This document shows positions 1-64,000 of a DNA stretch of 64,000 nucleotides, in pieces. How positions within the stretch are numbered: the first letter of the stretch is position 1; every line of letters begins with the position of its first letter. A model generated the notes under the pieces. It saw nothing but the letters and a program-made list of their open reading frames with translations. It had not been told where the DNA came from and did not search any database. The translations under genes were made by a program, and so were the position numbers. Source of the stretch: Squalus acanthias (Eukaryota); contig CM059432.1 of the NCBI GenBank assembly GCA_030390025.1, positions 28,832,001 to 28,896,000 of the forward strand, in the 5' to 3' direction.

Positions 1-430
1 GACACAGCAGACCGCTTGATCGGCACCCCATCTACCATCTTAAACATTCACACCCTCCACCACCAACACAACATGGCTGCAGTGTGTACCATCTATAAGA
101 TGCGCTGCAGCAACTCGCCAAGGCTTCTTCGACTGCACCTCCCAAACCCATGACCTTCACCACCTAGAAGGACAAGGGCAGCAGGCGCATGGGAACAACA
201 CCACCTCCAAGTTACACACCATCCTGACTTGGAAATATATCACCTTCCTTTATCGTCGCTGGATCAAAATCCTGGAACTCCCTACATAACAGCATTGTGG
301 GAGTACCTTCACCACACTGACTGCAGCAGTTCAGGAAGGTGGATCACCATCACCTTCTCAAGGGCAATTGGGTATGGGGAATAAATGCTGGCCTTGCCAG
401 CGCCGCTCCCATCCCGTGAATGAACACATG
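1..430 (+). mobile_element. 3' end of a CR1/Jockey-group LINE ('family B'), degenerate RT C-terminus and 3' UTR
   Basis: Closely similar to the 3' parts of the copies at 3705-4800 (-), 51550-51870 and 54700-55120 (LIGTPSTILNIH...CTIYKMxCSNSPRLL). Confidence 0.8.
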
Positions 431-544
431 CATTTTTTTTTTAAAAAGGTCTTTATATTCAATCTTTGACAGACATTATATACTCGCATTTCCAGTATGC
501 GTCGCAGATAGCATTCAGGAACCTGATGGAATATGAAACTCGGA

Positions 545-1403
545 AATGTAGTAAACAATGAGGAAGATAGTAACAGACTTCAGGAGGACACACTCAGACT
601 TGTAAAATGGGCAGACACAGAGCAGATGAAATTTAAAGCAGAGAAGTGTGAAATTTTGGTAGGAAGAATGAGGACAGGCAATATGAACTAAATGGTATAA
701 TTTTAAAGGGGTGCAGGAACAGAGAGACCTAGAGGTTCACATACACAAATCTTTGAAGGTGGCAGGACAAGTTGAGAAAGCTGTTAAGCATATGGGATCC
801 TTGGCTTTATTAAGAGAGGGATAGCGTTCAAAAACAAGGAAGTTATGCTAAATCTTTATAAAACGCTGGTTAGTCCTCAGCAGGAGTATTGTGTTCAATT
901 CTGTGCACCACACTTTAGGAATGATGTCAAGGCCTTGGAGAAGGTGCAGAAGACATTTACTAGAATGATACCAGGGATAAGGGACTTCAGTTATGTACAG
1001 AGACTGGAAAAGCTGAGGTTGTTCTCCTTAGAGCAAAGAAGGTTAAAAGGAGATTTGATAGGTGGTGTTCAAAATCATGAATGTTTTTGATAGAGTAAAT
1101 AAGGAAAAACGGTTGCCAGTGGCAGAAAGGTCAGTAACCAGGTAACTGTCAAAAGACCAGAGGCGACATGAGGACACAGCGAGTTGTTGTGATCTGGAAT
1201 GCACTTCCTGAAAGTGTGGTGGAAACCAATTCAATAGTAACATTCAAAAGAGAATTGGATGAACACTTGAAGGCAAAAAAATTCACAGGGCTATGGGGAA
1301 AGAACAGGGAAGTGGAATTAACTGGTAGCTCCACCAAAGAGCCAGCGCAGGCATGATGGGCTAAATGGCCGCCTTCTGTTCTACATCATTCTATGATTCT
1401 ATG
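545..1403 (+). mobile_element. CR1 LINE 3' fragment (ORF2 C-terminus and tail)
   Basis: LYKTLVSPQQEYCVQF...LFSLEQRRLKGDLI...QRVVVIWNALP motifs; ends in (attctatg)n tail at ~1388-1403. Confidence 0.85.
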
Positions 1404-1752
1404 AATCGATTCCAATTCTTAATTGGAGGCCAATAAATAGGAACCCAAATGCAGCACTAGTTGGAATCAGTTAACGCAACACAGACCTAAAGCTTAGGTT
1501 ACACACCAAGTGGTACCATTGCCCACTAAACCCTGTATTACATAGGAATTATAGGACAAAAAAGACCAAAGTCCATCTAGTTTAGCTTCTACCATCCTGG
1601 TAGTCACAATAATAATGGAGCTGTTGACTAATCATGGCAGTTTGCCTCCTATCCATGTGGGTAGTGGAAATCAGACCAATGTAAAAAATTTAGTTTATTT
1701 TTCAAATTACAGCAGTGTGATCGCTAACAAATAGAAACCTATAAAAGCATAC

Positions 1753-1816
1753 CTGAGGTATTTCATCATCCTCAACAGCTTCCTCCACTTTCAGCTTCTT
1801 GGGTTTGGCCACTGAC
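1753..1816 (-). CDS. Exon of unidentified host gene (SVAKPKKLKVEEAVEDDEIPQ)
   Basis: Minus strand tttatttttag|G...CAG|gtatgc; 64 bp, phase 2 to 0, compatible with the exon at 17966-18058. Confidence 0.8.
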
Positions 1817-1911
1817 CTAAAAATAAAGCAGAAGAGGTAAATGTTTTTTTTAAAAAAGCTAGTAATCAGAAAATTTAAGCCATACTGACCCATATTGAGG
1901 GAACATGTTTT

Positions 1912-2280
1912 GAAGTGTCAGCTTGCTCAGTTAGCAGCATTCTTGCCATCTGAATCAAAAGCTTGCAAGTTTCAACCCCATTCGAGGCTGACACTCTAGC
2001 ACTGTCATTACACAAAGCTCTTGTCTGCCTTTCAGGTGGATATTAAAGATTCCATGGCTGTATTTGAAGAACAATAAGTTCTCAGCATTCTGGCCAATAA
2101 TCTTCCCTCAGGCAACAGGACGCCAAAAATATAAACTGGACATTCATCACATTGCTGTTTGTAGGATCTTGCTGTTGGCAAAATGGTTGCTCTATCATTA
2201 CAATGCATTTCAAAGTGATTACTTAGATGTGAAGCGCTTCAAGACATGAGGGGCAGGACAAAACACAAATGTTTCTTTAT
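1912..2280 (+). mobile_element. Degenerate tRNA-derived SINE (Deu/SacSINE1-like)
   Basis: Degenerate A box (gctcagttag) and B box (gtttcaaccc); body similar to the copies at 14474-14870 and 37690-38152. Confidence 0.6.
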
Positions 2281-3704
2281 AAAATGAAAAAAAACACAGA
2301 AAATTACAATAAAAAATTATTCCAAGCGCTCACACAATGGCTGATTTGGCAAAACAAATACGACTGGGCCATCGGAACCAGGTGGTTTCTGGGTTGAGTT
2401 CAGCTAGGATGACAGGTAGGGGCCTCAGTCTAGGGGGTTGTTTGGTGGGTAATATCTTCAGTTCTGTGCTGCTGTGATCACAATCCAATGATACCTGCTG
2501 GAAAGGTTTACTTATGTGGGCAAGGATAGGATAGGCCTCAACTGTGAAGCCCCCATTCAAGTAGATTGCCGACACTCATGGCCTGGGCTCACACGGAAAG
2601 AATGCTAACTTATGTAAGTTATCGGAGCATGCCTAGCACCCACAGAATCATAACTGATAGAAGCCAGCAGCTTAAGGGAGAAAGCACACACCCCTTTTTC
2701 CAAGCTTCAACAGTTACTCAATTTATTATGCACAACCCTTATACCCTAGAAATGTTTTCACATTTTAAACTGATTGGGAAGCAAATTGCCCGAGCTTATC
2801 CTATGAGTGAGGGAATGAAGATGCAAAATGGCTGCACACTGGAGAGATTACCAGCTCTACAATATTCTATATAAACCCATATTGGTTTCACTAATTAAAA
2901 TCAAGAGCCCACCCTCTTAACATAGATGTAGTTAGGCAGTTAATCCTATGCAAGATTATGACTGAAGCAGTACGAGCATTGTTGCCATCTAAGACACCTC
3001 CACATTTGTAAGGAACAGAACAGCTGCTGCAGATGCATCTCAACATTCTGTATCAATGCAAAGAATTCTGCCCAGAGCAGAACAAACATGTTCACTTGCC
3101 TAGCCATCACCATTTATACCTCTAGCCCTTGAAATCACCAGATGCTCAAACTCAAATAGCCATTCCCTGCCGAACTAGGATAGTTAAAGCATGCAATGGG
3201 CTCATTCTGTGGGATTCCAATATTCGTTCTTCAGGCCTTTCTGTGCTCTTAACCATTACAGTGTAAAGCTTGAGGGAAAAGCTGTCTTCATTACACATGC
3301 TGTTATGGCATCTAACTTCCTTTCTTCCATTTCTGACCAACTTGTCACTGCTGACTAAAGTATTTATTTCCCTCTTCTCTATTCCTACATCCCCGTGAAA
3401 CAAAGCGTGAAAGTAAGTTCTGTAAGCACCCAAGGCTAAACCGCTTCATTCCACGCTTTCCTCCACTTCATGCCGTGCACTCCTTGTCTATAGCATTATG
3501 TATAGAACACTACTGGGTACATTGCCAATGGAAACTGAAGTCACATTGGCACAAGTGTGACATCACTCAACCTCACAAAGGTGGTTTCATTAAGTCTCAG
3601 AAATTCTCAAGCCTACTCTCAAAATTATTTACTGGCAAGAAAGTTGGGTATGGTACCCTAGTAGTTATGGCACTGGACTGACAACCCACGGATCATGAGT
3701 ATTG

Positions 3705-5842
3705 TTTTTTATTCGTTCATGGGATGTGGGTGCCACTGGCAAGGCCATCATATATTGCCCATCGCTAGTTGCCCTTGAAAAGGTGGTGGTGAGCCGCCTT
3801 CTTGAACCACTGCAGTCCATGTGGTGAAAGTACTCCCACAGTGCTGTTAGGGAGGGAGTTCCAGGGTTTTGACCCAGCGGCGATGAAGGAATGGCGATAT
3901 ACTTCCAAGTCAGGATGGTGTGTGATTTGGAGGTGGTGGTGATCCCACGCGCCTGTTGCCCTTGTCCTTTTAGGTGGTAGAGGTCGCGGGTTTGGGAGGT
4001 GCTGCCGAAGAAGCCTTGGCGAGTTGCTGCAGTGCATCTTGTAGATGGTACACACTGCAGCCACGGTACTCGTGGAGGGAGTGAGTGAATGTTTAAGGTA
4101 GTGGATGGGGTGCCAATCAAGTGGGCTGCTTTGTCTTGGATGGTGTCGAGCTTCTTGAGTGTTGTTGGAGCTGCACTCATCCAGGCAAGTGGAGAGTATT
4201 CCATCACACTCCTGACTTGTGCCTTGTAGATGGTGGAAAGGCTTTGGGGAGTCAGGAGGTGAGACACTCGCCGCAGAATACCCAGCCTTTCACCTGCTCT
4301 TGTAGCCACAGTATTTATGTGACTGGTCGAGTTAAGTTTCTGGTCAATGGTGACCCCCCAGGATATTGATGGTGGGGGATTCGGCAATGGTAATGCCGTT
4401 GAATGTCAAGGATCGGTGGTTAGATGCTTGCTTGTTGGAGATAGTCATTGCCTGGCACTTGAGGCGCGAATGTTACCTGCCACTTATCAGCGCAAGCCTG
4501 ATTGTCATCCAGGTCTTGCTGCATGCGGGCATGGATTGCTTCAGTATCTGAGGAGTTACGAATGGCGCTGAACACTTCAGTGCTCAGCAAACATCCCCAT
4601 TTCTGACCTTATGTTGAAGGGAAGGTCATTGATGAAGCAGCTGAAGATGGTTGGGCCTAGGACACGGCCCTGAGAAACTCCTGTTGTGATGTCCTGGGGC
4701 TGAGATGATTGATCTCCAACCACCACAACCATCTTCCTTTGTGCTAGGTATGACTCCAGCCAGTGGAAAGTTACCCCCCCCACCCCCGATTCCCATTGAT
4801 TTTAGTTTTAGAAACATAGAAAAATAGGAGCAGGAGTAGGCCATTCGGCCCTTCGAGCCTGCTCCGCCATTCAATATGATCATGGCTGATCCTCTATCTC
4901 AATACCATAGTCCCGCTCTCTCCTCATACCCCTTGATGCCTTTTGTCTAGAAATCGATCTATCTACTTCTTAAATCCATTCAGTGACTTGACCTCCACAG
5001 CCTTCTGTGGTTGAGAATTCCACAGGTTCACCACCCTCAGTGAAGAAATTTCTCCTCATCTCAGTCCTAAATGTCCTACCCCGTATCCTGAGATTGTGAG
5101 CCCTTGTTCTAGACCCCCCAGCCAGGGGAAACATCCTCCCTGCAGCCAGTCTGTCTAGCCCTGTCAGAATTTTATACGTTTCAATGAGATCCCCTCTCAT
5201 TCTTCTAAACTCTAGTGAATAAGGTCTAGTCGACCCAATCTCTCCTCATACGACAGTCCTGCCATCCCAAGAATCAGTCTGGTGAACCTTCGCTGCACTC
5301 CCTCTATGGCAAGTATATCCTTTCTAAGGTAAGGAGACCAAAACTGCACACAGTACTCCAGGTGTGGTCTCACCAAGGCCCTGTATAACTGTAGTAAGAC
5401 TTCCTTGCTCCTGTACTCAAATCCTCTTGCAATGAAGGTCAACATACCATTTGCCTTCCTAACTGCTTGCTGCACCTGCATGTTTGCTTCCAGTGACTAG
5501 TGTACAAGGACACCCAGGTCCCTCTGTACATCAACATTTCCCAATCTATCACCGTTTCAATAATTTACTAGGGCTCCTTGATGCCACACTCGGTCAAATG
5601 CTGCCTTGATGTCAAGGGCAGTCACTCTCACCTCACCTCTGGAATTCAGTTATTTTTGTCCATGTTTGGACCAAGGCTGTAATGAGGTCTAGAGCAGAGT
5701 GGTCCTGGCAGAACCCAAACTGAGCATCAGTAAGCAGGTTATTGGTGAGCAAGTGCTGCTTGATAGCACTGTCGACGACACCTTCCATCACTTTACTGAT
5801 GATTGAGAGTAGACTGATGGGGCGGTAATTGGCTGGATTGTA
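3705..5842 (-). mobile_element. 'Family B' CR1/Jockey-group LINE RT region, interrupted by a nested CR1 at 4811-5562
   Basis: NYRPISLLSIISKVME, VLGPTIFSCFINDLP and YKAQVRSVMEYSPLAW motifs in ORFs 5633-5869, 4577-4783 and 3665-4387. Confidence 0.85.
4811..5562 (-). mobile_element. 5'-truncated CR1 LINE nested in the family B LINE
   Basis: ORFs 5212-5481 and 4970-5200 (LYRALVRPHLEYCVQFWSP, MRGDLIETYKI); CR1 3' tail at 4811-4830. Confidence 0.9.
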
Positions 5843-8800
5843 ATTTAGTAATCTAAAGAGAAAGGTCAAGGCAATAGAGCAGTGTAGTGATTTGGGTAAA
5901 AATAAGCAGAGTGTGACAGGAAGGGACAGAGTTTAATGGTAGCAGTGCAGCAGAGAATAAGGTCAAAGCAGGGAATAATGGTAAAAAAATTAAATTAAAG
6001 GCTCTTTATCTGAATGCACGAAGCATTCGTTACAAGATAGACGAACTAGTGGCACAAATAGATATAAATGGGTTTGATCTAATAGCCATTACAGAGACGT
6101 GGTTGCAAGGTGGCCAAGGTTGGGAACTAAATGTTCCAGGGTACTTGACGTTTTGAAAAGACAGGCAGAATGCAAAAGGAGGGGGAGTAGCCCTGATAAT
6201 AAAGGATGACATAAGGACAGTAGCGAGAAAGGATCTCGGCTCGGAAGATCAGGAAGTAGAAACCAAATGGGTGGAGATAAGAAATAACAAGGGGCAGAAA
6301 ACACTGGTAGGCCCCCCAATAGTAGCTATACCGTTGGACAGAATAGTAATCAAGAAATAGTAGGAGCTTGCAACAAAGGTAATGCAATAATCTTGGGGGA
6401 CTTTTATCTTCATATAGACTGGACAAATCAAATTGGCAAAGGTAGTCTGGAGGACGAGTTCATGGAATGCATTCGGGATAGCTTCCGAGAACAATATGTC
6501 ATCGAACCAACCAGGGAACAGGCTATTTTAGATCTTGTATTGTGTAATGAGACAGGGTTAATTAGCAATCTCATAGTAAAGGATCCTTTGGGGCAGTGAT
6601 CATATGACAGAATTTCACCTTAATTTTGAGTGACTTGCCAAAGTCCAAAACTAGAGTCTTAAACTTAAATAAAGTCAATTACACAGGTATGAGGAGTGAG
6701 TTGGCTAAGGTAGATTGGAAAAATAGATTAACAGGTATGGCAGTAGATAAGCAGTGGCTAGCATTTAAAGAAATATTTCATAATTCTCATCAAAAATACA
6801 TTCCATTGAGGAACAAAAACTCCACAGGAAAAGTGATCTAACCGTGGCTAACTAAAGAAGTTAAGGATAGCATTAGTTTGAAAGAAGAAGCTTATAATGT
6901 TGCAAAGAATAGTAAACCTGAGGATTGGGAGAGTTTCAGAAACCAGCAAAGGTTGACCAAAAAATTGATAAAAAGGGAGAAAATAAAATGAGAGAAAACT
7001 AGCAAGAAATATAAAAGTAGATTGTAAGAGCTTCTACAAGTATGCAAAAAAGGAAGAGAGTAGCAAAAGTAAATGTTGGTCCCTTAGAGGCTGAGACAGG
7101 AGAAATTATTATGGGGAATAAGGAAATGGCAGAAACGTTGAACAAATATTTTGTATCTGTCTTCACAGCAGAAGACACAAAAAGCATACCAAAAATGGTG
7201 GGGAACCAAGGGTCTAATGAGGGTGAGGAACTTAACGTAATTAATATAAGTAGAGAAAAAGTACTAGAGAAACTAATAGGACTAAAAGCCGACAAATCCC
7301 CTGGACCCGACGGCCTACATCCTAGGGTTCTAAAAGAGGTGGCTGAAGAGATAGTGGATGCATTGACGTTGATCTTCCAAAATTCCCTAGATTCTAGAAT
7401 GGTCCCACCAGATTGGAAGGTCGCAAATGTAACACCGCTATTCAAGAAAGGAGGGAGAGAAAAAACAGGGAATTACAGACTAGTTAGCCTGACATCAGTC
7501 GTTGGAAAAATGCTGGAATCCATTGTTAAGGAATTGGTATCAGGGCACTTAGAAAATCATAACATGATTAGGCAGAGTCAACATGGTTTTATGAAAGGGA
7601 AATCGTGTTTGACAAATTTTAGAGTTTTTTTGAGGATGTAACTAGCAGGGTAGATAAAGGGGAACCAGTGGCTGTAGTATATTTGGATTTCCAAAAGGCA
7701 TTTGATAAGGTGCCACATAAAATGTTATTACACATGATTAGGGCTCATGGGGGTTGGGGGTAATATAGTAGCATGGATAGAGGATTGGTTAATGGACAGA
7801 AAAGAGAGTAGGGATAAATGGATCTTTTTCAGGTTGGCAGGCTGTAACTAGTGGGGTGACGCAAGCATCAGTGTTGGGGCCTCAGCTATTTACAATCTAT
7901 ATTAATGGCCTAGATGAAGGGACCGGGTGTAATGTATCCAAGTTTGCTGATGATACAAAGATAGGTGGGACAGTAAGCTGTGAGGAGAACACAAAGTCTG
8001 CAAAGGGATATAGATGGACTAAGTGAGTGGGCAGTAAGGTGGCAAATGGAGTATAATGTAGGGAAATGTGAGGTTATTCACTTTGGTAGGAAGAATAGAA
8101 AAACGGGATATTTTTTAAATGGTGAGAAAATTTCAAATGTTGGTGTTCAGAGAGATTTGGGTGTCCTCGTACAAGAAACACAGAAAGCTAGCATGCAGGT
8201 ACAGCAAGCAACAAGGAAGGCAAATAGCATGTTGGCCTTTATGGCAAAGGGGTTGGAGTATAAGAGTAAGGAAGTCTTGCTACAATTGTACAGGGCCTTG
8301 GTGAGACCACACCTGGAGTGCACAGTTTTGGTCTCTTTATCTAAGGAAGGATATACTTGCCTTGGAGGCGGTGCACTGAAGGTTCACTAGATTGATTCCT
8401 GCGATGAGCGGGCTGTCCTATGAGGAGAGATTGTGTAGAATGGGCCTATACTCTCTGGAGTTTAGAAGAATGAGAGGTGATCTCATTGAAACATACAAGA
8501 TTCTGAAGGGGATTGACAGGGTAGATGCTGAGAGGTTGTTTCCCCTGGTTGGAGTGTTTAGAACTAGGGGGCATAGTCTCAGGATAAGGGGTAACCATTT
8601 AAGACCGAGATGAGGAGGAATTTCTTCACTCAGAGGGTTGTGAATCTTTGGAATTCTCTGCCCCAGAGGGCTGTGCTTTGAGTCTTTGAGTATATTCAAG
8701 GCTGAGATAGATAGGTTTTTGGGCTTTTGGGGAATCAAGGGATATGGAGATCAGGTGGGAAAGTGGAGTTGAGGTCGATAATCAGCCATGATCTTATTGA

Positions 8801-8858
8801 ATGGCGGAGCAGGCTCGAGGGGCCGTATGGCCTACCCCTGCTCTTATTTCTTATGTTC
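5843..8858 (+). mobile_element. CR1 LINE, near-complete but disrupted ORF2 (APE endonuclease and RT) with 3' tail
   Basis: Endonuclease motifs (YLNARS, AITETWL, GDF...LDLVL) at 6000-6600; RT motifs (KSPGPDGLHP, QHGFMKGKSCLTN, KFADDTK); tail ttcttatgttctt at ~8848-8860. Confidence 0.92.
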
Positions 8859-10335
8859 TTGGGAAGGATCTGCATGTAGTGAGACACTGGGCATAAGTGC
8901 ACAGGAGCCAAGGCGGGGGGGGGGGGGGGGGGGGGGGGGGGGTGGGGGGGGGGGAGGAATCAGAGGAGGATTGTGATGGGTCAGGCGACAGACGACGGGT
9001 GTACATAACCAAATGCTTGATGAACTGGAAAGCCTGCGCACAATATCAAGGAGCATGGAGGAGTCCAGCACCACAGGGCTTTCGCGCGGAGCTTGGAACC
9101 CAGCCTTTCCAACATGCAATGGGTCGGCACCTGCATCAACACCTGTGTAGCCTACCATGATGCAGCATCTGATTGTGCTACAGTGCAAGCTGTGACATAG
9201 GCAAACAGCTTCCAAAAAGTCCGAATGCTGCAGTGGAAGCTCAGATTGCTGCCTTGCAAGCTCAGACTGCTGCCACCATGGCTCTGGATAACACTGTTCA
9301 AAAGGGCTTCCAGGAGTCCATCAATCTGTTCTCCAACAGATCAGTAGGACTGTTGAGGCGCCGCCCCGGGAGAGTGGCAGTGGCTCCGTGGAACATGAAC
9401 CTGCTGTCCTCTCTTAGGATGACAGCATTCCTGCTCCCACCTCTGCCACTCCACCATTGCCCTTGCCAGTCAGCCAGCCAGCGTAGACTGCTACAGCCCA
9501 GGCCGAGATGCTTGAGGTCACCCTCCAAGGCCATCTGCAGTCCCCTCAATTGAAGGTCAGTAGCCTTCCAACACCCATGCAGCAGCCATTGGGGAAGCAC
9601 CTCGTAGGACACTAGGATCAGCAAAGGCACACAGAGGACAGGCACTAAGGGGATGCACAAGGTGATTAGTTTGTTTTTGCATGCACGATAAAATGATTGA
9701 ATTTATAAAATTGAATTGGAATGTGCATTTTCTGGTGGTTTTTAATTTTATGTTGTTGGAAAGAGGACGATGTGATGGTCAGTGATAGAGGAAAGTTATG
9801 CACTGTTGGAAGATGTGATTGAGGTTACTGGTATCGCTCATGAATTATTTGATCATGTAGAGCCCAAGCAGAATGAGATTGTCTACATGGTAGCCTCCCT
9901 TGCTGTTCCTCCACATTCTGTTGTACTTCCTCCACTTCTTTCTCCCCCTCCTCCCTCATCTAGCAGCTTGTCCTGCTCTTCATGGCCTCTTCATTCTCCC
10001 AGTCATGCTCAATTCTCAGGAGAAGCCCTACCATGCCACCCATGTCTGGAGCAAATTGTTTCATTTTAAAACTTGTACTGAACAGAAAAGTACTTCAGCA
10101 CCAGCCAGGGCACTCCCTGAAGACTATTTAAACTTTAGCCAAGTACAGGAAAGGATCCCAAAACACATACAATTGCACCAGCAGGCAAAATAAATAATCC
10201 AGCAACTAACCTGCAGGTAGTTCATGATCCCTTTAAATAGTGCTAGTGGGGGGGGGGGGGGGTCCTTCATGCCGTTTAATGTCATGTTCAGCTGTGCAAG
10301 GTTAAGACAGGGCGTTGGCTAGAGTGTGCAGTTGG

Positions 10336-11740
10336 GAAATGTTTGACAAATTTGCTGGAGTTCTTTGAGGAAGTAACACACAGGGTGGATAAAGGGGAAC
10401 CAGTGGAGGTGGTGTATTTAGACTTCCAAAAGGCATTTGACAAGGTGCCACACAAAAGATTATTGCTTAAGATAAAAAATCACGGGATTGGGGGTAATAC
10501 TCTGGCATGGATAGAGGATTGGCTATCTAACAGAAGGCAGAGAGTTGGGATAAATGGTTCATTCTCAGACTGGCAATCAGTAACTAGTGGCGTTCCGCAG
10601 GGGTCAGTGCTAGGTCCCCAACTCTTTACAATCTATATTAACGATTTGGAGGAGAGGACCGAGTGTAACATATCAAAGTTTGCAGATGATACTAAGATGG
10701 GAGGGAAAGTAGTGAGTGAGGAGGACATAAAAAATCTGCAAGGGGACATAGACAGGCTAAGTAAGTGGGCAGAGATTTGGCAGATGGAATACAATACTGG
10801 AAAGTGTGAGGTTATGCACTTTGGCAGGAAAAATAGTAGAGCAAGTTATTATCTAAATGGCAAGAAACTGGAAAGTACTGAAGTACAAAGGGATCTGGGG
10901 GTCCTGGTGCACAAAACTCAAAAGGTTAGTATGCAGGTGCAGCAAGTGATCAAGAAGGCCAATGGAATGTTGGCTTTCATTGCTAAGGGGATAGAATATA
11001 AAAATAGGGAGGTATTGCTTCAATTGTACAAGGTATTGGTGAGACCACACCTGGAATACTGCATACAGTTTTGGTGTCCATACTTAAGAAAAGACATATT
11101 TGCTCTCGAGGCAGTACAAAGAAGGTTCACTCGGTTAATCCCGGGGATGAGGGGATGGACATATGAGGAGAGGTTGGGTAGATTGGGACTCTACTCATTG
11201 GAGTTCAGAAGAATGAGGGGCGATCTTATTGAAACATATAGGATTGTGAAGGGGTTGGATCGGGTGGATGCGGGGAGGATGTTCCCGATGATGGGTGAAA
11301 CTAGAACTAGGGGGCATAGTCTTAGAATAAGGGGCTGCTCTTTCAAAACTGAGATGAGAAGGAACTACTTCACTCAGAGGGTGGTAGGTCCATGGAATAT
11401 GCTGCCCCAAAAAGCTGTAGAAGCTACATCATTACATAAATTTAAAACAGAAATAGACAGTTTCCTAGAAGTAAAGGGAATTAAGGGTTACGGGGAGCGG
11501 GCAGGAATTTGGACGAGTCTAGGTTCGGATCGGTCATGGCCCTGTGGGTAGCGTAGCGGGCCCAGGGGCCGTGTAGCCTGATCCTGCTCCTATTTCGTGT
11601 CCCCAATTCTGTTAGGTTCAGGAGATGGTTCTGTGATAGTAGATTGGCGGTTAGGATCAGATATGATCTTATTGAATGGCGGAGCAGGCTCAAGGGGCCA
11701 ATTGGCCTACTCCTACTCCTATTTCTTATGTTCTTATGTT
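10336..11740 (+). mobile_element. Young 5'-truncated CR1 LINE with an uninterrupted 402-aa RT ORF and an extended 3' UTR
   Basis: ORF 10343-11551 (YLDFQKAFDKVPH, GVPQGSVLGP, FADDTK); (ttcttatg)n tail at ~11723-11740. Confidence 0.93.
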
Positions 11741-13489
11741 AATGGCAGCGTTTGCATCAAATTAGCATCATGACATGCCTGCTCTGCATGTTGCCGGCAG
11801 TCGTTAGGTGCATGTGCAAAACTCCTGTACCAAGATTGCGTCCTGTGCACTTCCCATCGGAAGTGTGCATGTGCATCTTGGACCCCATTTGCGAGTAGCG
11901 TCTAAAAACAGGCGCTACACAGGACAATGTAGCCCCTATTGAGAGCCAAAGAAAAAAAAACTTCTGTTGGGTTCCTGGGTCTTGCTGTGTGGAGTGCTTT
12001 GGTGTTCGACAGGGTTGATTAAGTGAGCATTTGGACCCAAGTAGCTTTTGGAGCATTTTATTTGCCTAGATTTTGCTGTAGCAGGGCATCCAACTGCATT
12101 TGCCGTTAGTTAGACTTGCCCTTGCATGTTTAGGTTTTTAAATTTTCTGTATGGCATGTTGCTGAAAGTGTGATCTGATAATGCTGCAATGAGGGAAATT
12201 GGGCACCTGGAACCTGAGTGATCAGGGCAACCAACTCTATCTCCTTAATCAATCAGATTCTAGGATTGAGAAATAAACAACACAAGGACCGAGAAGGAAG
12301 TGTAAATTAAAGTGGGTGAATTCAATGTCAAATCAGGTACGGAAAGAGAAATTAAAAAAGGAAAGAAAGATTAGATTGAGAGGGAGAATAGTGTAAAAGT
12401 TTTAAATTTGACATTTTTAAAATTTCCAACAAAAATGAATCCCGGAAGGAATGAGACTCCACACTTGTAATAGTTAATTTTCAGTGCCAGAGAGGTTAAT
12501 TGATAGTAATTAACACTTACTACATCGTTAAAAGGGTACTTGCAGTTGAAATGACAAGACTAAAATTTCTGTGGCGAGTTTAGTTCATATCTACTGTGGA
12601 AATACAGCAACTTCACGACATTCAATACATTTCAATGGTGAGGCTGACAGCGAGATGCCATTTTCACAAAAATAACGATGGAGCGGCGCAACTCGGACAG
12701 CAACTTTTGGATATTGGCATTTAAACATGTATCTGCTCCTCGCCTGAAGTAGCTGTACCATTTGCGCATAAATAACAGTGAGCACTATTAGGCTACCATT
12801 ATTTTAAGAGTGAAATCTGGCCCAATGCAACACTGAGGTACTGAGAGTATCAACTGTTTGATGCTTATGATGCGAGATACGTAGTAAGGATGGAGGTCCG
12901 CGGTTTATGACTAGGACATGACATGCCTCATCTCTGCCATTCCAACGTAACCCGAATTCTGTCTGTGCCCATTTTGGTACTCATTTTGGCTCCTGCTTGA
13001 CCCTATTACTTCTATTTTATTTTTCTTGGGCCCCTCTTTTCTACATCCTCCACTGCCTGTCGTCCAGTCATACCATCTTTCTTTACTCCCATCTTGGATA
13101 CTTTGCCTCCCCTATCCCAACCAATTGCTGCTCCTCTGCCTTTCTATTCTCCTGCCACCGCTTCAGGTTTGAATCCCCCCCTAGGTAAGGCCACAGTTAT
13201 CCTCTATGGCATTCTCTGAAGGGCTCGTCTATGTATTCGTCATTGCCTCCTTCTCTGTCGCAGCTTCCATTGATTATTCCTCCGAAGTGCCATGGAACGT
13301 TTTTCTATGTTAACGGCACCATATAAATGCAAATTGTTATAGTCAATGTCTTAAAGCCACTTGTGGTAAAGCAAAGCATGTACCAAGAACCCAGAGTGGA
13401 AAAGCTTCTAATTTTCCTGTCTTCTTCTAGTGATAATCCTGAGTAACAGTATATTTGTTCTGTGGATGTGAGTGATACTGGCAACAGCA

Positions 13490-14465
13490 ACTTTACAGCA
13501 CTTTTAACGTCGTAAAACGTCCCAAGGTGCTTCACAGGGGCATAAATCAGACAAAAACTGACACCAAGCCAAAGAAAGAGACATTAGGACAGGTGACCAA
13601 ACGCTTGGTCAAAGAGGTAGGTTTTAAACAAGCTTAAAGGAGAGAGAGGTAGAGAGATGAAGAGGTTTGGGGAGGGAATTCATGAGCTTAGGACCTAGAG
13701 GCATGGTTGTTGGGTGAAGGAAGTGGTGGATGCACAAGAGGTCAGAGTTGGAGGAATGCAGAGTTCTCAGAGGATTATAGGGCTGGAGGAGGTTACAGAG
13801 AAAGGGAGGGACAAGACCATGGAGGGGTTTCAACACGAGGATGAGAATTTTAAAACTGGGAGCGAATGCAGGTCAGCGAGCACAGGGATGATGGGTGAAT
13901 AGGACTCGATGCGAGTTAGGATATGGGCAGAAGAGTTTTGGATGAGCTCATGTTTATGGAGGATGGAAGCTGGGAGGCTGGTCAGGAGAGTATTGGAATA
14001 GTTAAGTCTGGAGGTAAAAAAGCATGAATGAAGATTTCAGCAGCAGATGGGCTGAGGCACGTGCGGAGACAGGCAATATTACGGAGGTGGATATAGGTGG
14101 TCTTTGTGATGGAGAGGATATGGGGTCGGAAACTCAGTTCAGGGTTAAATAGGACACCAGGGTTGCGAACAGTCTGGTTCAGCCTCAGCCAGCGGCCAAG
14201 AAGGAGGATGCAATCTGTGGCTCGTGAACGGAGTTTGTGGCGAGGGCCGAAGACAATGGCTTCGGTCTTCCCAATGATTCATTGGAGGAAATTTAGGCTC
14301 ATCCAGGACTGAATGTCAGACAAGTAGTCTGACAACATAAAGGCAGTGGAAAGAGAGGTGGCGATGATGTAGAGCTGGGTATCATCGGTTTCCGTGGAAC
14401 CGGATGTTGTGTCTTCAGATGATGTCGCCAAGTTGTAGCATATAGATGACAAGTAGGAGGGGACC
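13490..14465 (-). mobile_element. L2 LINE 3' fragment
   Basis: DDTQLY, LSDIQSWM..NFLQ and LHGLVPPFLCNLLQPY motifs on the minus strand. Confidence 0.8.
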
Positions 14466-14473
14466 AATGATAG

Positions 14474-14870
14474 AGTAATTAAGTACTTTTGAAGTGTAGT
14501 CACTGTTATAATGTAGGAAACAGCAGCCAATTTGCTCACAACAAGGTCCCACATACAGCAATGAGATAATGACCAGATAATCTGCTCTGGTGAAGTTAGT
14601 TGAGGGATAAATATTGGCCAGGATACCGGGGGAAAACTCCCCTGCTCCTCTTCAAAAATAGTGCCATGGGGTCTTTTACATCCACCCGAGAGGGCAGATG
14701 TGCCTCTTTTTAACGTCTCATCTGAAAGGTGGCACCTCTGACAGTGCAGCACTCCCTCAGTACTATACTGAAGTGTCAGCCTAGATTTTGCGCTCAAGTC
14801 TCTGGAGTGGGATTTGAAGTTACAACCTTCTGACTCAGAAGCGAGTGCTACCACTGAACCACAGCTGACG
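14474..14870 (-). mobile_element. tRNA-derived SINE (Deu/SacSINE1-like)
   Basis: Minus-strand head gtcagctgtggttcagtggtagc (A box) plus B-box-like aacttcaaatcc; body shared with 37690-38152. Confidence 0.75.
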
Positions 14871-15699
14871 TCTAAATACACTAGTAGGGTTACTGCTAAA
14901 AAAAAAATAGATCAAGAATTTGACTACTCTTCGTCTGATCACAAACATGCTGTGTTAGAAAACAATCATCAATGGCATAAAGGTTTGTTAATCTCCCTGC
15001 TACACGAGAGATAGTTCACCATCGGATCATTTAATGCTAGGAAAATCGAAATCCCCACATTACAGACAACACCCAATCTGGGTGCTTTAGCAATTTGTAC
15101 CTGCAAGAAAGATAGATTAATAAGTCGTATATTGAAAATTCTATGGTGTTGTACTATCTGCTAATTAATCCCAGTTCTGTGAACACAGTATCACACTGCT
15201 CCAGACACATTAACTACACAAAATAATTATAATTCCTCCATCCACCCATCACACAATACCAGAGCTAGATTCACAGCTTTCAATACCCAGTCCAGGCACA
15301 TGTCTTCAGCACTCGATTTGCTGACAAATCTCAAAATCATACTCCACAGCAACTTCCATTATGGTTAGAAAACCTCACTGCAGGCCTCATGAACTAGCGA
15401 AGCCAAGGCAGCTCCATCACCCGAGATAAATTCATCACAGACTAAAGGATTTCCCAAGCATCTGTGAACAATCAATTGCAGCAATCACATCCACTAACCC
15501 TTGGAGGAAATTGTGAATATACTTGCCCTCTACACTGATCCTGAAGCTGAGATGAACAAGCACTGATTGGAGGCCAGGTAATTCCCAACAGGAAATAAAA
15601 GTAAGGAAATCTGAAGCACAGCCATTGCAAATCATTCTAAGATATTCTCTCATGGGCACAGTGTCGTATGGATATCTCTTGTCTAGCTGAATTTTTTTT

Positions 15700-17730
15700 T
15701 TTGAGAGGTCACTAGCATGGCCAATAGGGAGTGCCTATGGAGATTATCTATATGAACTTTGTCTATATGCATTTGATAAGGTTACGCACAAGAGATTGGC
15801 CCTGAATTTAGGGTCCGGATGATGGCAAACAGGCAGTTTTCGCCGTCATTCCGCCTATGAAACTGACCACAACTTCGGGATTTGGTGCATGTTAATCCTG
15901 AAGTTGCGGTCTGTCATTCACTGCTCCGACAGGCTGCGCTGTACCCTGCCCCCCCACCTCACAGAGCTGGCAATCAGTGTAATCACTCAAATCAAGGAAA
16001 ATTATTTAACGCTATTAAATTCCCCACTAAAAGTTAGACCCAAATGGGGATTAGGTGTAACTGGGGTTTTAACAGCATATTAACTGCTAATCAAAGGTTA
16101 TGGCCCTGAAATACTAATTTTGTGCAGCGTCAAATTTATAAATTTTAATAAAAAATTAAATTAAGAAACTTAAAATTTTTTAAATTTTTTTTTTAAAGTT
16201 TGTTTTTAAGTTTGTTCATCGTTATTTCAGGTTTACCTTTTCCCCATGTGAGAGCCCCAATCTTTGTTTTGCTCTCTAACTATTTTAAAAAGTTAGAATT
16301 TTAAGAGCTTACCAACTTAATGTTCACTGTCTGAGAATTCTGCGTTTTGACTGGCTGCTTAGACAGCCTGTTGACGTCACAGCAGCTCACACAAGGGGAT
16401 TCCCACTATACTTCGTTGATTTGAATTGAACGTTGGAAAACCCGAACCTCGACACAGAGATCGCAAGATCTTTGTGCGCAACTTACTTCGGGGCCAGTGG
16501 CGAACAGCTTCACCGCTGACCGCGAATTTCGGGCTATTATTCTAAAAAATAAAGTGCACAAAATTGGAGGTAACCTTGTGACATGGGTCTGTAATTGGTT
16601 GGGAGGTAAGAGATGGAGAGTTGGGATAAAGGGCTCATTCTCGGATTAGTGGGATGTGACGTGGTGTTCCCCAGGGATCTGTATAGGGCTTCAGCTTTAC
16701 ACCATATATATTAATGACTTGGATGAAGGAAGAGAGTTGCGTATCTAAGTTTTCAGATGACACTCAGTTAAGAGGCACAGTAAATTGTGTAGATGAGGTC
16801 AAAGATCAGCTATCATCTTATTGAATGGTGGAGCAGGCTCGAGGGGCCGTATGACCTACTCCTGTTCCTAATTCTTATGTTCTTAGGAGAGCAGGAAGTT
16901 ACAAAAAGGGGCAGATAAAGTGAGTGGGCAAAACTATGGCAGGTGGAGCTTAATGCGAAGTCATCCATTTTGGACCGGAGAAAGAAAAATCTGAATATTT
17001 TCTTAGTGATGAGACTTGGAGCTGTGGAGGAGCAAAGGGATTTTTGGTGTCCATGTGCACAGATTACTAAAAGATACACACAAAGTGCACAGGTACAAAA
17101 ATGATCAAAAAGGTTAGCTGAATATGAGTTTTCATCTCGAGCTGGAAAACAAAAAAGGAAGTGATGCTTCAGTTATACAGAGCCTTGGTCTGACCCCATC
17201 TGCAGTACTGTGTTCAGTTTTGGGCACTGAACCTCAGGAAATATATATTGGCCTTGAAAGGGGAACAGCACAGATTCACCAGAATGATACCAGGGTTTAA
17301 AGAGTTAAATTATGAGGACAGGTTGCATAAACTTGGCTTGTATTCCCTTGACTTTAGAAGGTTGCGTGGTGATCTAATCATGGTCTTTTAAATGATAAAA
17401 GGTTTTGATAGGGTAGATACAGAGAAACCATTTCCTCAGGTGGAAGAATTCAGAACAAGGAGGCATAATTTTAAAAGTTTGAGTTAGGATTTTTAAGGAG
17501 ACAAATCAGAAAGCACTTTTTCCACACAAAGGGTAGTGGAAAAATTGGAACACTCTCCCCCAAAATGCTGTAAATTGCTGGGTCAATTGAAATTTTCAAG
17601 ACCAAGATCAATAGATTTTTGTTGCGTAAAGGTATAAAGGAATACGGAGCAAAAGTAGATAAATAAAGCGGAGATCAGCAGTGAAAGCTCGAGGGGCTGA
17701 ATGGTCTACTCATGTTCCTATGTTCTTAAG
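15700..17730 (+). mobile_element. Old degenerate CR1 LINE, interrupted by a MITE-like insert (~15798-16535) and a short CR1 tail (~16795-16885)
   Basis: Recognisable RT remnants (GVPQG, FSDDT, LQYCVQFW) and a CR1 tail at ~17710-17730. Confidence 0.7.
15798..16535. mobile_element. Putative non-autonomous DNA transposon (MITE, possibly Harbinger-type)
   Basis: Imperfect terminal inverted repeats (ggccctgaattt ... gaatttcgggc); non-coding; splits otherwise contiguous CR1 sequence. Confidence 0.4.
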
Positions 17731-17965
17731 ACAGCTGCATTGGTCAAGAAAGAAAACACAATAAACACAGATCTGCTGTTTTAGACGTTTACACTGGATG
17801 GGCTGGTTTACAGGGCAGTTGTGGGAAGTGTGGCTTTAAATAGAAAGGGGGAGAAATCAAAAAGGGAGAAACAATTGGTGTTCAATAAATATCTGATAAC
17901 TGAACGGCTTCATTAGACCAACCAAATCTTTGACTACCACCATATCACGTCATTTAGACACTTAC

Positions 17966-18058
17966 TGGTCAGAACTGGTGTCACAGTAGACCCTTTTCGT
18001 TTTCTTAGTACTTTCAACAGGAAACTGATCTCCATCCAGATCTTGTTCTTCACCCAAC
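17966..18058 (-). CDS. Exon of host gene (LGEEQDLDGDQFPVESTKKTKRVYCDTSSD)
   Basis: tatag|G...CA|gtaagt; 93 bp, phase 2-2. Confidence 0.8.
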
Positions 18059-19812
18059 CTATAATCATATAGAAAACAAACTTCAGCTTTCTAAATGGGC
18101 AGGCTTTCATATTTTCATGTCACAGCCCCTCGCAGTGAAGCTCTTCATCTTAGCCTTCCCTTCCTTCCCACCACAAACAGCAAGAAAACTTCACCCTCCT
18201 ACAGAACCCCATGGTTTTGTAGGTTTAGTTTTGTTCAGACTAATATTTACTTAATGTCTTTGTTCTAAAGTACAACTATTACAACAGCCTAGTTTTCATG
18301 TCCCTTTTTATTATGTGATCAGTGTTCTGGTTGGTCAAATTTCATAGATTACACCAAACTGGGGGTGGCGGGGGGGGGGGGGGAAAGAGAAGACACCAAG
18401 GAAGAGAGATAATATTTGAGAGTGGGCAGAACTATGGCAGATGAAATTCAGTTCAGTTAAGTTAAGTGAAAAGATGTACAGTTGGAAAGAAAAAAAATTG
18501 AACAATTAAGAAGTGATATCAAACTAGCTAGAGGAGAGGCTGAGAACGTAAACTTGACATTGACCATGTCCAGCCAACGTACAACAATCAAAAAGTAAAC
18601 TTAATTCTGAGCTATACTGGCAAAACAAGTCTGAAATCATCTTGCTGAATCAGTATGGTGCTCTGGTCAGGCCGCACCTTGAACAATGCATTAATTCTGA
18701 TCACTGAGGCAAGAGGGCAACACCAACATCTTGGAAGTGGTGCAGCGAAGTATTACAAGATTGATCACTAGAGGACTGAGTTATGAGGAAAGGTTAGAAA
18801 AACACAGCTCCTTTCAAGCCTGAAAAATACTAACTAAGAGGGAACCTTACAGAGGTATTCAAGATACTAAGTGGTATAGGATATTAATCATGAGAAACTT
18901 TTCAAGTTATAACTGTAGGACGAGGAAACTGGCAAGTTTAGGACTGATGTCAGGAAATACTTCGTTATGTAACGAGTGACCGTACCTGGAATGGTCATCA
19001 GGTAGGGTAGTGGAGACAAAAACTAAGTCATTCAAAAGGTAGTTTGACTCAGTTACAGGGCATCTTTGATCTCTGGAAAGTTAAGTTTTAAAGACTAGGA
19101 TATCCCTCATGTACACTTATCTTTCTGAACTTTTGTTCAGGATATCTAGATTTGAAAAAAAAAGATACATCCATTTTTTAAGTATAATTACCAGTGGTAG
19201 GATCACAGCACCTTACAAAACAAGTCCTTGCTCTTGGCTGGGTGGGCAGGAAAATGAGATGTGGAGGTCAAGGAGAAGGGAAGTATAGATCAGGGCCTCT
19301 TCAAATAGAAGAGGGAGAAAGTCCCCGTTGTGGAGGACAGCAGTTACCAGGCAAATCAAATGTTAGAGTTTAAGACCAGATGTACATAAATCAAAGACAG
19401 GTATTGTAACAGGAAAAGTCTACATATAGAATACGGCATCCTATTCAACCACCCTGCCCCCTCCAAAAAAGCTATAGTATGTCAACCAGCATCTGAAGCA
19501 CATTAATGTTTTCATGAGTGACAAATAAAAAAAAGTGAATGTTTACACCCAAAACAAATCAAACTTTTCACTGGCCTACTGACCAGATGTACATTTCCAG
19601 CTGTTTTTATTAGAAATTTAGAAGCAATGCACGTTTGTTATCAACAGCAAATTAATGAAAGTAGATTGTCCCTGACACTTTCTATACAAAATTTAATGAT
19701 TCCACCCCCTGCCTAAACAGGAATTGTGTTTATTTTTCAGACTACATTTATGCAATTTCTATCACCTTCACAAGAGTTGCATAAAAAAAAATTGGGTTTC
19801 AAATTCACTCAC

Positions 19813-19929
19813 TTTGTTGAAGGATCCTCATCACTCTGCTCCTCATCGTTTTTCTCCTTTTGCTTGCTTTCATGATTTTCAAAATCTTCCTCAGTGGTTT
19901 TTGGCTCTGATTTCACATTCAAATTAAGC
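19813..19929 (-). CDS. Exon of host gene (LNLNVKSEPKTTEEDFENHESKQKEKNDEEQSDEDPST)
   Basis: ctcttttttttaaaaag|G...AA|gtgagt; 117 bp, phase 2-2. Confidence 0.85.
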
Positions 19930-21004
19930 CTTTTTAAAAAAAGAGCAATTTGTGTTTTGAACACATTAAGGACATACCCAGCACAATGCTTTTGCAAAGT
20001 AATTCCCTAAAACACATTACATGATTAATGGGAGAGAAGGGGGGAAAAAAGCTCTCAGTAGCTAAGTAGAGAAGCACTAGCTAGGGTGACCCATGTCCGC
20101 CCAATGGGACAAGGCATGACAAGTGGCAGAGACATGGCAGATAGGAGAAAATAGAACAAAAGTTGTTTTTGGCAACAAACTTAAGTTGGATTCTGTGCAA
20201 GGGTGGTCTTACTTTGCTGTACGAATGCGGTGCTAAGCAAGGAGCAGATCCACTTGGCCCATACATGCAGGATTCCAGGCGGCAGGCAGTGGTTAACAAG
20301 CAGAAACCCAAATCAAAGGATCAAGCCCCTCAACTAAAGCTCAAGAAGCCAACAGCAGTGTACGGCGATGTTGCTCAGAAGAGGGAAGGTGAATGGACAG
20401 ATCAAATATAACTATTTCACACAGAGGATGGTGCTGAATATTTGGACTGCACTGTCCAAGGAGATGATTGAAGCCAATAATCGGTCATTTTGACTGAGCG
20501 TTGGACAGGCATGTGGTGAGGAAAATTAATTCAGGGACTAAGATAGTGCACTGTGTATTCTGTTTTTGGACACTGGGGCTGGCAAGGTGGACTAGAGTGG
20601 CCTTTCCTTTTGCTACCAACCACTCAGTATTGTTTCGATTACAGCATGTTTAGTCAGCACTCATTTATTTTGGTTCTGTGCATAGGACTGAGGCAAGTAT
20701 AACTTTACAGGGCACTGGATTATGTTGGCTGGTGAAAAAAGTGTACAATTCACCTTCCTCCATAAAACACAGCATCTTATACAACACGAGTCAAACATCA
20801 GAATGACTTACAAATCTACTTTCATTTATATATAAAGTTACTCATGATTTTTATACTTTGTGCTAGAGCAGAGGCCATTGAATAAATGCAAATATAAAAA
20901 AACCTCAGCAAATTTGAAACAAAAAATGGTGGAAACACAGAGCAAGGTAGTCAACATCTGCAATGAGAAATGATAGGTTCATGTTTCCATTCTTTTCTCT
21001 TTAC

Positions 21005-21161
21005 AAATGCTGAAAAGTTAATAAATTTTTAACATTTGCCGTTTGCACTGTTTTATAAATGACTAAAATTTGATTGACTACAAGGCAGCAGGGCAGTGCA
21101 CTGCAACAAGCTACAGGATGGAGACAGGAGTGATTGCTCCATTCTACTTATTTCCCACCTC
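21005..21161 (+). repeat. Direct repeat copy 1 (~157 bp)
   Basis: Near-identical to 21790-21946 (about 3 substitutions by eye). Confidence 0.9.
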
Positions 21162-21488
21162 CCTGTTGCAGAGAAGTGATGAGTGGGGGATCAGGTTAGG
21201 TCTCAGAGGGAGGAGGGAAAATGTCCAATGGGGAGTTCCACAGCAGCTGCACCCATCTGCTTCTGGGTACACGATGCCAGTTTCTCATTCTGTCACAGAC
21301 AACGTCAAACGGTGAGAAACTAGCAAGTGGAGAAACCTCATGGGACTGGAAAAGGTTCAAGAAATGATTTGACTGATCTTAATCCTATTGATAACAGACC
21401 TTGTATTTATCAATACACTCCACCACCAGACAGTAATCCTCACCACTAAAAAACAAAACTACAATAGAATGAACATTTCTCATCTTAC

Positions 21489-21590
21489 TCCTCCGAAAGC
21501 TCATCTTCCTTCTCTGGAGTTTCTTTGCTCTTTATTTTTTCAGTTGTGTCTCTATAATCACTGCCTATTGATTCCAGCTCATCATTTGGT
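21489..21590 (-). CDS. Exon of host gene (PNDELESIGSDYRDTTEKIKSKETPEKEDELSE)
   Basis: tttttcttgtactgtag|A...GA|gtaaga; 102 bp, phase 2-2. Confidence 0.85.
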
Positions 21591-21789
21591 CTACAGTACA
21601 AGAAAAATATACCTTGGGTCAGTTCACCAAAAAGGTTTCAATTAAAATGTGTACATTTCTCACAACAGCTGATTGGTAAAGTATCAAACAGTAAAATCTC
21701 CATGCTGGTAAACTAAAGATTTCAAGTCCATAACCAGAGGACAGCCTAATTATAAAGGAGGCATTTAAAAGAGGATTTCAGCTTATGAG

Positions 21790-21946
21790 AAATGCTGAAA
21801 AGTTAATGAATTTTTAACATTTGCTGTTTGCACTGTTTTATAAATGACTAAAATTTGATTGACTACAAGGCGGCAGGGCAGTGCACTGCAACAAGCTACA
21901 GGATGGAGACAGGAGTGATTGCTCCATTCTACTTATTTCCCACCTC
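21790..21946 (+). repeat. Direct repeat copy 2 (~157 bp)
   Basis: Near-identical to 21005-21161. Confidence 0.9.
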
Positions 21947-23919
21947 AATGATCAAAAGGTCAAAATCCCATTCTCAGCAGAAACACCAACATGAACTTCC
22001 AAGTGGATTGGTAAATCCAGGTTACTGATCAGCTGTTAGAACTGCACAGTCAGCACCACTCAACTGTTCCATACAATTCACCAGGACTATAAACAGCTGG
22101 GAAGGGCTCATCACAATGCCAGTTTGAGACTAAATTAAGCAAGAAAATACTGAAAAATTGGGGCTTTTTTTTGTCAGAACACAGATCACGGGAGAGAAGT
22201 GTTTAAAATTATGAACAGATGGAACAGGGTAGATAGATAGACTGTTTCTAGTAGTTGAGGGGTCTAGAACAAGGGGCTACAGATACAATTGAATGCATGA
22301 GATTTAGAACAGAGAGCGCAAGAGAAACATCTTTAAACAGAGCCTTGTATTGAGGCTGTAGAATTCACTTCCAATGTTAGTGGTTAAGGCAGAGACTATG
22401 TCAACATTCATGATTATATAGGATAGGTGGTTGAATGAAAAGTGGCTGAAGCGATATAGGAACAGCATGGTTAAATGTGATTAAAACTTTGCTTACATGG
22501 AAGGTAAACATTGACTGGTTGGGCCGAATGACCTGTTTCAGTGTTGTAATTTCTAAGCACAAGCAGCAAGAGCGGCAGCAGTTGCTGTTATCAGCTGATA
22601 TTTAAAGTGCCGATGTTAAGAGGAGAGGCTCTGCAAGTGATCAATCAACTGTTTAAGTGCCACTTAGTACTGAGCCACAGTACACATGGCAAATTGGCTA
22701 TAGTGACTATTTGGGCTACTGGCCAAACCAATCTGGTTTCTACAGGGTTTTCCTGGTGTATATGGCTCAGCTACTCCCAGGATAAACTCTCAGCCATTGG
22801 GGAAGTCGATATTTTTAAACTTACTGTGGACTGGCTTTGCGTACCAGCGTTAGGGAACAGCATCCGTTGGAAATTATACTTCAGAAAGTGCTTGAAGTCC
22901 ACAGCAGATTAGTCAACAACAGCAACTTGCATTTATAGTGCCTTGAATGTAGTGCAACATCCCAATGATGACATTCCTCATCCCCAAGTACCTTGTGATT
23001 TTGATGTTTATAAGTTCTGAGCTTTTAACTACCAAGTGGTATACTGACTCGTCCAATAGCATTCAAATTCCCAGTAAGAGAATCAAAGACTCACATATTT
23101 CCATTTGAAGAATGAGATAGCCTAGGAAATAAAATGACAATTGCCAAACTCCTGCTGCCCTGGAGCCCCAAATACTACTGATCTCCTGACAGACATTCAG
23201 ATAACAGCTACTTATCCTTTGAAGCTCTTGATCCAGAGTCTGAAGTATTGGCTACAAAAGGTTCAGTTGCATTTCACCTGGTTTATGTAAAACTTCTTAA
23301 TCAAGAGTATGCAAAATGAAAGTGAAGATAATCAAGGTTCTGTTGTGTGAGCCTTGCCATGGAGGATTGAAGAGTCGATCCTAATTCTGTCCTCACCTGA
23401 TGTCTATACTTCCAGCAGAGACCAGAAGTGGGAAAATCTGGCTGATCTTTTCTTAACCAACTGTATGCAGCACCCCTACTGCCAATTCTGTTGCCAATTT
23501 GGTACAGAACAGGATTTGAAGCTGGGGCCATAGGGAAGCCTACTAATGAATATTTTGAAATCTGCTGAAAGAAAAATGCAATTTTTGCACCATTTCTTCA
23601 GTCACACTTTGTTTCTAGGGTTTAGGAGAAGAAAGGGCAAGGATCATTTCAATTTGGACTTCTCCATAATCAATCGTCATTTCACTAACAGACAGGAACC
23701 ACACTACCACTGAATGCTCATATCCCCATCTTTATTCTTTCAGCTGTATAAAAAGGATAATTTGCTGAGGCAGCAGTAGGAGCTGTACAATTAGCTTCAG
23801 TACCCTTGGGTAAGGAGGAGATAAATAAAAATCAGCCAGGAGTCCCATTATTAATTATTGCCTAGTGGCCACATGCTGCAGGAGTTACTTGTCTTAAGTC
23901 ATCCATCCAGAGAAAATGC

Positions 23920-24830
23920 AACTTCCTCCTACAGCCACTGTAGCATTCAATTGTTTCTTAAATGATTCTAGCATTTCTGCCTCCACTAACCTATCTGGAA
24001 TTCTACAGCAGACATTGATCACTCTGAAGAATTTCCTGATATCAGTCCTAAAATTACCTTGTACTAGTGTTTAAACTTGTTCCCTCAAGTGCTACTCCTA
24101 CAGTTTAATAAAAAAGTTACCTGGAATATTACTTTGTGTATCTTTAATCTTATACATCTCTAAGATCACCTCTCAGATGCCTCCTTTCTAGGCTGAAAAA
24201 CCCAAGCTTCTTCATTCTTTCCATACAACTCAGACTTCTGACACTAGGGATAGCCTTGTGGCTCTTCTCTGCACTGCCTCCAGTAATTGAATGTCTTAGT
24301 GACCAGAACGGATCGCTGTCTTCAAGGTGCAGTCTGACTGCTCTACAGTTTGATCACTACTTCCTTTGATATATTCTACTGTTTTGGCTATGTAGTTCAG
24401 CATCCTTTTGGTTTTGTTGATTGCTGTTCTGCATTAGTTGGAAATATTTAGTGTCAAGTCTATGAAGACTCGTAGGTCTCTTTCAAATTCACTATTAGCT
24501 ATTTTAACACCATTAATGAAGTATTTGCATTGGTTATTTATCCTTCCTCTGTCCAGCAGTTTATATTGTCAGCATTAAATTTCATCTGACATCGTTCTGC
24601 CCATGTACATATCTTGTCCAACTCGTGCTATAATTTGAGCCACCTCTTCAGATTTCACTGGATTATCTTAGTTTACCATCTGTAAATCTGATTACTTTGC
24701 ATCGAATAAACCAGTATTGACCAGGAAACACATCTTCCCTTTAGTCTGAATCCATGCTGAGTACTGTTAACCAGGTTATAGTTATAGAGTAGCCTCAAGT
24801 TCACTCCTGATGATCAGTTTCATTATTTTT
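23920..24830 (-). mobile_element. Highly degenerate CR1 fragment
   Basis: Minus-strand remnants of the RT C-terminus (LFSLERRxLRGDL-like). Confidence 0.55.
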
Positions 24831-25059
24831 TACATAGAATGGAAACAAGATGCCCTCCACGGTCAAACAGTCTACAATATTCACTATCTAGGCTGACAGG
24901 TAAAAACTGCCATTTGAGTTCGGTGTCACTGGCACCCATGAAAGCCTAAAGCCTTAACCTGTAAAATGGAAAAAATAATAAAAATCACTGTAAACTGGTT
25001 GCCGTGGTAGAGATAATTCATCAGAATCAATCAACTGGTCAAAAAAAAGGGAAAATTAC

Positions 25060-25115
25060 CTGTTAAGGCTATTTTCTTTCTTGTCTTGTGGTTTATTGGA
25101 GGAATTACTCTTTTC
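25060..25115 (-). CDS. Exon of host gene (EKSNSSNKPQDKKENSLN)
   Basis: ctatttttgcag|G...AG|gtaatt; 56 bp, phase 0 to 2, bridges the 26973 and 21590 exons. Confidence 0.8.
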
Positions 25116-26133
25116 CTGCAAAAATAGTTCATAATACTGAATAATACTTGCCTGTATATATTGCACTTAACATTGAAACATCTATCGCAAAACTCTTCAT
25201 ACAATGAATTATTTTTCAGGTGCTGTGACTGATGCAATGTAGGTGAATAATAGCTATTCCGAACCAGTAATTTCCAACAAGTTGAATACATCTGTTTTTG
25301 GTGATACTGATAAAACTGGATTTCCTAAAGAAACATACCTTTTGAATCGATCACCGCCTGAACTTCATTCTGATCACAGTATTGTACACTATAAGTTTCA
25401 AGATACTGACTTTGCTTGGTTGGTTTTGTTTGCGTCTGCCGCACATATTCAGTCTGCCCAAAGACAGTGGATGAAAGCTTTGTAATATCTCTACAATCTA
25501 CTGTTTCTGTTTAAATAGCCACTTTTTTTTTTTAAAGTGGCAACTCCACCGAGAAACTAGTCTTGATCTTAACTAATGCACCAATTATTTTATGCCCTGC
25601 ATCCTCCATTTCAGCACGCAAGATCACCTCGTTGTGGACAGAGTGCAATTTTAACCTACTATTTTGCATCAAGTACCTCTTACAGATTGACAACTTGTTC
25701 CCATGAGAAAATAACTGTGGGCTGGGACGGCACGAGAAGGCTAGTGCTCACCACCTGCCTCCACATGATCCCTCGTTGTGAGGTCAGCATGGTGTGATGC
25801 GTGGTCTCACTTGGCTCACACTACCCAGGTATATTAAGTACTGTTTTCAGATGCCTCACTTTCTCTCTGCATGCTTGTGCTGTGCAGGTCTGTGACCCAG
25901 GCAGCCTGAACCCCTGACATGCTGCAGATTAGTGGAGCCCTTGTCCCATGAAATTGGTGTCCATCACAGCTGGCTGTGCTGAACTTGCATAAGTTTTGCT
26001 TCACTTTGCAGCTTAAACTTGGTTCCTAAACTTAATTTCATGAACTAATCTGCTTACAGTAAAATGCTTCAACGGCACTATTACTTTATAATTACTGTAA
26101 AGCCTGATGACAAAGTCCTTCTTGGATGCATCT

Positions 26134-26464
26134 TTAAGGCCTGGGAGGGTGTTTTCTAGATCCTGGAGGACCTCTCATCCTTGGCAGTATTCCAATGGGA
26201 ACTCCTCTGCCAGAAGGCATCCCCATCGGTGGTGGTCCAAATGGAAGTCCCATGTCAGGAGGTGGCCCCATAAAGCCTGGCCTTGGCTCACCAAGGTTCA
26301 GAATGGGCGGGGGTCCCCCTCATTGATACGCAGGGTTGAGGGACAGCAGAAAAGCTAGGAGCCTGAGGGGCCAATGCCTGTTGCGAGGGACCTCCAACCC
26401 CTCTTACCAGTCCTGCAGGTACTTGAACCATCGGCATGCTAGCTGGTATCCCTTTCCCTGCTGC
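26134..26464 (-). pseudogene. SNRPB: 5'-truncated processed pseudogene of snRNP SmB/B'/N
   Basis: [29 protein letters not shown] matches the SmB segment [32 protein letters not shown]. Downstream, [32 protein letters not shown]-stop matches the SmB'/N C-terminus. Frameshifted, with no introns. Confidence 0.8.
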
Positions 26465-26972
26465 TAAAAGTGCATCATACTGCAAGACAAAAAGACCTAC
26501 TCCATTCTTAACTCATCCAAAATAGACAATATAAACACCCTTTAGCTAAGGGCACACCTTTTGCCCCAAAATGCATGAAGATTTTCGTTACCTCCAGAAG
26601 CCCAATTGCTCTTCACTGGATGTGGATATACCAATGTCAAACGACACCTCATATCCAGCAAGCCTTCCATTTGGTGCTCATTCACAGTGAGCAAAAGCAA
26701 GTATTGAGCCACAAACATATCTTTAATGGAAGCTGAATTGATGTCATTAAGGGGGAAAATTGAGTCAGACACTAATGGAACGGCTTGATTTCTGTCTCTG
26801 TCCCCTTGTGGAGATAAGGGAGAACCATAGTTTTCCTTAAAGTAGGGGACCAAGAGGTGGTGGTAATGGGAGGGAAGTAAGGAAGTTCCTGGCAGCAGAA
26901 TCATGCATGGTCTCTGATTGGAATAGACTTGATGGGCAAATAACTCCAAACTTTAACACTGTGCATAATTAC

Positions 26973-27081
26973 CCTTTCTTTGTGTTTCCTATCCTTATTT
27001 TTCTGTTTCCTGGCACAGAATTCTTTGAGCTGTTTATCCATACCCGTGAGCATGTCTTCAAAGGATTCCTGACATGAAGAT
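26973..27081 (-). CDS. Exon of host gene (SSCQESFEDMLTGMDKQLKEFCARKQKNKDRKHKER)
   Basis: ttttcttgtttttattttgcacag|A...AGG|gtaatt; 109 bp, phase 2 to 0. Confidence 0.85.
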
Positions 27082-27159
27082 CTGTGCAAAATAAAAACAA
27101 GAAAAAAAAGTTCAGGATTGTGATCCACAAAATTCATGACGCACCAACTGACAAGGTTT

Positions 27160-27850
27160 TAAAATGGCCTAACAACTTCCCAAGGTGCTTCACAAATTGG
27201 CTTAATGAAAACAGAGGGTTAGCTAGGAAGGAAGTGATTAAGAGGGGTACGTGAGGCCAGGTTCGAGAGATAGGTTGAGGTTTTTTTTTAAAAAAGGTGC
27301 AGAGAGACGTGAAGAGGCAAGGAGGTTTAGGAAGGGAGTTTGAAGGTGTAGGAGCAAGGCAGTTAAGGGATATGCCACCAACGGTGGTTCGATGGGAAAG
27401 GACATCCACAAAAGGTCAGAATCAGAGGAACAGAGCATTCAAGACTGGAGGAGATTGCAGAGATAGAGTAGGGATTTATACAGAAGTACAAAGATTTTGA
27501 ATGTGTTAGAAGATGGGGAGCCAGAGTAAGTTAGCAAAGACAAGGGTAATGGATGAGAGTAATTTAATGCAGGACAGGATACATATGCGGAGTTTTGGAC
27601 AAGTTAGAATTCATGGAAAGTGGTGGATGGGAGAGCATCAGAATATTGAATCTGGAGATAAACGTATTCATAAGGGTTTTAGTAGCAGAGGGCCCGAGGT
27701 AGGGGAGGAGGGAGATGATCTTGGTGGTAGGACATGGGGCTTTAAAGCTCAGCTCAGGGTCAGACAGGATGCCAAAGACTGTGAAATACTTGGTTCAGCC
27801 CGAGAGCGAGACCAGGGAGCAGGAAATGTGGCAGAATGCATAGGAAAAGG
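27160..27850 (-). mobile_element. Degenerate L2 fragment
   Basis: Similar to the L2 3' region at 13490-14300. Confidence 0.55.
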
Positions 27851-27859
27851 AAGTTGATT

Positions 27860-29545
27860 AAAATATAGAAAAGGAGGCATTGCTGGATCTAGTCCTGGGG
27901 AATAAAGTGGGTCAAGTGGAGAATTTCACAGTGAGAGCACATCTCGGGAATAGTGATCATAAGGTTTAGATTAGTTATGGAGAAGGAGAAGGAGCAATCT
28001 TAATACTTAACTGGAGAAGAGCTGATTTCAGCAATTTGAGGTAAATTGGAGTCAAAGACTAGCCGACAGAAGTGTACAAAAGCCAGGAAGTTATGCTAAA
28101 CCTATATAAAACACCAGTTTGGCCCCAACTGGAGTAGTGTGTCCAATTCGGGGCACCACACTTTAGGAAGGATGTGAGGCTTTGGAGGGATTTACTAGAA
28201 TGGTTCCAGGAATGAGGGATTATAGTTATGTGGATAGACTGGAGAAGCTAGGATTGTTCTCCTTAGAGCAAAGAAGGCTAAGAGGTTTAAAATCATTAAG
28301 GGTTTAGATAGAGTAAACAAAAAGAAAATGTTTCCAATGGTTGATTACCAGAGGGCACAGCTTTTAGGTGATTGGCAAAAGAACCAGAGGCAACAGGAGA
28401 AAAAATTATTTTACACAAGTGGTTAGGATTTGGAATGCACTGCCTGATAAGGGTGGTGGAAACAGATTCAATAGTAGCTTTCAAAAGAGAATTGGATAAA
28501 TACCTGAAGGAGAAAAAAATTGCAGGGATATGGGGAAAGAACCGGTGAGTGGGACTAACTGAATTGCTCTTCGAAAGAGCCGGCGCAGACTCAATAGGCG
28601 GAATGGCTTCCTTCTGTGCTGTACTATTCTATGATTCTGTGCAAAGAGAGGAGGTAAATTGGTGTTTTTCACACTGGAGGGATGTCTCCAGAGGTCAGTT
28701 TAGGACTAATTCTCTCAGTACAAAATTTGCACACAATGCAAAAATATACAGCAAAATTAACTGCAGAGGAATGTAAACGACTTCAGGAGAGGACGACAAG
28801 GTTAGTGGATGAAATTTAAATTTATTTAAATGCGAGATGATGCATATTGTGAGGAAGAACGAGAGAGAGAAAATATCCACTAATTAATAAAACTTTTAAA
28901 GGCGTGGAGGAACAGAGACACTTTAGGGATTCAGATAGACATTTTTAATAAAAGTGGGAGATGATAAAGCTGTTTTTCATTTTTTTTAAAAAAAAGCTCG
29001 AAGATTTCAGGTTTTAGAAATAGGGAAAGAGTACAAAAGCAAAAGGAGTAATGCTACCCTATGGAAATCATTGGTTAGGCTGCAGTTAGAACACTGTGCT
29101 CAGTTAATAGTGCCCTACTTTAGGAAGGATGCCAAGACTATGGAGAGGATATAGAATGATTTATTAGGACAATACTAAGGCAAGATGCTTTAGGGAAAAA
29201 AAAGATTCTTTACACTAGAAAAAAATTAAAAAGATTTGAGAATTATGAAGAATTTTGATCAGGTAAATAGGGGTAAAACTCTTTCACTGGAGAGTTGGTA
29301 ACTAGAGGGCATAAATTTAAGATCACCACCAAAGGAAGAGGTTAGGAGCAATGTTCCCCCTAAGGTGCGGGGCCGCGCATCAATCAGGAGGTCCTATGCA
29401 GGCCGTTCACAAGCTGTTGCCGCTGGAAGACACGGCACATGCTCGACCGTGTAAATTTAAAGGGACAGTGCACAAAACATTTTAAAGGGAACATTGGTTA
29501 GGAGGTTCCATTTTTTTTATTTAAAAAAGGGTGTTAGGATGTAAA
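27860..29545 (+). mobile_element. Two tandem degenerate CR1 fragments
   Basis: LNLYKTPVWPQLE..VQF and LFSLEQRRLR remnants; (attctatg) tail at ~28626-28640; a second copy follows. Confidence 0.65.
29349..29496. mobile_element. hAT-type MITE (148 bp)
   Basis: TIRs caatgttccc / gggaacattg; perfect 8-bp TSD GTTAGGAG at 29341-29348 and 29497-29504. Confidence 0.85.
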
Positions 29546-32500
29546 AAGAACATAAGAAATAGGAGCAGGAGTAGGCCAATCGGCCCCTCGAGCCTGCTCC
29601 GCCATTCAATAAGATCATGGCTGATCTGATCCTAACCTCAAATCTAAAGAACACAAGTAGGAGGAGCAGGACCCGGCCACTCAGCCCCTGGGCCCGCTAC
29701 ACCACCCACAGGGCCCTGACCGATCCGAACTCAGCCTCATGTCCAATTTCCTGCCCGCTCACCGTAACCCCTAATTCCCTTTACCTCTAGGAAACTATCT
29801 ATTTCGGTTTTAAATTTATTTAATGATGTAGCTTCCAGAGCTTCCTGGGGCAGCAAATTCCACAGACCTACTACCCTCTGAGTGAAGAAGTTTCTCCTCA
29901 TCTCAGTTTTGAAAGAGCAGCCCTTTATTCTAAGATTATGCCCCCTAGTTCTAGTTTCACCCATCCTTGGGAACATCCTTACCGCATCTACCCGATCAAG
30001 CCCCTTCACAATCTTATATGTTTCAATAAGATCGCCTCTCATTCTTCTGAACTCCAATGAGTAGAGTCCCAATCTACTCAACCTCTCCTCATATGTCCAC
30101 CCCCTCATCCCCGGGATTAACCGAGTGAACCTTCTTTGTACTGCCTCGAGAGCAAATATGTCTTTTCTTAAGTATGGACACCAAAACTGTACGCAGTATT
30201 CCAGGTGCGGTCTCACCAATACCTTATATAACTGCAGCAATACCTCCCTGTTTTTATAATCTATCCCCCTAGCAATAAAAGCCAACATTCCGTTGGCCTT
30301 CTTGATCACCTGCTGCACCTGCATACTAACTTTGATTTTCTTGCACTAGGACCCCCAGATCCCTTTGTACTGCAGTACTTTCCAGTTTCTCGCCATTAAG
30401 ATAATAACTTGCTCTCTGATTTTTCCTGACAAAGTGCATAACCTCACATTTTCCAATATTGTATTGCATCTGCCAAATCTCCGCCCACTCACCCAGCCTG
30501 TCTATATCCCCTTGTAGGTTTTTTATGTCCTCCTCACTTTCTACTTTCCCTCCTATCTTTGTATCATCTGCAAACTTTGATATGTTACACTCGGTCCCCT
30601 CCTCCAAATCGTTAATATAGATTGTAAAGAGTTGGGGACCCAGCACCGACCCCTGCGGAACACCACTGGCTACCAGTCCGAGAATGAACCATTTATCCCA
30701 ACTCTCTGCTTCCTGTTAGATAACCAATCCTCCACCCATGCCAGAATATTACCCCCAATCCAGTGATTTTTTATCTTGAGCAATAATCTTTTATGTGGCA
30801 CCTTGTCGAATGCCTTCTGGAAGTCTAAATACACTACATCCACTGGTTCCCCTTTATCCACCCTGTACGTTATGTCCTCAAAGAACTCAAGCAAATTTGT
30901 CAGACATGACTTCCCCTTCATAAAGCCATGCTGACTTTGTCCTATTAAATTATGTTTATCTAAATGTTCCGTTACTGTCTCCTTAATAATAGACTCCAAA
31001 ATTTTACCCACCACAGATGTTAGGCTAATTGGTCTATAATTTCCAGCCTTCTGCCTACTACCCTTTTTAAATAAGGGTGTTACATTAGCAGTTTTCCAAT
31101 CTGCCAGGACCTTTGCTGAGTCCAGGGAATTTTGGAAAATTACCACCAAAGCATCCACAATCCCTACTGCCACTTCCCTCAAGACCCTAGGATGTAAGCC
31201 ATCAGGTCCAGGGGATTTATCCGCCTTGAGTCCCATTATTTTACTGAGTACCAATTCCTGAGTGATTTTAATCATATTTAGCTCCTCCCCCCCTAGAGCC
31301 CCCCGTCTGTCCAGTGTTGGGATATTCTTAGTGTCCTCTACCGTAAAGACAAACAAAATATTTGTTCAGCATTTTTGCCATCTCCATGTTTCCCACCATT
31401 AATTTCCCGGTCTCATCCTCTAAGGGACCTACGTTTGCCTTAGACACCCTTTTTCATAGAAACATAGAATCTAGGAGCAGGAGTAGGCCATTCGGCCCGT
31501 CGAGCCTGCTCCACCATTCAATACGATCATGGCTGATCATCCAAATCCAGTACCCTGTCCCCTGGTTTAATCCCCACAGTACACATATCCCACCCTACCC
31601 CCGTAACCCCACGTATTTAATTCCCCCTAACATATCCCATCCTAACCCCATAACCCCACATATTTAATCCCCCTCTAACACTAAGGGTCAATTTATCATA
31701 GCCAAATCAACCTAACCCGCACATTTTTGGACTGTGGGAGGAAACCGGAGCACCCGGAGGAAACCCACGCAGACATGGGGAGAATGTGCAAACTCCTTTC
31801 TTTTTATATAACTATAGAAACTCTTGCTATCTGTTTTTATATTTTTTGCTAATTTATTTTCATAATCTATCTTCCCTTTCTTAATCAATCCTTTAGTTAC
31901 TTTTTGCTGTCTTTTGAAGACTTCCCAATCTTCTATCCTCCCACTAAGTTTGGCTACCTTATATGTCCTTGTTTTTAGTCAGATACTATCCTTAATTTAT
32001 TTACTTAGCCACGGATGGCTGTCATTTCTTTTACACCTTTTTTCCTCAGTGGAATATATTTCTTTTGAAAGTTGTAAAATAATTCCTTAAAAGAACACCA
32101 CTGCTCATGTACCGTCTTACCCTTTAATCCATTTTCCCAGTCCACTTTAATCAATTCCGCTCTCATACCATCATAGTCTCCTTTATTCAAGCTCAGTACG
32201 CTTGTTTGAGAACCAACCTTCTCACCCTCTAATTGGATATGGAATTCAACCATGTTATGGTCACTCATTCCAAGGGGATCCTTAACTAGGACATTATTAA
32301 TTAATCCTGACTCATTACACAGGACCAGGTCCAAGGTTGCTTTCCCCTTTGTAGGATCAGTTACATACTGCTCAAGAAATCCATCCCTAATACACTCAAT
32401 AAACTCTTCCTCAAGGCTGCCCTGCCCAATTTGATTTGTCCAGTTAATATGATAGTTAAAATCCCCCATAATTATAGCTGTTCCCTTATTACATGCCCCA

Positions 32501-32556
32501 ACTATTTCCTGATTAATACTTCTTCCAGCAGAGTTGCAACTATTAGGAGGCCTATG
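29546..32556 (-). mobile_element. Young CR1 LINE (endonuclease C-half and RT), 5'-truncated, with a nested SINE
   Basis: ORFs 32005-32469, 30670-31356, 30326-30646 and 29737-30324; tail at 29546-29560. Confidence 0.93.
31455..31795 (-). mobile_element. 5'-truncated HE1-like (V-domain) SINE with a CR1-derived tail
   Basis: V-SINE core (gagtttgcacattctcccc...gggtttcctccgggtgctccggtttcctcccacagtcc) on the minus strand, followed by a CR1-type 3' tail. Confidence 0.8.
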
Positions 32557-32808
32557 TAGAATGCCCTAACATAAATAGTGATGGAAGCAAAATCCAGAAT
32601 ATAGCTTTTGAAAGGGAAGTAGATAAATATTTGAAAATATTTATTTTAAAAAGGATATGGGAAAAGATGTAATTGAATGGATAGCTCAGAGCTGGCAGAC
32701 ACAATGGGGGCAAACAACCTACTTCTGGTGTTGTAATTTATTTGATTTTAAAAACCCCTCTCACTTTTTCTTTTAAAAAACCATACTGCACAAGAATATT
32801 TTCTTTAC

Positions 32809-32858
32809 CTCTTCAGTAAGTTTTCTTTCACTTTCTTTTCTGTAGTGTCATAGCTCTC
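32809..32858 (-). CDS. Exon of host gene (ESYDTTEKKVKENLLK)
   Basis: atttgttacag|G...AG|gtaaag; 50 bp, phase 0 to 2. Confidence 0.8.
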
Positions 32859-33554
32859 CTGTAACAAATAATGAACTATTTTGTTAATATTCTTTAGGGA
32901 TTGAGACATCATAAACCACCACAGGGAAATCAATCGTCCAGACCCAAAATGGCTACCGTATATACTATGTAGTGAAATGTATTTTTTTGCATTACTCTTT
33001 GGTCCTAAATAACCAGACAGCTGATAAATCCCAAGTCTTTCATTAACCTTACCACCTGTCCAGCTTCCTACTTTAAACTCCAACCACTAAAAAGATACTC
33101 TCTAACCTTTCCCTCACTTTGGGTCCAGGAAAAGTCCTTGCTTCAAACAGGCATCATTTCCAGGTTTTCTTCCAATGGCTTACTGGGTAAATGCACCAAA
33201 GCTGTACAAAGTTATAAGGTCTCAGGTATAATCTGCATTGTGTAACGAGTTGGCTGATCTCAGCCACTGAGGCAGCTGGGATGCTATAAATTGCTTCAGC
33301 ATCACTGGAATAGAGGTGTGGATGTCGACAGAGAATCAGGCTTGGCCTTGATACCCTCCATGATAAAACAGCACAAGAAGAATGGCGAAACGGGTAGGGT
33401 ACTGGAGGGTGGGCAGCACCCAGAAAACTGCACACCTGCGGGAAGCAGCACCTTTAGAAAACGAGGGGGGAATATTGGGAAGGTGGGGGGGAAAAAAAAA
33501 GAAAAAAGGCCAGCAAGCATAATTTCTACCACGACTTACCCTTTGCTCAATTTT

Positions 33555-34970
33555 GTCCATGAGACCCACTTCCTGCTCCCTCGACCCTATTCCCACCAAA
33601 CTGCTGACCACCCAACTTCCTTTTCTGGCTCCCATGTTAGCTGACATTGTTAATGGTTCTCTTTCCTCAGGTACAGTCCCCCTCTCCCTCAAATCTGCCG
33701 TCATCACCCCTCTCCTCAGAAAACCAACCCTTGACCCTCCATCCTTGCAAACTACCGCCCCATCTCCAACCTCCCTTTCCTCTACAAAGTCCTTGAACGT
33801 GTTGTCGCCTCCCAAATCCGTGCCCATCTTTCCCGCAATTCCATGTCTGAATCCCTCCAATCAGGTTTCCACCTTTACCACAGCACCAAACGGCTCTCAA
33901 AGTCACAAATGACATCCTTTGTGACTGTGACAAAGGTAAACTATCTCTGCTCGTCCTTCTTGACTTGTCTGCAGCCTTTGACACGGTTGACCACTCCATC
34001 CTTCAACGCCTCTCCACTGTCGTCTAGCTGGGTGGGACTGCACTCGCCTGGTTCCATTCTTATCTATCTAATCGTAGCCAGAGAATTCCCGCTCCCGCAT
34101 TATTACCTCTGGTGTCCCCCAAGGATCTATCCTTGGCCCCCTCCTATTTCTCATCTACATGTTGCCCCTTGGTGACATCATCCGAAAACACAGCATCAGT
34201 TTCCACATGTACGCTGATGACACCCAGCTCTACCTCACTACCACTTCTCTCAACCATTCCACAGTCTCTAAATTGTCAGACTGCTTGTCAGACATCCCGT
34301 TCTGGATGAGCAGAAATTTTCTCCAATTAAATATTGGGAAGGCCGAAGCCATTGCTTTCAGTCCCCGCCACAAACTCTGTTCCCTAGCCACTGACTCCAT
34401 CCCTCTCCCTAACATCTGTCTGAGGCTGAACCACACTGTTCGCAACCTTGGTGTCATATTTGACCCTGAAATGAGCTTCCGACCACATATCCGCAGCATA
34501 ACAAAGACCACCTACTTCCACCTCCGTAACATCGCCTGTCTCCGCTCTTGCCTCAGCTCATCTGCTGCTGAAACCCTTATCCATGCCTTTGTTACCTCTA
34601 GACTTGACTATTCCAATGCACTCCTGGCTGGCCTCCCACATTCTACCCTACGTAAATTTGAGGTCATCCAAAACTTGGCTGCCCGTGTCCTAACTTGCAC
34701 CAAGTTCCATTCACCCATCACCCCTGTGCTCGCTGACCTACATTGGCTCCCGGTTAAGCAGCGCCTCGATTTCAAAATTCTCATGCTGGTTTTCAAATCC
34801 CTCCATGGCCTTGCCCCTCCCTATCTCTGTAATCTCCTCCAGCCCCACAAACACCCCCCCCCCCCCCCCCGAGATATCTGCGCTCTTCTAATTCTGCCCA
34901 TTTGAGCATCCCTGATTGTAATCGCTCAACCTACGTTAAAGGCGCTATATAAATACAAATTGTTGTTGTT
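33555..34970 (+). mobile_element. 5'-truncated L2 LINE (RT)
   Basis: [34 protein letters not shown] and LHWLPVKQR motifs; (ttg)n tail at ~34960-34970; flanked by a 45-bp duplication. Confidence 0.92.
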
Positions 34971-35015
34971 AATGAAAAAAAAAGACCAGCAAGCATAATT
35001 TCTACCACGACTTAC

Positions 35016-35115
35016 CCTTTGCTCAATTTTTACTTCTTTGTTTATTTGCATCTTTGAGGTGTCTTCCTTGTGCTTTTTGTTCAGGTCATTTTCTACCACA
35101 TTATTCCTGCGTTTC
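35016..35115 (-). CDS. Exon of host gene (KRRNNVVENDLNKKHKEDTSKMQINKEVKIEQR)
   Basis: gtgtttgtag|G...AGG|gtaagt; 100 bp, phase 2 to 0. Confidence 0.85.
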
Positions 35116-36144
35116 CTACAAACACAAATTTTTTTTTTTTATTAAAAGAGGAAAGAAATGAGAAGGGGGAACACAAATCCTGGTTTAAACTTCCAAAGCA
35201 GGCTGCCTGTGATTTCATGCTCCACACTACAGGTGTACACAATGATTGGAATGCTAAATGATCACTTAGTTTCTCTGGTGGAGAAGTCTCTATGGCAGGC
35301 CTTTAATTGAAGACTATACAACGGAGGAGTGGAATATCCATAAATCAGTAGCCACCGACTCCTACCCAGCATGAAAACAAGGTTCAGAGAACTTCAGTTG
35401 ATCTATCAGCACAAAACAATTAGTAACTCAGGATTTGAGTGAAATCAGAAAGACTCCAGCGATTGAGTCCTGACCATCCGATCTAAAGGGAGTTAATTGG
35501 CCATATATTATAGAATACAAAGCTGACCATTTTATGGAGGATAATTCCCAATTAGTTCCTCCAGCTTTTGGCCAGGAACATTATGCGTAGAGAAGTGGCC
35601 GCTTTACAGAGCTGGCTGCAACTACAGGTTTGAATCATTTTCCAGAGAGTTTGAGGGGGACCCGAAAGAAAAATAAGCATTAAGTTGACACCCATCCACA
35701 TCCCCCCCACCCTGGCATTTAAATTTAACTAAGTAATTTAAAAATGCAATTCACTTAGTTATTGTATAAACACGTCACTTAATAGATCTGATATTTATAC
35801 AACTGTAGACCTAACTGTACACAATGCACAAGCCAGATGGTTAGACAATGAATACATTAAAGGACGCAACCGCTGAGCCATTAGTTATGGTGTACATTAA
35901 ATGCCCAATGAGGATCAAGAGAGAGAAAGGAAGAGAGAAAAAAGGAGAATACAGAGCTACTCATTTTCCACAGGTCCATAAACCTATTATAAATATAGAC
36001 AGATGAGAACTTAAATGCACCAAATGACTAGACATTGGTCAGTCTGAACAATGTATGTCACAGGATGCTTTAGCCCTTTACTACACCATCAATGTCAAGC
36101 TCTTCTCTACATCAACAGTGTTACAAATTTCATTCAGTTGTTAC

Positions 36145-36286
36145 CTGTGACTTGGTTCTTTCTCAGCCTTGGGCTGAGGTGGTGAATTATGTTTTGAACT
36201 CTTGTTTTTCTCATTCTCATTGTCCTTTGTAGATTTATTGACCTTTTTTTCTTTCTCATTGTCCTTTGATATTGCATCTTTCAGGC
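36145..36286 (-). CDS. Exon of host gene (LKDAISKDNEKEKKVNKSTKDNENEKNKSSKHNSPPQPKAEKEPSH)
   Basis: cctatatttcag|GC...AG|gtaaca; 142 bp, phase 1 to 2. Confidence 0.85.
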
Positions 36287-36539
36287 CTGAAATATAGGTA
36301 TTAAAATTGATAACACAAATGATAAGCCAGCAAGAAATATTTGAAAAAGCAAAATACTGCAGATGCTGGAAAAATAGAAAATTCTGGAAACACTCCAGTA
36401 GGTCAGGCAGTTTTAGTGCAATAATTTCAAAATGGGCTATTCTTGGGTGGGGTTGATTCAAATAGATTTCATGTGTATCCCACAAATGAAAATTAAACTT
36501 ATTCCACTCTTTGTTATTACCAAAAAACTTGGATTTATA

Positions 36540-37300
36540 GAGGTTTAATGTAGAAAAACCATCCTAAAGTTCTTCACAAAAGTGTATTCAAGAAAAAAAT
36601 GACACTGAGCCAAAACAAAAGGGTGACCAAAAGCTTGGTTAAAAGAGGTAGCTTTAAAAGGTCTTAAAGGAGAAAGATGTGATGAAACGGAGGAGTTTAG
36701 GGAGGAAATTCCAGGACATGGGACCTATTTGGCTGAAGGCGCCAATAGTGGAGAAATTGAGGGTGGGGTGGGCCCGAGGCCAGAAGTAAATAAAAAAAAT
36801 TGGGGTGGAGGGAGGGGAGAAATGGTAAAGCGCTGTGCTGAAAAGTTTAGAAATGGCCAGGGGCAAGGCTAATTAAAGTATTTAAATACTAGGATAAGAA
36901 TTTTAAATTTGAGACATTGGGGAACCGGGAACCAATGAACAGCAAGGACATGAGTGATCCGACAGCAGGATGTGGTGCAGGATTGGATAAGGGCATCAGA
37001 GTTTGATAATCTGAAGTTTAGAAGGTGGAGCATGCAAAGGTGGCCAAGAAAGCATTGGAAAAACCACCTCTGGAAGTGACAAAGGGCTTCAGCAGCAGAT
37101 GGGCTGAAGTACAGGCGGAGGCAAGCGATGGTCGAGGTGGAAATAAGCAATCTTTGTGATGGAGAGGATATGTAGTTGGAATCTCAGCTCAAGGTCGAAT
37201 AGGATGCTGAGGCTCCAAAAAGCCTGAGCAGGATGGAGTTTGTATCAAGAGTTAAAGACAATGGCTTCAGTCTTCCCAAAGCGTTGCTGGAGGAAACATG
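36540..37300 (-). mobile_element. Degenerate L2 fragment
   Basis: HWFPVPQCLKFKILILVFK motif (ORF 36869-37150). Confidence 0.7.
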
Positions 37301-37689
37301 AAAGATAGGAGTTCAGGTCTAGGCCAGAATAGGGCCTCAGATAATGTTTGGCTTGTTGGGTAAGGGGAAGGGGGCAGAAGCAGCAGAGTGGCTTGAACAA
37401 ATGAAATACCTTGATGATAAAGACCATGAGCTAATCATGCTAGTTGTTAGAGGTGAAGGTGGAAGGAGCAGAGCAGAAAGGTTTAAAGAGATGGCTGGTA
37501 GTACAGAAAATAAACCAGAGGTTGTTTTATACCATGTACATGCTAGGTGTGAAAATGAAAACATTTGAAACTGGTCCCAAAGCTCCCTCCAATTAAAAAT
37601 AACCCTGCGTTAAACTTTCCAATTTACAATGTATCCATGTCATTGTTGTTCTGCAGGAGATTGTTGCTGGTAATGCAGCTCTCTGACAT

Positions 37690-38152
37690 AAAAGAAAGAA
37701 CTTGCATTTATATAGCACCTTTCAGGACGTCCCAAAGCACTTTACAGTTAATGAAGTACTTTTGAAGTGTAGTCACTGTTGCAATGTAGGAAACGCAACA
37801 GCCAATTTATGCACAGAAAACTCCCACAAACAGCAATGCTATAATGACCAGATAATCTGGTTTTTTTAGTGATGATGATTGACGGATAAATATTGGCCAG
37901 GACACTGGGGGTAACTTCCCTGCTCTCCTTTGAATAGTGCCATGGGATCTTTTACGTCCACCCGAGAGAGCAGATGGGTTTCGTTTTAACATCTCATTCG
38001 AAAGACGGCACCTCAGACAGTGCAGCACTCCCTCAGTACTGCTCTGGAGTATCAAGCCTAGATTTGTGTGTTCAAGTCTCTGGAGTGGGACTTGAACCCA
38101 CAACCTTCTGACTCAGAGGAGAGAGCGCTACCAACTGAGCCACAGCTGACAC
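37690..38152 (-). mobile_element. Full-length tRNA-derived SINE (Deu/SacSINE1-like) with an L2-type tail
   Basis: A box tggctcagttgg and B box ggttcaagtcc on the minus strand; tail gctatataaatgcaagttcttt. Confidence 0.8.
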
Positions 38153-39353
38153 TATGATTTTCCAAGTGCCCTGTTACCACGTCCCTAACAACAGATTCTA
38201 GCATTTTTCCTACTACTGATGTCAGGCTAAGTGATCTATAGATCCCTGTTTTCTCTCTTCCCTTCTTTCTTGGAAAGCGGGTTTAGATTTGCTACCTTCC
38301 AATCCACGGGGACGCCTCTAAAATCTAGGGAATTCTGGAAGATCAAAACCAACACCACTATCTCTGTAGTTACTTCTTTTAAAACTCTAGGATGTAGGCC
38401 ATCAGGTCCAGTTTGGCAGTTGAAGTGCAGTCATATGCCATGGAAGCAAGAGATACACCGAGTCTCTCAGAAGCCACCCCAAAATTTCACTTTCTTCCCT
38501 GAATAGGGCTGGGAGGTTAGAATTCCTCATGACAAACCCCTGCATATTTGGCAGTGACATGGTATTTTATATAGCTGGTCATACAGTGGAATCCCTTTCT
38601 ATTGAGGAAATTTAAAGGATCCCCAGTAGGAGTCCACAATGCAATATGGGCAACATCTATTGCCCCTTGAACTTGCGAAACCAGCAAGGAGCAAAACCAG
38701 CAGTGAGAGAACTAAAGAACAGTGAAGCTTCTGCCGTGGAGTCAACACAAAATGGATGAATTCCCTAGGTCTCCTGCTGAATGCTGGCCTGGATGTTGCA
38801 GAAGTCCATGACCAGCAGCATACAAATTGAGCGCTGTACTGGCTTGGACAGCCATTGGCTGGACTGTTGAGGCACTTGATTGTGACTGCAGGTCATTGTG
38901 CCGAACATAGTATAGATTATCGAAGACCTCCTCAGGTGAATTAAAGTGAAGGTACAGTCTCAGGGCCTTATATTATGAGGGGGTTAAAAGCAAGTTGTCC
39001 TCATCTTTGATGTTGCCTCACTCTTCTTTAAACTCAATCAAGATTGCAAAAGGAGGAATCCACATAGGAAACTCGTGCTGCTCCATGGTATGTCGGTGGG
39101 GGTCAAAAATACACTGATAACCAGAGAGCTGGTTTAAGTATCGCTCAAAACAAAAAAAAAGGCAGGCAAACTTGAGGAAAGCAGAGTTCTCCAGGCAGTG
39201 AGCACATCAAAATAGATCACTTCAGCCCGATAGATCTACTCACGAGAATGCTAGCCCTCTCTGCTCATAAGTTACATTGAGTGCAATGGGGGTAGCAATA
39301 ACAGGAACTCTAATGCCCGACGACAACATCTTACTTGCGTAGGTAGGATAGAC

Positions 39354-39594
39354 GTGTACCTGTAGGATTTAGTAAACATTAAGATTCTATAACCATTTTT
39401 ATATAACTATAATGTGAAATTGTATATTAAAAATCTAAAAGCCTGTATAAAATGGCGAATGGCTGAGCGCAAAGCAGGATGGGAAATTATGCCAACCTGA
39501 CTAAAAAAAAACCTGTGTTTTTAATTACTGAAGTAATGGAATGTAGTGCTAAGTCTATGGAGACTGGTGGGGGAACGAGGAATTTGGTAATATT

Positions 39595-39663
<69 letters not shown>

Positions 39664-40241
39664 AGTTGGAGACATCCCTCATTGGTACAGCTATAGGATG
39701 AACTGATTGTTTAGACAACATCTTGAGAAATGGTCTGTGAAAAGTGAACATCTAAAGATAAGGGCACTTTGTTATGCACAGAGAAAGACCTAGTGGGATT
39801 AACAAGGTCATAAGATGTCATAAGATGGCTAACGAGGGAAGCGAGACATTTACCGGGTGTCAGAGGGCTAATTACTGCCATGTAGGCAAAACAAGGGGAA
39901 AAAGGGTATAAAGGTACAGGTTTTGAACACCAAAAGCAGCGCACCATGTAACCAGAGTTTGAGAAGCTTCAGTCAACAGAACACAGCAAGAACCCAGAGA
40001 AGCGAGCTTCAGTCAACAGAACACACCAAGACACATCAGGAGACTGCGCCACAGTCACTTGGAAGGAACGCCGGGGTTTGAATGAACAGACTGTGACTAT
40101 CTTCTTGTTAAGTATTACTTCTTTGAACTGGATGTTTAATGCTTAATAAACCTGTCTTACTTATGCACAATATACCTGTACCCAGAGTATAGTGTTTGTG
40201 TAGTCACGGACAAATTATTGTAAGAGCTTTTGAAAGCTACA
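39354..40241 (+). repeat. 5' LTR
   Basis: Direct repeat of 49461-50310; ends in ...CTACA; TATAAA at 39907-39912, AATAAA at 40145-40150; (GA)n expansion at ~39600-39658. Confidence 0.95.
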
Positions 40242-40244
40242 AAT

Positions 40245-40262
40245 TGGCGCCCAACGTGGGGC
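40245..40262 (+). promoter_or_regulatory. Primer binding site, tRNA-Lys1,2
   Basis: TGGCGCCCAACGTGGGGC, 3 nt after the LTR end; this is the known Lys1,2 PBS (foamy viruses, MPMV, visna). Confidence 0.95.
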
Positions 40263-40389
40263 TCAACTATTAACTGAAACCAGGTCTATTGCGCATAAGG
40301 CAGGTGCTTGGATTTTCGTCTGATCAACGAAGGTCCTTGTGGAAGGTTAGGTTATCAAACAGATAGTGTCTCTTTCACGTACAGTAAGA

Positions 40390-42274
40390 ATGTTGAGTGA
40401 GAATTTTTTTTATAGACTTTAAAAAGTGAAATTAATGAAGAAGTATGAGGATGCACAGTTGCAGACGTTAATAGTAGAATGTCTAACAAAGGATGTGAAA
40501 GTATCTTTCGAGGACGTTGTTGCGTTCATTGAAAAACAAGTTAAGGAGAAGAGATGGAAGCCGGATAGGGCAGAGCAGCTAATGGCTTATGCGGCAGTGT
40601 ATTGTGTAGAACAAGATAAATAAACCTTCCTAGAGATGGAAGATGATCAGGATAAATGAGAAAAAGACAAACTACAAGAGAATCGAACGTTAATGGGCGA
40701 GAAGTCAAAATGGGAGAAAGAAGCTGTAGAGTTAAAAAATAAAGAATGAAGTTCTTCAGGGACTGGTCGGTGCTTCAACAACAATAATGTAGCAACAGAG
40801 TATTAACACAGTTCACGCCGGCGCTGCAATGCAGAATCTTGGAGGCTAAAAGCCAAGTAGCCTTTTTAACAAAAGACCATGACCGTCTGATCAGCCAATG
40901 AAATGATTCACGAGGAGCCCCAAGAAAGGCTCTTCAGCGCCCCCACAGGGAGTTAGACCACCGGCAATGCCAGAATACTATACAACAATTAGAGAAACAG
41001 TTGGGTAAACAACGGGCTGTAATAGCAGCAGTCACGGGAATAGACCCCCCCCGGGAGTTACGATCAACAATGCGAGGGGTTAAGCGGAGAGCTATGTTCT
41101 CCTTTGATATCCCCTTCCCGAGATGCCCCCGTCTCGTATGCCACCATCGACTTGGCTGAGAGGCCCCAGCCTATGCTAATAACAATATCATAAAAACCTC
41201 AGTGGACGAGCCTGCACCTGTTAAAGCCCCGGTTAATGTTCTGACCCGCACCCAGGTGATTCCCAACGCGCCACCAGCACCAGCAGCTGAGGGTGAAGGG
41301 GCACAAGCAGTACCACCAGCGGCAGGCCCCCCGGGAATGCTGTGGGCAGGCACTTATGAACGGTCCCAGCCCCTGAATTATGCAGAACTACAAGCATGCG
41401 TCCAACAATTCGGACCAGTTAACCCACGAACATGCCCTATAGAGCTAAGGCAACGTATAGTGGCATTCCGGAATTACCACCCTAATTTTGAGAACAGTGA
41501 CATGAAAAATGTTATACTGTCTGCCTTGACTCCGGACCAGTCTCCCATTCCTGGCCTTTAATGTGGGAAACACCCTGAATAACTTAATCACATACATACA
41601 AACAGCTCTAGGCTTGGATACTATTGATTTGGTCCAGAAATTAAACCAGACCCAACAAGGGCCTCATGAGACCCCTGCTGCATTCGGGGATTGGTTGTAC
41701 ACTGTTTGAGATGATGCAGGCACGCCCCAATGATGATGTCTTAAACAGGAAGAATGAGGCAGCATTTAAGAAAATATACTTAAAGAATATTCAGACCTCA
41801 CTGCGAGCAGCCTTAGGGCACACTGTCAGCCACAACTCGCAATGGACAGACATTTAAAGAGACGCTAATTCTGCATGGGCCTGCGCTAAAACTCAGGTCC
41901 AGGCACCAACAACAGAAACGCCAGTGAATGTAGTTGAGGGACCCCAGGCCTCTCCAGCGTCAAACCCCCGTAGACAACCGTTCATATGTTATAACTGCGG
42001 GAAGATGGGACACTTTGCGAAGGATTGCCGAGGTCCTAGACAAACAAGCTCTGGAGGTGGGAGGAAGAATAATAATTACCCGCGATATGGTCCGTCCCGT
42101 TCACCCCATCCAGTGGATAGTAGGCTAGACGCCATTGACTCACGTATTGAGAGAATGTCATGTATGATGCAGACACTTGCAGGGACCCAGATGTCAGGGT
42201 GCCCTGTGGCCCCAACTATGAACTCGTTATTCCCGCCTCCACCATTGCCACAACAACTCAATGGCCCACAATGA
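40390..42274 (+). pseudogene. gag: ERV gag (disrupted): charged/coiled-coil N-terminus, capsid-like region, single CCHC zinc knuckle
   Basis: ATG at 40390 in frame with ORF 40426; CYNCGKMGHFAKDC in ORF 41924-42274; multiple stops and frameshifts. Confidence 0.85.
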
Positions 42275-45200
42275 CGGGGTCCGGCCCCATCGGCCTGGTC
42301 GGAAGTGGGGTTCAGTCGAGACGGCCATGGTCGAAAGGTGGTCTCAGCTTTGCTGCCTGGGGGCAGACAGCAGACTGTTAATAGACACTGGGTCATCTGC
42401 ATTCCCCAGACGCCAACTTGAAATAGGCAAAAGTAGCTTCGTCATAACAGGAGTCACCGGTGCACAAGCACCAGTATACCCAGGGGAAGAACTTCGTATT
42501 TCCCTTGAGGCCTTCCCTGTAAAAATTACCGATCCATTGTACATAAGAACATAAGAAATAGGAACAGGAGTAGGCCAATCGGCCCCTCGAGCCCGCTCCG
42601 CCATTTAACAAGATCATGGCTGATCCGATCCTCACCTCAAATCTAAAGAACACAAGAAGTAGGAGCAGGACCCGGCCACTCAGCCCCTGGGCCCGCTATG
42701 CCACCCACAGGGCCTCGACCGATCCGAACTCAACCTCATGTCCAATTTCCTGCCCGCTCCCCGTAACCCCTAATTCCCTTTACTTCTAGGAAACTGTCTA
42801 TTTCTGTTTTAAATTTATTTAATGATGTAGCTTCCACAGCTTCCTGGGGCAGCAAATGCCACAGACCTACTACCCTCTGAGTGAAGAAGTTTCTCCTCAT
42901 CTCAGTTTTGAAAGAGCAGCCCCTTATTCTAAGATTATGCCCCCTAGTTCTAGTTTCACCCATCCTTGGGAACATCCTTACCGCATCCACCCGATCAAGC
43001 CCCTTCACAATCTTATATGTTTCAATAAGATCGCCTCTCATTCTTCTGAACTCCAATGAGTAGAGTCCCAATCTACTCAACCTCTCCTCGTATGTCCACC
43101 CTCTCATCCCGGGGATTAACCGAGTGAACCTTCTTTGTACTGCCTCGAGAGCAAGTATGTCTTTTCTTAAGTATGGACACCAAAACTGTATGCAGTATTC
43201 CAGATGCGGTCTCACCAATACCTTATATAACTGCAGCAATACCTCCCTGTTTTTATAATCTATCCCCCTAGCAATAAAAGCCAACATTCCGTTGGCCTTC
43301 TTGATCACCTGCTGCACCTGCATACTAACTTTTTGATTTTCTTGCACTAGGACCCCCAGATCCCTTTGTACTGCAGTACTTTCCAGTTTCTCGCCATTAA
43401 GATAATAACTTGCTCTCTAATTTTTCCTGCCAAAGTGCATAACCTCACATTTTCCAATATCGTATTGCATCTGCCAATTGTGTATGACAAATAGAATGGG
43501 AATACTTGGGCATGATACCCTAAGGGGAATGACAGCCATTATAGATTACAATCAAAACGGTTTATGGATTGAATCTAAACCGGGAGACAGAGTGCAAATT
43601 TCAGATGCCCACTCGGTGTTAGCTATAAAGAAGCCTGAGCAGATTGCGCTGCCGACACATTCCCTGCCTCCTTAGTGGCTAAACATGTAGCAGCCTTTGC
43701 TAAATCTAAACACAACTGCGGGAGAATGGAAGGGGAAACACGAATTAATGGGCCACCCCATCGTGCATGTAAACAATACCCGATTCCCCGGGAAAATATT
43801 CCATATTTGCGAAGAGTCATTGCCTCATTAGAAGAACAAGGAGTACTGCGCAAAGGTTCGTTTACCACTAATTCCCCTGCATGGCCGGTTAGGAAGCCAG
43901 AAGAATCCTGGAGGCTTACTATTGATTACCGAGCCCTAAACGAAGCTTCCCCACGTCAGAGTCCAACTGTTAGTCAAGCCCCTTCGCTATTGACATCCAT
44001 ACCCACCAAGGCCACTGTCTTCTCTACCCTAGACATAGCGAATGGTATTTGGAGTATTCCAGTTGCCCAGGAGGACCAATACAAATTTGCTTTCACGTTT
44101 GAAGGGCAGGGCTACACGTTTACGTGTTTACTGCAAGGGTTTCATAACTCACCATCAATCTTTCATCAATATATGGCACAAGCAGTTAAAGACTTCTCTA
44201 AACCATCAGCCCTTCTACAGTATTTTGACAACCTGTTCCTTGCTACTGAAACAATGGAAGAACACCTATAACTTCTAGATGAGTTGATAGGGTTAGTACA
44301 GAAGGCAGGGCTGAAAATAAATCCAAAAAAGGCTCAGCTGGCAAAAGATGAGGTTACCTTTCTGGGAGTAAAGATTTCAGCGACTGGCCTCAGTCCGGAC
44401 CATCAAAAAGGTAGAAACTATTCAGAGACTTCCACAGCCAGTTTCAAAGACAGCACTGCGATCCTTTTTAGGCTTGGTTGGATATCAGCGAAATTTTATT
44501 CCGAACTTTGCAGACTTGGCTAAACCTTTGTATGATCTTTTAAAGGGCGATGCGGAAGAAGTACAATCCGTATGGGAAGACCACCATACTGCTGCAGTTA
44601 GTGCCTTGAAACAAGCAACGATGCAGGCTACTGCTCTCATTTCCCCAGCCCAGTCAGCCCTTCCATCTTGAAGTAGGCTCCACCCCTACCAGCCTAACTG
44701 CCATTTTAAGTCAGAACCAAGCAATCAGCGAGACACTACGCCCCATCGCGTATGCCTCACGTATCTTATGAGGGGTAGAAAGCACATTCTCAGCGTGTGA
44801 GCGCCACCTGTTGGCCACATTTTGGGCAGTCAATCATTTTACTTACATCACCGGACTACAGAAAGTGATTTTGCATTCACCACACACGCCCTTTAATCTG
44901 CTGCTAAAACCAAGTGAGACTAAGGTGTCCTCTCAGCGAATCAGTAAATGGACACTTGAATTGTTACAGCGAGACCTGGACATTACTCCTAAACGAACTA
45001 CACTGTTACCCCTTATGCTCGTCTATGAGGGAAACCCACACCAGTGTCCATTACCAGTACTAGATATGGAACCAAACCCGGTAAAGGCTACTGCTATACC
45101 TGGAGCTCGAAATGTGTATGTAGACGGATCATCATACTATGTAGACGGCCATCCTAGAACTGGATGTGCCCTCATTGATATGGACGCTCCCGATTGGTCA

Positions 45201-46873
45201 GTGGGATTCCAGGTTCCCGCCCAACAAGCAGAACCAATTGCTGTAATTCTCGCTGCACACTACACGACTACGGATGAAACTAATATCTGGTCCAACAGCA
45301 GCTACGTTTTCAATGCAGTCATGGTCCTTCCCCTATATATCATACAAATGAGTTTTGCTCATCAGATTGTAAATCTTTATTACATTCTGGTCTCCTCCGT
45401 AAGCTATGGAAAGTGCTCCAGGAGCGAGTCGCCCCTTGTCATGTGGGGAAGGTAGCAGCCCATCAGAAAGATTCATCCCCCCACTCCCGAGGTAACCAAG
45501 CAGCCGATCGCCTTGCTAAAGAGGCTGCCGACAACGGCAATCCATTACCTTGGTGGGTGATGAATGACACTCAGACACCCGTAGTGGGAGCGGTTACCAA
45601 AGTCAAAACCATTGATCTTTTGGCCCTACAGGATTCACACGCTCCCTATGCGCAAGTAATAGCCTGGCATGAACAAGGACGCCCACTACCAGCACCCACC
45701 CCATGGGCAGACTCAACTGAAGTACAACATAGTGCAGTTAAAAACCCTCCCCTGCTCATGGTCAGGAATAAAGAGGGAGACTTAGTAGTTTGTATTCCTC
45801 CCCAATTGAAGAAATTCTGGCCCTCTTCCATTCTTACCTGACAGCGGGACATTACTCAGCAGCCACTACACTACAAAAGTTATTACCTGTTTACTGGTGG
45901 CCTGAAATGGAGCAGCATGTGGAGCAATATGTTAATCGCTGCCTGCCATGCCTATAAACCCTCCTTCATGTTCTAATCGCGCCTTACTTAGGTCGCAGCC
46001 CCCTCCCGAGGGACCATGGACACACCTACAGATTGACTTTATTGGTCCGCTAACAAAATCCAAGGGTAACTAGGAGTACGCGCTCGTTGTAATTGATCAG
46101 TTCACGAAATGGATCGAGGCGTTTCCCCAGAAGAAACAATAAAGCGCGCACTGCTGCCCGAATTCTCCTGAGTGAGGTGTTCTGTAGGTGGGGATTACCA
46201 CCACAAGTGGATAGTGATCAGGGTCCACACTTTACGGGGGCAGTTTTCACAACCCTACAAGAAATGTTATAGATAAAACATAAATTTTACATTGCGCACC
46301 ACCCACAATCATCAGGGATTGTGGAGAGGGGAAATCGGACTCTAAAAACAATGCTGCAGAAGCTGTGTACAGAACACCCCACTCAGTGGACTAACATGTT
46401 ACCCTTATGTTTAATGACAATACGTTCTACCCCACACGGGACTACGAGGGTAAGTCCATATGAGGCTATGACTGGGAGACAAATGCGGATACCAGGACAT
46501 GTAACATTGGGGAATAATACACCATTAAAGTTACAACCTTGTAGCCAAAAATGGTTACAAACCTTGATAGATCATATGGACGAGGTGAACAGGCTAGTGG
46601 CCATTAACATAGGCAAATCGCGTGAACAAATCAAGCGATATTATGATTAAAGGGTAAAATTATTTGAGTATGACGTTGGAGACAGAGTAATGTTACAAAA
46701 TTTCTCTCCAAAAAAAAAACAAACACTCATTCGAGGTAAAATGGACAGGCCCTCATACCATAGTAGATAAATTAAATCCAACTGTGTATCTACTGAATGT
46801 TCCATATGGTCCGAAGGGAGAACCTAAACTGAAATGGTTCCATATCAATCAGATGAAAACTGTTAAGAATTAA
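42275..46873 (+). pseudogene. pol: ERV pol (disrupted): protease, RT, tether RNase H, RNase H, integrase
   Basis: Protease LIDTGS and GILGHD; RT NSPAWPVRK..WRLTIDYRALN, QGFHNSP and YFDN (44221-44232); tether RPIAYASR..CERHLLA; RNase H YVDGSS..GNQAADRLAK; integrase GH..WWPEM..CLPC, LQIDFIGPL, SDQGPHF, HPQSSGIVERGNRTLK, and WTGP/KWFHINQMK at the C-terminus. Confidence 0.93.
42541..43477 (-). mobile_element. Young 5'-truncated CR1 inserted in the ERV protease gene
   Basis: ORF 42736-43347; near-identical to 29546-30477; TTGT duplicated at both junctions. Confidence 0.93.
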
Positions 46874-46906
46874 GATGTTACATTCTGGTCTACCCACAGG
46901 TCAAAG

Positions 46907-49373
46907 ATGTGGCTCTGTATACTGATATTGATGATTGGATGTGCAGTGAGCTCTGCGGAGGTAACAAAAGCTTTTGACATTACCATTAACATCTGTACAC
47001 CGGATGAAGGAGGCGAATGCACCCCACTCCCCATCTATGGAACGGAACTTCAAATCGTTGGCGGACATAAACGATCAAAGAACCATAATGGTTCATCTGA
47101 GACATATTGGGGGGGGGGGTGTTCCGGTTTGGATCAGAAACAGTACAAAAGATAATATAACAACATATGTGATGGGTTGTGGTACACTACAAGGAAAGGT
47201 GTATAGTTGGGAAATAAAAGAAGGATATGGTGTATGCATCAGGTGTGGGATAAGGGACAGCAAAGGCTCAAATGTGTGGAAATTCCGGAAGGAAAATAAT
47301 GGAATCTGGGAACAGGTACAAGAATCAAACCAGGGCCCAGTAGCTTCAGAAAGCAAGGAATATATACAATTATGCTGGCCTCGGTGGTGGAAGAAACATA
47401 CCGGCCAGTATTCTTGTATTGGGTCAAATATTATCATGGGCTTTAAAAATCAGGATGATGATTGGCCTCCTATCCCCGAATATGATATAAAGATTACCTC
47501 AGCAGGAAATTATATTCCCGGAGATGATATAAAGATCACCTCGGCAGAGAATAAACCCTTTGACAACCTTTAAATGTTGGGGAAATTATAGGGATCCCGA
47601 GAATAAAGATAGCAGCATAGTAGAATTCAAAAATGCGTTAACTGGATGTGTAAGGGAAGATGGGTATTTCTATAGTGTTGGGCTCACACCCTATGAGAAA
47701 ACAAACCATTCAGAACCCCAAGAGGGAGTACTCGAGAAACAATGTCCCCATTTAAAACCGGGACCTGGGAATGGTCTTGTAATTATCCCTACCTATAAAG
47801 TAGTGTATCATCAAGTAATCCTGGAAGTGGCCAGTTATGCTCAATTTAACAGAACTAATACTACCAACGTGGTGCCCTGACAAAACAGCACAATTAACTC
47901 AAAGAATGCTGCAGCAGGTTTTTAGCCAATACTGGGAAAAGGCGACTTTGTCGACAAGCATAGAGAAAACAGAAGGGGCTTTCCGCCATGAGCTTAGTAC
48001 CACTCAAGAGGACAGCCAGGGAAAGAGTAGGCGGAGAAGAGGATTGATAAATGATGGGCTCACAGGTTTCAACACAGTATCATCAGTAATTAACTCAATG
48101 GACTCTGCAGATTTACAGAAACAATTACAAACAGTAAGGGAAAAATTGAAGGAGATACTCAGTAAGGAAAATAACATAGTAAGTGAGGAGCTAAGGGAAG
48201 ATCAGGTAATGACCATACACCTGCGGGATATCATACACGAGATAGAGGATCATGCCAAAAGAATTAATGATCTGATTAGAGAAAACAGAAATGCCTTGGA
48301 TCAAGAAGCCCATAATGACGTATGCGTTATGTACGGGAATTGGCTGATTGAACAAACTAGGGAAAACCTTCAGAGCATCAATAAGGGACTTCTCCCCACT
48401 TGGGTCACTAACATCTGTCAGGGCTGTCCAGTTATTACGATGAAAAATTATGTAAGATCAGGAGTTTAATTAGGATCCACCCTGTCAAACACAATGCCAC
48501 GAGGTAGGGAGTCAAAGGTTGATGGGATTAATACTGCAAATTCCTAGTCTAATGAATCAAACCAGGCCCAACCCCCTATTTAGAATAGAAAATATAGGAG
48601 TAGTAAAAGGAAATACTATTAACCGATTTCTCATGGCACCACAATGGTTAGTACAGCTAGAAAAACTAACATGGATTGAACCAAACCTACAAGGATGCAG
48701 TACAAATGAGGATGCCCTGGTTTGCCCATACAGTTTATACGACCATTCAAAAGGACACCTGTGGATATGGTTGGAATAAAGAAAGGTTAAACTGTACTAT
48801 GGAAGTGACAGGCCCCTCAGATGTAAGGACTAGAACAGCCTATGTACGAGAAGGAAAGTATTGTTTTACCACCTTAGAAAACTCTTAGTCACGGAACACT
48901 TGAATGTTCAATAACCCCAGGGACCTACTGTATTACCCCTACAAAGACTATGGTAGTAGGAGGAAGAATTCTCCTCGCAATAGCCTCACATGGCCAACAG
49001 GTACTACAAGTGGAAGATGATTTAAAAATAAATCTAGAAGATTATGTCACTAAATTCGGATATGATATCCCTGAGCTACCTGAAGCATTAACCGAACTAA
49101 TAAATCAAGTGAGTACCTCCCAACGCCATTATTATACACTGGTGCAGGGGAATAAAGCCATAGCCGAGGAGATTCCAGATATCGAGGTCCGGACACACTG
49201 GTGGGAAATATGGAAATATGGAAATCCCTCCTTGGATTAGAATAATTTCCCCTGTACTGGTCATAGCCCAACTCATAGTACTTACATGCTTACTACTATA
49301 CACCTGCTACCTGAAACACCTAATGCACGAAACCCAATCGCGTTTAAATATGATTACAGCCCAGAACATTTAA
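46907..49373 (+). pseudogene. env: ERV env (disrupted): signal peptide, Ig-like module, furin site, heptad-repeat and Cys-rich F-type ectodomain, TM
   Basis: Splice acceptor cccacag|G at 46899; signal peptide MWLCILILMIGCAVSS; RRRR furin site at 48029-48040; TM IISPVLVIAQLIVLTCLLLY at ~49240-49300. Confidence 0.85.
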
Positions 49374-49460
49374 GAGTTACATAAACGTGGGAAGACAAAC
49401 CCATATGTAAGATTTTAGTTTTGAGGGGTCGGCAAATGCCTCGCCCTCAAGGTAGGGATC

Positions 49461-50310
49461 TGTAGTGTACCTGTAGGATTTAGTAAACATTAAGATTCTA
49501 TAACCATTTTATATAACTATAATATGTGAAATTGTAGATTAAAAACCTTAAAGCCTGTAAAAAATAGTGAATGGCTGAGAGAAAAGCAGGATGGGAAATT
49601 ATGCCAACCTGACTAAAAAAAAGTGTTTTTAATTACTGAAGTAATGGAATGTAGTGCTAAGTCTATGGAGACTGGTGGAGATGAGGAATTTGGTAATATT
49701 ATGCTTAGAGATAAGAACCAGAGAGAGAGACAGGAATTGGAGACATCCCTCATTGGTACAGCTATAGGATGGACAGACTGTTTAGACAACATCTTGAGAA
49801 ATGGTCTGTGAAAAGTGAACATCTAAAGATAAGGGCACTTTGTTATGCACAGAGAAAGACCTAGTGGGTTTAACAAGGTCATAAGATGTCATAAGATGGC
49901 TAACGAGGGAAACGAGACATTTACCAGGTGTCAGAGGGTTAATTACTGCCATGTAGGCAAAACGAGAGGAAAAAGGGTATAAAGATACAGGTTTTGAACA
50001 CCGATTGTAGCACACCACGTAACCAGAGTTTGAGAAGCTTCAGTCAACAGAACACAGCAAGAACCCAGAGAAGCGAGCTTGAGTCAACAGAACATAGCAA
50101 GACACAGCAGGAGACTTGCGCCACAGTCACTCGGAAGGAACGCCGGGGTTTGAACGAACAGACTGTGACTATCTTCTTGTTAAGTATTACTTCTTTGTAC
50201 TGGATGTTTAATGCTTAATAAACCTGTCTTACTTATACACAATATACCTGTACCCAGAGTATAGTGTTTGTGTAGTCACGGACAAATTATAAGAGCTTTT
50301 GAAAGCTACA
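49461..50310 (+). repeat. 3' LTR
   Basis: TGTAG...CTACA termini (5-bp inverted repeat); preceded by the purine-rich aaggtaggga (PPT); AATAAA at 50217-50222. Confidence 0.95.
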
Positions 50311-50589
50311 CGTGTGCATGCTATGAAGGACATACCTACACAATATTCCACATTGTCGGCTAGATGCCAATGTCCTAGCCGAACTGAAATAGCTCGTTTT
50401 GATGTGCAGGTCTTCAGCACACCAGTCTGGAGATTGTCAGCACCCACACCCTTCAACTGTTTCCACTCCACTCCAGCCACATCTTAAAGTCATGTGGGGT
50501 GAACAGCATAAACTAGACACTGGCATCTATGATGGAGGAGACCTCGGGAGCAGTATGAGCAAGATCATCCACTGGCACTTAGCTAAAGA

Positions 50590-53500
50590 TTGTGGCGAAT
50601 GGTGGTGGACAATTAAACAACTAATGGGCTCCCTGAATATTCCCATCCTCAATGATGGTGGAGCCCAGCACATGAATGCAAAAGACAAGGCTGAAGCGTT
50701 TGCACCCATCTTCAGCCAGAAGTGCTGAATGGATGATCCATATCGGCCTCCACCAAAGGTCCCACCATCACAGAAGCCGGTCTTCAGCCAATTCTATTCA
50801 CTCCACGGCTGAGCACACTGGATACAGCAAAGGCTCTAACAACATCCCGGCTGTTGTGCTCCAGAACTAGCCGCACCTCTAGCCAAGCTATTGAAGTACA
50901 GCTACAACACTGGCATCTACCCGACAATGTGGAAAACTGCCCAGGTTATGTCCTGTCCAGTCCACAAAAAGCAGGACAAATCCAATTAGGCCAATTACCA
51001 CCCCATTAGTCTACTCTCAATCATCAGCAGAGATGGAAGGTGTCATCGACAGCGCTATCAAGCTGCACATACTCACCGATGCTCAGTTTGGGTTCTGCCA
51101 CGACCACTCAACACCAGACCTCATTACAGCCTTGGGTCCAAACATGGACAAATGAGCTGAATTCCAGAGGTGAGGTTAGAGTGACTGCCCTTGACATCAA
51201 GGAAGCATTTGACCAGGCAGTGACTATCTCCAACAAGCGAGAGTCTAACCACCGCCCCTTGACATTCAACGGCATTACCATTACCGAATGCCCCACCAAC
51301 ATCCACATCCTGGGGGTCACCATTGACCAGAAACTTAACTGGACCAGCCACATAAATAATGTGGCAACAACAGCAGGTCAGAGGCTAGGTATTCTGCGGC
51401 GAGCGTCTCACCTCCCGACTCCCCAAAGCCTTTTCGCCATCTACAAGGCACAAGTAAGGAGTGTGATGGAATACTCTCCACTTGCCTGGATAAGTGCAGC
51501 GCCAACAACACTCAAGAAGCTCAACACCATCCAGGACAAAGCAGCCCACTTGATTGGCGCCCCATCTACCACCTTAAACATTCACTCCCTTGACTACCGG
51601 CATAACGTGGCTGCAATGTGTACCATCTACAAGATGCACTACAGCAACTCGCCAAGGCTTCTTCGGCAGCACCTCCCAAACCCGCGACCTCTTCCACCTA
51701 GAAGGACAAGGGCAGCAGGCGCATGGGAACACCACCACCTCCAAGTCACACACCATCCTGACTTAGAAGTGTATAGCCGATCCTTCGTCGTCGCTGGGTC
51801 AAAATCCTGGAACTCCCTACCTAATAGCACTGGGGGAGTACCTTCACCACACAGACTGCAGCGGTTCACCAATGTTCACTTTGGGTTCCACCAGGACCAC
51901 TCTGCTCCAGACCTCATTACAGCCTTTGTTCAAACATGGACAAAAGAGCGGAATTCTAGATGTGAGGTGGGCGAGACTGCCCTTGACATCAAGGCAGCAT
52001 TTGACTAAGTGTTGCATGAAGGAGCCCTAGTAAAATTGAAGTCATTGGAAATCAGGGGGAAAACTCTCCACTGGCTGGAGTCATACCTAGCACAAAGGAA
52101 GATGGTTTTGGTCGTTGGGGAGGCATCTCAGCCCCAGACATCGCTGCAGGAGTTCAGGGCAGTGTCCTAACCCAATCATCTTCAGCTGCTTCTTCAATGA
52201 CCTTCCCTCCATCATAAGGTCAGAAGTGGATGATCCAATCTGGTGATGATGATTGCAGTGCTCAGTTCCATTCGCAACTCCTCACATAATGAAGCAGTCT
52301 GTGCCCGCATGCAGCAAGACCTGGACGACATCCAGGCTTGGGGTGATAAGTGGCAAGTAACATTCATGCCACACAAGTGCCAGGCAATGACCATCTCCAA
52401 GAAGAGGAAGTCTAAACAAACCAGCGGATGTAGTATATTTGGATTTCCAAAAGGCATTCAATAAGGTGCCACACAGAAGGTTGCTGCACAAGATAAGGGC
52501 TTATGGGGGTAATATATTAGCATAGAGGATTGGTTAATGGACAGAAAACAGTAGGGATAAACGGGTCATTTTCCGGTTAGCAGGCTGTAACTAGTGGGGT
52601 GTCACAAGGATCAGTGCTTGGGCTGCAGCTATTAAAATCTATATGAAGGGACCGAGTGTAATGTACCCAAGTTTGCTGATGATACAAAGCTAGGTGGGAA
52701 AGTAAGCTGCAAGAGGACACAAAGAGCCTGCAAAGGGATATCGGCAGGTTAAATGAGTGGGCAAGAAGTTGGCAGATGGAGTATAATGTGGGGAAATGTG
52801 AGGCTATTCACTTTGGTAGGAAGAATAGAAAAAAATATTTTTTTAAATGTTGAGAAACTATTAAATGTTGGTGGTCAGAGAGATTTAGGTGTTCTCGTAC
52901 AGGAAACAAAGTTAGCATGCAGGTACAGCAAGCAATTAGGAAGGCAAATGGCATGTTGGCCTTTATTGCAAGGGGGTTAGAGCACAAGAGTAACAAAGTC
53001 TTAACTACAATTGTACAGGGCTTTGGTGAGTCCACACCTGGATTACTGTGCAGTTTGGTCTCCTTATCTGAGAAAGGACATGCATGCCTTAGAGTCAGTG
53101 CCACAGAAGTTCACCAGATTGACTGATGTGATGTCCTGTGAGGAGAGATTGAGTAGATTGGGCCTGTACTCTTGAGTTGAGAAGAATGAGAGGTGATTTC
53201 ATTGAAACAAGTTTCTGAGGGGAATTGACAGGGTAGATGCGGAGAGGTTGTTTCCCCTGGCTGGAGAGTCTAGAACTAGGGGGCACAGTCTCAGGATAAG
53301 GGGTCGGCCATTTCTGACTGAAATGAGAAGGAATTTCTTCACTCAGAGGGTTGTGAATCTTTGGAATTGTCTACCCCAAAGGGCTGTGGATGCTGAGTCG
53401 TTGAGTATATTCAAGGCGGAGATAAATAGATAAAATAAATCTTCAGCCAGAAGCACAGATTGGACGATCCTTATCGGCCTCCTCCTGAGGTCCCCACGTT

Positions 53501-56500
53501 CACAAAAGCCAGTCTTCAGCCAATTCGATTCACTCCACGTGATATCAAGAAACGGCTGAGCACACTGGACACAGCAAAGGCTATGGGCCCCGACAACATC
53601 CTGGCTGTCGTGCTGAAGACTTGTGCTCCAGAACTAGCTGCACCTCTAGCCAAGCTGTTCCAGTACAGCTACAACACTGGCATCTATCCGACAATGTGGA
53701 AAACTGCCCAGGTATGTCCTGTCCACAAAACAGAACAAATCCAATCCAGCCAAAGTACTGCCCCATCAGTCTACTCTCAATCATCAGCAAAGTGATGGAA
53801 GCGGTCATCGACAGTGCTATCTAGCGGCACTTACTCACCAATAACCTGCTCACCGATGCCCAGTTTGGGTTCCGCCAAAAACACGCGGCTCCCGACCTCA
53901 TTACAGCCTTTGTCCAAACATGGATAAAGGAGCTGACTTCCAGAGGTGAGGTGAGAGTGACTGCCCTTGACATCAAGGCAGCATTTGACCGAGTGTGGCA
54001 TCAAGGAGCCCTAGTAAAACTGAAATCAATGGGAATCGCGGGGGGGGGGGGGGGGGGGGGGGGGAGACTCTCCACTGGCTGGAGTCGTACCCAGCACAAA
54101 GGAAGATGGTTGTGGTGGTTGAAGGTCAATCATCACAGCCACAGGACATTGATGCAGGAGTTCCTCAGGGCAGTCCTCGGCCCAACCATCTTCAGCTGCT
54201 TCATCAATGACCTTCCCTCCAACATAAGGTCAGAAATGGGGATGTTCAATGATGACTGCACAGTGTTTAGTGCCATTCACAACTCCTCAGATAATGAAGC
54301 AATCCATGCCCACATGCAACAAGATCTGGATGACGTTCAGGCTTGGGCTGATAAGTGGCAGGTAACATTCGCGCCACACAATTGCCAGGCAATGACTATC
54401 TCCAACAAGCGAGAGTCTAACCACCGCCCCTTGACATTCAACGGCATTACCATCGCTGAATCCCCCACCATCAACATCCTGGGGGGTCACCATTGACCAG
54501 AAACTTAACTGGACCAGCCACAAATAATGTGGCAACAAGAGCAGGTCAGAGGCTAGGTATTCTGCGGCGAGTGTCTCACCTCCTGACTCCCCAAAGCCTT
54601 TCCACCATCTACAAGGCACAAGTAAGGAGTGTGATGGAATACTCTCCACTTGCCTGGATGAGTGCAGTTCCAACAACACAACAAGCTCGACACCATCCAG
54701 GACAAAGCAGCCCGCTTGATTGGCACCCCATCCACCACCTTAAACATTCACTCCCTCCACCACCGGCGTACCGTGGCTGCAGTGTGTACCATCTACAAGA
54801 TGTACTGCAGCAACTTGCCATGGCTTCTTCGGCAGCACCTCCTAACCCACGAACTCTTCCACCTAGAAGGACTATGGCAGTAAGCGCATGGGAACACCAC
54901 CACCTCCAAGTTCCCCTCCAAGTCACACACCATCCTGACTTAGAAGTACATCGCCGATCCTTCATCGTCACTGGGTCAAAATCCAGGAACTCCCTACCCA
55001 ACAGCACTATGGCAGTACCTTCACCACACAGACTGCAGCAGTTCAAGAAGGCGACTCACCACCACCTTCTCAAGGGCAATTAGGGATGGCCAATAACACA
55101 CACATCCTGTGAATTAATAAAAAATGGCAGAGCCCTCCACAACTGCAAAAGACAAGGCTGAAGCGTTCACAACCATCTTCAGCCAGAAGTGCCAAGTGGT
55201 TGATCTTGCTCAGCCTTCTCCCGAGGTTCCCATCATCACAGATGCCAGTCTTCAGCAAATTTCATTAATACCACTTGACATCAAGAAACAGCTGAGTGCA
55301 CTGGACACAGCAAAGGCTAAAGCCCCCAACAACACCAGGCTTTAGTTCTGAGGGCCTGTGGTCCAAAACTAGCCAAACCTGTAGCTATGCTGTTTCAATA
55401 CAGCTACAATACCCAATTATGAGGAAAATTGCTCAGGTATGATCTGCCCACAAAAAGCATGACAAATCCAGCCTGACCAAATAACACTATTACCCTACTC
55501 CCAATCAGCAAAGTGATGGAAGGAGTTGTCAACAGTGCTACCAGTGGCACTAACTCTCTAATGCTGAGTTTGGATTCTGTCAGGATTACTTGGCACCAGC
55601 CGTCATTTACAGCCTTGATCCAAACATGGACACAAGAACCAGATTTTGAAGAGGGGGTGGATACAGTGCACGTGAGCCCTGAAGTGGGCGACAAATTCAT
55701 GTACGATCTTAACGGTCAAGCCTCATTACAATAACTTTCCTTGCTGATCCGCCCAAACCCTGCCAGATTCAATACTTGGCCAGCAGGTGGGAGCAGGAAT
55801 TCGGCGGCTGGAGCCCACAGTCAGGGGCCCAGGTAAGCGGACGCGAATGAGGGCAGAGGGTGTTGGGGGGGGGGGGGGGGGGGGGGGGGGGAAACCCATG
55901 GCAATTGAGGCCCAAGGAATTCCTGGCCCACAAGGAAACCTAAAATTACATTTAATTGCCTAACTACCTGGGTCACTTCTGGCCATGATCCACCTCCTCG
56001 CAGGTCTAGCTTGACAGGGAAATAGTCACTGGTTCCCCGCTCAGGCCTTCTGACTAATATTATAGTCATCGGGACTCGATCTGCATTTTAAAGAAGGACC
56101 CCACTTCCTTCCTGCGGATGTCCCGCTCGCCTGCTCAAAAAAGCATGTTAACATCGAGACATGATGGGAAAGCAGCGGGATCAGAAGGGGCAAGTGATTG
56201 CCCTCATTTTAACTGCCTCAGGCCCGGTTTCTGCCAGGCAGGGAAGGTTAAAATCGGGGCCCCAAGCGAGAGTCTGTCAAGGCAGCATTCGACCGAGTGC
56301 AGCACCAAGTAGTCTTGGTAACATTGATCAATGGGGAACTCTCTCCAGTGGATGAACTCCACAAAAGCAGATGGTTTTGGCTATTGGAGGCCAATCATCT
56401 GTCAAGACATCACTGCAGAAGCTCCTCAGGACAGCGTCCCGAGCCTAACTATTTTCAGCTGCTCATCTTGGACCTTCCATCCATAAGGTCAGAAGTAGGG

Positions 56501-57290
56501 CTGTTCACTGATGATTGCAGTGTTCAGCTCCATTTGCAATTCCTCAAATACTGAAGCAGCCTGCATGCAGCAAGAACTGAACAACATCCAGGCTTGGGTT
56601 GCTAAGTGACAACTAACATTCATGCCACACAAGTGCCAGGCAATGACCATCTCCAACAAGAGAGCCTAACCACTTCCCCATGACATTCAAAGGCAATACC
56701 ATCACCAAGTTCCCAACCATCAACATCCTCGTTTCACTATTGACTATAAACTCAATTAACCAGCCACATAAATGCTGTGGCTACTAGAGCAAGCCAGAAA
56801 CTGGGTATTCTGTGACATGTGGCTCACCTCCTGATTCCCAAAAGTCTTTCCACCACCTGCAAGGCACAAGTCAGGAGAGTGTTGGAATACAAAGCAGTCC
56901 ACTTGAATGGCACATCACCTACGAGCTGAAACATCCACCCTCTTCACCACAGGCATACCATGGCTGGTGTGTGACCTATCTACAGGATGCACTGCAGCGA
57001 CTCGCCAAGCCTTCAGCAGCACCTCCCAAACCAGGACAAGGGCAGTAGGTGCACAGGAGCACCATCACCTCCAAGCTCCCCTCTAAGTCATGCACTATCC
57101 CAACTTCAACAAAAATCGCCATTCCTTCATTGACACTGGGTTAAAATTCAGCAGCTCCCTATCCAAGAGCATTGTGGGAGTACCTTTACTACACTGACTG
57201 CAGCAGTTCAACAAGATTCTTCAGGACAAGTAGAGATGGGGAATAAATGCTGGCCTTACCAGTGATACCTACATCCCAAGAATGAATTAA
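50590..57290 (+). mobile_element. Cluster of tandem and rearranged 'family B' LINE fragments with a nested CR1 (~52415-53432)
   Basis: Repeated VTALDIKAAFD, LGPTIFSCFINDLP and YKAQVRSVMEYSPLAW blocks; CR1 RT remnants in the middle. Confidence 0.8.
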
Positions 57291-58294
57291 TACAATTCTT
57301 AACTGGATACACTGGGGCACAGAGCTTTGCACTGATCAGTTGGCCATGGGACTGCTTAGCTGTCCATAGCTTAGCTGTTTTTGTTTATGATGCAGGTAGC
57401 TCTATACAGTTGTTTCTTTAGATTGGTGCTCCTTTTTATGGTATGCCTGGTGCTGCTGCTGGTGACACGCAAGACCACAGGATTATAGATTGTTGTAGTA
57501 TACAATTCCACTGTTGCTGATGGCCCAGTGCCTCATGAACGCCCAGTTTTGGGTTATCGGTCCTATATTACAGTGGAGAGTGACCTCACTGAAGGCAAGA
57601 CTTTTGTCTTTACAAGGATTGTGCCGTGCTTACTCCTACAAATGTTATTGTGAACAGAATAATCTGTGTCAGGTAGTTTGGGGAGGACAAGGTAAAGTAA
57701 GTTACTCCATAATGTTGGTTCCCTCACCATCTGATGCAGGTCCAGTCTGACAGCTATATCTATCAGGACATAGTGATGGTACTGCCAAGTCACTCCTTGT
57801 GGTAAGCACTGAAGTCCCCCATCTAGAGTAAACTCTGTAGCCTTCCTTCCCTCAGTGCTCCCTCCAAGCGGTGTTCAATATGAAGTACCACCAATTTTTT
57901 TTCCAGTTGAGGGGGGTACAGTAGATGGTAATCAGCAGATTTCCTTGGCATTGTTTTACCTGAAGCTATGAGACTTGAGTCAGTGTTGAGGACTGCCAGG
58001 GCCATGTCCACCATGTATACCCATGTGCCCCCTCCACTGGTCAGACTATCCTGCTGATGAGCAAGGACATACCCATGGATGCTGACAAAGTCTGGAATCT
58101 TGGCTGATAACACAGCTATCAAGCTAGTCCCTTTTCAGGTCTGCATGACTCAACTACATACTAGAGGATGCACTCACCATGCCATTGGCGAAGAAGTTCA
58201 CTTAACCATAGGAGCAGGGACCTTAAAACAGTGGATACTGAAACTAGGTACCAAAAATTAAAGCATTCTATTTCCTTGAACTAACATTCCTTAC

Positions 58295-58344
58295 CTTGAT
58301 GAATGCAAACTTCACAAAAATCTTTTGGAAACTGTTCACGCCAT
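58295..58344 (-). CDS. Exon of host gene (WREQFPKDFCEVCIHQ)
   Basis: tcttttcaccag|A...G|gtaagg; 50 bp, phase 2 to 1, compatible with the exon at 36286. Confidence 0.7.
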
Positions 58345-58410
58345 CTGGTGAAAAGATTGACCTCAACTATGATGCAGGGTAAAACAGCCATCAAATCGTC
58401 ACCATCTTAC

Positions 58411-58448
58411 CTCAAAAACGAAGTATAGCTTCTTAAGCAAGGTATCAG
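58411..58448 (-). CDS. Exon of host gene (LIPCLRSYTSFL)
   Basis: ttttacagtag|CTG...AG|gtaaga; 38 bp, phase 0 to 2; separated from the next exon by a 66-bp intron. Confidence 0.55.
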
Positions 58449-59612
58449 CTACTGTAAAATGATTCTTCAGGATGAATCATCACTTTCATGAGAAGGGAAA
58501 TTTAGAAAAGTATGTAATTCAGCACCCTAAGGTAAAGTTGAAATGTTCTACTTCTAAGAGGCCAAGTCCCTCAAACAGGCCTGAGTCTTAATTTCCAAGT
58601 GAAGGATATGGGGATTTTATTACTGCTCAATCAATTTAATTTCGAGTGCTTCCTGGTTTTCATTACTCCTCACTATCATTTGCATTTTTCAAAAAATCCA
58701 GCAACAAAGAAATCTCTGGGGCCAGTGACACAATAAAGGTGGCGACTGATATCATGCTGCCACATATTAAGAACTTCTCATCAGGGATCGCCAACTGAGT
58801 TTCAACATGCAACTCTCAGCCAACCAGAATGTTGTACTTTCAAAATACTTCAATTGACCATCAAACTCAGTTAACACCAGTTAATTATGAAAACATTTTT
58901 TTTTTTTTTTTAGGAAAGAGGTTGAGTAAGGGAGGCTAGAGTAAAGGAAAATTAAAAAAAAGTAATTTTGGGAAAAGAACTCAGACAAAGTCTAAAAAGA
59001 AAACTATTTGGAAAGGTCAGGCTTGGAAAGGATAATGGAAAAAATGAACAGATGAACCCCATATGGTTCAGAGCTATGAGACAGTGAAGGATGGTTTTGT
59101 GGTGGTCTTCACTGGAGAAAGGTTAGTACCACCATTTGATGCAATATAGTATGCATCCTTGCTGCGGTCAGGATGATAGCAGTGCATTCACGTTTTATGG
59201 TGATGTTGCTCACTGTTGTGCTGGTATCTGCTGTCAGCCTTGCAACGGCTCAAAACCACTCTCCCCAGTTTTCTAATGATCAGCTACTGATTATCCTCCT
59301 TGGGATGGCATATGGCAATAAGAAGGGTTTCTTTGGGGTAAAGTTAGCTCCAAGATGGAAGTTAGTCTGGCAATGGAACACTGGAACAAAGTCAATCCTA
59401 TATGGCAGTGAGTAATCAGATACCAAAGATGGACAGGGTCAGTACCCCAAGGACATTGCTGAGGATTGATTGCCTGATTAGTCTGCAATATAAAACTGTC
59501 ACCAAGAGAATGAGAAGGGGTTAGGAGGAGTTTCTTACTGCAGAAAGTGGTTAGTGGATGGAATTCTTTACCACAGGGAGTAGTTGAGGCAGAGGCTGCT
59601 GTACCTTTTAAG

Positions 59613-59857
59613 TGGCCATGATGCGGAGATGCCGGTGTTGGACTGGGGTGGACAAAAGTGAGAAGTCGCACAACACCAGGTTATAGTCCAACAGTTTTAT
59701 TTGAAATCACAAGCTTTCGGAGCTGCTGCCCCTTCGTCAGGTGAAGTGAAGGAATTCCTTCACTTCACCTGACGAAGGGGCAGCAGCTCCGAAAGCTTGT
59801 GATTTCAAATAAAACTGTTGGACTATAACCTGGTGTTGTGCGACTTCTCACTTTTGT
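59613..59857. mobile_element. Penelope-like element terminal-repeat insertion forming a perfect 206-bp palindrome with hammerhead ribozyme motifs
   Basis: Arms 59652-59754 and 59755-59857 are exact reverse complements; CTGACGA-stem-GAAA core; 13-bp duplication TGTACCTTTTAAG at 59600-59612 and 59855-59867. Confidence 0.8.
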
Positions 59858-62711
59858 ACCTTTTAAGGGTAGAGTTGGTAAACATTTTAAGCAGAAACTA
59901 TGAAAGACAGAATTGTAGGATTAGTTTTCAATTGCTTTAGCAAAAAGCTAGCACAGCTATGATGGGCTGAATAACCTCCTTCTGTGCTGTAACTTTCTAT
60001 GGCTCTAAATCTAACCCAGATGTTTCTAAAAGGCAGTTTGTACAACATAACTACTTTGGAATTTTTCAAGAATATAACAGAGCTCATGAACATACAATAT
60101 CTAGAGTTCAGAAAACATTTTGACAGTCCCTCCAAACTTTTGGTTAAAATTAAAGCTCCTGCAATTGAAGACAAAGTTGTAGGATAGATCTAACAGTTCA
60201 TAAGAAACAAAAAAGGTATCCATCAATGTTAGTAATTATAATTGGGCAAACAATATCCAAAATCAACTTGAGTTTTGCTGTCCATTATATTTATTGCTGA
60301 CCTTGAAAGTGGTATTGCAAGTGCAATGTCTCAATTAGCAAACAGCAGTTATGTGATATAGTGTATTGTTCAAGGTGATCTACTTACCAATGAGCCATTT
60401 GAGTATCAAACGATGTTTTATACAAGAATTTAATGTTCGTATATCTGCACGCCTCCAATGCCATCCTCACTGCCATCCCTGAACCCTAAATAAATTAATT
60501 TAAAACTCAATGGCCCACATCCTGTCCTACACTAGTCTCGCATCACTTATTCACTCAAATGTACATTGGCTCCGTTCCCCCAATACGTGAAACTGAAAAT
60601 CCTCATCCGCATTTACAATTCCCCCATGGCTTCACTTTACCTTGTATCTGCTTCCTCCAGCCCTTCATTCCAGCCTGCACCTTTCATTCTTCCAACTTTG
60701 GCCTGTGCATTTCCCCCTTTCTCCACTCCTTCATTGATGGCACAGCCTTTAGTCAGCTTGGCCTTACTCTTTAAAAACTCTCTTTCTACACACACACACA
60801 CAACCAGCATAAGTATGAATCATTTAGAAAGCAGAAACCAGCTATTACAGACAACAAAAATCAAGGGAGAGAAAGGCCAGTCAGCCCATCAAGCCCAATC
60901 TATCTAGAATCCATGTATGATTCTATCTTAGACTGCCCGCCCACATTTCCCCTGAAAAAAAAAATCATTGTTAAATATTATTGCTGTCAATTCCCTTTAG
61001 ATATCACAATGGCACAAAAAAATAACCAATCACATTCTACAAAACCAAGCCAATTCCATAAGGAAAAAAAAGTTTTCAGCCATTATGACTGTCGTCACTC
61101 AGTCTATGTCTTAGAAGTTAGATTTTTATGGCTAAATGTTGTGAATGATGATGATACAGGCTCCTTAATCAAATTGTTTCCTAAGAAAATATGAACTCTA
61201 TTTATCAAGTTAATGTAGATTAACCATCGATTTAGCAAGAGCCCGATATAGACACAAAGAGGATGAGTTAGAGCACAAGATTTATTTATGTACTTTCCTT
61301 TGCAATTTTCTCATTACACCACAGGCGATGCACTAATTTAATATGAGGTATACAGAAATAGATATTATTGCTAATATGCAAATTATTATACAACAAACGA
61401 CTGAAGCGCAGCAGGTAAAAGTCAACGTTGCTCTTCTCTTGTTTTTGCTGCTTTTCTTCCCTTCTTTCCTGAAGGAGGCGATTCATACAGAGATACAATT
61501 CCACAGGTGCCAACCATCCTCCAGTACATCATCCAAGCGGCCATTCTTCACACGAATCTAGATGATACGACTTGACCATCTCAACCGAGCATGATCCTGT
61601 CCTCAGCAGACATTTATTTATGCACACTTTCCATCAGGGGGAAACTAATTACTGGCTGACATACTTCCACTCCCTCCCACCCTCCTCACTAGCTCTAGTG
61701 TGCTAAAGCCAATTGAAGCTAGCTATGTAAATAGTTAAACTGTTTATCAAATATGTTAGGATGTCTAAGGAACTTACAAGACCAAGGAAGTTAGTGTTAA
61801 TACTTAAGTTTAAATTGGTGATTTGGAGAAGGTGTCTCTGTTAAAACCAGAAAACAAAAGCAAGGAGCGATCACAAAATTAAAGAAACCATGAGTTAAAT
61901 ATAGTGAGGAATTATGATGGCAACTTAGAGTTAACTTATAGAACTCAGTAAAGGCAGACAATTTAAATATTTGGAATAAAAATTGATAAGATTCCTAAAA
62001 TAAAGCCTGATTTGAGAGATACATGATTGCTGTAAGTTGCATGGTAGATGAAAGTGTTCTGAGCTCTTGTACCTGAGCAAGTTGAATGAAATTAGGCACT
62101 TTTTGTTCTTTTACTTTCTACAGCTTTCTTGCACATTAATAGAATCACCTGCTATAATCTTCTGCAACAAAACCAGAGACTGGATAGTCCATAGTACCAA
62201 AACACAAAATCTGTTTAAACCTCAGGGGGAGAAACAAAAGTCCAAATACAAGGGCTGTAGGACCAATATGGAAAAAGTGGATTCTGGAGAGAAGACCATT
62301 CATATAGGATTGCTCCCAGCCAGTATATGCAAGTCATCAAGGAACTTGATCTCTGTGATAAAAAGGTCCATTCATTGGATAATTCAGTTTCTTGAGGGAG
62401 ACCATTCACAAAGTTATTAATCATTGTTATCCAGAAACTGAGGTGCCTGCTATTGTCCTGTACTTGTGTTATGTGGCAGCCTTAGAATTACTTCTTTTTG
62501 CAACAGTACTCAATCTCTAAAGCATTACTGGAAGGGTCAATAACTTCTTACTTCACTGCTCGTTAATAATCTTGATCAGTGTAATGTTGACAAAACAAAG
62601 AACCAACATGAAATGGTAGGTGATCACAATATTCCATTTCAAAATGCATTCAGAACTCCTATTTCAACTTGATCCTATGGATAACCATACTATAAAAGTA
62701 TCCATATTTAC

Positions 62712-62814
62712 CTGCAATACCCAATAAACCGATAGGCTGCACGATAATAGGGGGTTTCAGTGTTGAGCTTTGCTAATGTTAGAAGCACCGTAATAATTTT
62801 TTTCAGGAACAAAC
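62712..62814 (-). CDS. Probable exon of host gene (LFLKKIITVLLTLAKLNTETPYYRAAYRFIGYC)
   Basis: ttttattcag|GT...AG|gtaaat; 103 bp open frame, phase 1 to 2; needs an intervening phase 2-to-0 exon to reach 58448. Confidence 0.55.
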
Positions 62815-64000
62815 CTGAATAAAATCTTGCCAGTACAGGTAGGCATCTGTTTTTTTTTAAATTCAGGGCCTCTTCAAAGTTGGAAAAAGCAGGGACCCTC
62901 ATTTGTTGAAAAATCAGAGACACCCTCCCCCACCCCACTGAAGTACATTTTCAACTGCTCCCATTGAGGGATCTTTCCTACTCCCCACCCCCTTCATCGC
63001 AAAGGTAATTCATCCCACCAAGGAACTATTCATACCCCCTCCCTCAGTAGTTTTCCCCCAAGCCCCACAAGGTAGTTCCACCCACCAGTGAGGTAGTTTT
63101 CCCCCACCCCGACTCACTCCACTCCCCTGCCTCTCTCCCTAGCCCACTTCTTCCTGCCCCTCCCCCATCTTGACCCTCTAACCTGGTTTGACTTGAACTA
63201 GATCGTGACTACCCATGCGCAATGCCACAGGAAAGAGAGAAATGTCAGATTGTTTTTAGGCCTGTGTAACCCTTGCACATGCCCGAGTACCCATTTGTTC
63301 TCCATCTTGCTAGAGAAGAGCTTGTAGCAAGTTTCAAGTAACATTCTGGTTGTTATGGTCTCAATTCGAAAAGACTGGATCCCATCCTTCTATTATTGAA
63401 AGACTTCTACAGGTACAGTATCCATCCACACGAGTGGATAGAAATGTTTAAGACTACTATTCTGGCAATAGGTACAGTAATAGGGATTGCAAAAATCTGA
63501 TTTGTTATTGCTCCTGATGAGATCAGCCCCAGATGCTGAAGTAGAGTTTGCAGACAATAAGGTAAACTGGGGAGGTTCTCAGTTACCACTGGGTGTTGTG
63601 TGTTCTATCAGGAATGGTCTAGAATCTTACTGTTGGACAACTGATGTTTTAAGGAGAATTCTGTTGCGCTTTTCTGTGTTTTTCAAATTAAACTGAAGAC
63701 TATTAGCTTGCCCAGCTTTTTCTTTAGTGTGCCCTCACCAGTCATTCCTGGCATGGCTACAGTCACTCATTCAGATATGCTATTAGCATTGACTTTATAA
63801 AGATCTTGGGAGCCAAGTAAGCCAAAGATGCTGCTCCCTTGCAGCACCTAGACTGCAGATAATTTCTATGACTGTCCCAGATAGCTATTCATCCATTAGA
63901 TTTATGGTCAATATGGCTACAAGCTGGGCTCATTAAAGAAAGACTTGCATTATGTAGCATCTTACAGGACCATAGGGCATCCCAAAGCGCTTTACAGCCA

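Follow-up and report, generated by a model that had tools for sequence, protein, structure and literature searches.

The window, that is the whole 64,000-nt stretch of DNA analysed here, contains at positions 39342-50310 a provirus with two LTRs, a primer-binding site (PBS), gag, pro-pol and env. With a probability of roughly 80%, this is a fossil, dead provirus of a canonical retrovirus lineage that is common to sharks, rays and frogs, and it belongs neither to the lokiretroviruses nor to the true foamy viruses. A first-pass annotation had described the element as lokiretrovirus-like and as a possible chondrichthyan lokiretrovirus. This view is not supported: the RT box, the type of RNase H, the lack of a PF00523 match and a published screen all speak against it. 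The assignment to an apparent shark genome is retained, every indication being that the DNA comes from a cartilaginous fish. The lineage is probably that of the shark and frog "foamy-like" ERVs CmiFLERV and XtrFLERV, which were published from RT/Pol alone; this identification is drawn from the pattern of hosts only.

As a single locus the element is an ordinary dead ERV, and the family to which it belongs is more useful. An F-type Env, published for lokiretroviruses and foamy viruses, is here also predicted on a canonical retrovirus whose Gag has a zinc knuckle, whose gag and pol are joined by a putative readthrough stop and whose RNase H is gamma-type. This weakens "F-like Env" as a marker of lokiretroviruses and bears on how retroviruses came by their envelopes, by several captures or by inheritance of a single F-type fusogen. 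In addition, gag and env annotation is supplied for a shark/frog lineage that is described from pol alone in the available part of the earlier report (PMC5512871).

Layout of the provirus

The 5′ LTR (900 bp, 39342..40241, + strand) begins with GGTAGGATAGACGTGTACC and ends with AAGCTACA. Its first base is G, at a place where the family LTR reads TGTAGG..., and it includes, at about 39600-39658, an expanded (GA)n tract. The 3′ LTR (850 bp, 49461..50310, + strand) reads TGTAG|TGTACC...AAGCTACA and is without the 8 nt that follow TGTAG in the family LTR. The start of the family LTR, TGTAGGATAG...TGTACC, was derived from 17 other LTR copies, and because of these copies the start of the 5′ LTR was moved from 39354 to 39342. 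The LTR pair has diverged (K2P 0.053), and the two LTRs are therefore non-identical. Thus, both LTRs reported earlier are present, with ends that differ in detail, while the description as a complete provirus at 39354-50310 is correct for the layout but not for the start or for the genes, every one of which is broken.

The 5′ flank CGTA (39338..39341, unstranded) is probably one half of a 4-bp target-site duplication with CGTG at 50311-50314, three of the four bases being identical; among 13 solo-type LTRs belonging to the family, 9 are flanked by perfect 4-bp duplications (flanks read by eye). The 18-nt PBS TGGCGCCCAACGTGGGGC (40245..40262, + strand) starts 3 nt past the 5′ LTR. The site itself is as previously called, and its tRNA is presumably tRNA-Lys1,2. 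Just 5′ of the 3′ LTR lies the purine-rich sequence AAGGTAGGG (49449..49457, + strand), a probable polypurine tract that also precedes the LTR in three other copies with upstream internal sequence (L051, L059, L068). TG...CA ends (in the family LTR), a short target duplication, the PBS, the gene order gag-pro-pol-env and the purine tract are all features of a canonical provirus.

The gag gene (40435..42274, + strand) extends from the ATG at 40435 to a TGA at 42272-42274 and, besides at least two frame changes, contains several stops. The one CCHC knuckle attributed to it was recovered by PF00098 (41987-42028, E 5.1e-8), and a zf-CCHC was also found in all three natural gag ORFs of relatives. 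In the window and in 5/5 relatives read, gag and pol share one frame and are split by a TGA. The predicted RNA fold of the 92 nt past the gag stop was no better than that of shuffles (z -0.16). Pro-pol starts in the gag frame immediately 3′ of the TGA (42275..42544, + strand); the protease motif LIDTGSS follows at 42378-42398, past one frame change, and an RVP match was obtained on the relative L037 (E 0.0089). The protease is interrupted by a 934-bp insertion (42545..43478, - strand), the 3′ part of a non-LTR LINE that is presumably CR1-like. Homology to four relatives ends at 42544/5 and restarts at 43478-43481, and in every one of these relatives the two edges adjoin. Over 126 aa, the ORF at 42736-43416(-) shows 83% identity to the C-terminal end of an ORF that carries RVT_1.

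Pfam domains were matched by 6 of the 24 translated pieces of the window, and pol has undergone at least seven frame changes and also contains stops. The end of the protease and the reverse transcriptase (43479..44656, + strand; one in-frame stop at 44269-44271, two frame changes) include NSPAWPVRK at 43870-43896, QGFHNSP at 44134-44154 and a YxDD box that reads YFDN (44218-44238). The first two motifs had been called spumavirus-like; they are present but not specific to spumaviruses, as the SnRV row in the supplement of the lokiretrovirus paper shows close variants of both. By Pfam, a tether (degenerate RNase H, PF17917) and then RNase H (PF00075, about 45111-45530) occupy 44643..45625 (+ strand). 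The two RNase H-like domains noted before are therefore real, but tether plus RNase H is universal in retroviruses (PMC7947760) and for this reason no lokiretrovirus marker. Integrase (45772..46873, + strand) is indeed last in pol, with an Integrase_H2C2 match after RNase H. It consists of at least four frame pieces with HHCC at 45841-45951, D,D,E at 46029-46049, 46207-46233 and 46309-46335, and then a C-terminal SH3-like part.

The envelope glycoprotein and its predicted fold

The env gene (46907..49373, + strand) starts with a signal peptide from M 46907, ends with the stop at 49371-49373 and carries eight frame changes and two stops. The encoded surface and fusion subunits measure about 370 and about 440 aa, respectively. 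The furin site SRRRRG (48026-48043) is followed by a long helix, then by a Cys domain rich in beta structure, another helix and the membrane anchor (49242-49310), in agreement with the furin site, long heptad and Cys-rich ectodomain seen in the first-pass annotation.

In order to compare folds, a monomeric model of a natural relative with 89% identity was used (pLDDT 69, pTM 0.53; medium confidence). Its top match in Foldseek was hPIV3 F (E 6.3e-10), and the foamy virus Env 8rm0 was matched with E 9.6e-8. All 50 entries listed by VIA-align were paramyxovirus/pneumovirus F or foamy Env (Z 9.1-11.7 over 286-397 residues), 8rm0 reaching Z 10.0 over 304 residues. BFVD gave 45 matches at E<=0.001, including Env of WEHV-1, WDSV and feline foamy virus, and the neighbours in the ESM Atlas were Gypsy/Baculo_F/Fusion_gly clusters. 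Based on this model, Env is predicted to be a furin-primed F-type (class Ib) glycoprotein with the domain I-III core fold, and its proposed resemblance to F proteins of Mononegavirales holds at the level of the fold, as judged by Foldseek and VIA-align. Class Ib fusion proteins match Env in fold but not in sequence: neither 8 window pieces nor 4 natural Env ORFs matched PF00523 (Fusion_gly) at E<=10, PF03408 was not matched by the natural Env ORFs of the family, no Pfam family was found for Env, and a search of PDB sequences with the Env profile returned nothing.

A link between foamy Env and F has been published, and in the available part of that source (PMC11468914) foamy Env (8rm0) has, like the Env described here, a large receptor-binding insert upstream of the cleavage site, whereas paramyxovirus/pneumovirus F has no such insert ahead of it. 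Because the Envs of foamy viruses and of WEHV-1/WDSV match the model too, an F-like Env, as far as the model can be trusted, is not diagnostic for lokiretroviruses.

The layout allows a picture of the live virus. A retrovirus would once have infected cartilaginous fish, and the locus would be a germ-line copy. Reverse transcription would have been primed by a host tRNA on the PBS, Gag with its one zinc knuckle would have served RNA packaging, and Gag-Pro-Pol would have been made by readthrough of the single in-frame TGA. Entry may have relied on the furin-cleaved class Ib glycoprotein, with the enlarged surface subunit as the receptor-binding part, and integration would have generated a 4-bp target duplication. 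The copy seen today is dead, with frameshifts and stops in all genes; it would be an old insertion that later received the LINE.

Phylogenetic position and domain affinities

The domains of Pol form a mosaic: RT is nearest to SnRV (44%), RNase H to gamma/epsilon-like sequences, and integrase to epsilon-like and Gypsy sequences. SnRV is the nearest named RT (218 bits at this identity over the RT domain) and shares the QGFH.SP and LLQYVDD boxes with the family, and both are canonical fish retroviruses. However, identity is only 32% over PR-RT-RH, SnRV is not nearest by RNase H (45 bits) or integrase (110 bits), it falls into the other major clade of the tree, and it has accessory ORFs, while only 87 nt separate env and LTR here.

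An RT+tether tree was calculated from 39 rows, among them no lokiretrovirus, class II, ERV-L, CmiFLERV, XtrFLERV or exogenous foamy virus sequence. The window, four shark relatives and a Xenopus Pol formed a clade (100/100) that lies inside the retroviral clade (100/100) opposed to 7 Gypsy rows. A 17-row group of SnRV, foamy-like and gamma/epsilon-like Pols excluded the shark-Xenopus clade at 99/98. This position is unusually deep, and it would also fit an undescribed basal lineage.

We consider it improbable, though it is the best surviving alternative, that the family is a deep-branching canonical lineage of sharks and frogs, perhaps also of coelacanth and turtles, that split off before the RTs of SnRV, foamy, gamma- and epsilonretroviruses, which would make "foamy-like" a misnomer. 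The exclusion at 99/98 points in this direction, but it comes from a thin sample of taxa (the missing class II, ERV-L, lokiretrovirus and exogenous foamy virus sequences weigh here) and from a tree with a long foamy branch (1.78) and weak backbone nodes, and in the AU test a union with the foamy pair was not rejected (p 0.09). The mosaic of domains and an Env without a Pfam family would agree with a deep origin, as would surveys that saw only pol in shark/frog FLERVs (in the available part of PMC5512871) or no Gag/Env domains (PMC10699275); the tree of Wang & Han, on the other hand, already sets CmiFLERV/XtrFLERV within the "Foamy" group (PMC7947760). If the lineage were indeed that deep, the presence of the fold also in lokiretroviruses, foamy viruses and walleye epsilonretroviruses would suggest an ancestral F-type fusogen. 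It is a tentative and rather unlikely proposal that a deep canonical lineage already had an F-type Env with a receptor-binding insert, and that the F-type fusogen is the ancestral retroviral envelope instead of a lokiretroviral peculiarity or a one-off capture.

Lokiretroviruses, foamy viruses and known relatives

The database Pols nearest to the family are annotated "NYNRIN-like" by NCBI, a name that we assume to denote the same gene as CGIN1, and the hosts of these relatives are frogs, coelacanth and turtle. The integrase of lokiretroviruses groups with CGIN1, their hosts overlap those just named, and they have in common with the provirus the order LTR-gag-pol-env, tether plus RNase H and a furin-cleaved F-like Env (PMC7947760). 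The F-like fold and the deep position of the clade, outside SnRV, foamy and gamma/epsilon sequences in the RT+tether tree, could also be taken to favour a lokiretrovirus of chondrichthyans or the nearest sister group of lokiretroviruses, as could the PBS 18-mer, which recurs in one lokiretrovirus consensus. By its sequence, however, the PBS does not discriminate, because apart from that consensus a tRNA-Lys PBS occurs in foamy-type viruses; it has been reported for other fish FLERVs in the available part of PMC5512871.

In the features that separate the groups, the provirus differs from lokiretroviruses. Its RT box reads L(P/L)QGFHNSP, whereas published lokiretrovirus sequences have CPFG(Y)SNSP, a marker that was taken as a proxy from the lokiretrovirus supplement; there, CPFG was counted 77 times and FGYSNSP 38 times, and QGFHNSP, PQGFHN and NSPAWP 0 times each. 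RNase H of the family is gamma-type, whereas that of lokiretroviruses groups with foamy viruses (PMC7947760, group I). Env gave no PF00523 match in the pieces and ORFs named above, and its surface subunit of about 370 aa contrasts with the Loki-Xtr Env of about 580 aa in total, in which the N-subunit is short and the fusion peptide hydrophobic. In Loki-Xtr gag and pol are fused, while gag closes with a stop codon here, and X. tropicalis has Loki-Xtr alongside a distinct relative of the present family. Wang & Han detected lokiretroviruses in 0/6 chondrichthyan genomes, including Chiloscyllium punctatum (PMC7947760), although the present Env family occurs in this species. On the evidence of motifs, the type of RNase H, the sequence and architecture of Env and the published screen, a lokiretroviral assignment is not supported, and we regard it as very unlikely.

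The same genome harbours a genuine foamy-like family (loci L031-L036, L046), which provides an internal comparison. With 139 RT matches at E<=1e-40 it, too, is present in many copies, and its Env falls into the same broad fold class, but its RNase H is of a different type, its Pol reaches 476 bits against SFV PR-RT-RH and 267 bits against PFV integrase, where the present lineage has 213 and 115 bits, and its Env matches PF03408 (11 matches, best 3.2e-22), unlike that of the present family. Only a weak profile match connects the two Envs (hhalign probability 51.5%, E 1.5e-4).

This match, together with the AU test, would be in line with a true endogenous foamy virus, a member of Spumaretrovirinae, and foamy proteins are the best PDB matches of the window RT core (foamy PR-RT, E 3.3e-29) and of a relative's integrase (PFV). 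Yet natural PR-RT-RH of the family practically ties between simian foamy virus and XMRV/MLV (213 versus 200 bits; Ty3, 148 bits), integrase reaches 157 bits to an epsilon-like Pol versus 88 bits to the foamy-like family, and RNase H has 65 bits to gamma Pol versus 21 bits to that family. For RNase H of the relative L037, the values were 48 bits (E 1e-11) to XMRV/MLV and 21 bits (E 2e-3) to PFV. Gag has a CCHC knuckle, whereas we know of no Cys-His knuckle in foamy virus Gag, and a readthrough-type stop joins gag and pol. Foamy viruses possess accessory genes downstream of env, but the 87 nt from the env stop at 49373 to the 3′ LTR at 49461 leave no room for tas/bet-like genes. Although the PBS is of the kind reported for most foamy viruses in the available part of PMC5512871, a foamy virus in the strict sense is hardly credible.

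The preferred reading, a dead member of a canonical lineage of sharks, rays and frogs, is in agreement with the distribution of the family. Of 150 scored RT matches, 48, window included, were at least 81% identical, which gives at least 47 other copies in the 3.7-Gb genome, in addition to many solo LTRs. Among 18 Env-profile hits that were looked up, the 15 carrying names came from elasmobranchs (10; sharks or rays) and anurans (5). CmiFLERV/XtrFLERV (Aiewsakun & Katzourakis 2017, PMC5512871) show the same combination of cartilaginous fishes with a nested anuran and, according to the available part of that report, are defined by RT/Pol, with only pol found in them, whereas the family described here has a CCHC gag, a putative readthrough junction and a predicted F-type env. 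Likewise, no Gag/Env domains were found in the shark ERVs of Song et al. 2023 (PMC10699275), while gag and env could be read here. The shark ERVs of Han 2015 (PMC4422223) are also among the closest known systems.

Structure and decay of the provirus

The element at 39342-50310 is a real, old and dead endogenous retrovirus. It belongs to a multi-copy lineage of canonical retroviruses that is shared by sharks and frogs and whose envelope is of the F type. It is provirus-shaped, with two direct repeats of about 850–900 bp that lie about 10.1 kb apart and consist of blocks 87–98% identical. Pfam families were matched in 6 of its 24 translated pieces (zf-CCHC; RVT_1, twice; RT_RNaseH with RNase_H; RNase_H; Integrase_H2C2), and none of the eight env pieces matched any Pfam family, even at E ≤ 10. 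The primer binding site TGGCGCCCAACGTGGGGC is located 3 nt past the 5′ LTR. The anatomy described in the first-pass annotation (LTRs, PBS, protein motifs, gene layout) is essentially right.

Placing the LTR starts at 39355 and 49466 gave no target duplication, and these bounds were overturned by other copies of the family. In all, 24 places in the genome that match the LTR 3′ end were retrieved. Upstream of TGTACC, TGTAGGATAG(G/A)GG is conserved in 17 other LTR copies irrespective of the outer sequence, including one 5′ LTR with the PBS behind it and three 3′ LTRs with internal sequence ahead. Since this upstream stretch is kept in the 17 copies, the family LTR reads TGTAGG...AAGCTACA, and the termini proposed earlier are borne out. 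In the window copy the 5′ LTR begins at 39342, with G as its first base, and the 3′ LTR begins at 49461, with 8 nt absent after TGTAG. Perfect 4-bp target duplications were seen by eye in 9 of 13 solo-type LTRs of the family; the flanks of the window provirus are CGTA and CGTG.

Aligned over 39355-40241 and 49466-50310, the two LTRs differ at 43 of 842 sites (K2P 0.053). If substitution rates between 2.2e-9 and 2.2e-10 per site per year are assumed, this distance corresponds to about 12–120 million years; the lower rate is the elephant-shark assumption of PMC4422223 and not this host's own neutral rate. A (GA)n microsatellite in the 5′ LTR (39600-39658) is about 35 nt longer than its counterpart in the 3′ LTR.

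Damage to the genes was read by mapping the natural open frames of relatives onto the window. The gag gene is spread over three frames and pro-pol over at least eight frame pieces, both with stops, and env has eight frame changes and two stops. Homology to four relatives breaks off at 42544/5 and restarts at 43478-43481, positions that adjoin in each relative. A minus-strand ORF within the 934-bp insert shares 83% identity across 126 aa with the C-terminal end of a LINE ORF that bears RVT_1 and lies at another place in the genome; we take this LINE to be a CR1 element. Much non-LTR retrotransposon debris is also present elsewhere in the window (7021-11551, 30670-34905, 51010-55083), where RVT_1 was found in 5 of 11 long frames tested and an endonuclease domain in one frame; a repeat pair about 790 bp apart lies at 51073-52000.

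The gag gene ends in NGPQ-TGA, and in the window and all five relatives read the protease frame runs on directly behind the stop. A gag stop with in-frame protease behind it is the readthrough layout of gamma- and epsilonretroviruses. A readthrough structure was not supported when the 92 nt behind the gag stop were folded in a pseudoknot-free model (z −0.16). The env stop lies only 87 nt ahead of the 3′ LTR.

Copies in the genome and host range of the family

Among the 150 RT matches scored in the 3.7-Gb assembly, 48 (counting the window itself) reach an identity of 81% or more, and more than 100 further matches show 54–79% identity. The fusion-subunit piece of env retrieved the same family and a second one at about 51% identity. 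This sister family (loci L023-L025 and L028) is much younger in appearance, since 32 of the 56 matches listed fall within frames that stay open for 800 aa or more. In its copies at these loci, the end of integrase and env are separated by some 300 aa of acidic, proline-rich sequence.

A profile from natural Env frames retrieved 61 proteins among 1.84 billion representatives. Names were obtained for 15 of the 18 looked up, 10 from elasmobranchs (six species, namely one skate and five sharks that represent different orders) and 5 from anurans (four genera). None of 4193 candidates matched the Env fusion subunit in a word-indexed search of proteins.

Four family env fragments (loci L012-L015, G000:C8:127439797-127451459, G000 being the assembly that holds the window) stand head to tail with a spacing of about 3.7 kb and open frames of 362–379 aa, which looks like a tandemly amplified proviral piece. 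The public gene models P0018, P0021, P0025 and P0042 join Env fragments to parts that resemble host proteins (Niban-like, C2H2 zinc finger, cadherin and F-box); such models represent either chimeras of annotation or ERV pieces that have been exonised.

Fold of the envelope protein

An Env model built from 8 closely related rows was unusable (pLDDT 31.7). A second model, from 40 rows, used an unaltered 555-aa sub-range of a relative's natural open frame that is 89% identical to the window env over the fusion-subunit stretch, and reached a pLDDT of 69 and a pTM of 0.53. A Foldseek comparison with the PDB yielded 230 structures at E ≤ 0.001, led by paramyxovirus F (hPIV3 F, E 6.3e-10, about 500 columns), and the prefusion foamy-virus Env 8rm0 ranked 28th (E 9.6e-8). 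All 50 entries listed by VIA-align were paramyxovirus or pneumovirus F or 8rm0, with Z values of 9.1–11.7; 8rm0 itself reached Z 10.0 (rmsd 6.4, 304 residues), and the F proteins and foamy Env listed are effectively tied. Among predicted viral structures 45 matches were found at E ≤ 0.001. Besides an unnamed entry, the best were glycoproteins of a lispivirus and an arlivirus and the F proteins of baculovirus and paramyxovirus. Three retroviral Envs matched as well, those of walleye epidermal hyperplasia virus 1 (E 1.4e-9), of walleye dermal sarcoma virus (E 2.3e-7) and of feline foamy virus (E 6.9e-6). In the ESM Atlas the neighbours of the model were Gypsy-env/Baculo_F/Fusion_gly clusters.

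Going by these fold matches of the predicted structure, the envelope of the family is an F-type (class Ib) fusogen as modelled, which agrees with the F-like envelope suggested by the first-pass annotation. The F-type envelope is spread across several retroviral groups, and a link between foamy Env and F proteins has been published (PMC11468914). In a sequence-level search the family Env matched neither PF00523 nor PF03408. A strictly filtered PF00523 search of the entire genome gave no match, but neither did its controls, and it carries no weight. The Env profile found nothing meaningful among PDB sequences (best E 0.11), and its match to the foamy-type Env of the same genome was borderline only (probability 51.5%). 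Weak Ig_3 matches (E 0.21–0.46) occur in the surface subunit of the window (46965-47573) and of relatives, and the bamboo-shark Env homologue is named 'Ig-like domain-containing protein' in UniRef.

Placement among retroviruses

The backbone was not resolved in a quick RT tree with 44 rows. A careful RT+tether tree (39 rows, 534 columns, rooted on 7 Gypsy rows) comprised the window (with X in place of its single in-frame stop), natural frames from the same genome and database Pols, together with a Gag_p30-bearing bat gamma-like Pol, MLVIN_C-bearing epsilon-like Pols and two foamy-like Pols of this genome. P0100, an unnamed protein from a Logan contig of 8695 nt, served as SnRV reference; it contains an exact copy of the SnRV RT stretch printed in the lokiretrovirus supplement and is therefore SnRV Pol or that of a near-identical virus. 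The retroviral clade was recovered at 100/100. Within it the window grouped with four shark relatives and a Xenopus tropicalis Pol (100/100), and a separate 17-row clade (99/98) united SnRV, the foamy-like pair and gamma/epsilon-like Pols; other backbone nodes were poorly resolved.

The first-pass annotation had proposed a lokiretrovirus or a new related lineage. In favour of a lokiretrovirus, the window clade has a deep position in this tree, itself built without loki rows, the hosts of the relatives overlap loki hosts, and one loki consensus (PMC7947760) has the same 18-mer PBS. Beyond the RT core, by-eye identities of window RT and integrase to the rows printed in its supplement came out similar for loki, SnRV and foamy viruses and are not used as evidence. 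By the definition in that paper, lokiretroviruses have an RT that branches as sister to all canonical retroviruses, an RNase H grouped with foamy viruses, an integrase grouped with CGIN1 and an Env with sequence similarity to PF00523. However, the window RT motifs (NSPAWPVRK, QGFHNSP) do not occur in the supplement, where CPFG appears 77 and FGYSNSP 38 times. The family RNase H is far nearer to that of XMRV/MLV (E 1e-11) than to that of PFV (E 2e-3), and the lack of a PF00523 match in the family Env also speaks against a lokiretrovirus. The printed Loki-Xtr consensus has a fused gag-pol, unlike the window family with its gag stop. Its Env measures about 580 aa, its N-subunit is short and its fusion peptide hydrophobic, and the Xenopus relative of the window Env differs from it. 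In the published screen none of six chondrichthyan genomes was positive; Chiloscyllium punctatum, one of the six, carries an Env homologue of the window family. On motifs, RNase H, Env, architecture and published screen, the lokiretrovirus assignment is not supported.

Assignment to the foamy viruses fails on several defining features. An unmistakable foamy relative, unlike the window family, is present in the same genome (loci L031-L036 and L046): its Env matched PF03408 11 times (best E 3.2e-22), its Pol reached 476 bits against SFV PR-RT-RH, and its integrase reached 267 bits against that of PFV. The RT search for this foamy relative gave 139 matches at E ≤ 1e-40, and its longest open frames extend to 1153 aa. 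The RT domain of the window family is, among labelled references, nearest to SnRV (44%, 218 bits; foamy-like 158, gamma 137); its RNase H is nearest to gamma/epsilon-like proteins (65 and 62 bits; foamy-like 21) and its integrase to epsilon-like and Gypsy proteins (157 and 155 bits; foamy-like 88). When PR-RT-RH of the family was compared with the PDB, simian foamy virus (213 bits) tied with XMRV/MLV (200 bits), and joining the window clade with the foamy pair was not rejected by the AU test (p 0.09). A Gypsy/Metaviridae reading is rejected, since the clade is split from the 7 Gypsy rows at 100/100 and PF00075 is present.

The canonical retroviral lineage of the window shares its shark-plus-frog pattern with the published foamy-like elements CmiFLERV and XtrFLERV, for which only pol had been detected (PMC5512871). 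From this pattern we infer that the lineages are probably the same. In the loki authors' tree (PMC7947760), CmiFLERV and XtrFLERV stand in the 'Foamy' group, apart from Loki-Xtr. Pols of neighbouring lineages, mostly named 'NYNRIN-like' by NCBI, were found in coelacanth, in frogs of three more genera and in a sea turtle (P0097, P0103, P0114, P0117, P0146, P0094-P0096, P0101), with 37–53% identity to the shark Pol L039.

What the first reader, a model, noticed from the sequence alone, without database searches (positions are those of the whole stretch)
46907..47560. Ig-like domain and short tandem repeat at the Env N-terminus
Seen: after the signal peptide (frameshift in the G-run at ~47108-47119) the frame reads V-C-I-R-C...VWKFRK...YIQLCW...HTGQYSC. 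This fits the Ig B-strand Cys, C-strand Trp and 'DxGxYxC' pattern. A duplicated peptide follows (YDIKITSAGN / DDIKITSAEN, ~47481-47552). Inference: a captured host Ig-superfamily module could act as a receptor-binding or immune-decoy domain fused to an F-type fusogen, an unusual envelope architecture.
Basis: partly seen in the sequence, partly recalled or inferred. Interest (0 to 1): 0.75.

Follow-up and report, generated by a model that had tools for sequence, protein, structure and literature searches.

The report
Ig-like head on shark retroviral envelope
A dead retrovirus copy, apparently from a shark-like fish, has a broken envelope gene whose front end is predicted to fold like an antibody domain and likely served as the cell-attachment part of a probable measles/RSV-type fusion protein; the short repeat behind it occurs once or twice in sister copies.

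Summary
Observation confirmed. 46907-47573 is the start of a broken env in a decayed LTR provirus (39354-50310) of an abundant family; all 10 env relatives looked up come from cartilaginous fishes. The Ig reading holds through several weak, agreeing lines. Skate Env models carry the homologous segment (E 9e-7) with a canonical DEGxYxC, in the same protein as the fusion core. Their joint profile hits Ig-superfamily chains (18 of 24 PDB hits). A modest AlphaFold model (pLDDT 58) matches Ig domains (Z up to 7.1). The core is probably F-type (a relative's poor model hits paramyxovirus F0, E 2e-6). A second shark clade has a dissimilar Cys-rich module in the same slot, which fits an exchangeable receptor-binding head. 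The 14-aa duplication is real but variable: one-unit contigs occur in 7 of 7 contig runs. Host capture is not shown; neuroplastin/basigin is only a sub-threshold lead. Binding and decoy roles are untested. Both parts have precedents (Ig-type binding domains on other retroviral Envs; F-type Env in loki- and foamy viruses); I did not find the combination in print. This scan noted it at least six times before on other DNA of this genome.

The parts
39354..40241 (+). 5' LTR (carries an expanded GA microsatellite at 39600-39658)
   Evidence: K2P distance to 3' LTR 0.053 over 841 ungapped sites
40245..40262 (+). primer-binding site, tRNA-Lys type (tRNA assignment recalled)
   Evidence: the same 18-mer occurs once in the lokiretrovirus supplement
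40390..42274 (+). decayed gag with CCHC zinc knuckle (start approximate)
   Evidence: zf-CCHC E 5e-8; stop codon TGA at 42272
42275..46872 (+). decayed pro-pol (protease-like, RT, tether RNase H, RNase H, integrase), interrupted by a LINE fragment on the minus strand at about 42534-43477
   Evidence: RVT_1 E 1e-17, RT_RNaseH 5e-7, RNase_H 3e-5
46880..46899 (+). putative env splice acceptor (pyrimidine-rich run ending CAG)
   Evidence: sequence; function inferred
46907..46957 (+). Env signal peptide (hydrophobic N-terminus; cleavage point judged by eye)
46958..47108 (+). N-terminal segment of about 50 aa before the G-run, no family assigned
   Evidence: searches give no match
47109..47119 (+). 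11-G run where the env frame is broken; its length differs among sister contigs
47184..47450 (+). predicted Ig-superfamily (I/V-set-like) domain: Cys 47244, Trp 47277, Cys 47415; two extra Cys (47235, 47373) shared with skate relatives
47469..47552 (+). two 42-nt (14-aa) units in the linker behind the Ig-like domain; one or two units in sister copies
47734..48028 (+). start of the conserved envelope core (CPxxxxGPGNGLV segment onward; F2-like by inference), broken by a frame change
   Evidence: E 5e-9 to P0005
48029..48040 (+). RRRR furin-type cleavage site, followed by a fusion-peptide-like segment and long heptad-repeat region
48041..49373 (+). F1-like part with Cys-rich region, second heptad repeat and transmembrane anchor; several frame changes and stops
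49465..50310 (+). 3' LTR

Best explanation
The segment is the broken N-terminal part of an endogenous retrovirus envelope gene, predicted to fold as one Ig-superfamily domain that likely served as the receptor-binding head in front of a probably paramyxovirus-F-type fusion core. In the working virus, Env would have been made with a signal peptide (probably from a spliced RNA), cut at the RRRR site, and shown as a trimer with the Ig-like domain on a flexible linker outside the F2-like part; binding by the head would bring the virus to the cell and help release the fusion core (inferred from foamy Env and coronavirus spike, PMC11468914). The domain is an old part of one Env clade of cartilaginous fishes (shown: shared with skate gene models, covered by sister contigs in six coded organisms), most likely taken long ago from a host cell-surface gene (inferred; donor not identified). 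The 14-aa duplication is a length change in the linker, present once or twice among copies (shown). This copy is dead (shown: about eight frame changes and several stops in env). Step odds: Ig-type fold 0.85; integral to Env 0.9; F-type core 0.85; attachment role 0.6; host origin 0.65.
For: Homologous segment in skate Env models P0005 and P0017 (BLASTP E 9e-7), which also match the window's core and C-terminal pieces (E 5e-9; E 9e-16). Three-sequence profile: 18 of 24 PDB hits are Ig-superfamily chains, the top 10 all so, best single-domain E 0.005. Pfam Ig_3 is the only family hit, in 3 of 3 members, below cut-off. All-beta model; Ig domains fill nearly all 50 VIA rows, best Z 7.1, rmsd 2.9, 81 aligned; Foldseek top rows neuroplastin, V domains and basigin. 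Single contigs run from the Ig-like domain towards or into the core (X9 record 28, 47300-47790; X8 record 19, 47304-47703). A relative's model hits a fish paramyxovirus F0 (E 2e-6, 555 columns) and toro/nidovirus spikes first. 4 of 15 relatives carry all or part of a different Cys-rich module in the same slot, with no profile similarity (probability 0.2%).
Against: Model pLDDT only 58, from three sequences of which two are near-identical; no Foldseek match at E<=0.001; Z under 8 can reflect a common beta arrangement. Only 1 of the 15 core relatives shows the Ig-like segment, and the skate proteins are automatic, partly spliced gene models whose DNA I did not see. No host protein was found by sequence among database proteins. 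The env-core model has pLDDT 37 and TM-scores near 0.1; Pfam and PDB sequence searches gave no F hit. No binding data exist.
Confidence: 0.6

Rival explanations
1. The domain is Ig-like and part of Env, but is a spacer, shield or immune-modulating decoy rather than the attachment module.
For: Ig folds serve many roles; best look-alikes include immune and adhesion receptors such as CD8 alpha and CRTAM. No binding test exists.
Against: Single copy at the distal N-terminus of Env, the slot where F-type scaffolds carry binding modules (PMC11468914 passages), and exchanged for another folded module in a sister clade. Similarity to any one host receptor is far too low to show mimicry.
Confidence: 0.17
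2. The Ig-like domain binds receptor but was not captured from the fish host by this lineage; it came from another virus or is ancestral to these Envs.
For: No host donor detectable by sequence; extra conserved Cys and a W-x-x-WW stretch are unlike canonical host domains.
Against: Host structures match the model better (E 0.006) than any viral model in BFVD (best E 0.066); the canonical B-F Cys pair and DxGxYxC are kept, whereas the Ig-like RBD-C of gamma-type Env lacks that disulfide (10.1101/2024.03.17.585361).
Confidence: 0.13
3. The segment is a Cys-rich beta domain that only resembles Ig by chance, or a piece of the F protein's own Ig-like domain II.
For: Every Ig score is sub-threshold; atlas scores of 0.86-0.93 are also reached by some shuffled proteins. 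F domain II has an Ig-superfamily fold.
Against: Independent skate sequences keep Cys, Trp, G-x-Y-x-C and add the canonical Asp; profile, language-model and fold searches all point to the same superfamily. The segment is continuous, lies before the conserved core, and is replaced in relatives whose core is homologous, whereas domain II is built from separated pieces.
Confidence: 0.1

Closest known systems
Lokiretrovirus Env (Wang and Han, PMC7947760)
   Same: gag-pol-env LTR element with tether plus RNase H; Env with signal peptide, basic cleavage site, fusion peptide, coiled coil, TM and F-like similarity; same 18-nt primer site found once in their supplement.
   Different: No Ig-like head is described in the three of four text parts read; their screen found none in 6 of 6 cartilaginous-fish genomes; RT placement not tested here.
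Foamy virus Env (Fernandez et al., PMC11468914)
   Same: Retroviral Env on an F-type (class Ib) scaffold with its own receptor-binding module; this element's RT is nearest foamy Pol among solved structures (E 3e-29 against Ty3 3e-17, MLV 2e-14).
   Different: Foamy RBD is a large domain of its own fold inserted inside SU; here a roughly 90-aa Ig-like domain sits N-terminal, as in coronavirus spike. Gag here has a CCHC knuckle (absent in mammalian foamy Gag, recalled).
Ig-type RBDs of orthoretroviral Env: RBD-C of MLV/FeLV/EnvP(b)1 and the SIRP-derived IgV RBD (Hotzel, 10.1101/2024.03.17.585361)
   Same: N-terminal Ig-type domain joined to the rest of Env (by a Pro-rich linker in type-C Env); domains exchanged between Env lineages; one shown captured from a host gene, with the B-F disulfide.
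   Different: Those Envs are gamma-type or alpha-like, not F-type; the SIRP donor is clear from sequence, here no donor is.
Neuroplastin/basigin membrane-proximal Ig domain
   Same: Best single-sequence PDB hit (E 0.37, residues 13-109) and top four Foldseek rows (E 0.006-0.011).
   Different: Below significance, the two searches share sequence signal, and neuroplastin is not among the 24 hits of the profile that includes the skate sequences.

Membership tests
Ig superfamily (I/V-set) | B-strand and F-strand Cys about 55-75 residues apart | tested here: met
   Cys46 and Cys103 of P0001, invariant in 3 of 3 aligned sequences
Ig superfamily (I/V-set) | C-strand Trp 10-15 residues after the first Cys | tested here: met
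   Trp57, 11 residues after Cys46, invariant
Ig superfamily (I/V-set) | D-x-G-x-Y-x-C before the F-strand Cys | tested here: inconclusive
   Window has H-T-G-Q-Y-S-C (Asp missing); skate relatives have D-E-G-I-Y-M-C
Ig superfamily (I/V-set) | Two-sheet beta-sandwich with Ig topology | tested here: met
   All-beta model, pLDDT 58; Z 5.8-7.1 to Ig domains over about 80 residues; modest confidence
Ig superfamily (I/V-set) | Score above a curated Pfam Ig cut-off | tested here: not met
   Ig_3 13-14 bits against cut-off 30
F-type (class Ib) fusion protein | Signal peptide, furin site, fusion peptide, heptad repeats, Cys-rich region, TM in F order | tested here: met
F-type (class Ib) fusion protein | Detectable homology to paramyxo/pneumovirus F | tested here: inconclusive
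   Foldseek E 2e-6 to a paramyxovirus F0 from a pLDDT-37 model of relative P0007; no Pfam or PDB sequence hit
Lokiretrovirus | RT groups in the lokiretrovirus clade | not testable with these tools
   No reference RT sequences were held; viral-contig scan found none. RT nearest foamy Pol in PDB
Lokiretrovirus | Tether plus RNase H dual domain | tested here: met
   RT_RNaseH and RNase_H in tandem; shared with retroviruses generally
Lokiretrovirus | F-like Env | tested here: inconclusive
   not diagnostic since foamy Env is F-like too
Lokiretrovirus | Integrase close to CGIN1 | not tested
   No tree built
CmiERV lineage I / snakehead-retrovirus-like | Pol groups with snakehead retrovirus | not testable with these tools
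   No reference sequence held; this element's primer-site string was not found in the CmiERV supplement (line breaks could hide it)
Host-captured RBD (SIRP-like case) | Clear sequence match to one host gene family | tested here: inconclusive
   No significant donor; these searches are insensitive at this distance

The most novel reading that the evidence does not exclude
An F-type retroviral envelope of cartilaginous fishes captured the membrane-proximal Ig domain of a basigin/neuroplastin-type host gene and uses it as an exchangeable receptor-binding cassette, swapped against a dissimilar Cys-rich module in a sister clade: a retrovirus that built a coronavirus-spike-like layout from a host gene.
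Probability: 0.2. Interest if true: 0.72.

Novelty: new variant of a known kind. Interest (0 to 1): 0.48.

Why it matters
F-type fusion scaffolds are thought to gain attachment modules either inside (foamy Env) or at the N-terminus (coronavirus spike). A retroviral family in sharks and skates with a small N-terminal Ig-like head, and a sister clade with a different head on the same core, would be a natural series for that idea and a second case of Ig-domain recruitment by Env, on another fusion machinery than the known one. It also extends F-type retroviral envelopes to cartilaginous fishes, where the lokiretrovirus screen found none. This particular copy is a decayed fossil and the repeat is minor.

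Tried and rejected
No whole genome is held, so copies in the host assembly and shark IgSF genes could not be searched. Word-index searches with the window peptide and with the three-sequence profile, both among longer proteins only, found nothing beyond three skate proteins. BFVD gave no match for the Ig model at E<=0.001. The whole-Env model of relative P0007 was poor (pLDDT 37): the fold of the second clade's module stays unknown and VIA hits were generic helices. RT scan of viral contigs found no relative; the env alignment had no stretch conserved enough for a locus scan. No RNA holder listed; raw-read run X22 laid no reads, which is no test. Contig depth was not used to rank gene parts. 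A five-residue match between the pre-G-run segment and neuroplastin (seen) was not backed by a search of that segment and is treated as chance. Considered and rejected: a one-off host insertion in this copy (sister contigs and skate models have it); the repeat as a conserved functional motif (one-unit copies are common, and the skate linker is different); F domain II as the source of the Ig signal. PMC9972966 (foamy-type ERVs of cartilaginous fish) is not held. PMC10072453 passages concern CD4 Ig domains, not Env.

Full report
Setting. The finding lies at the start of the env gene of a decayed LTR provirus. Two LTRs at 39354-40241 and 49465-50310 align over 891 columns, with K2P distance 0.053 over 841 ungapped sites; that is 12 to 120 million years for the mammalian rate and the ten-fold lower shark rate used in PMC4422223, so only a rough age. 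A primer-binding site follows the 5' LTR. Pfam finds a CCHC knuckle, RT, a tether-type RNase H and a second RNase H; a LINE fragment interrupts the protease region. Env runs from ATG 46907 to about 49373 with about eight frame changes and several stops, by my reading of the three-frame translation. A search with the 216-aa piece around the RRRR site found 15 relatives; I looked up 10 and all 10 are from sharks or skates of seven genera. The host is therefore taken to be a cartilaginous fish (inference); no genome is held.

Observation. The G-run is 47109-47119. The window lacks the Asp of DxGxYxC. The duplication has a 14-aa period, 33 of 42 bases alike, above the shuffle maximum (34 against 28 in 200 shuffles).

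Is it an Ig domain? Alone, the window peptide gives only weak hits: Pfam Ig_3 E 0.12, neuroplastin E 0.37 over residues 13-109, atlas scores 0.86-0.88 to Ig clusters, 9 of 10 named hits in one clan. One of the 15 relatives, a skate protein (P0005), has a homologous segment (E 9e-7); a region search added a near-identical second skate protein (P0017) and a partial third. The alignment keeps both canonical Cys, the Trp, G-x-Y-x-C, and three further Cys; the skate rows read DEGIYMC and have an I-set-like start (the I-set reading is from my own knowledge). The profile hits 24 PDB sequences at E<=10, 18 of them Ig-superfamily by name, the first ten all so. The skate segment scores 0.90-0.93 in the atlas, 10 of 10 named hits in one clan, a pattern the tool says a third of shuffled proteins also give. 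AlphaFold gave an all-beta model of pLDDT 58. VIA ranks NCAM Ig1 (Z 7.1, rmsd 2.9, 81 aligned) and CD147 (7.0) first, nearly all 50 rows are Ig-type, none reaches Z 8. Foldseek has no match at E<=0.001; its first four rows are neuroplastin chains (one identified from my knowledge of entry 6a69), with basigin at ranks 10, 19 and 25. No line is decisive; together they make an Ig-type fold likely (about 0.85).

Is it part of Env? P0005 holds the Ig-like segment, the GPGNGLV segment, the cleavage site and the membrane-proximal part in one predicted protein, and P0017 links the segment to the GPGNGLV part. These are automatic gene models, P0005 visibly skipping the middle of env, so splicing cannot be excluded. 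Contigs from public runs cover the whole region: 389, 313 and 400 laid in three runs and 48, 43, 150 and 12 in four more, from six coded organisms; one raw-read run laid none. Single contigs bridge the second half of the domain and the start of the core (X9 record 28, 47300-47790). So the domain belongs to the family, not to this copy. Some contigs have larger deletions across it, as expected of decaying copies.

The repeat. Contigs that skip about one unit occur in all seven contig runs (table 5); contigs holding both units occur too (X2 record 11; X9 record 29). The skate linker is a different, Pro/Thr-rich sequence. The repeat is a length variant of a linker. The G-run also differs in length among contigs.

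The core. Order of features fits an F-type protein. Pfam and PDB sequence searches gave no F hit. A low-confidence model of the shark relative P0007 (pLDDT 37) hits a fish paramyxovirus F0 first (E 2.3e-6, 555 columns, 15% identity), then an insect-virus glycoprotein and torovirus and nidovirus spikes; TM-scores are near 0.1, so this is a linear match, not a superposition. It bears on the window through homology (P0007 E 2e-13).

A second head. Four of the 15 relatives (P0007, P0015, P0010, P0016) carry all or part of a roughly 100-aa Cys-rich module in the same place before the core. It lacks the Ig spacing pattern and shows no profile similarity beyond a CxxC (probability 0.2%); the profiles are shallow, so very distant kinship is not excluded. 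Two different heads on one core is what one expects of a receptor-binding slot (inference). The other relatives are too short at the N-terminus, or are mispredicted there, to tell.

Mechanism. Shown: anatomy, breaks, family-wide presence, repeat variation. Predicted: Ig fold, F-type core. Inferred: attachment role and host origin. In passages of PMC11468914 the F protein is described as a minimal scaffold that takes receptor-binding modules at its N-terminus (coronavirus spike) or inside (foamy Env), and binding is proposed to pull a linker and free the fusion peptide. The same logic fits here. A decoy role cannot be excluded but nothing points to it. The donor is not identified: searches of the protein collection found no host protein; neuroplastin/basigin is a lead only.

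Known work. PMC7947760 (three of four text parts read; supplement searched by term, file cut when stored) describes F-like Env in lokiretroviruses, mentions no Ig head in those parts, and lists 0 positives in 6 cartilaginous-fish genomes. 10.1101/2024.03.17.585361 (first of eight parts and passages; supplements not available) reports modified IgV RBDs in gamma-type Env, RBD transfer between Env lineages and capture of a SIRP IgV domain by an alpha-like Env; 'shark', 'paramyxo' and 'cartilaginous' do not occur in it. PMC4422223 (first of two parts; supplement term search) and PMC5512871 (passages) describe shark ERVs by Pol, without Env domain detail in what I saw. 10.1101/2023.10.26.564294 (passages) has no occurrence of 'immunoglobulin' or 'shark'. 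Searches (listings) showed no paper on an Ig domain in an F-type retroviral Env; subscription journals are largely missing and PMC9972966 could not be read. The lineage stays open: RT is nearest foamy Pol among solved structures, the primer site recurs in the lokiretrovirus supplement, and no RT tree could be built.

Earlier notes of this scan. Six findings on other DNA of the same genome report the same layout; they are not independent support. One calls the element snakehead-retrovirus-like rather than loki, which I could not test. One says the arrangement is undescribed for retroviral envelopes; the Hotzel preprint shows Ig-type heads are described for other Env types.

Verdict. Real feature, Ig reading likely right, capture and function unproven. 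New variant of a known kind; interest 0.48.

Noticed in passing
window 42272-42300: Gag ends in TGA followed by CGG, and the same frame goes on into a protease-upstream-like peptide; UGA-CGG is a recalled readthrough context, so Gag-Pol may have been made by UGA readthrough.
   Followed up: no
window 42534-43477 (minus strand): A CR1/L2-type LINE fragment sits inside the protease region, about 92% alike to copies at 10777-11514 and 29546-30333; it inserted after the provirus.
   Followed up: partly
P0007, P0015, P0010, P0016 (N-terminal about 100 aa): A Cys-rich module of unknown fold occupies the head position in a second shark Env clade; no Pfam family, model confidence too low.
   Followed up: partly
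window 47575-47735: About 55 aa between the repeat and the conserved core (CWGNY...CVREDGYFYSVG) has no counterpart found in the skate protein; may be a further small variable module.
   Followed up: partly
window 39600-39658: A (GA)29 microsatellite has expanded in the 5' LTR only; the 3' LTR has a short GA run there.
   Followed up: no
P0004: A sawshark gene model named 'Niban 1-like' begins with about 250 aa of this Env family, probably a misjoined prediction or an exonised provirus.
   Followed up: no
window 46880-46899: Likely env splice acceptor seven bases before the env start codon.
   Followed up: no
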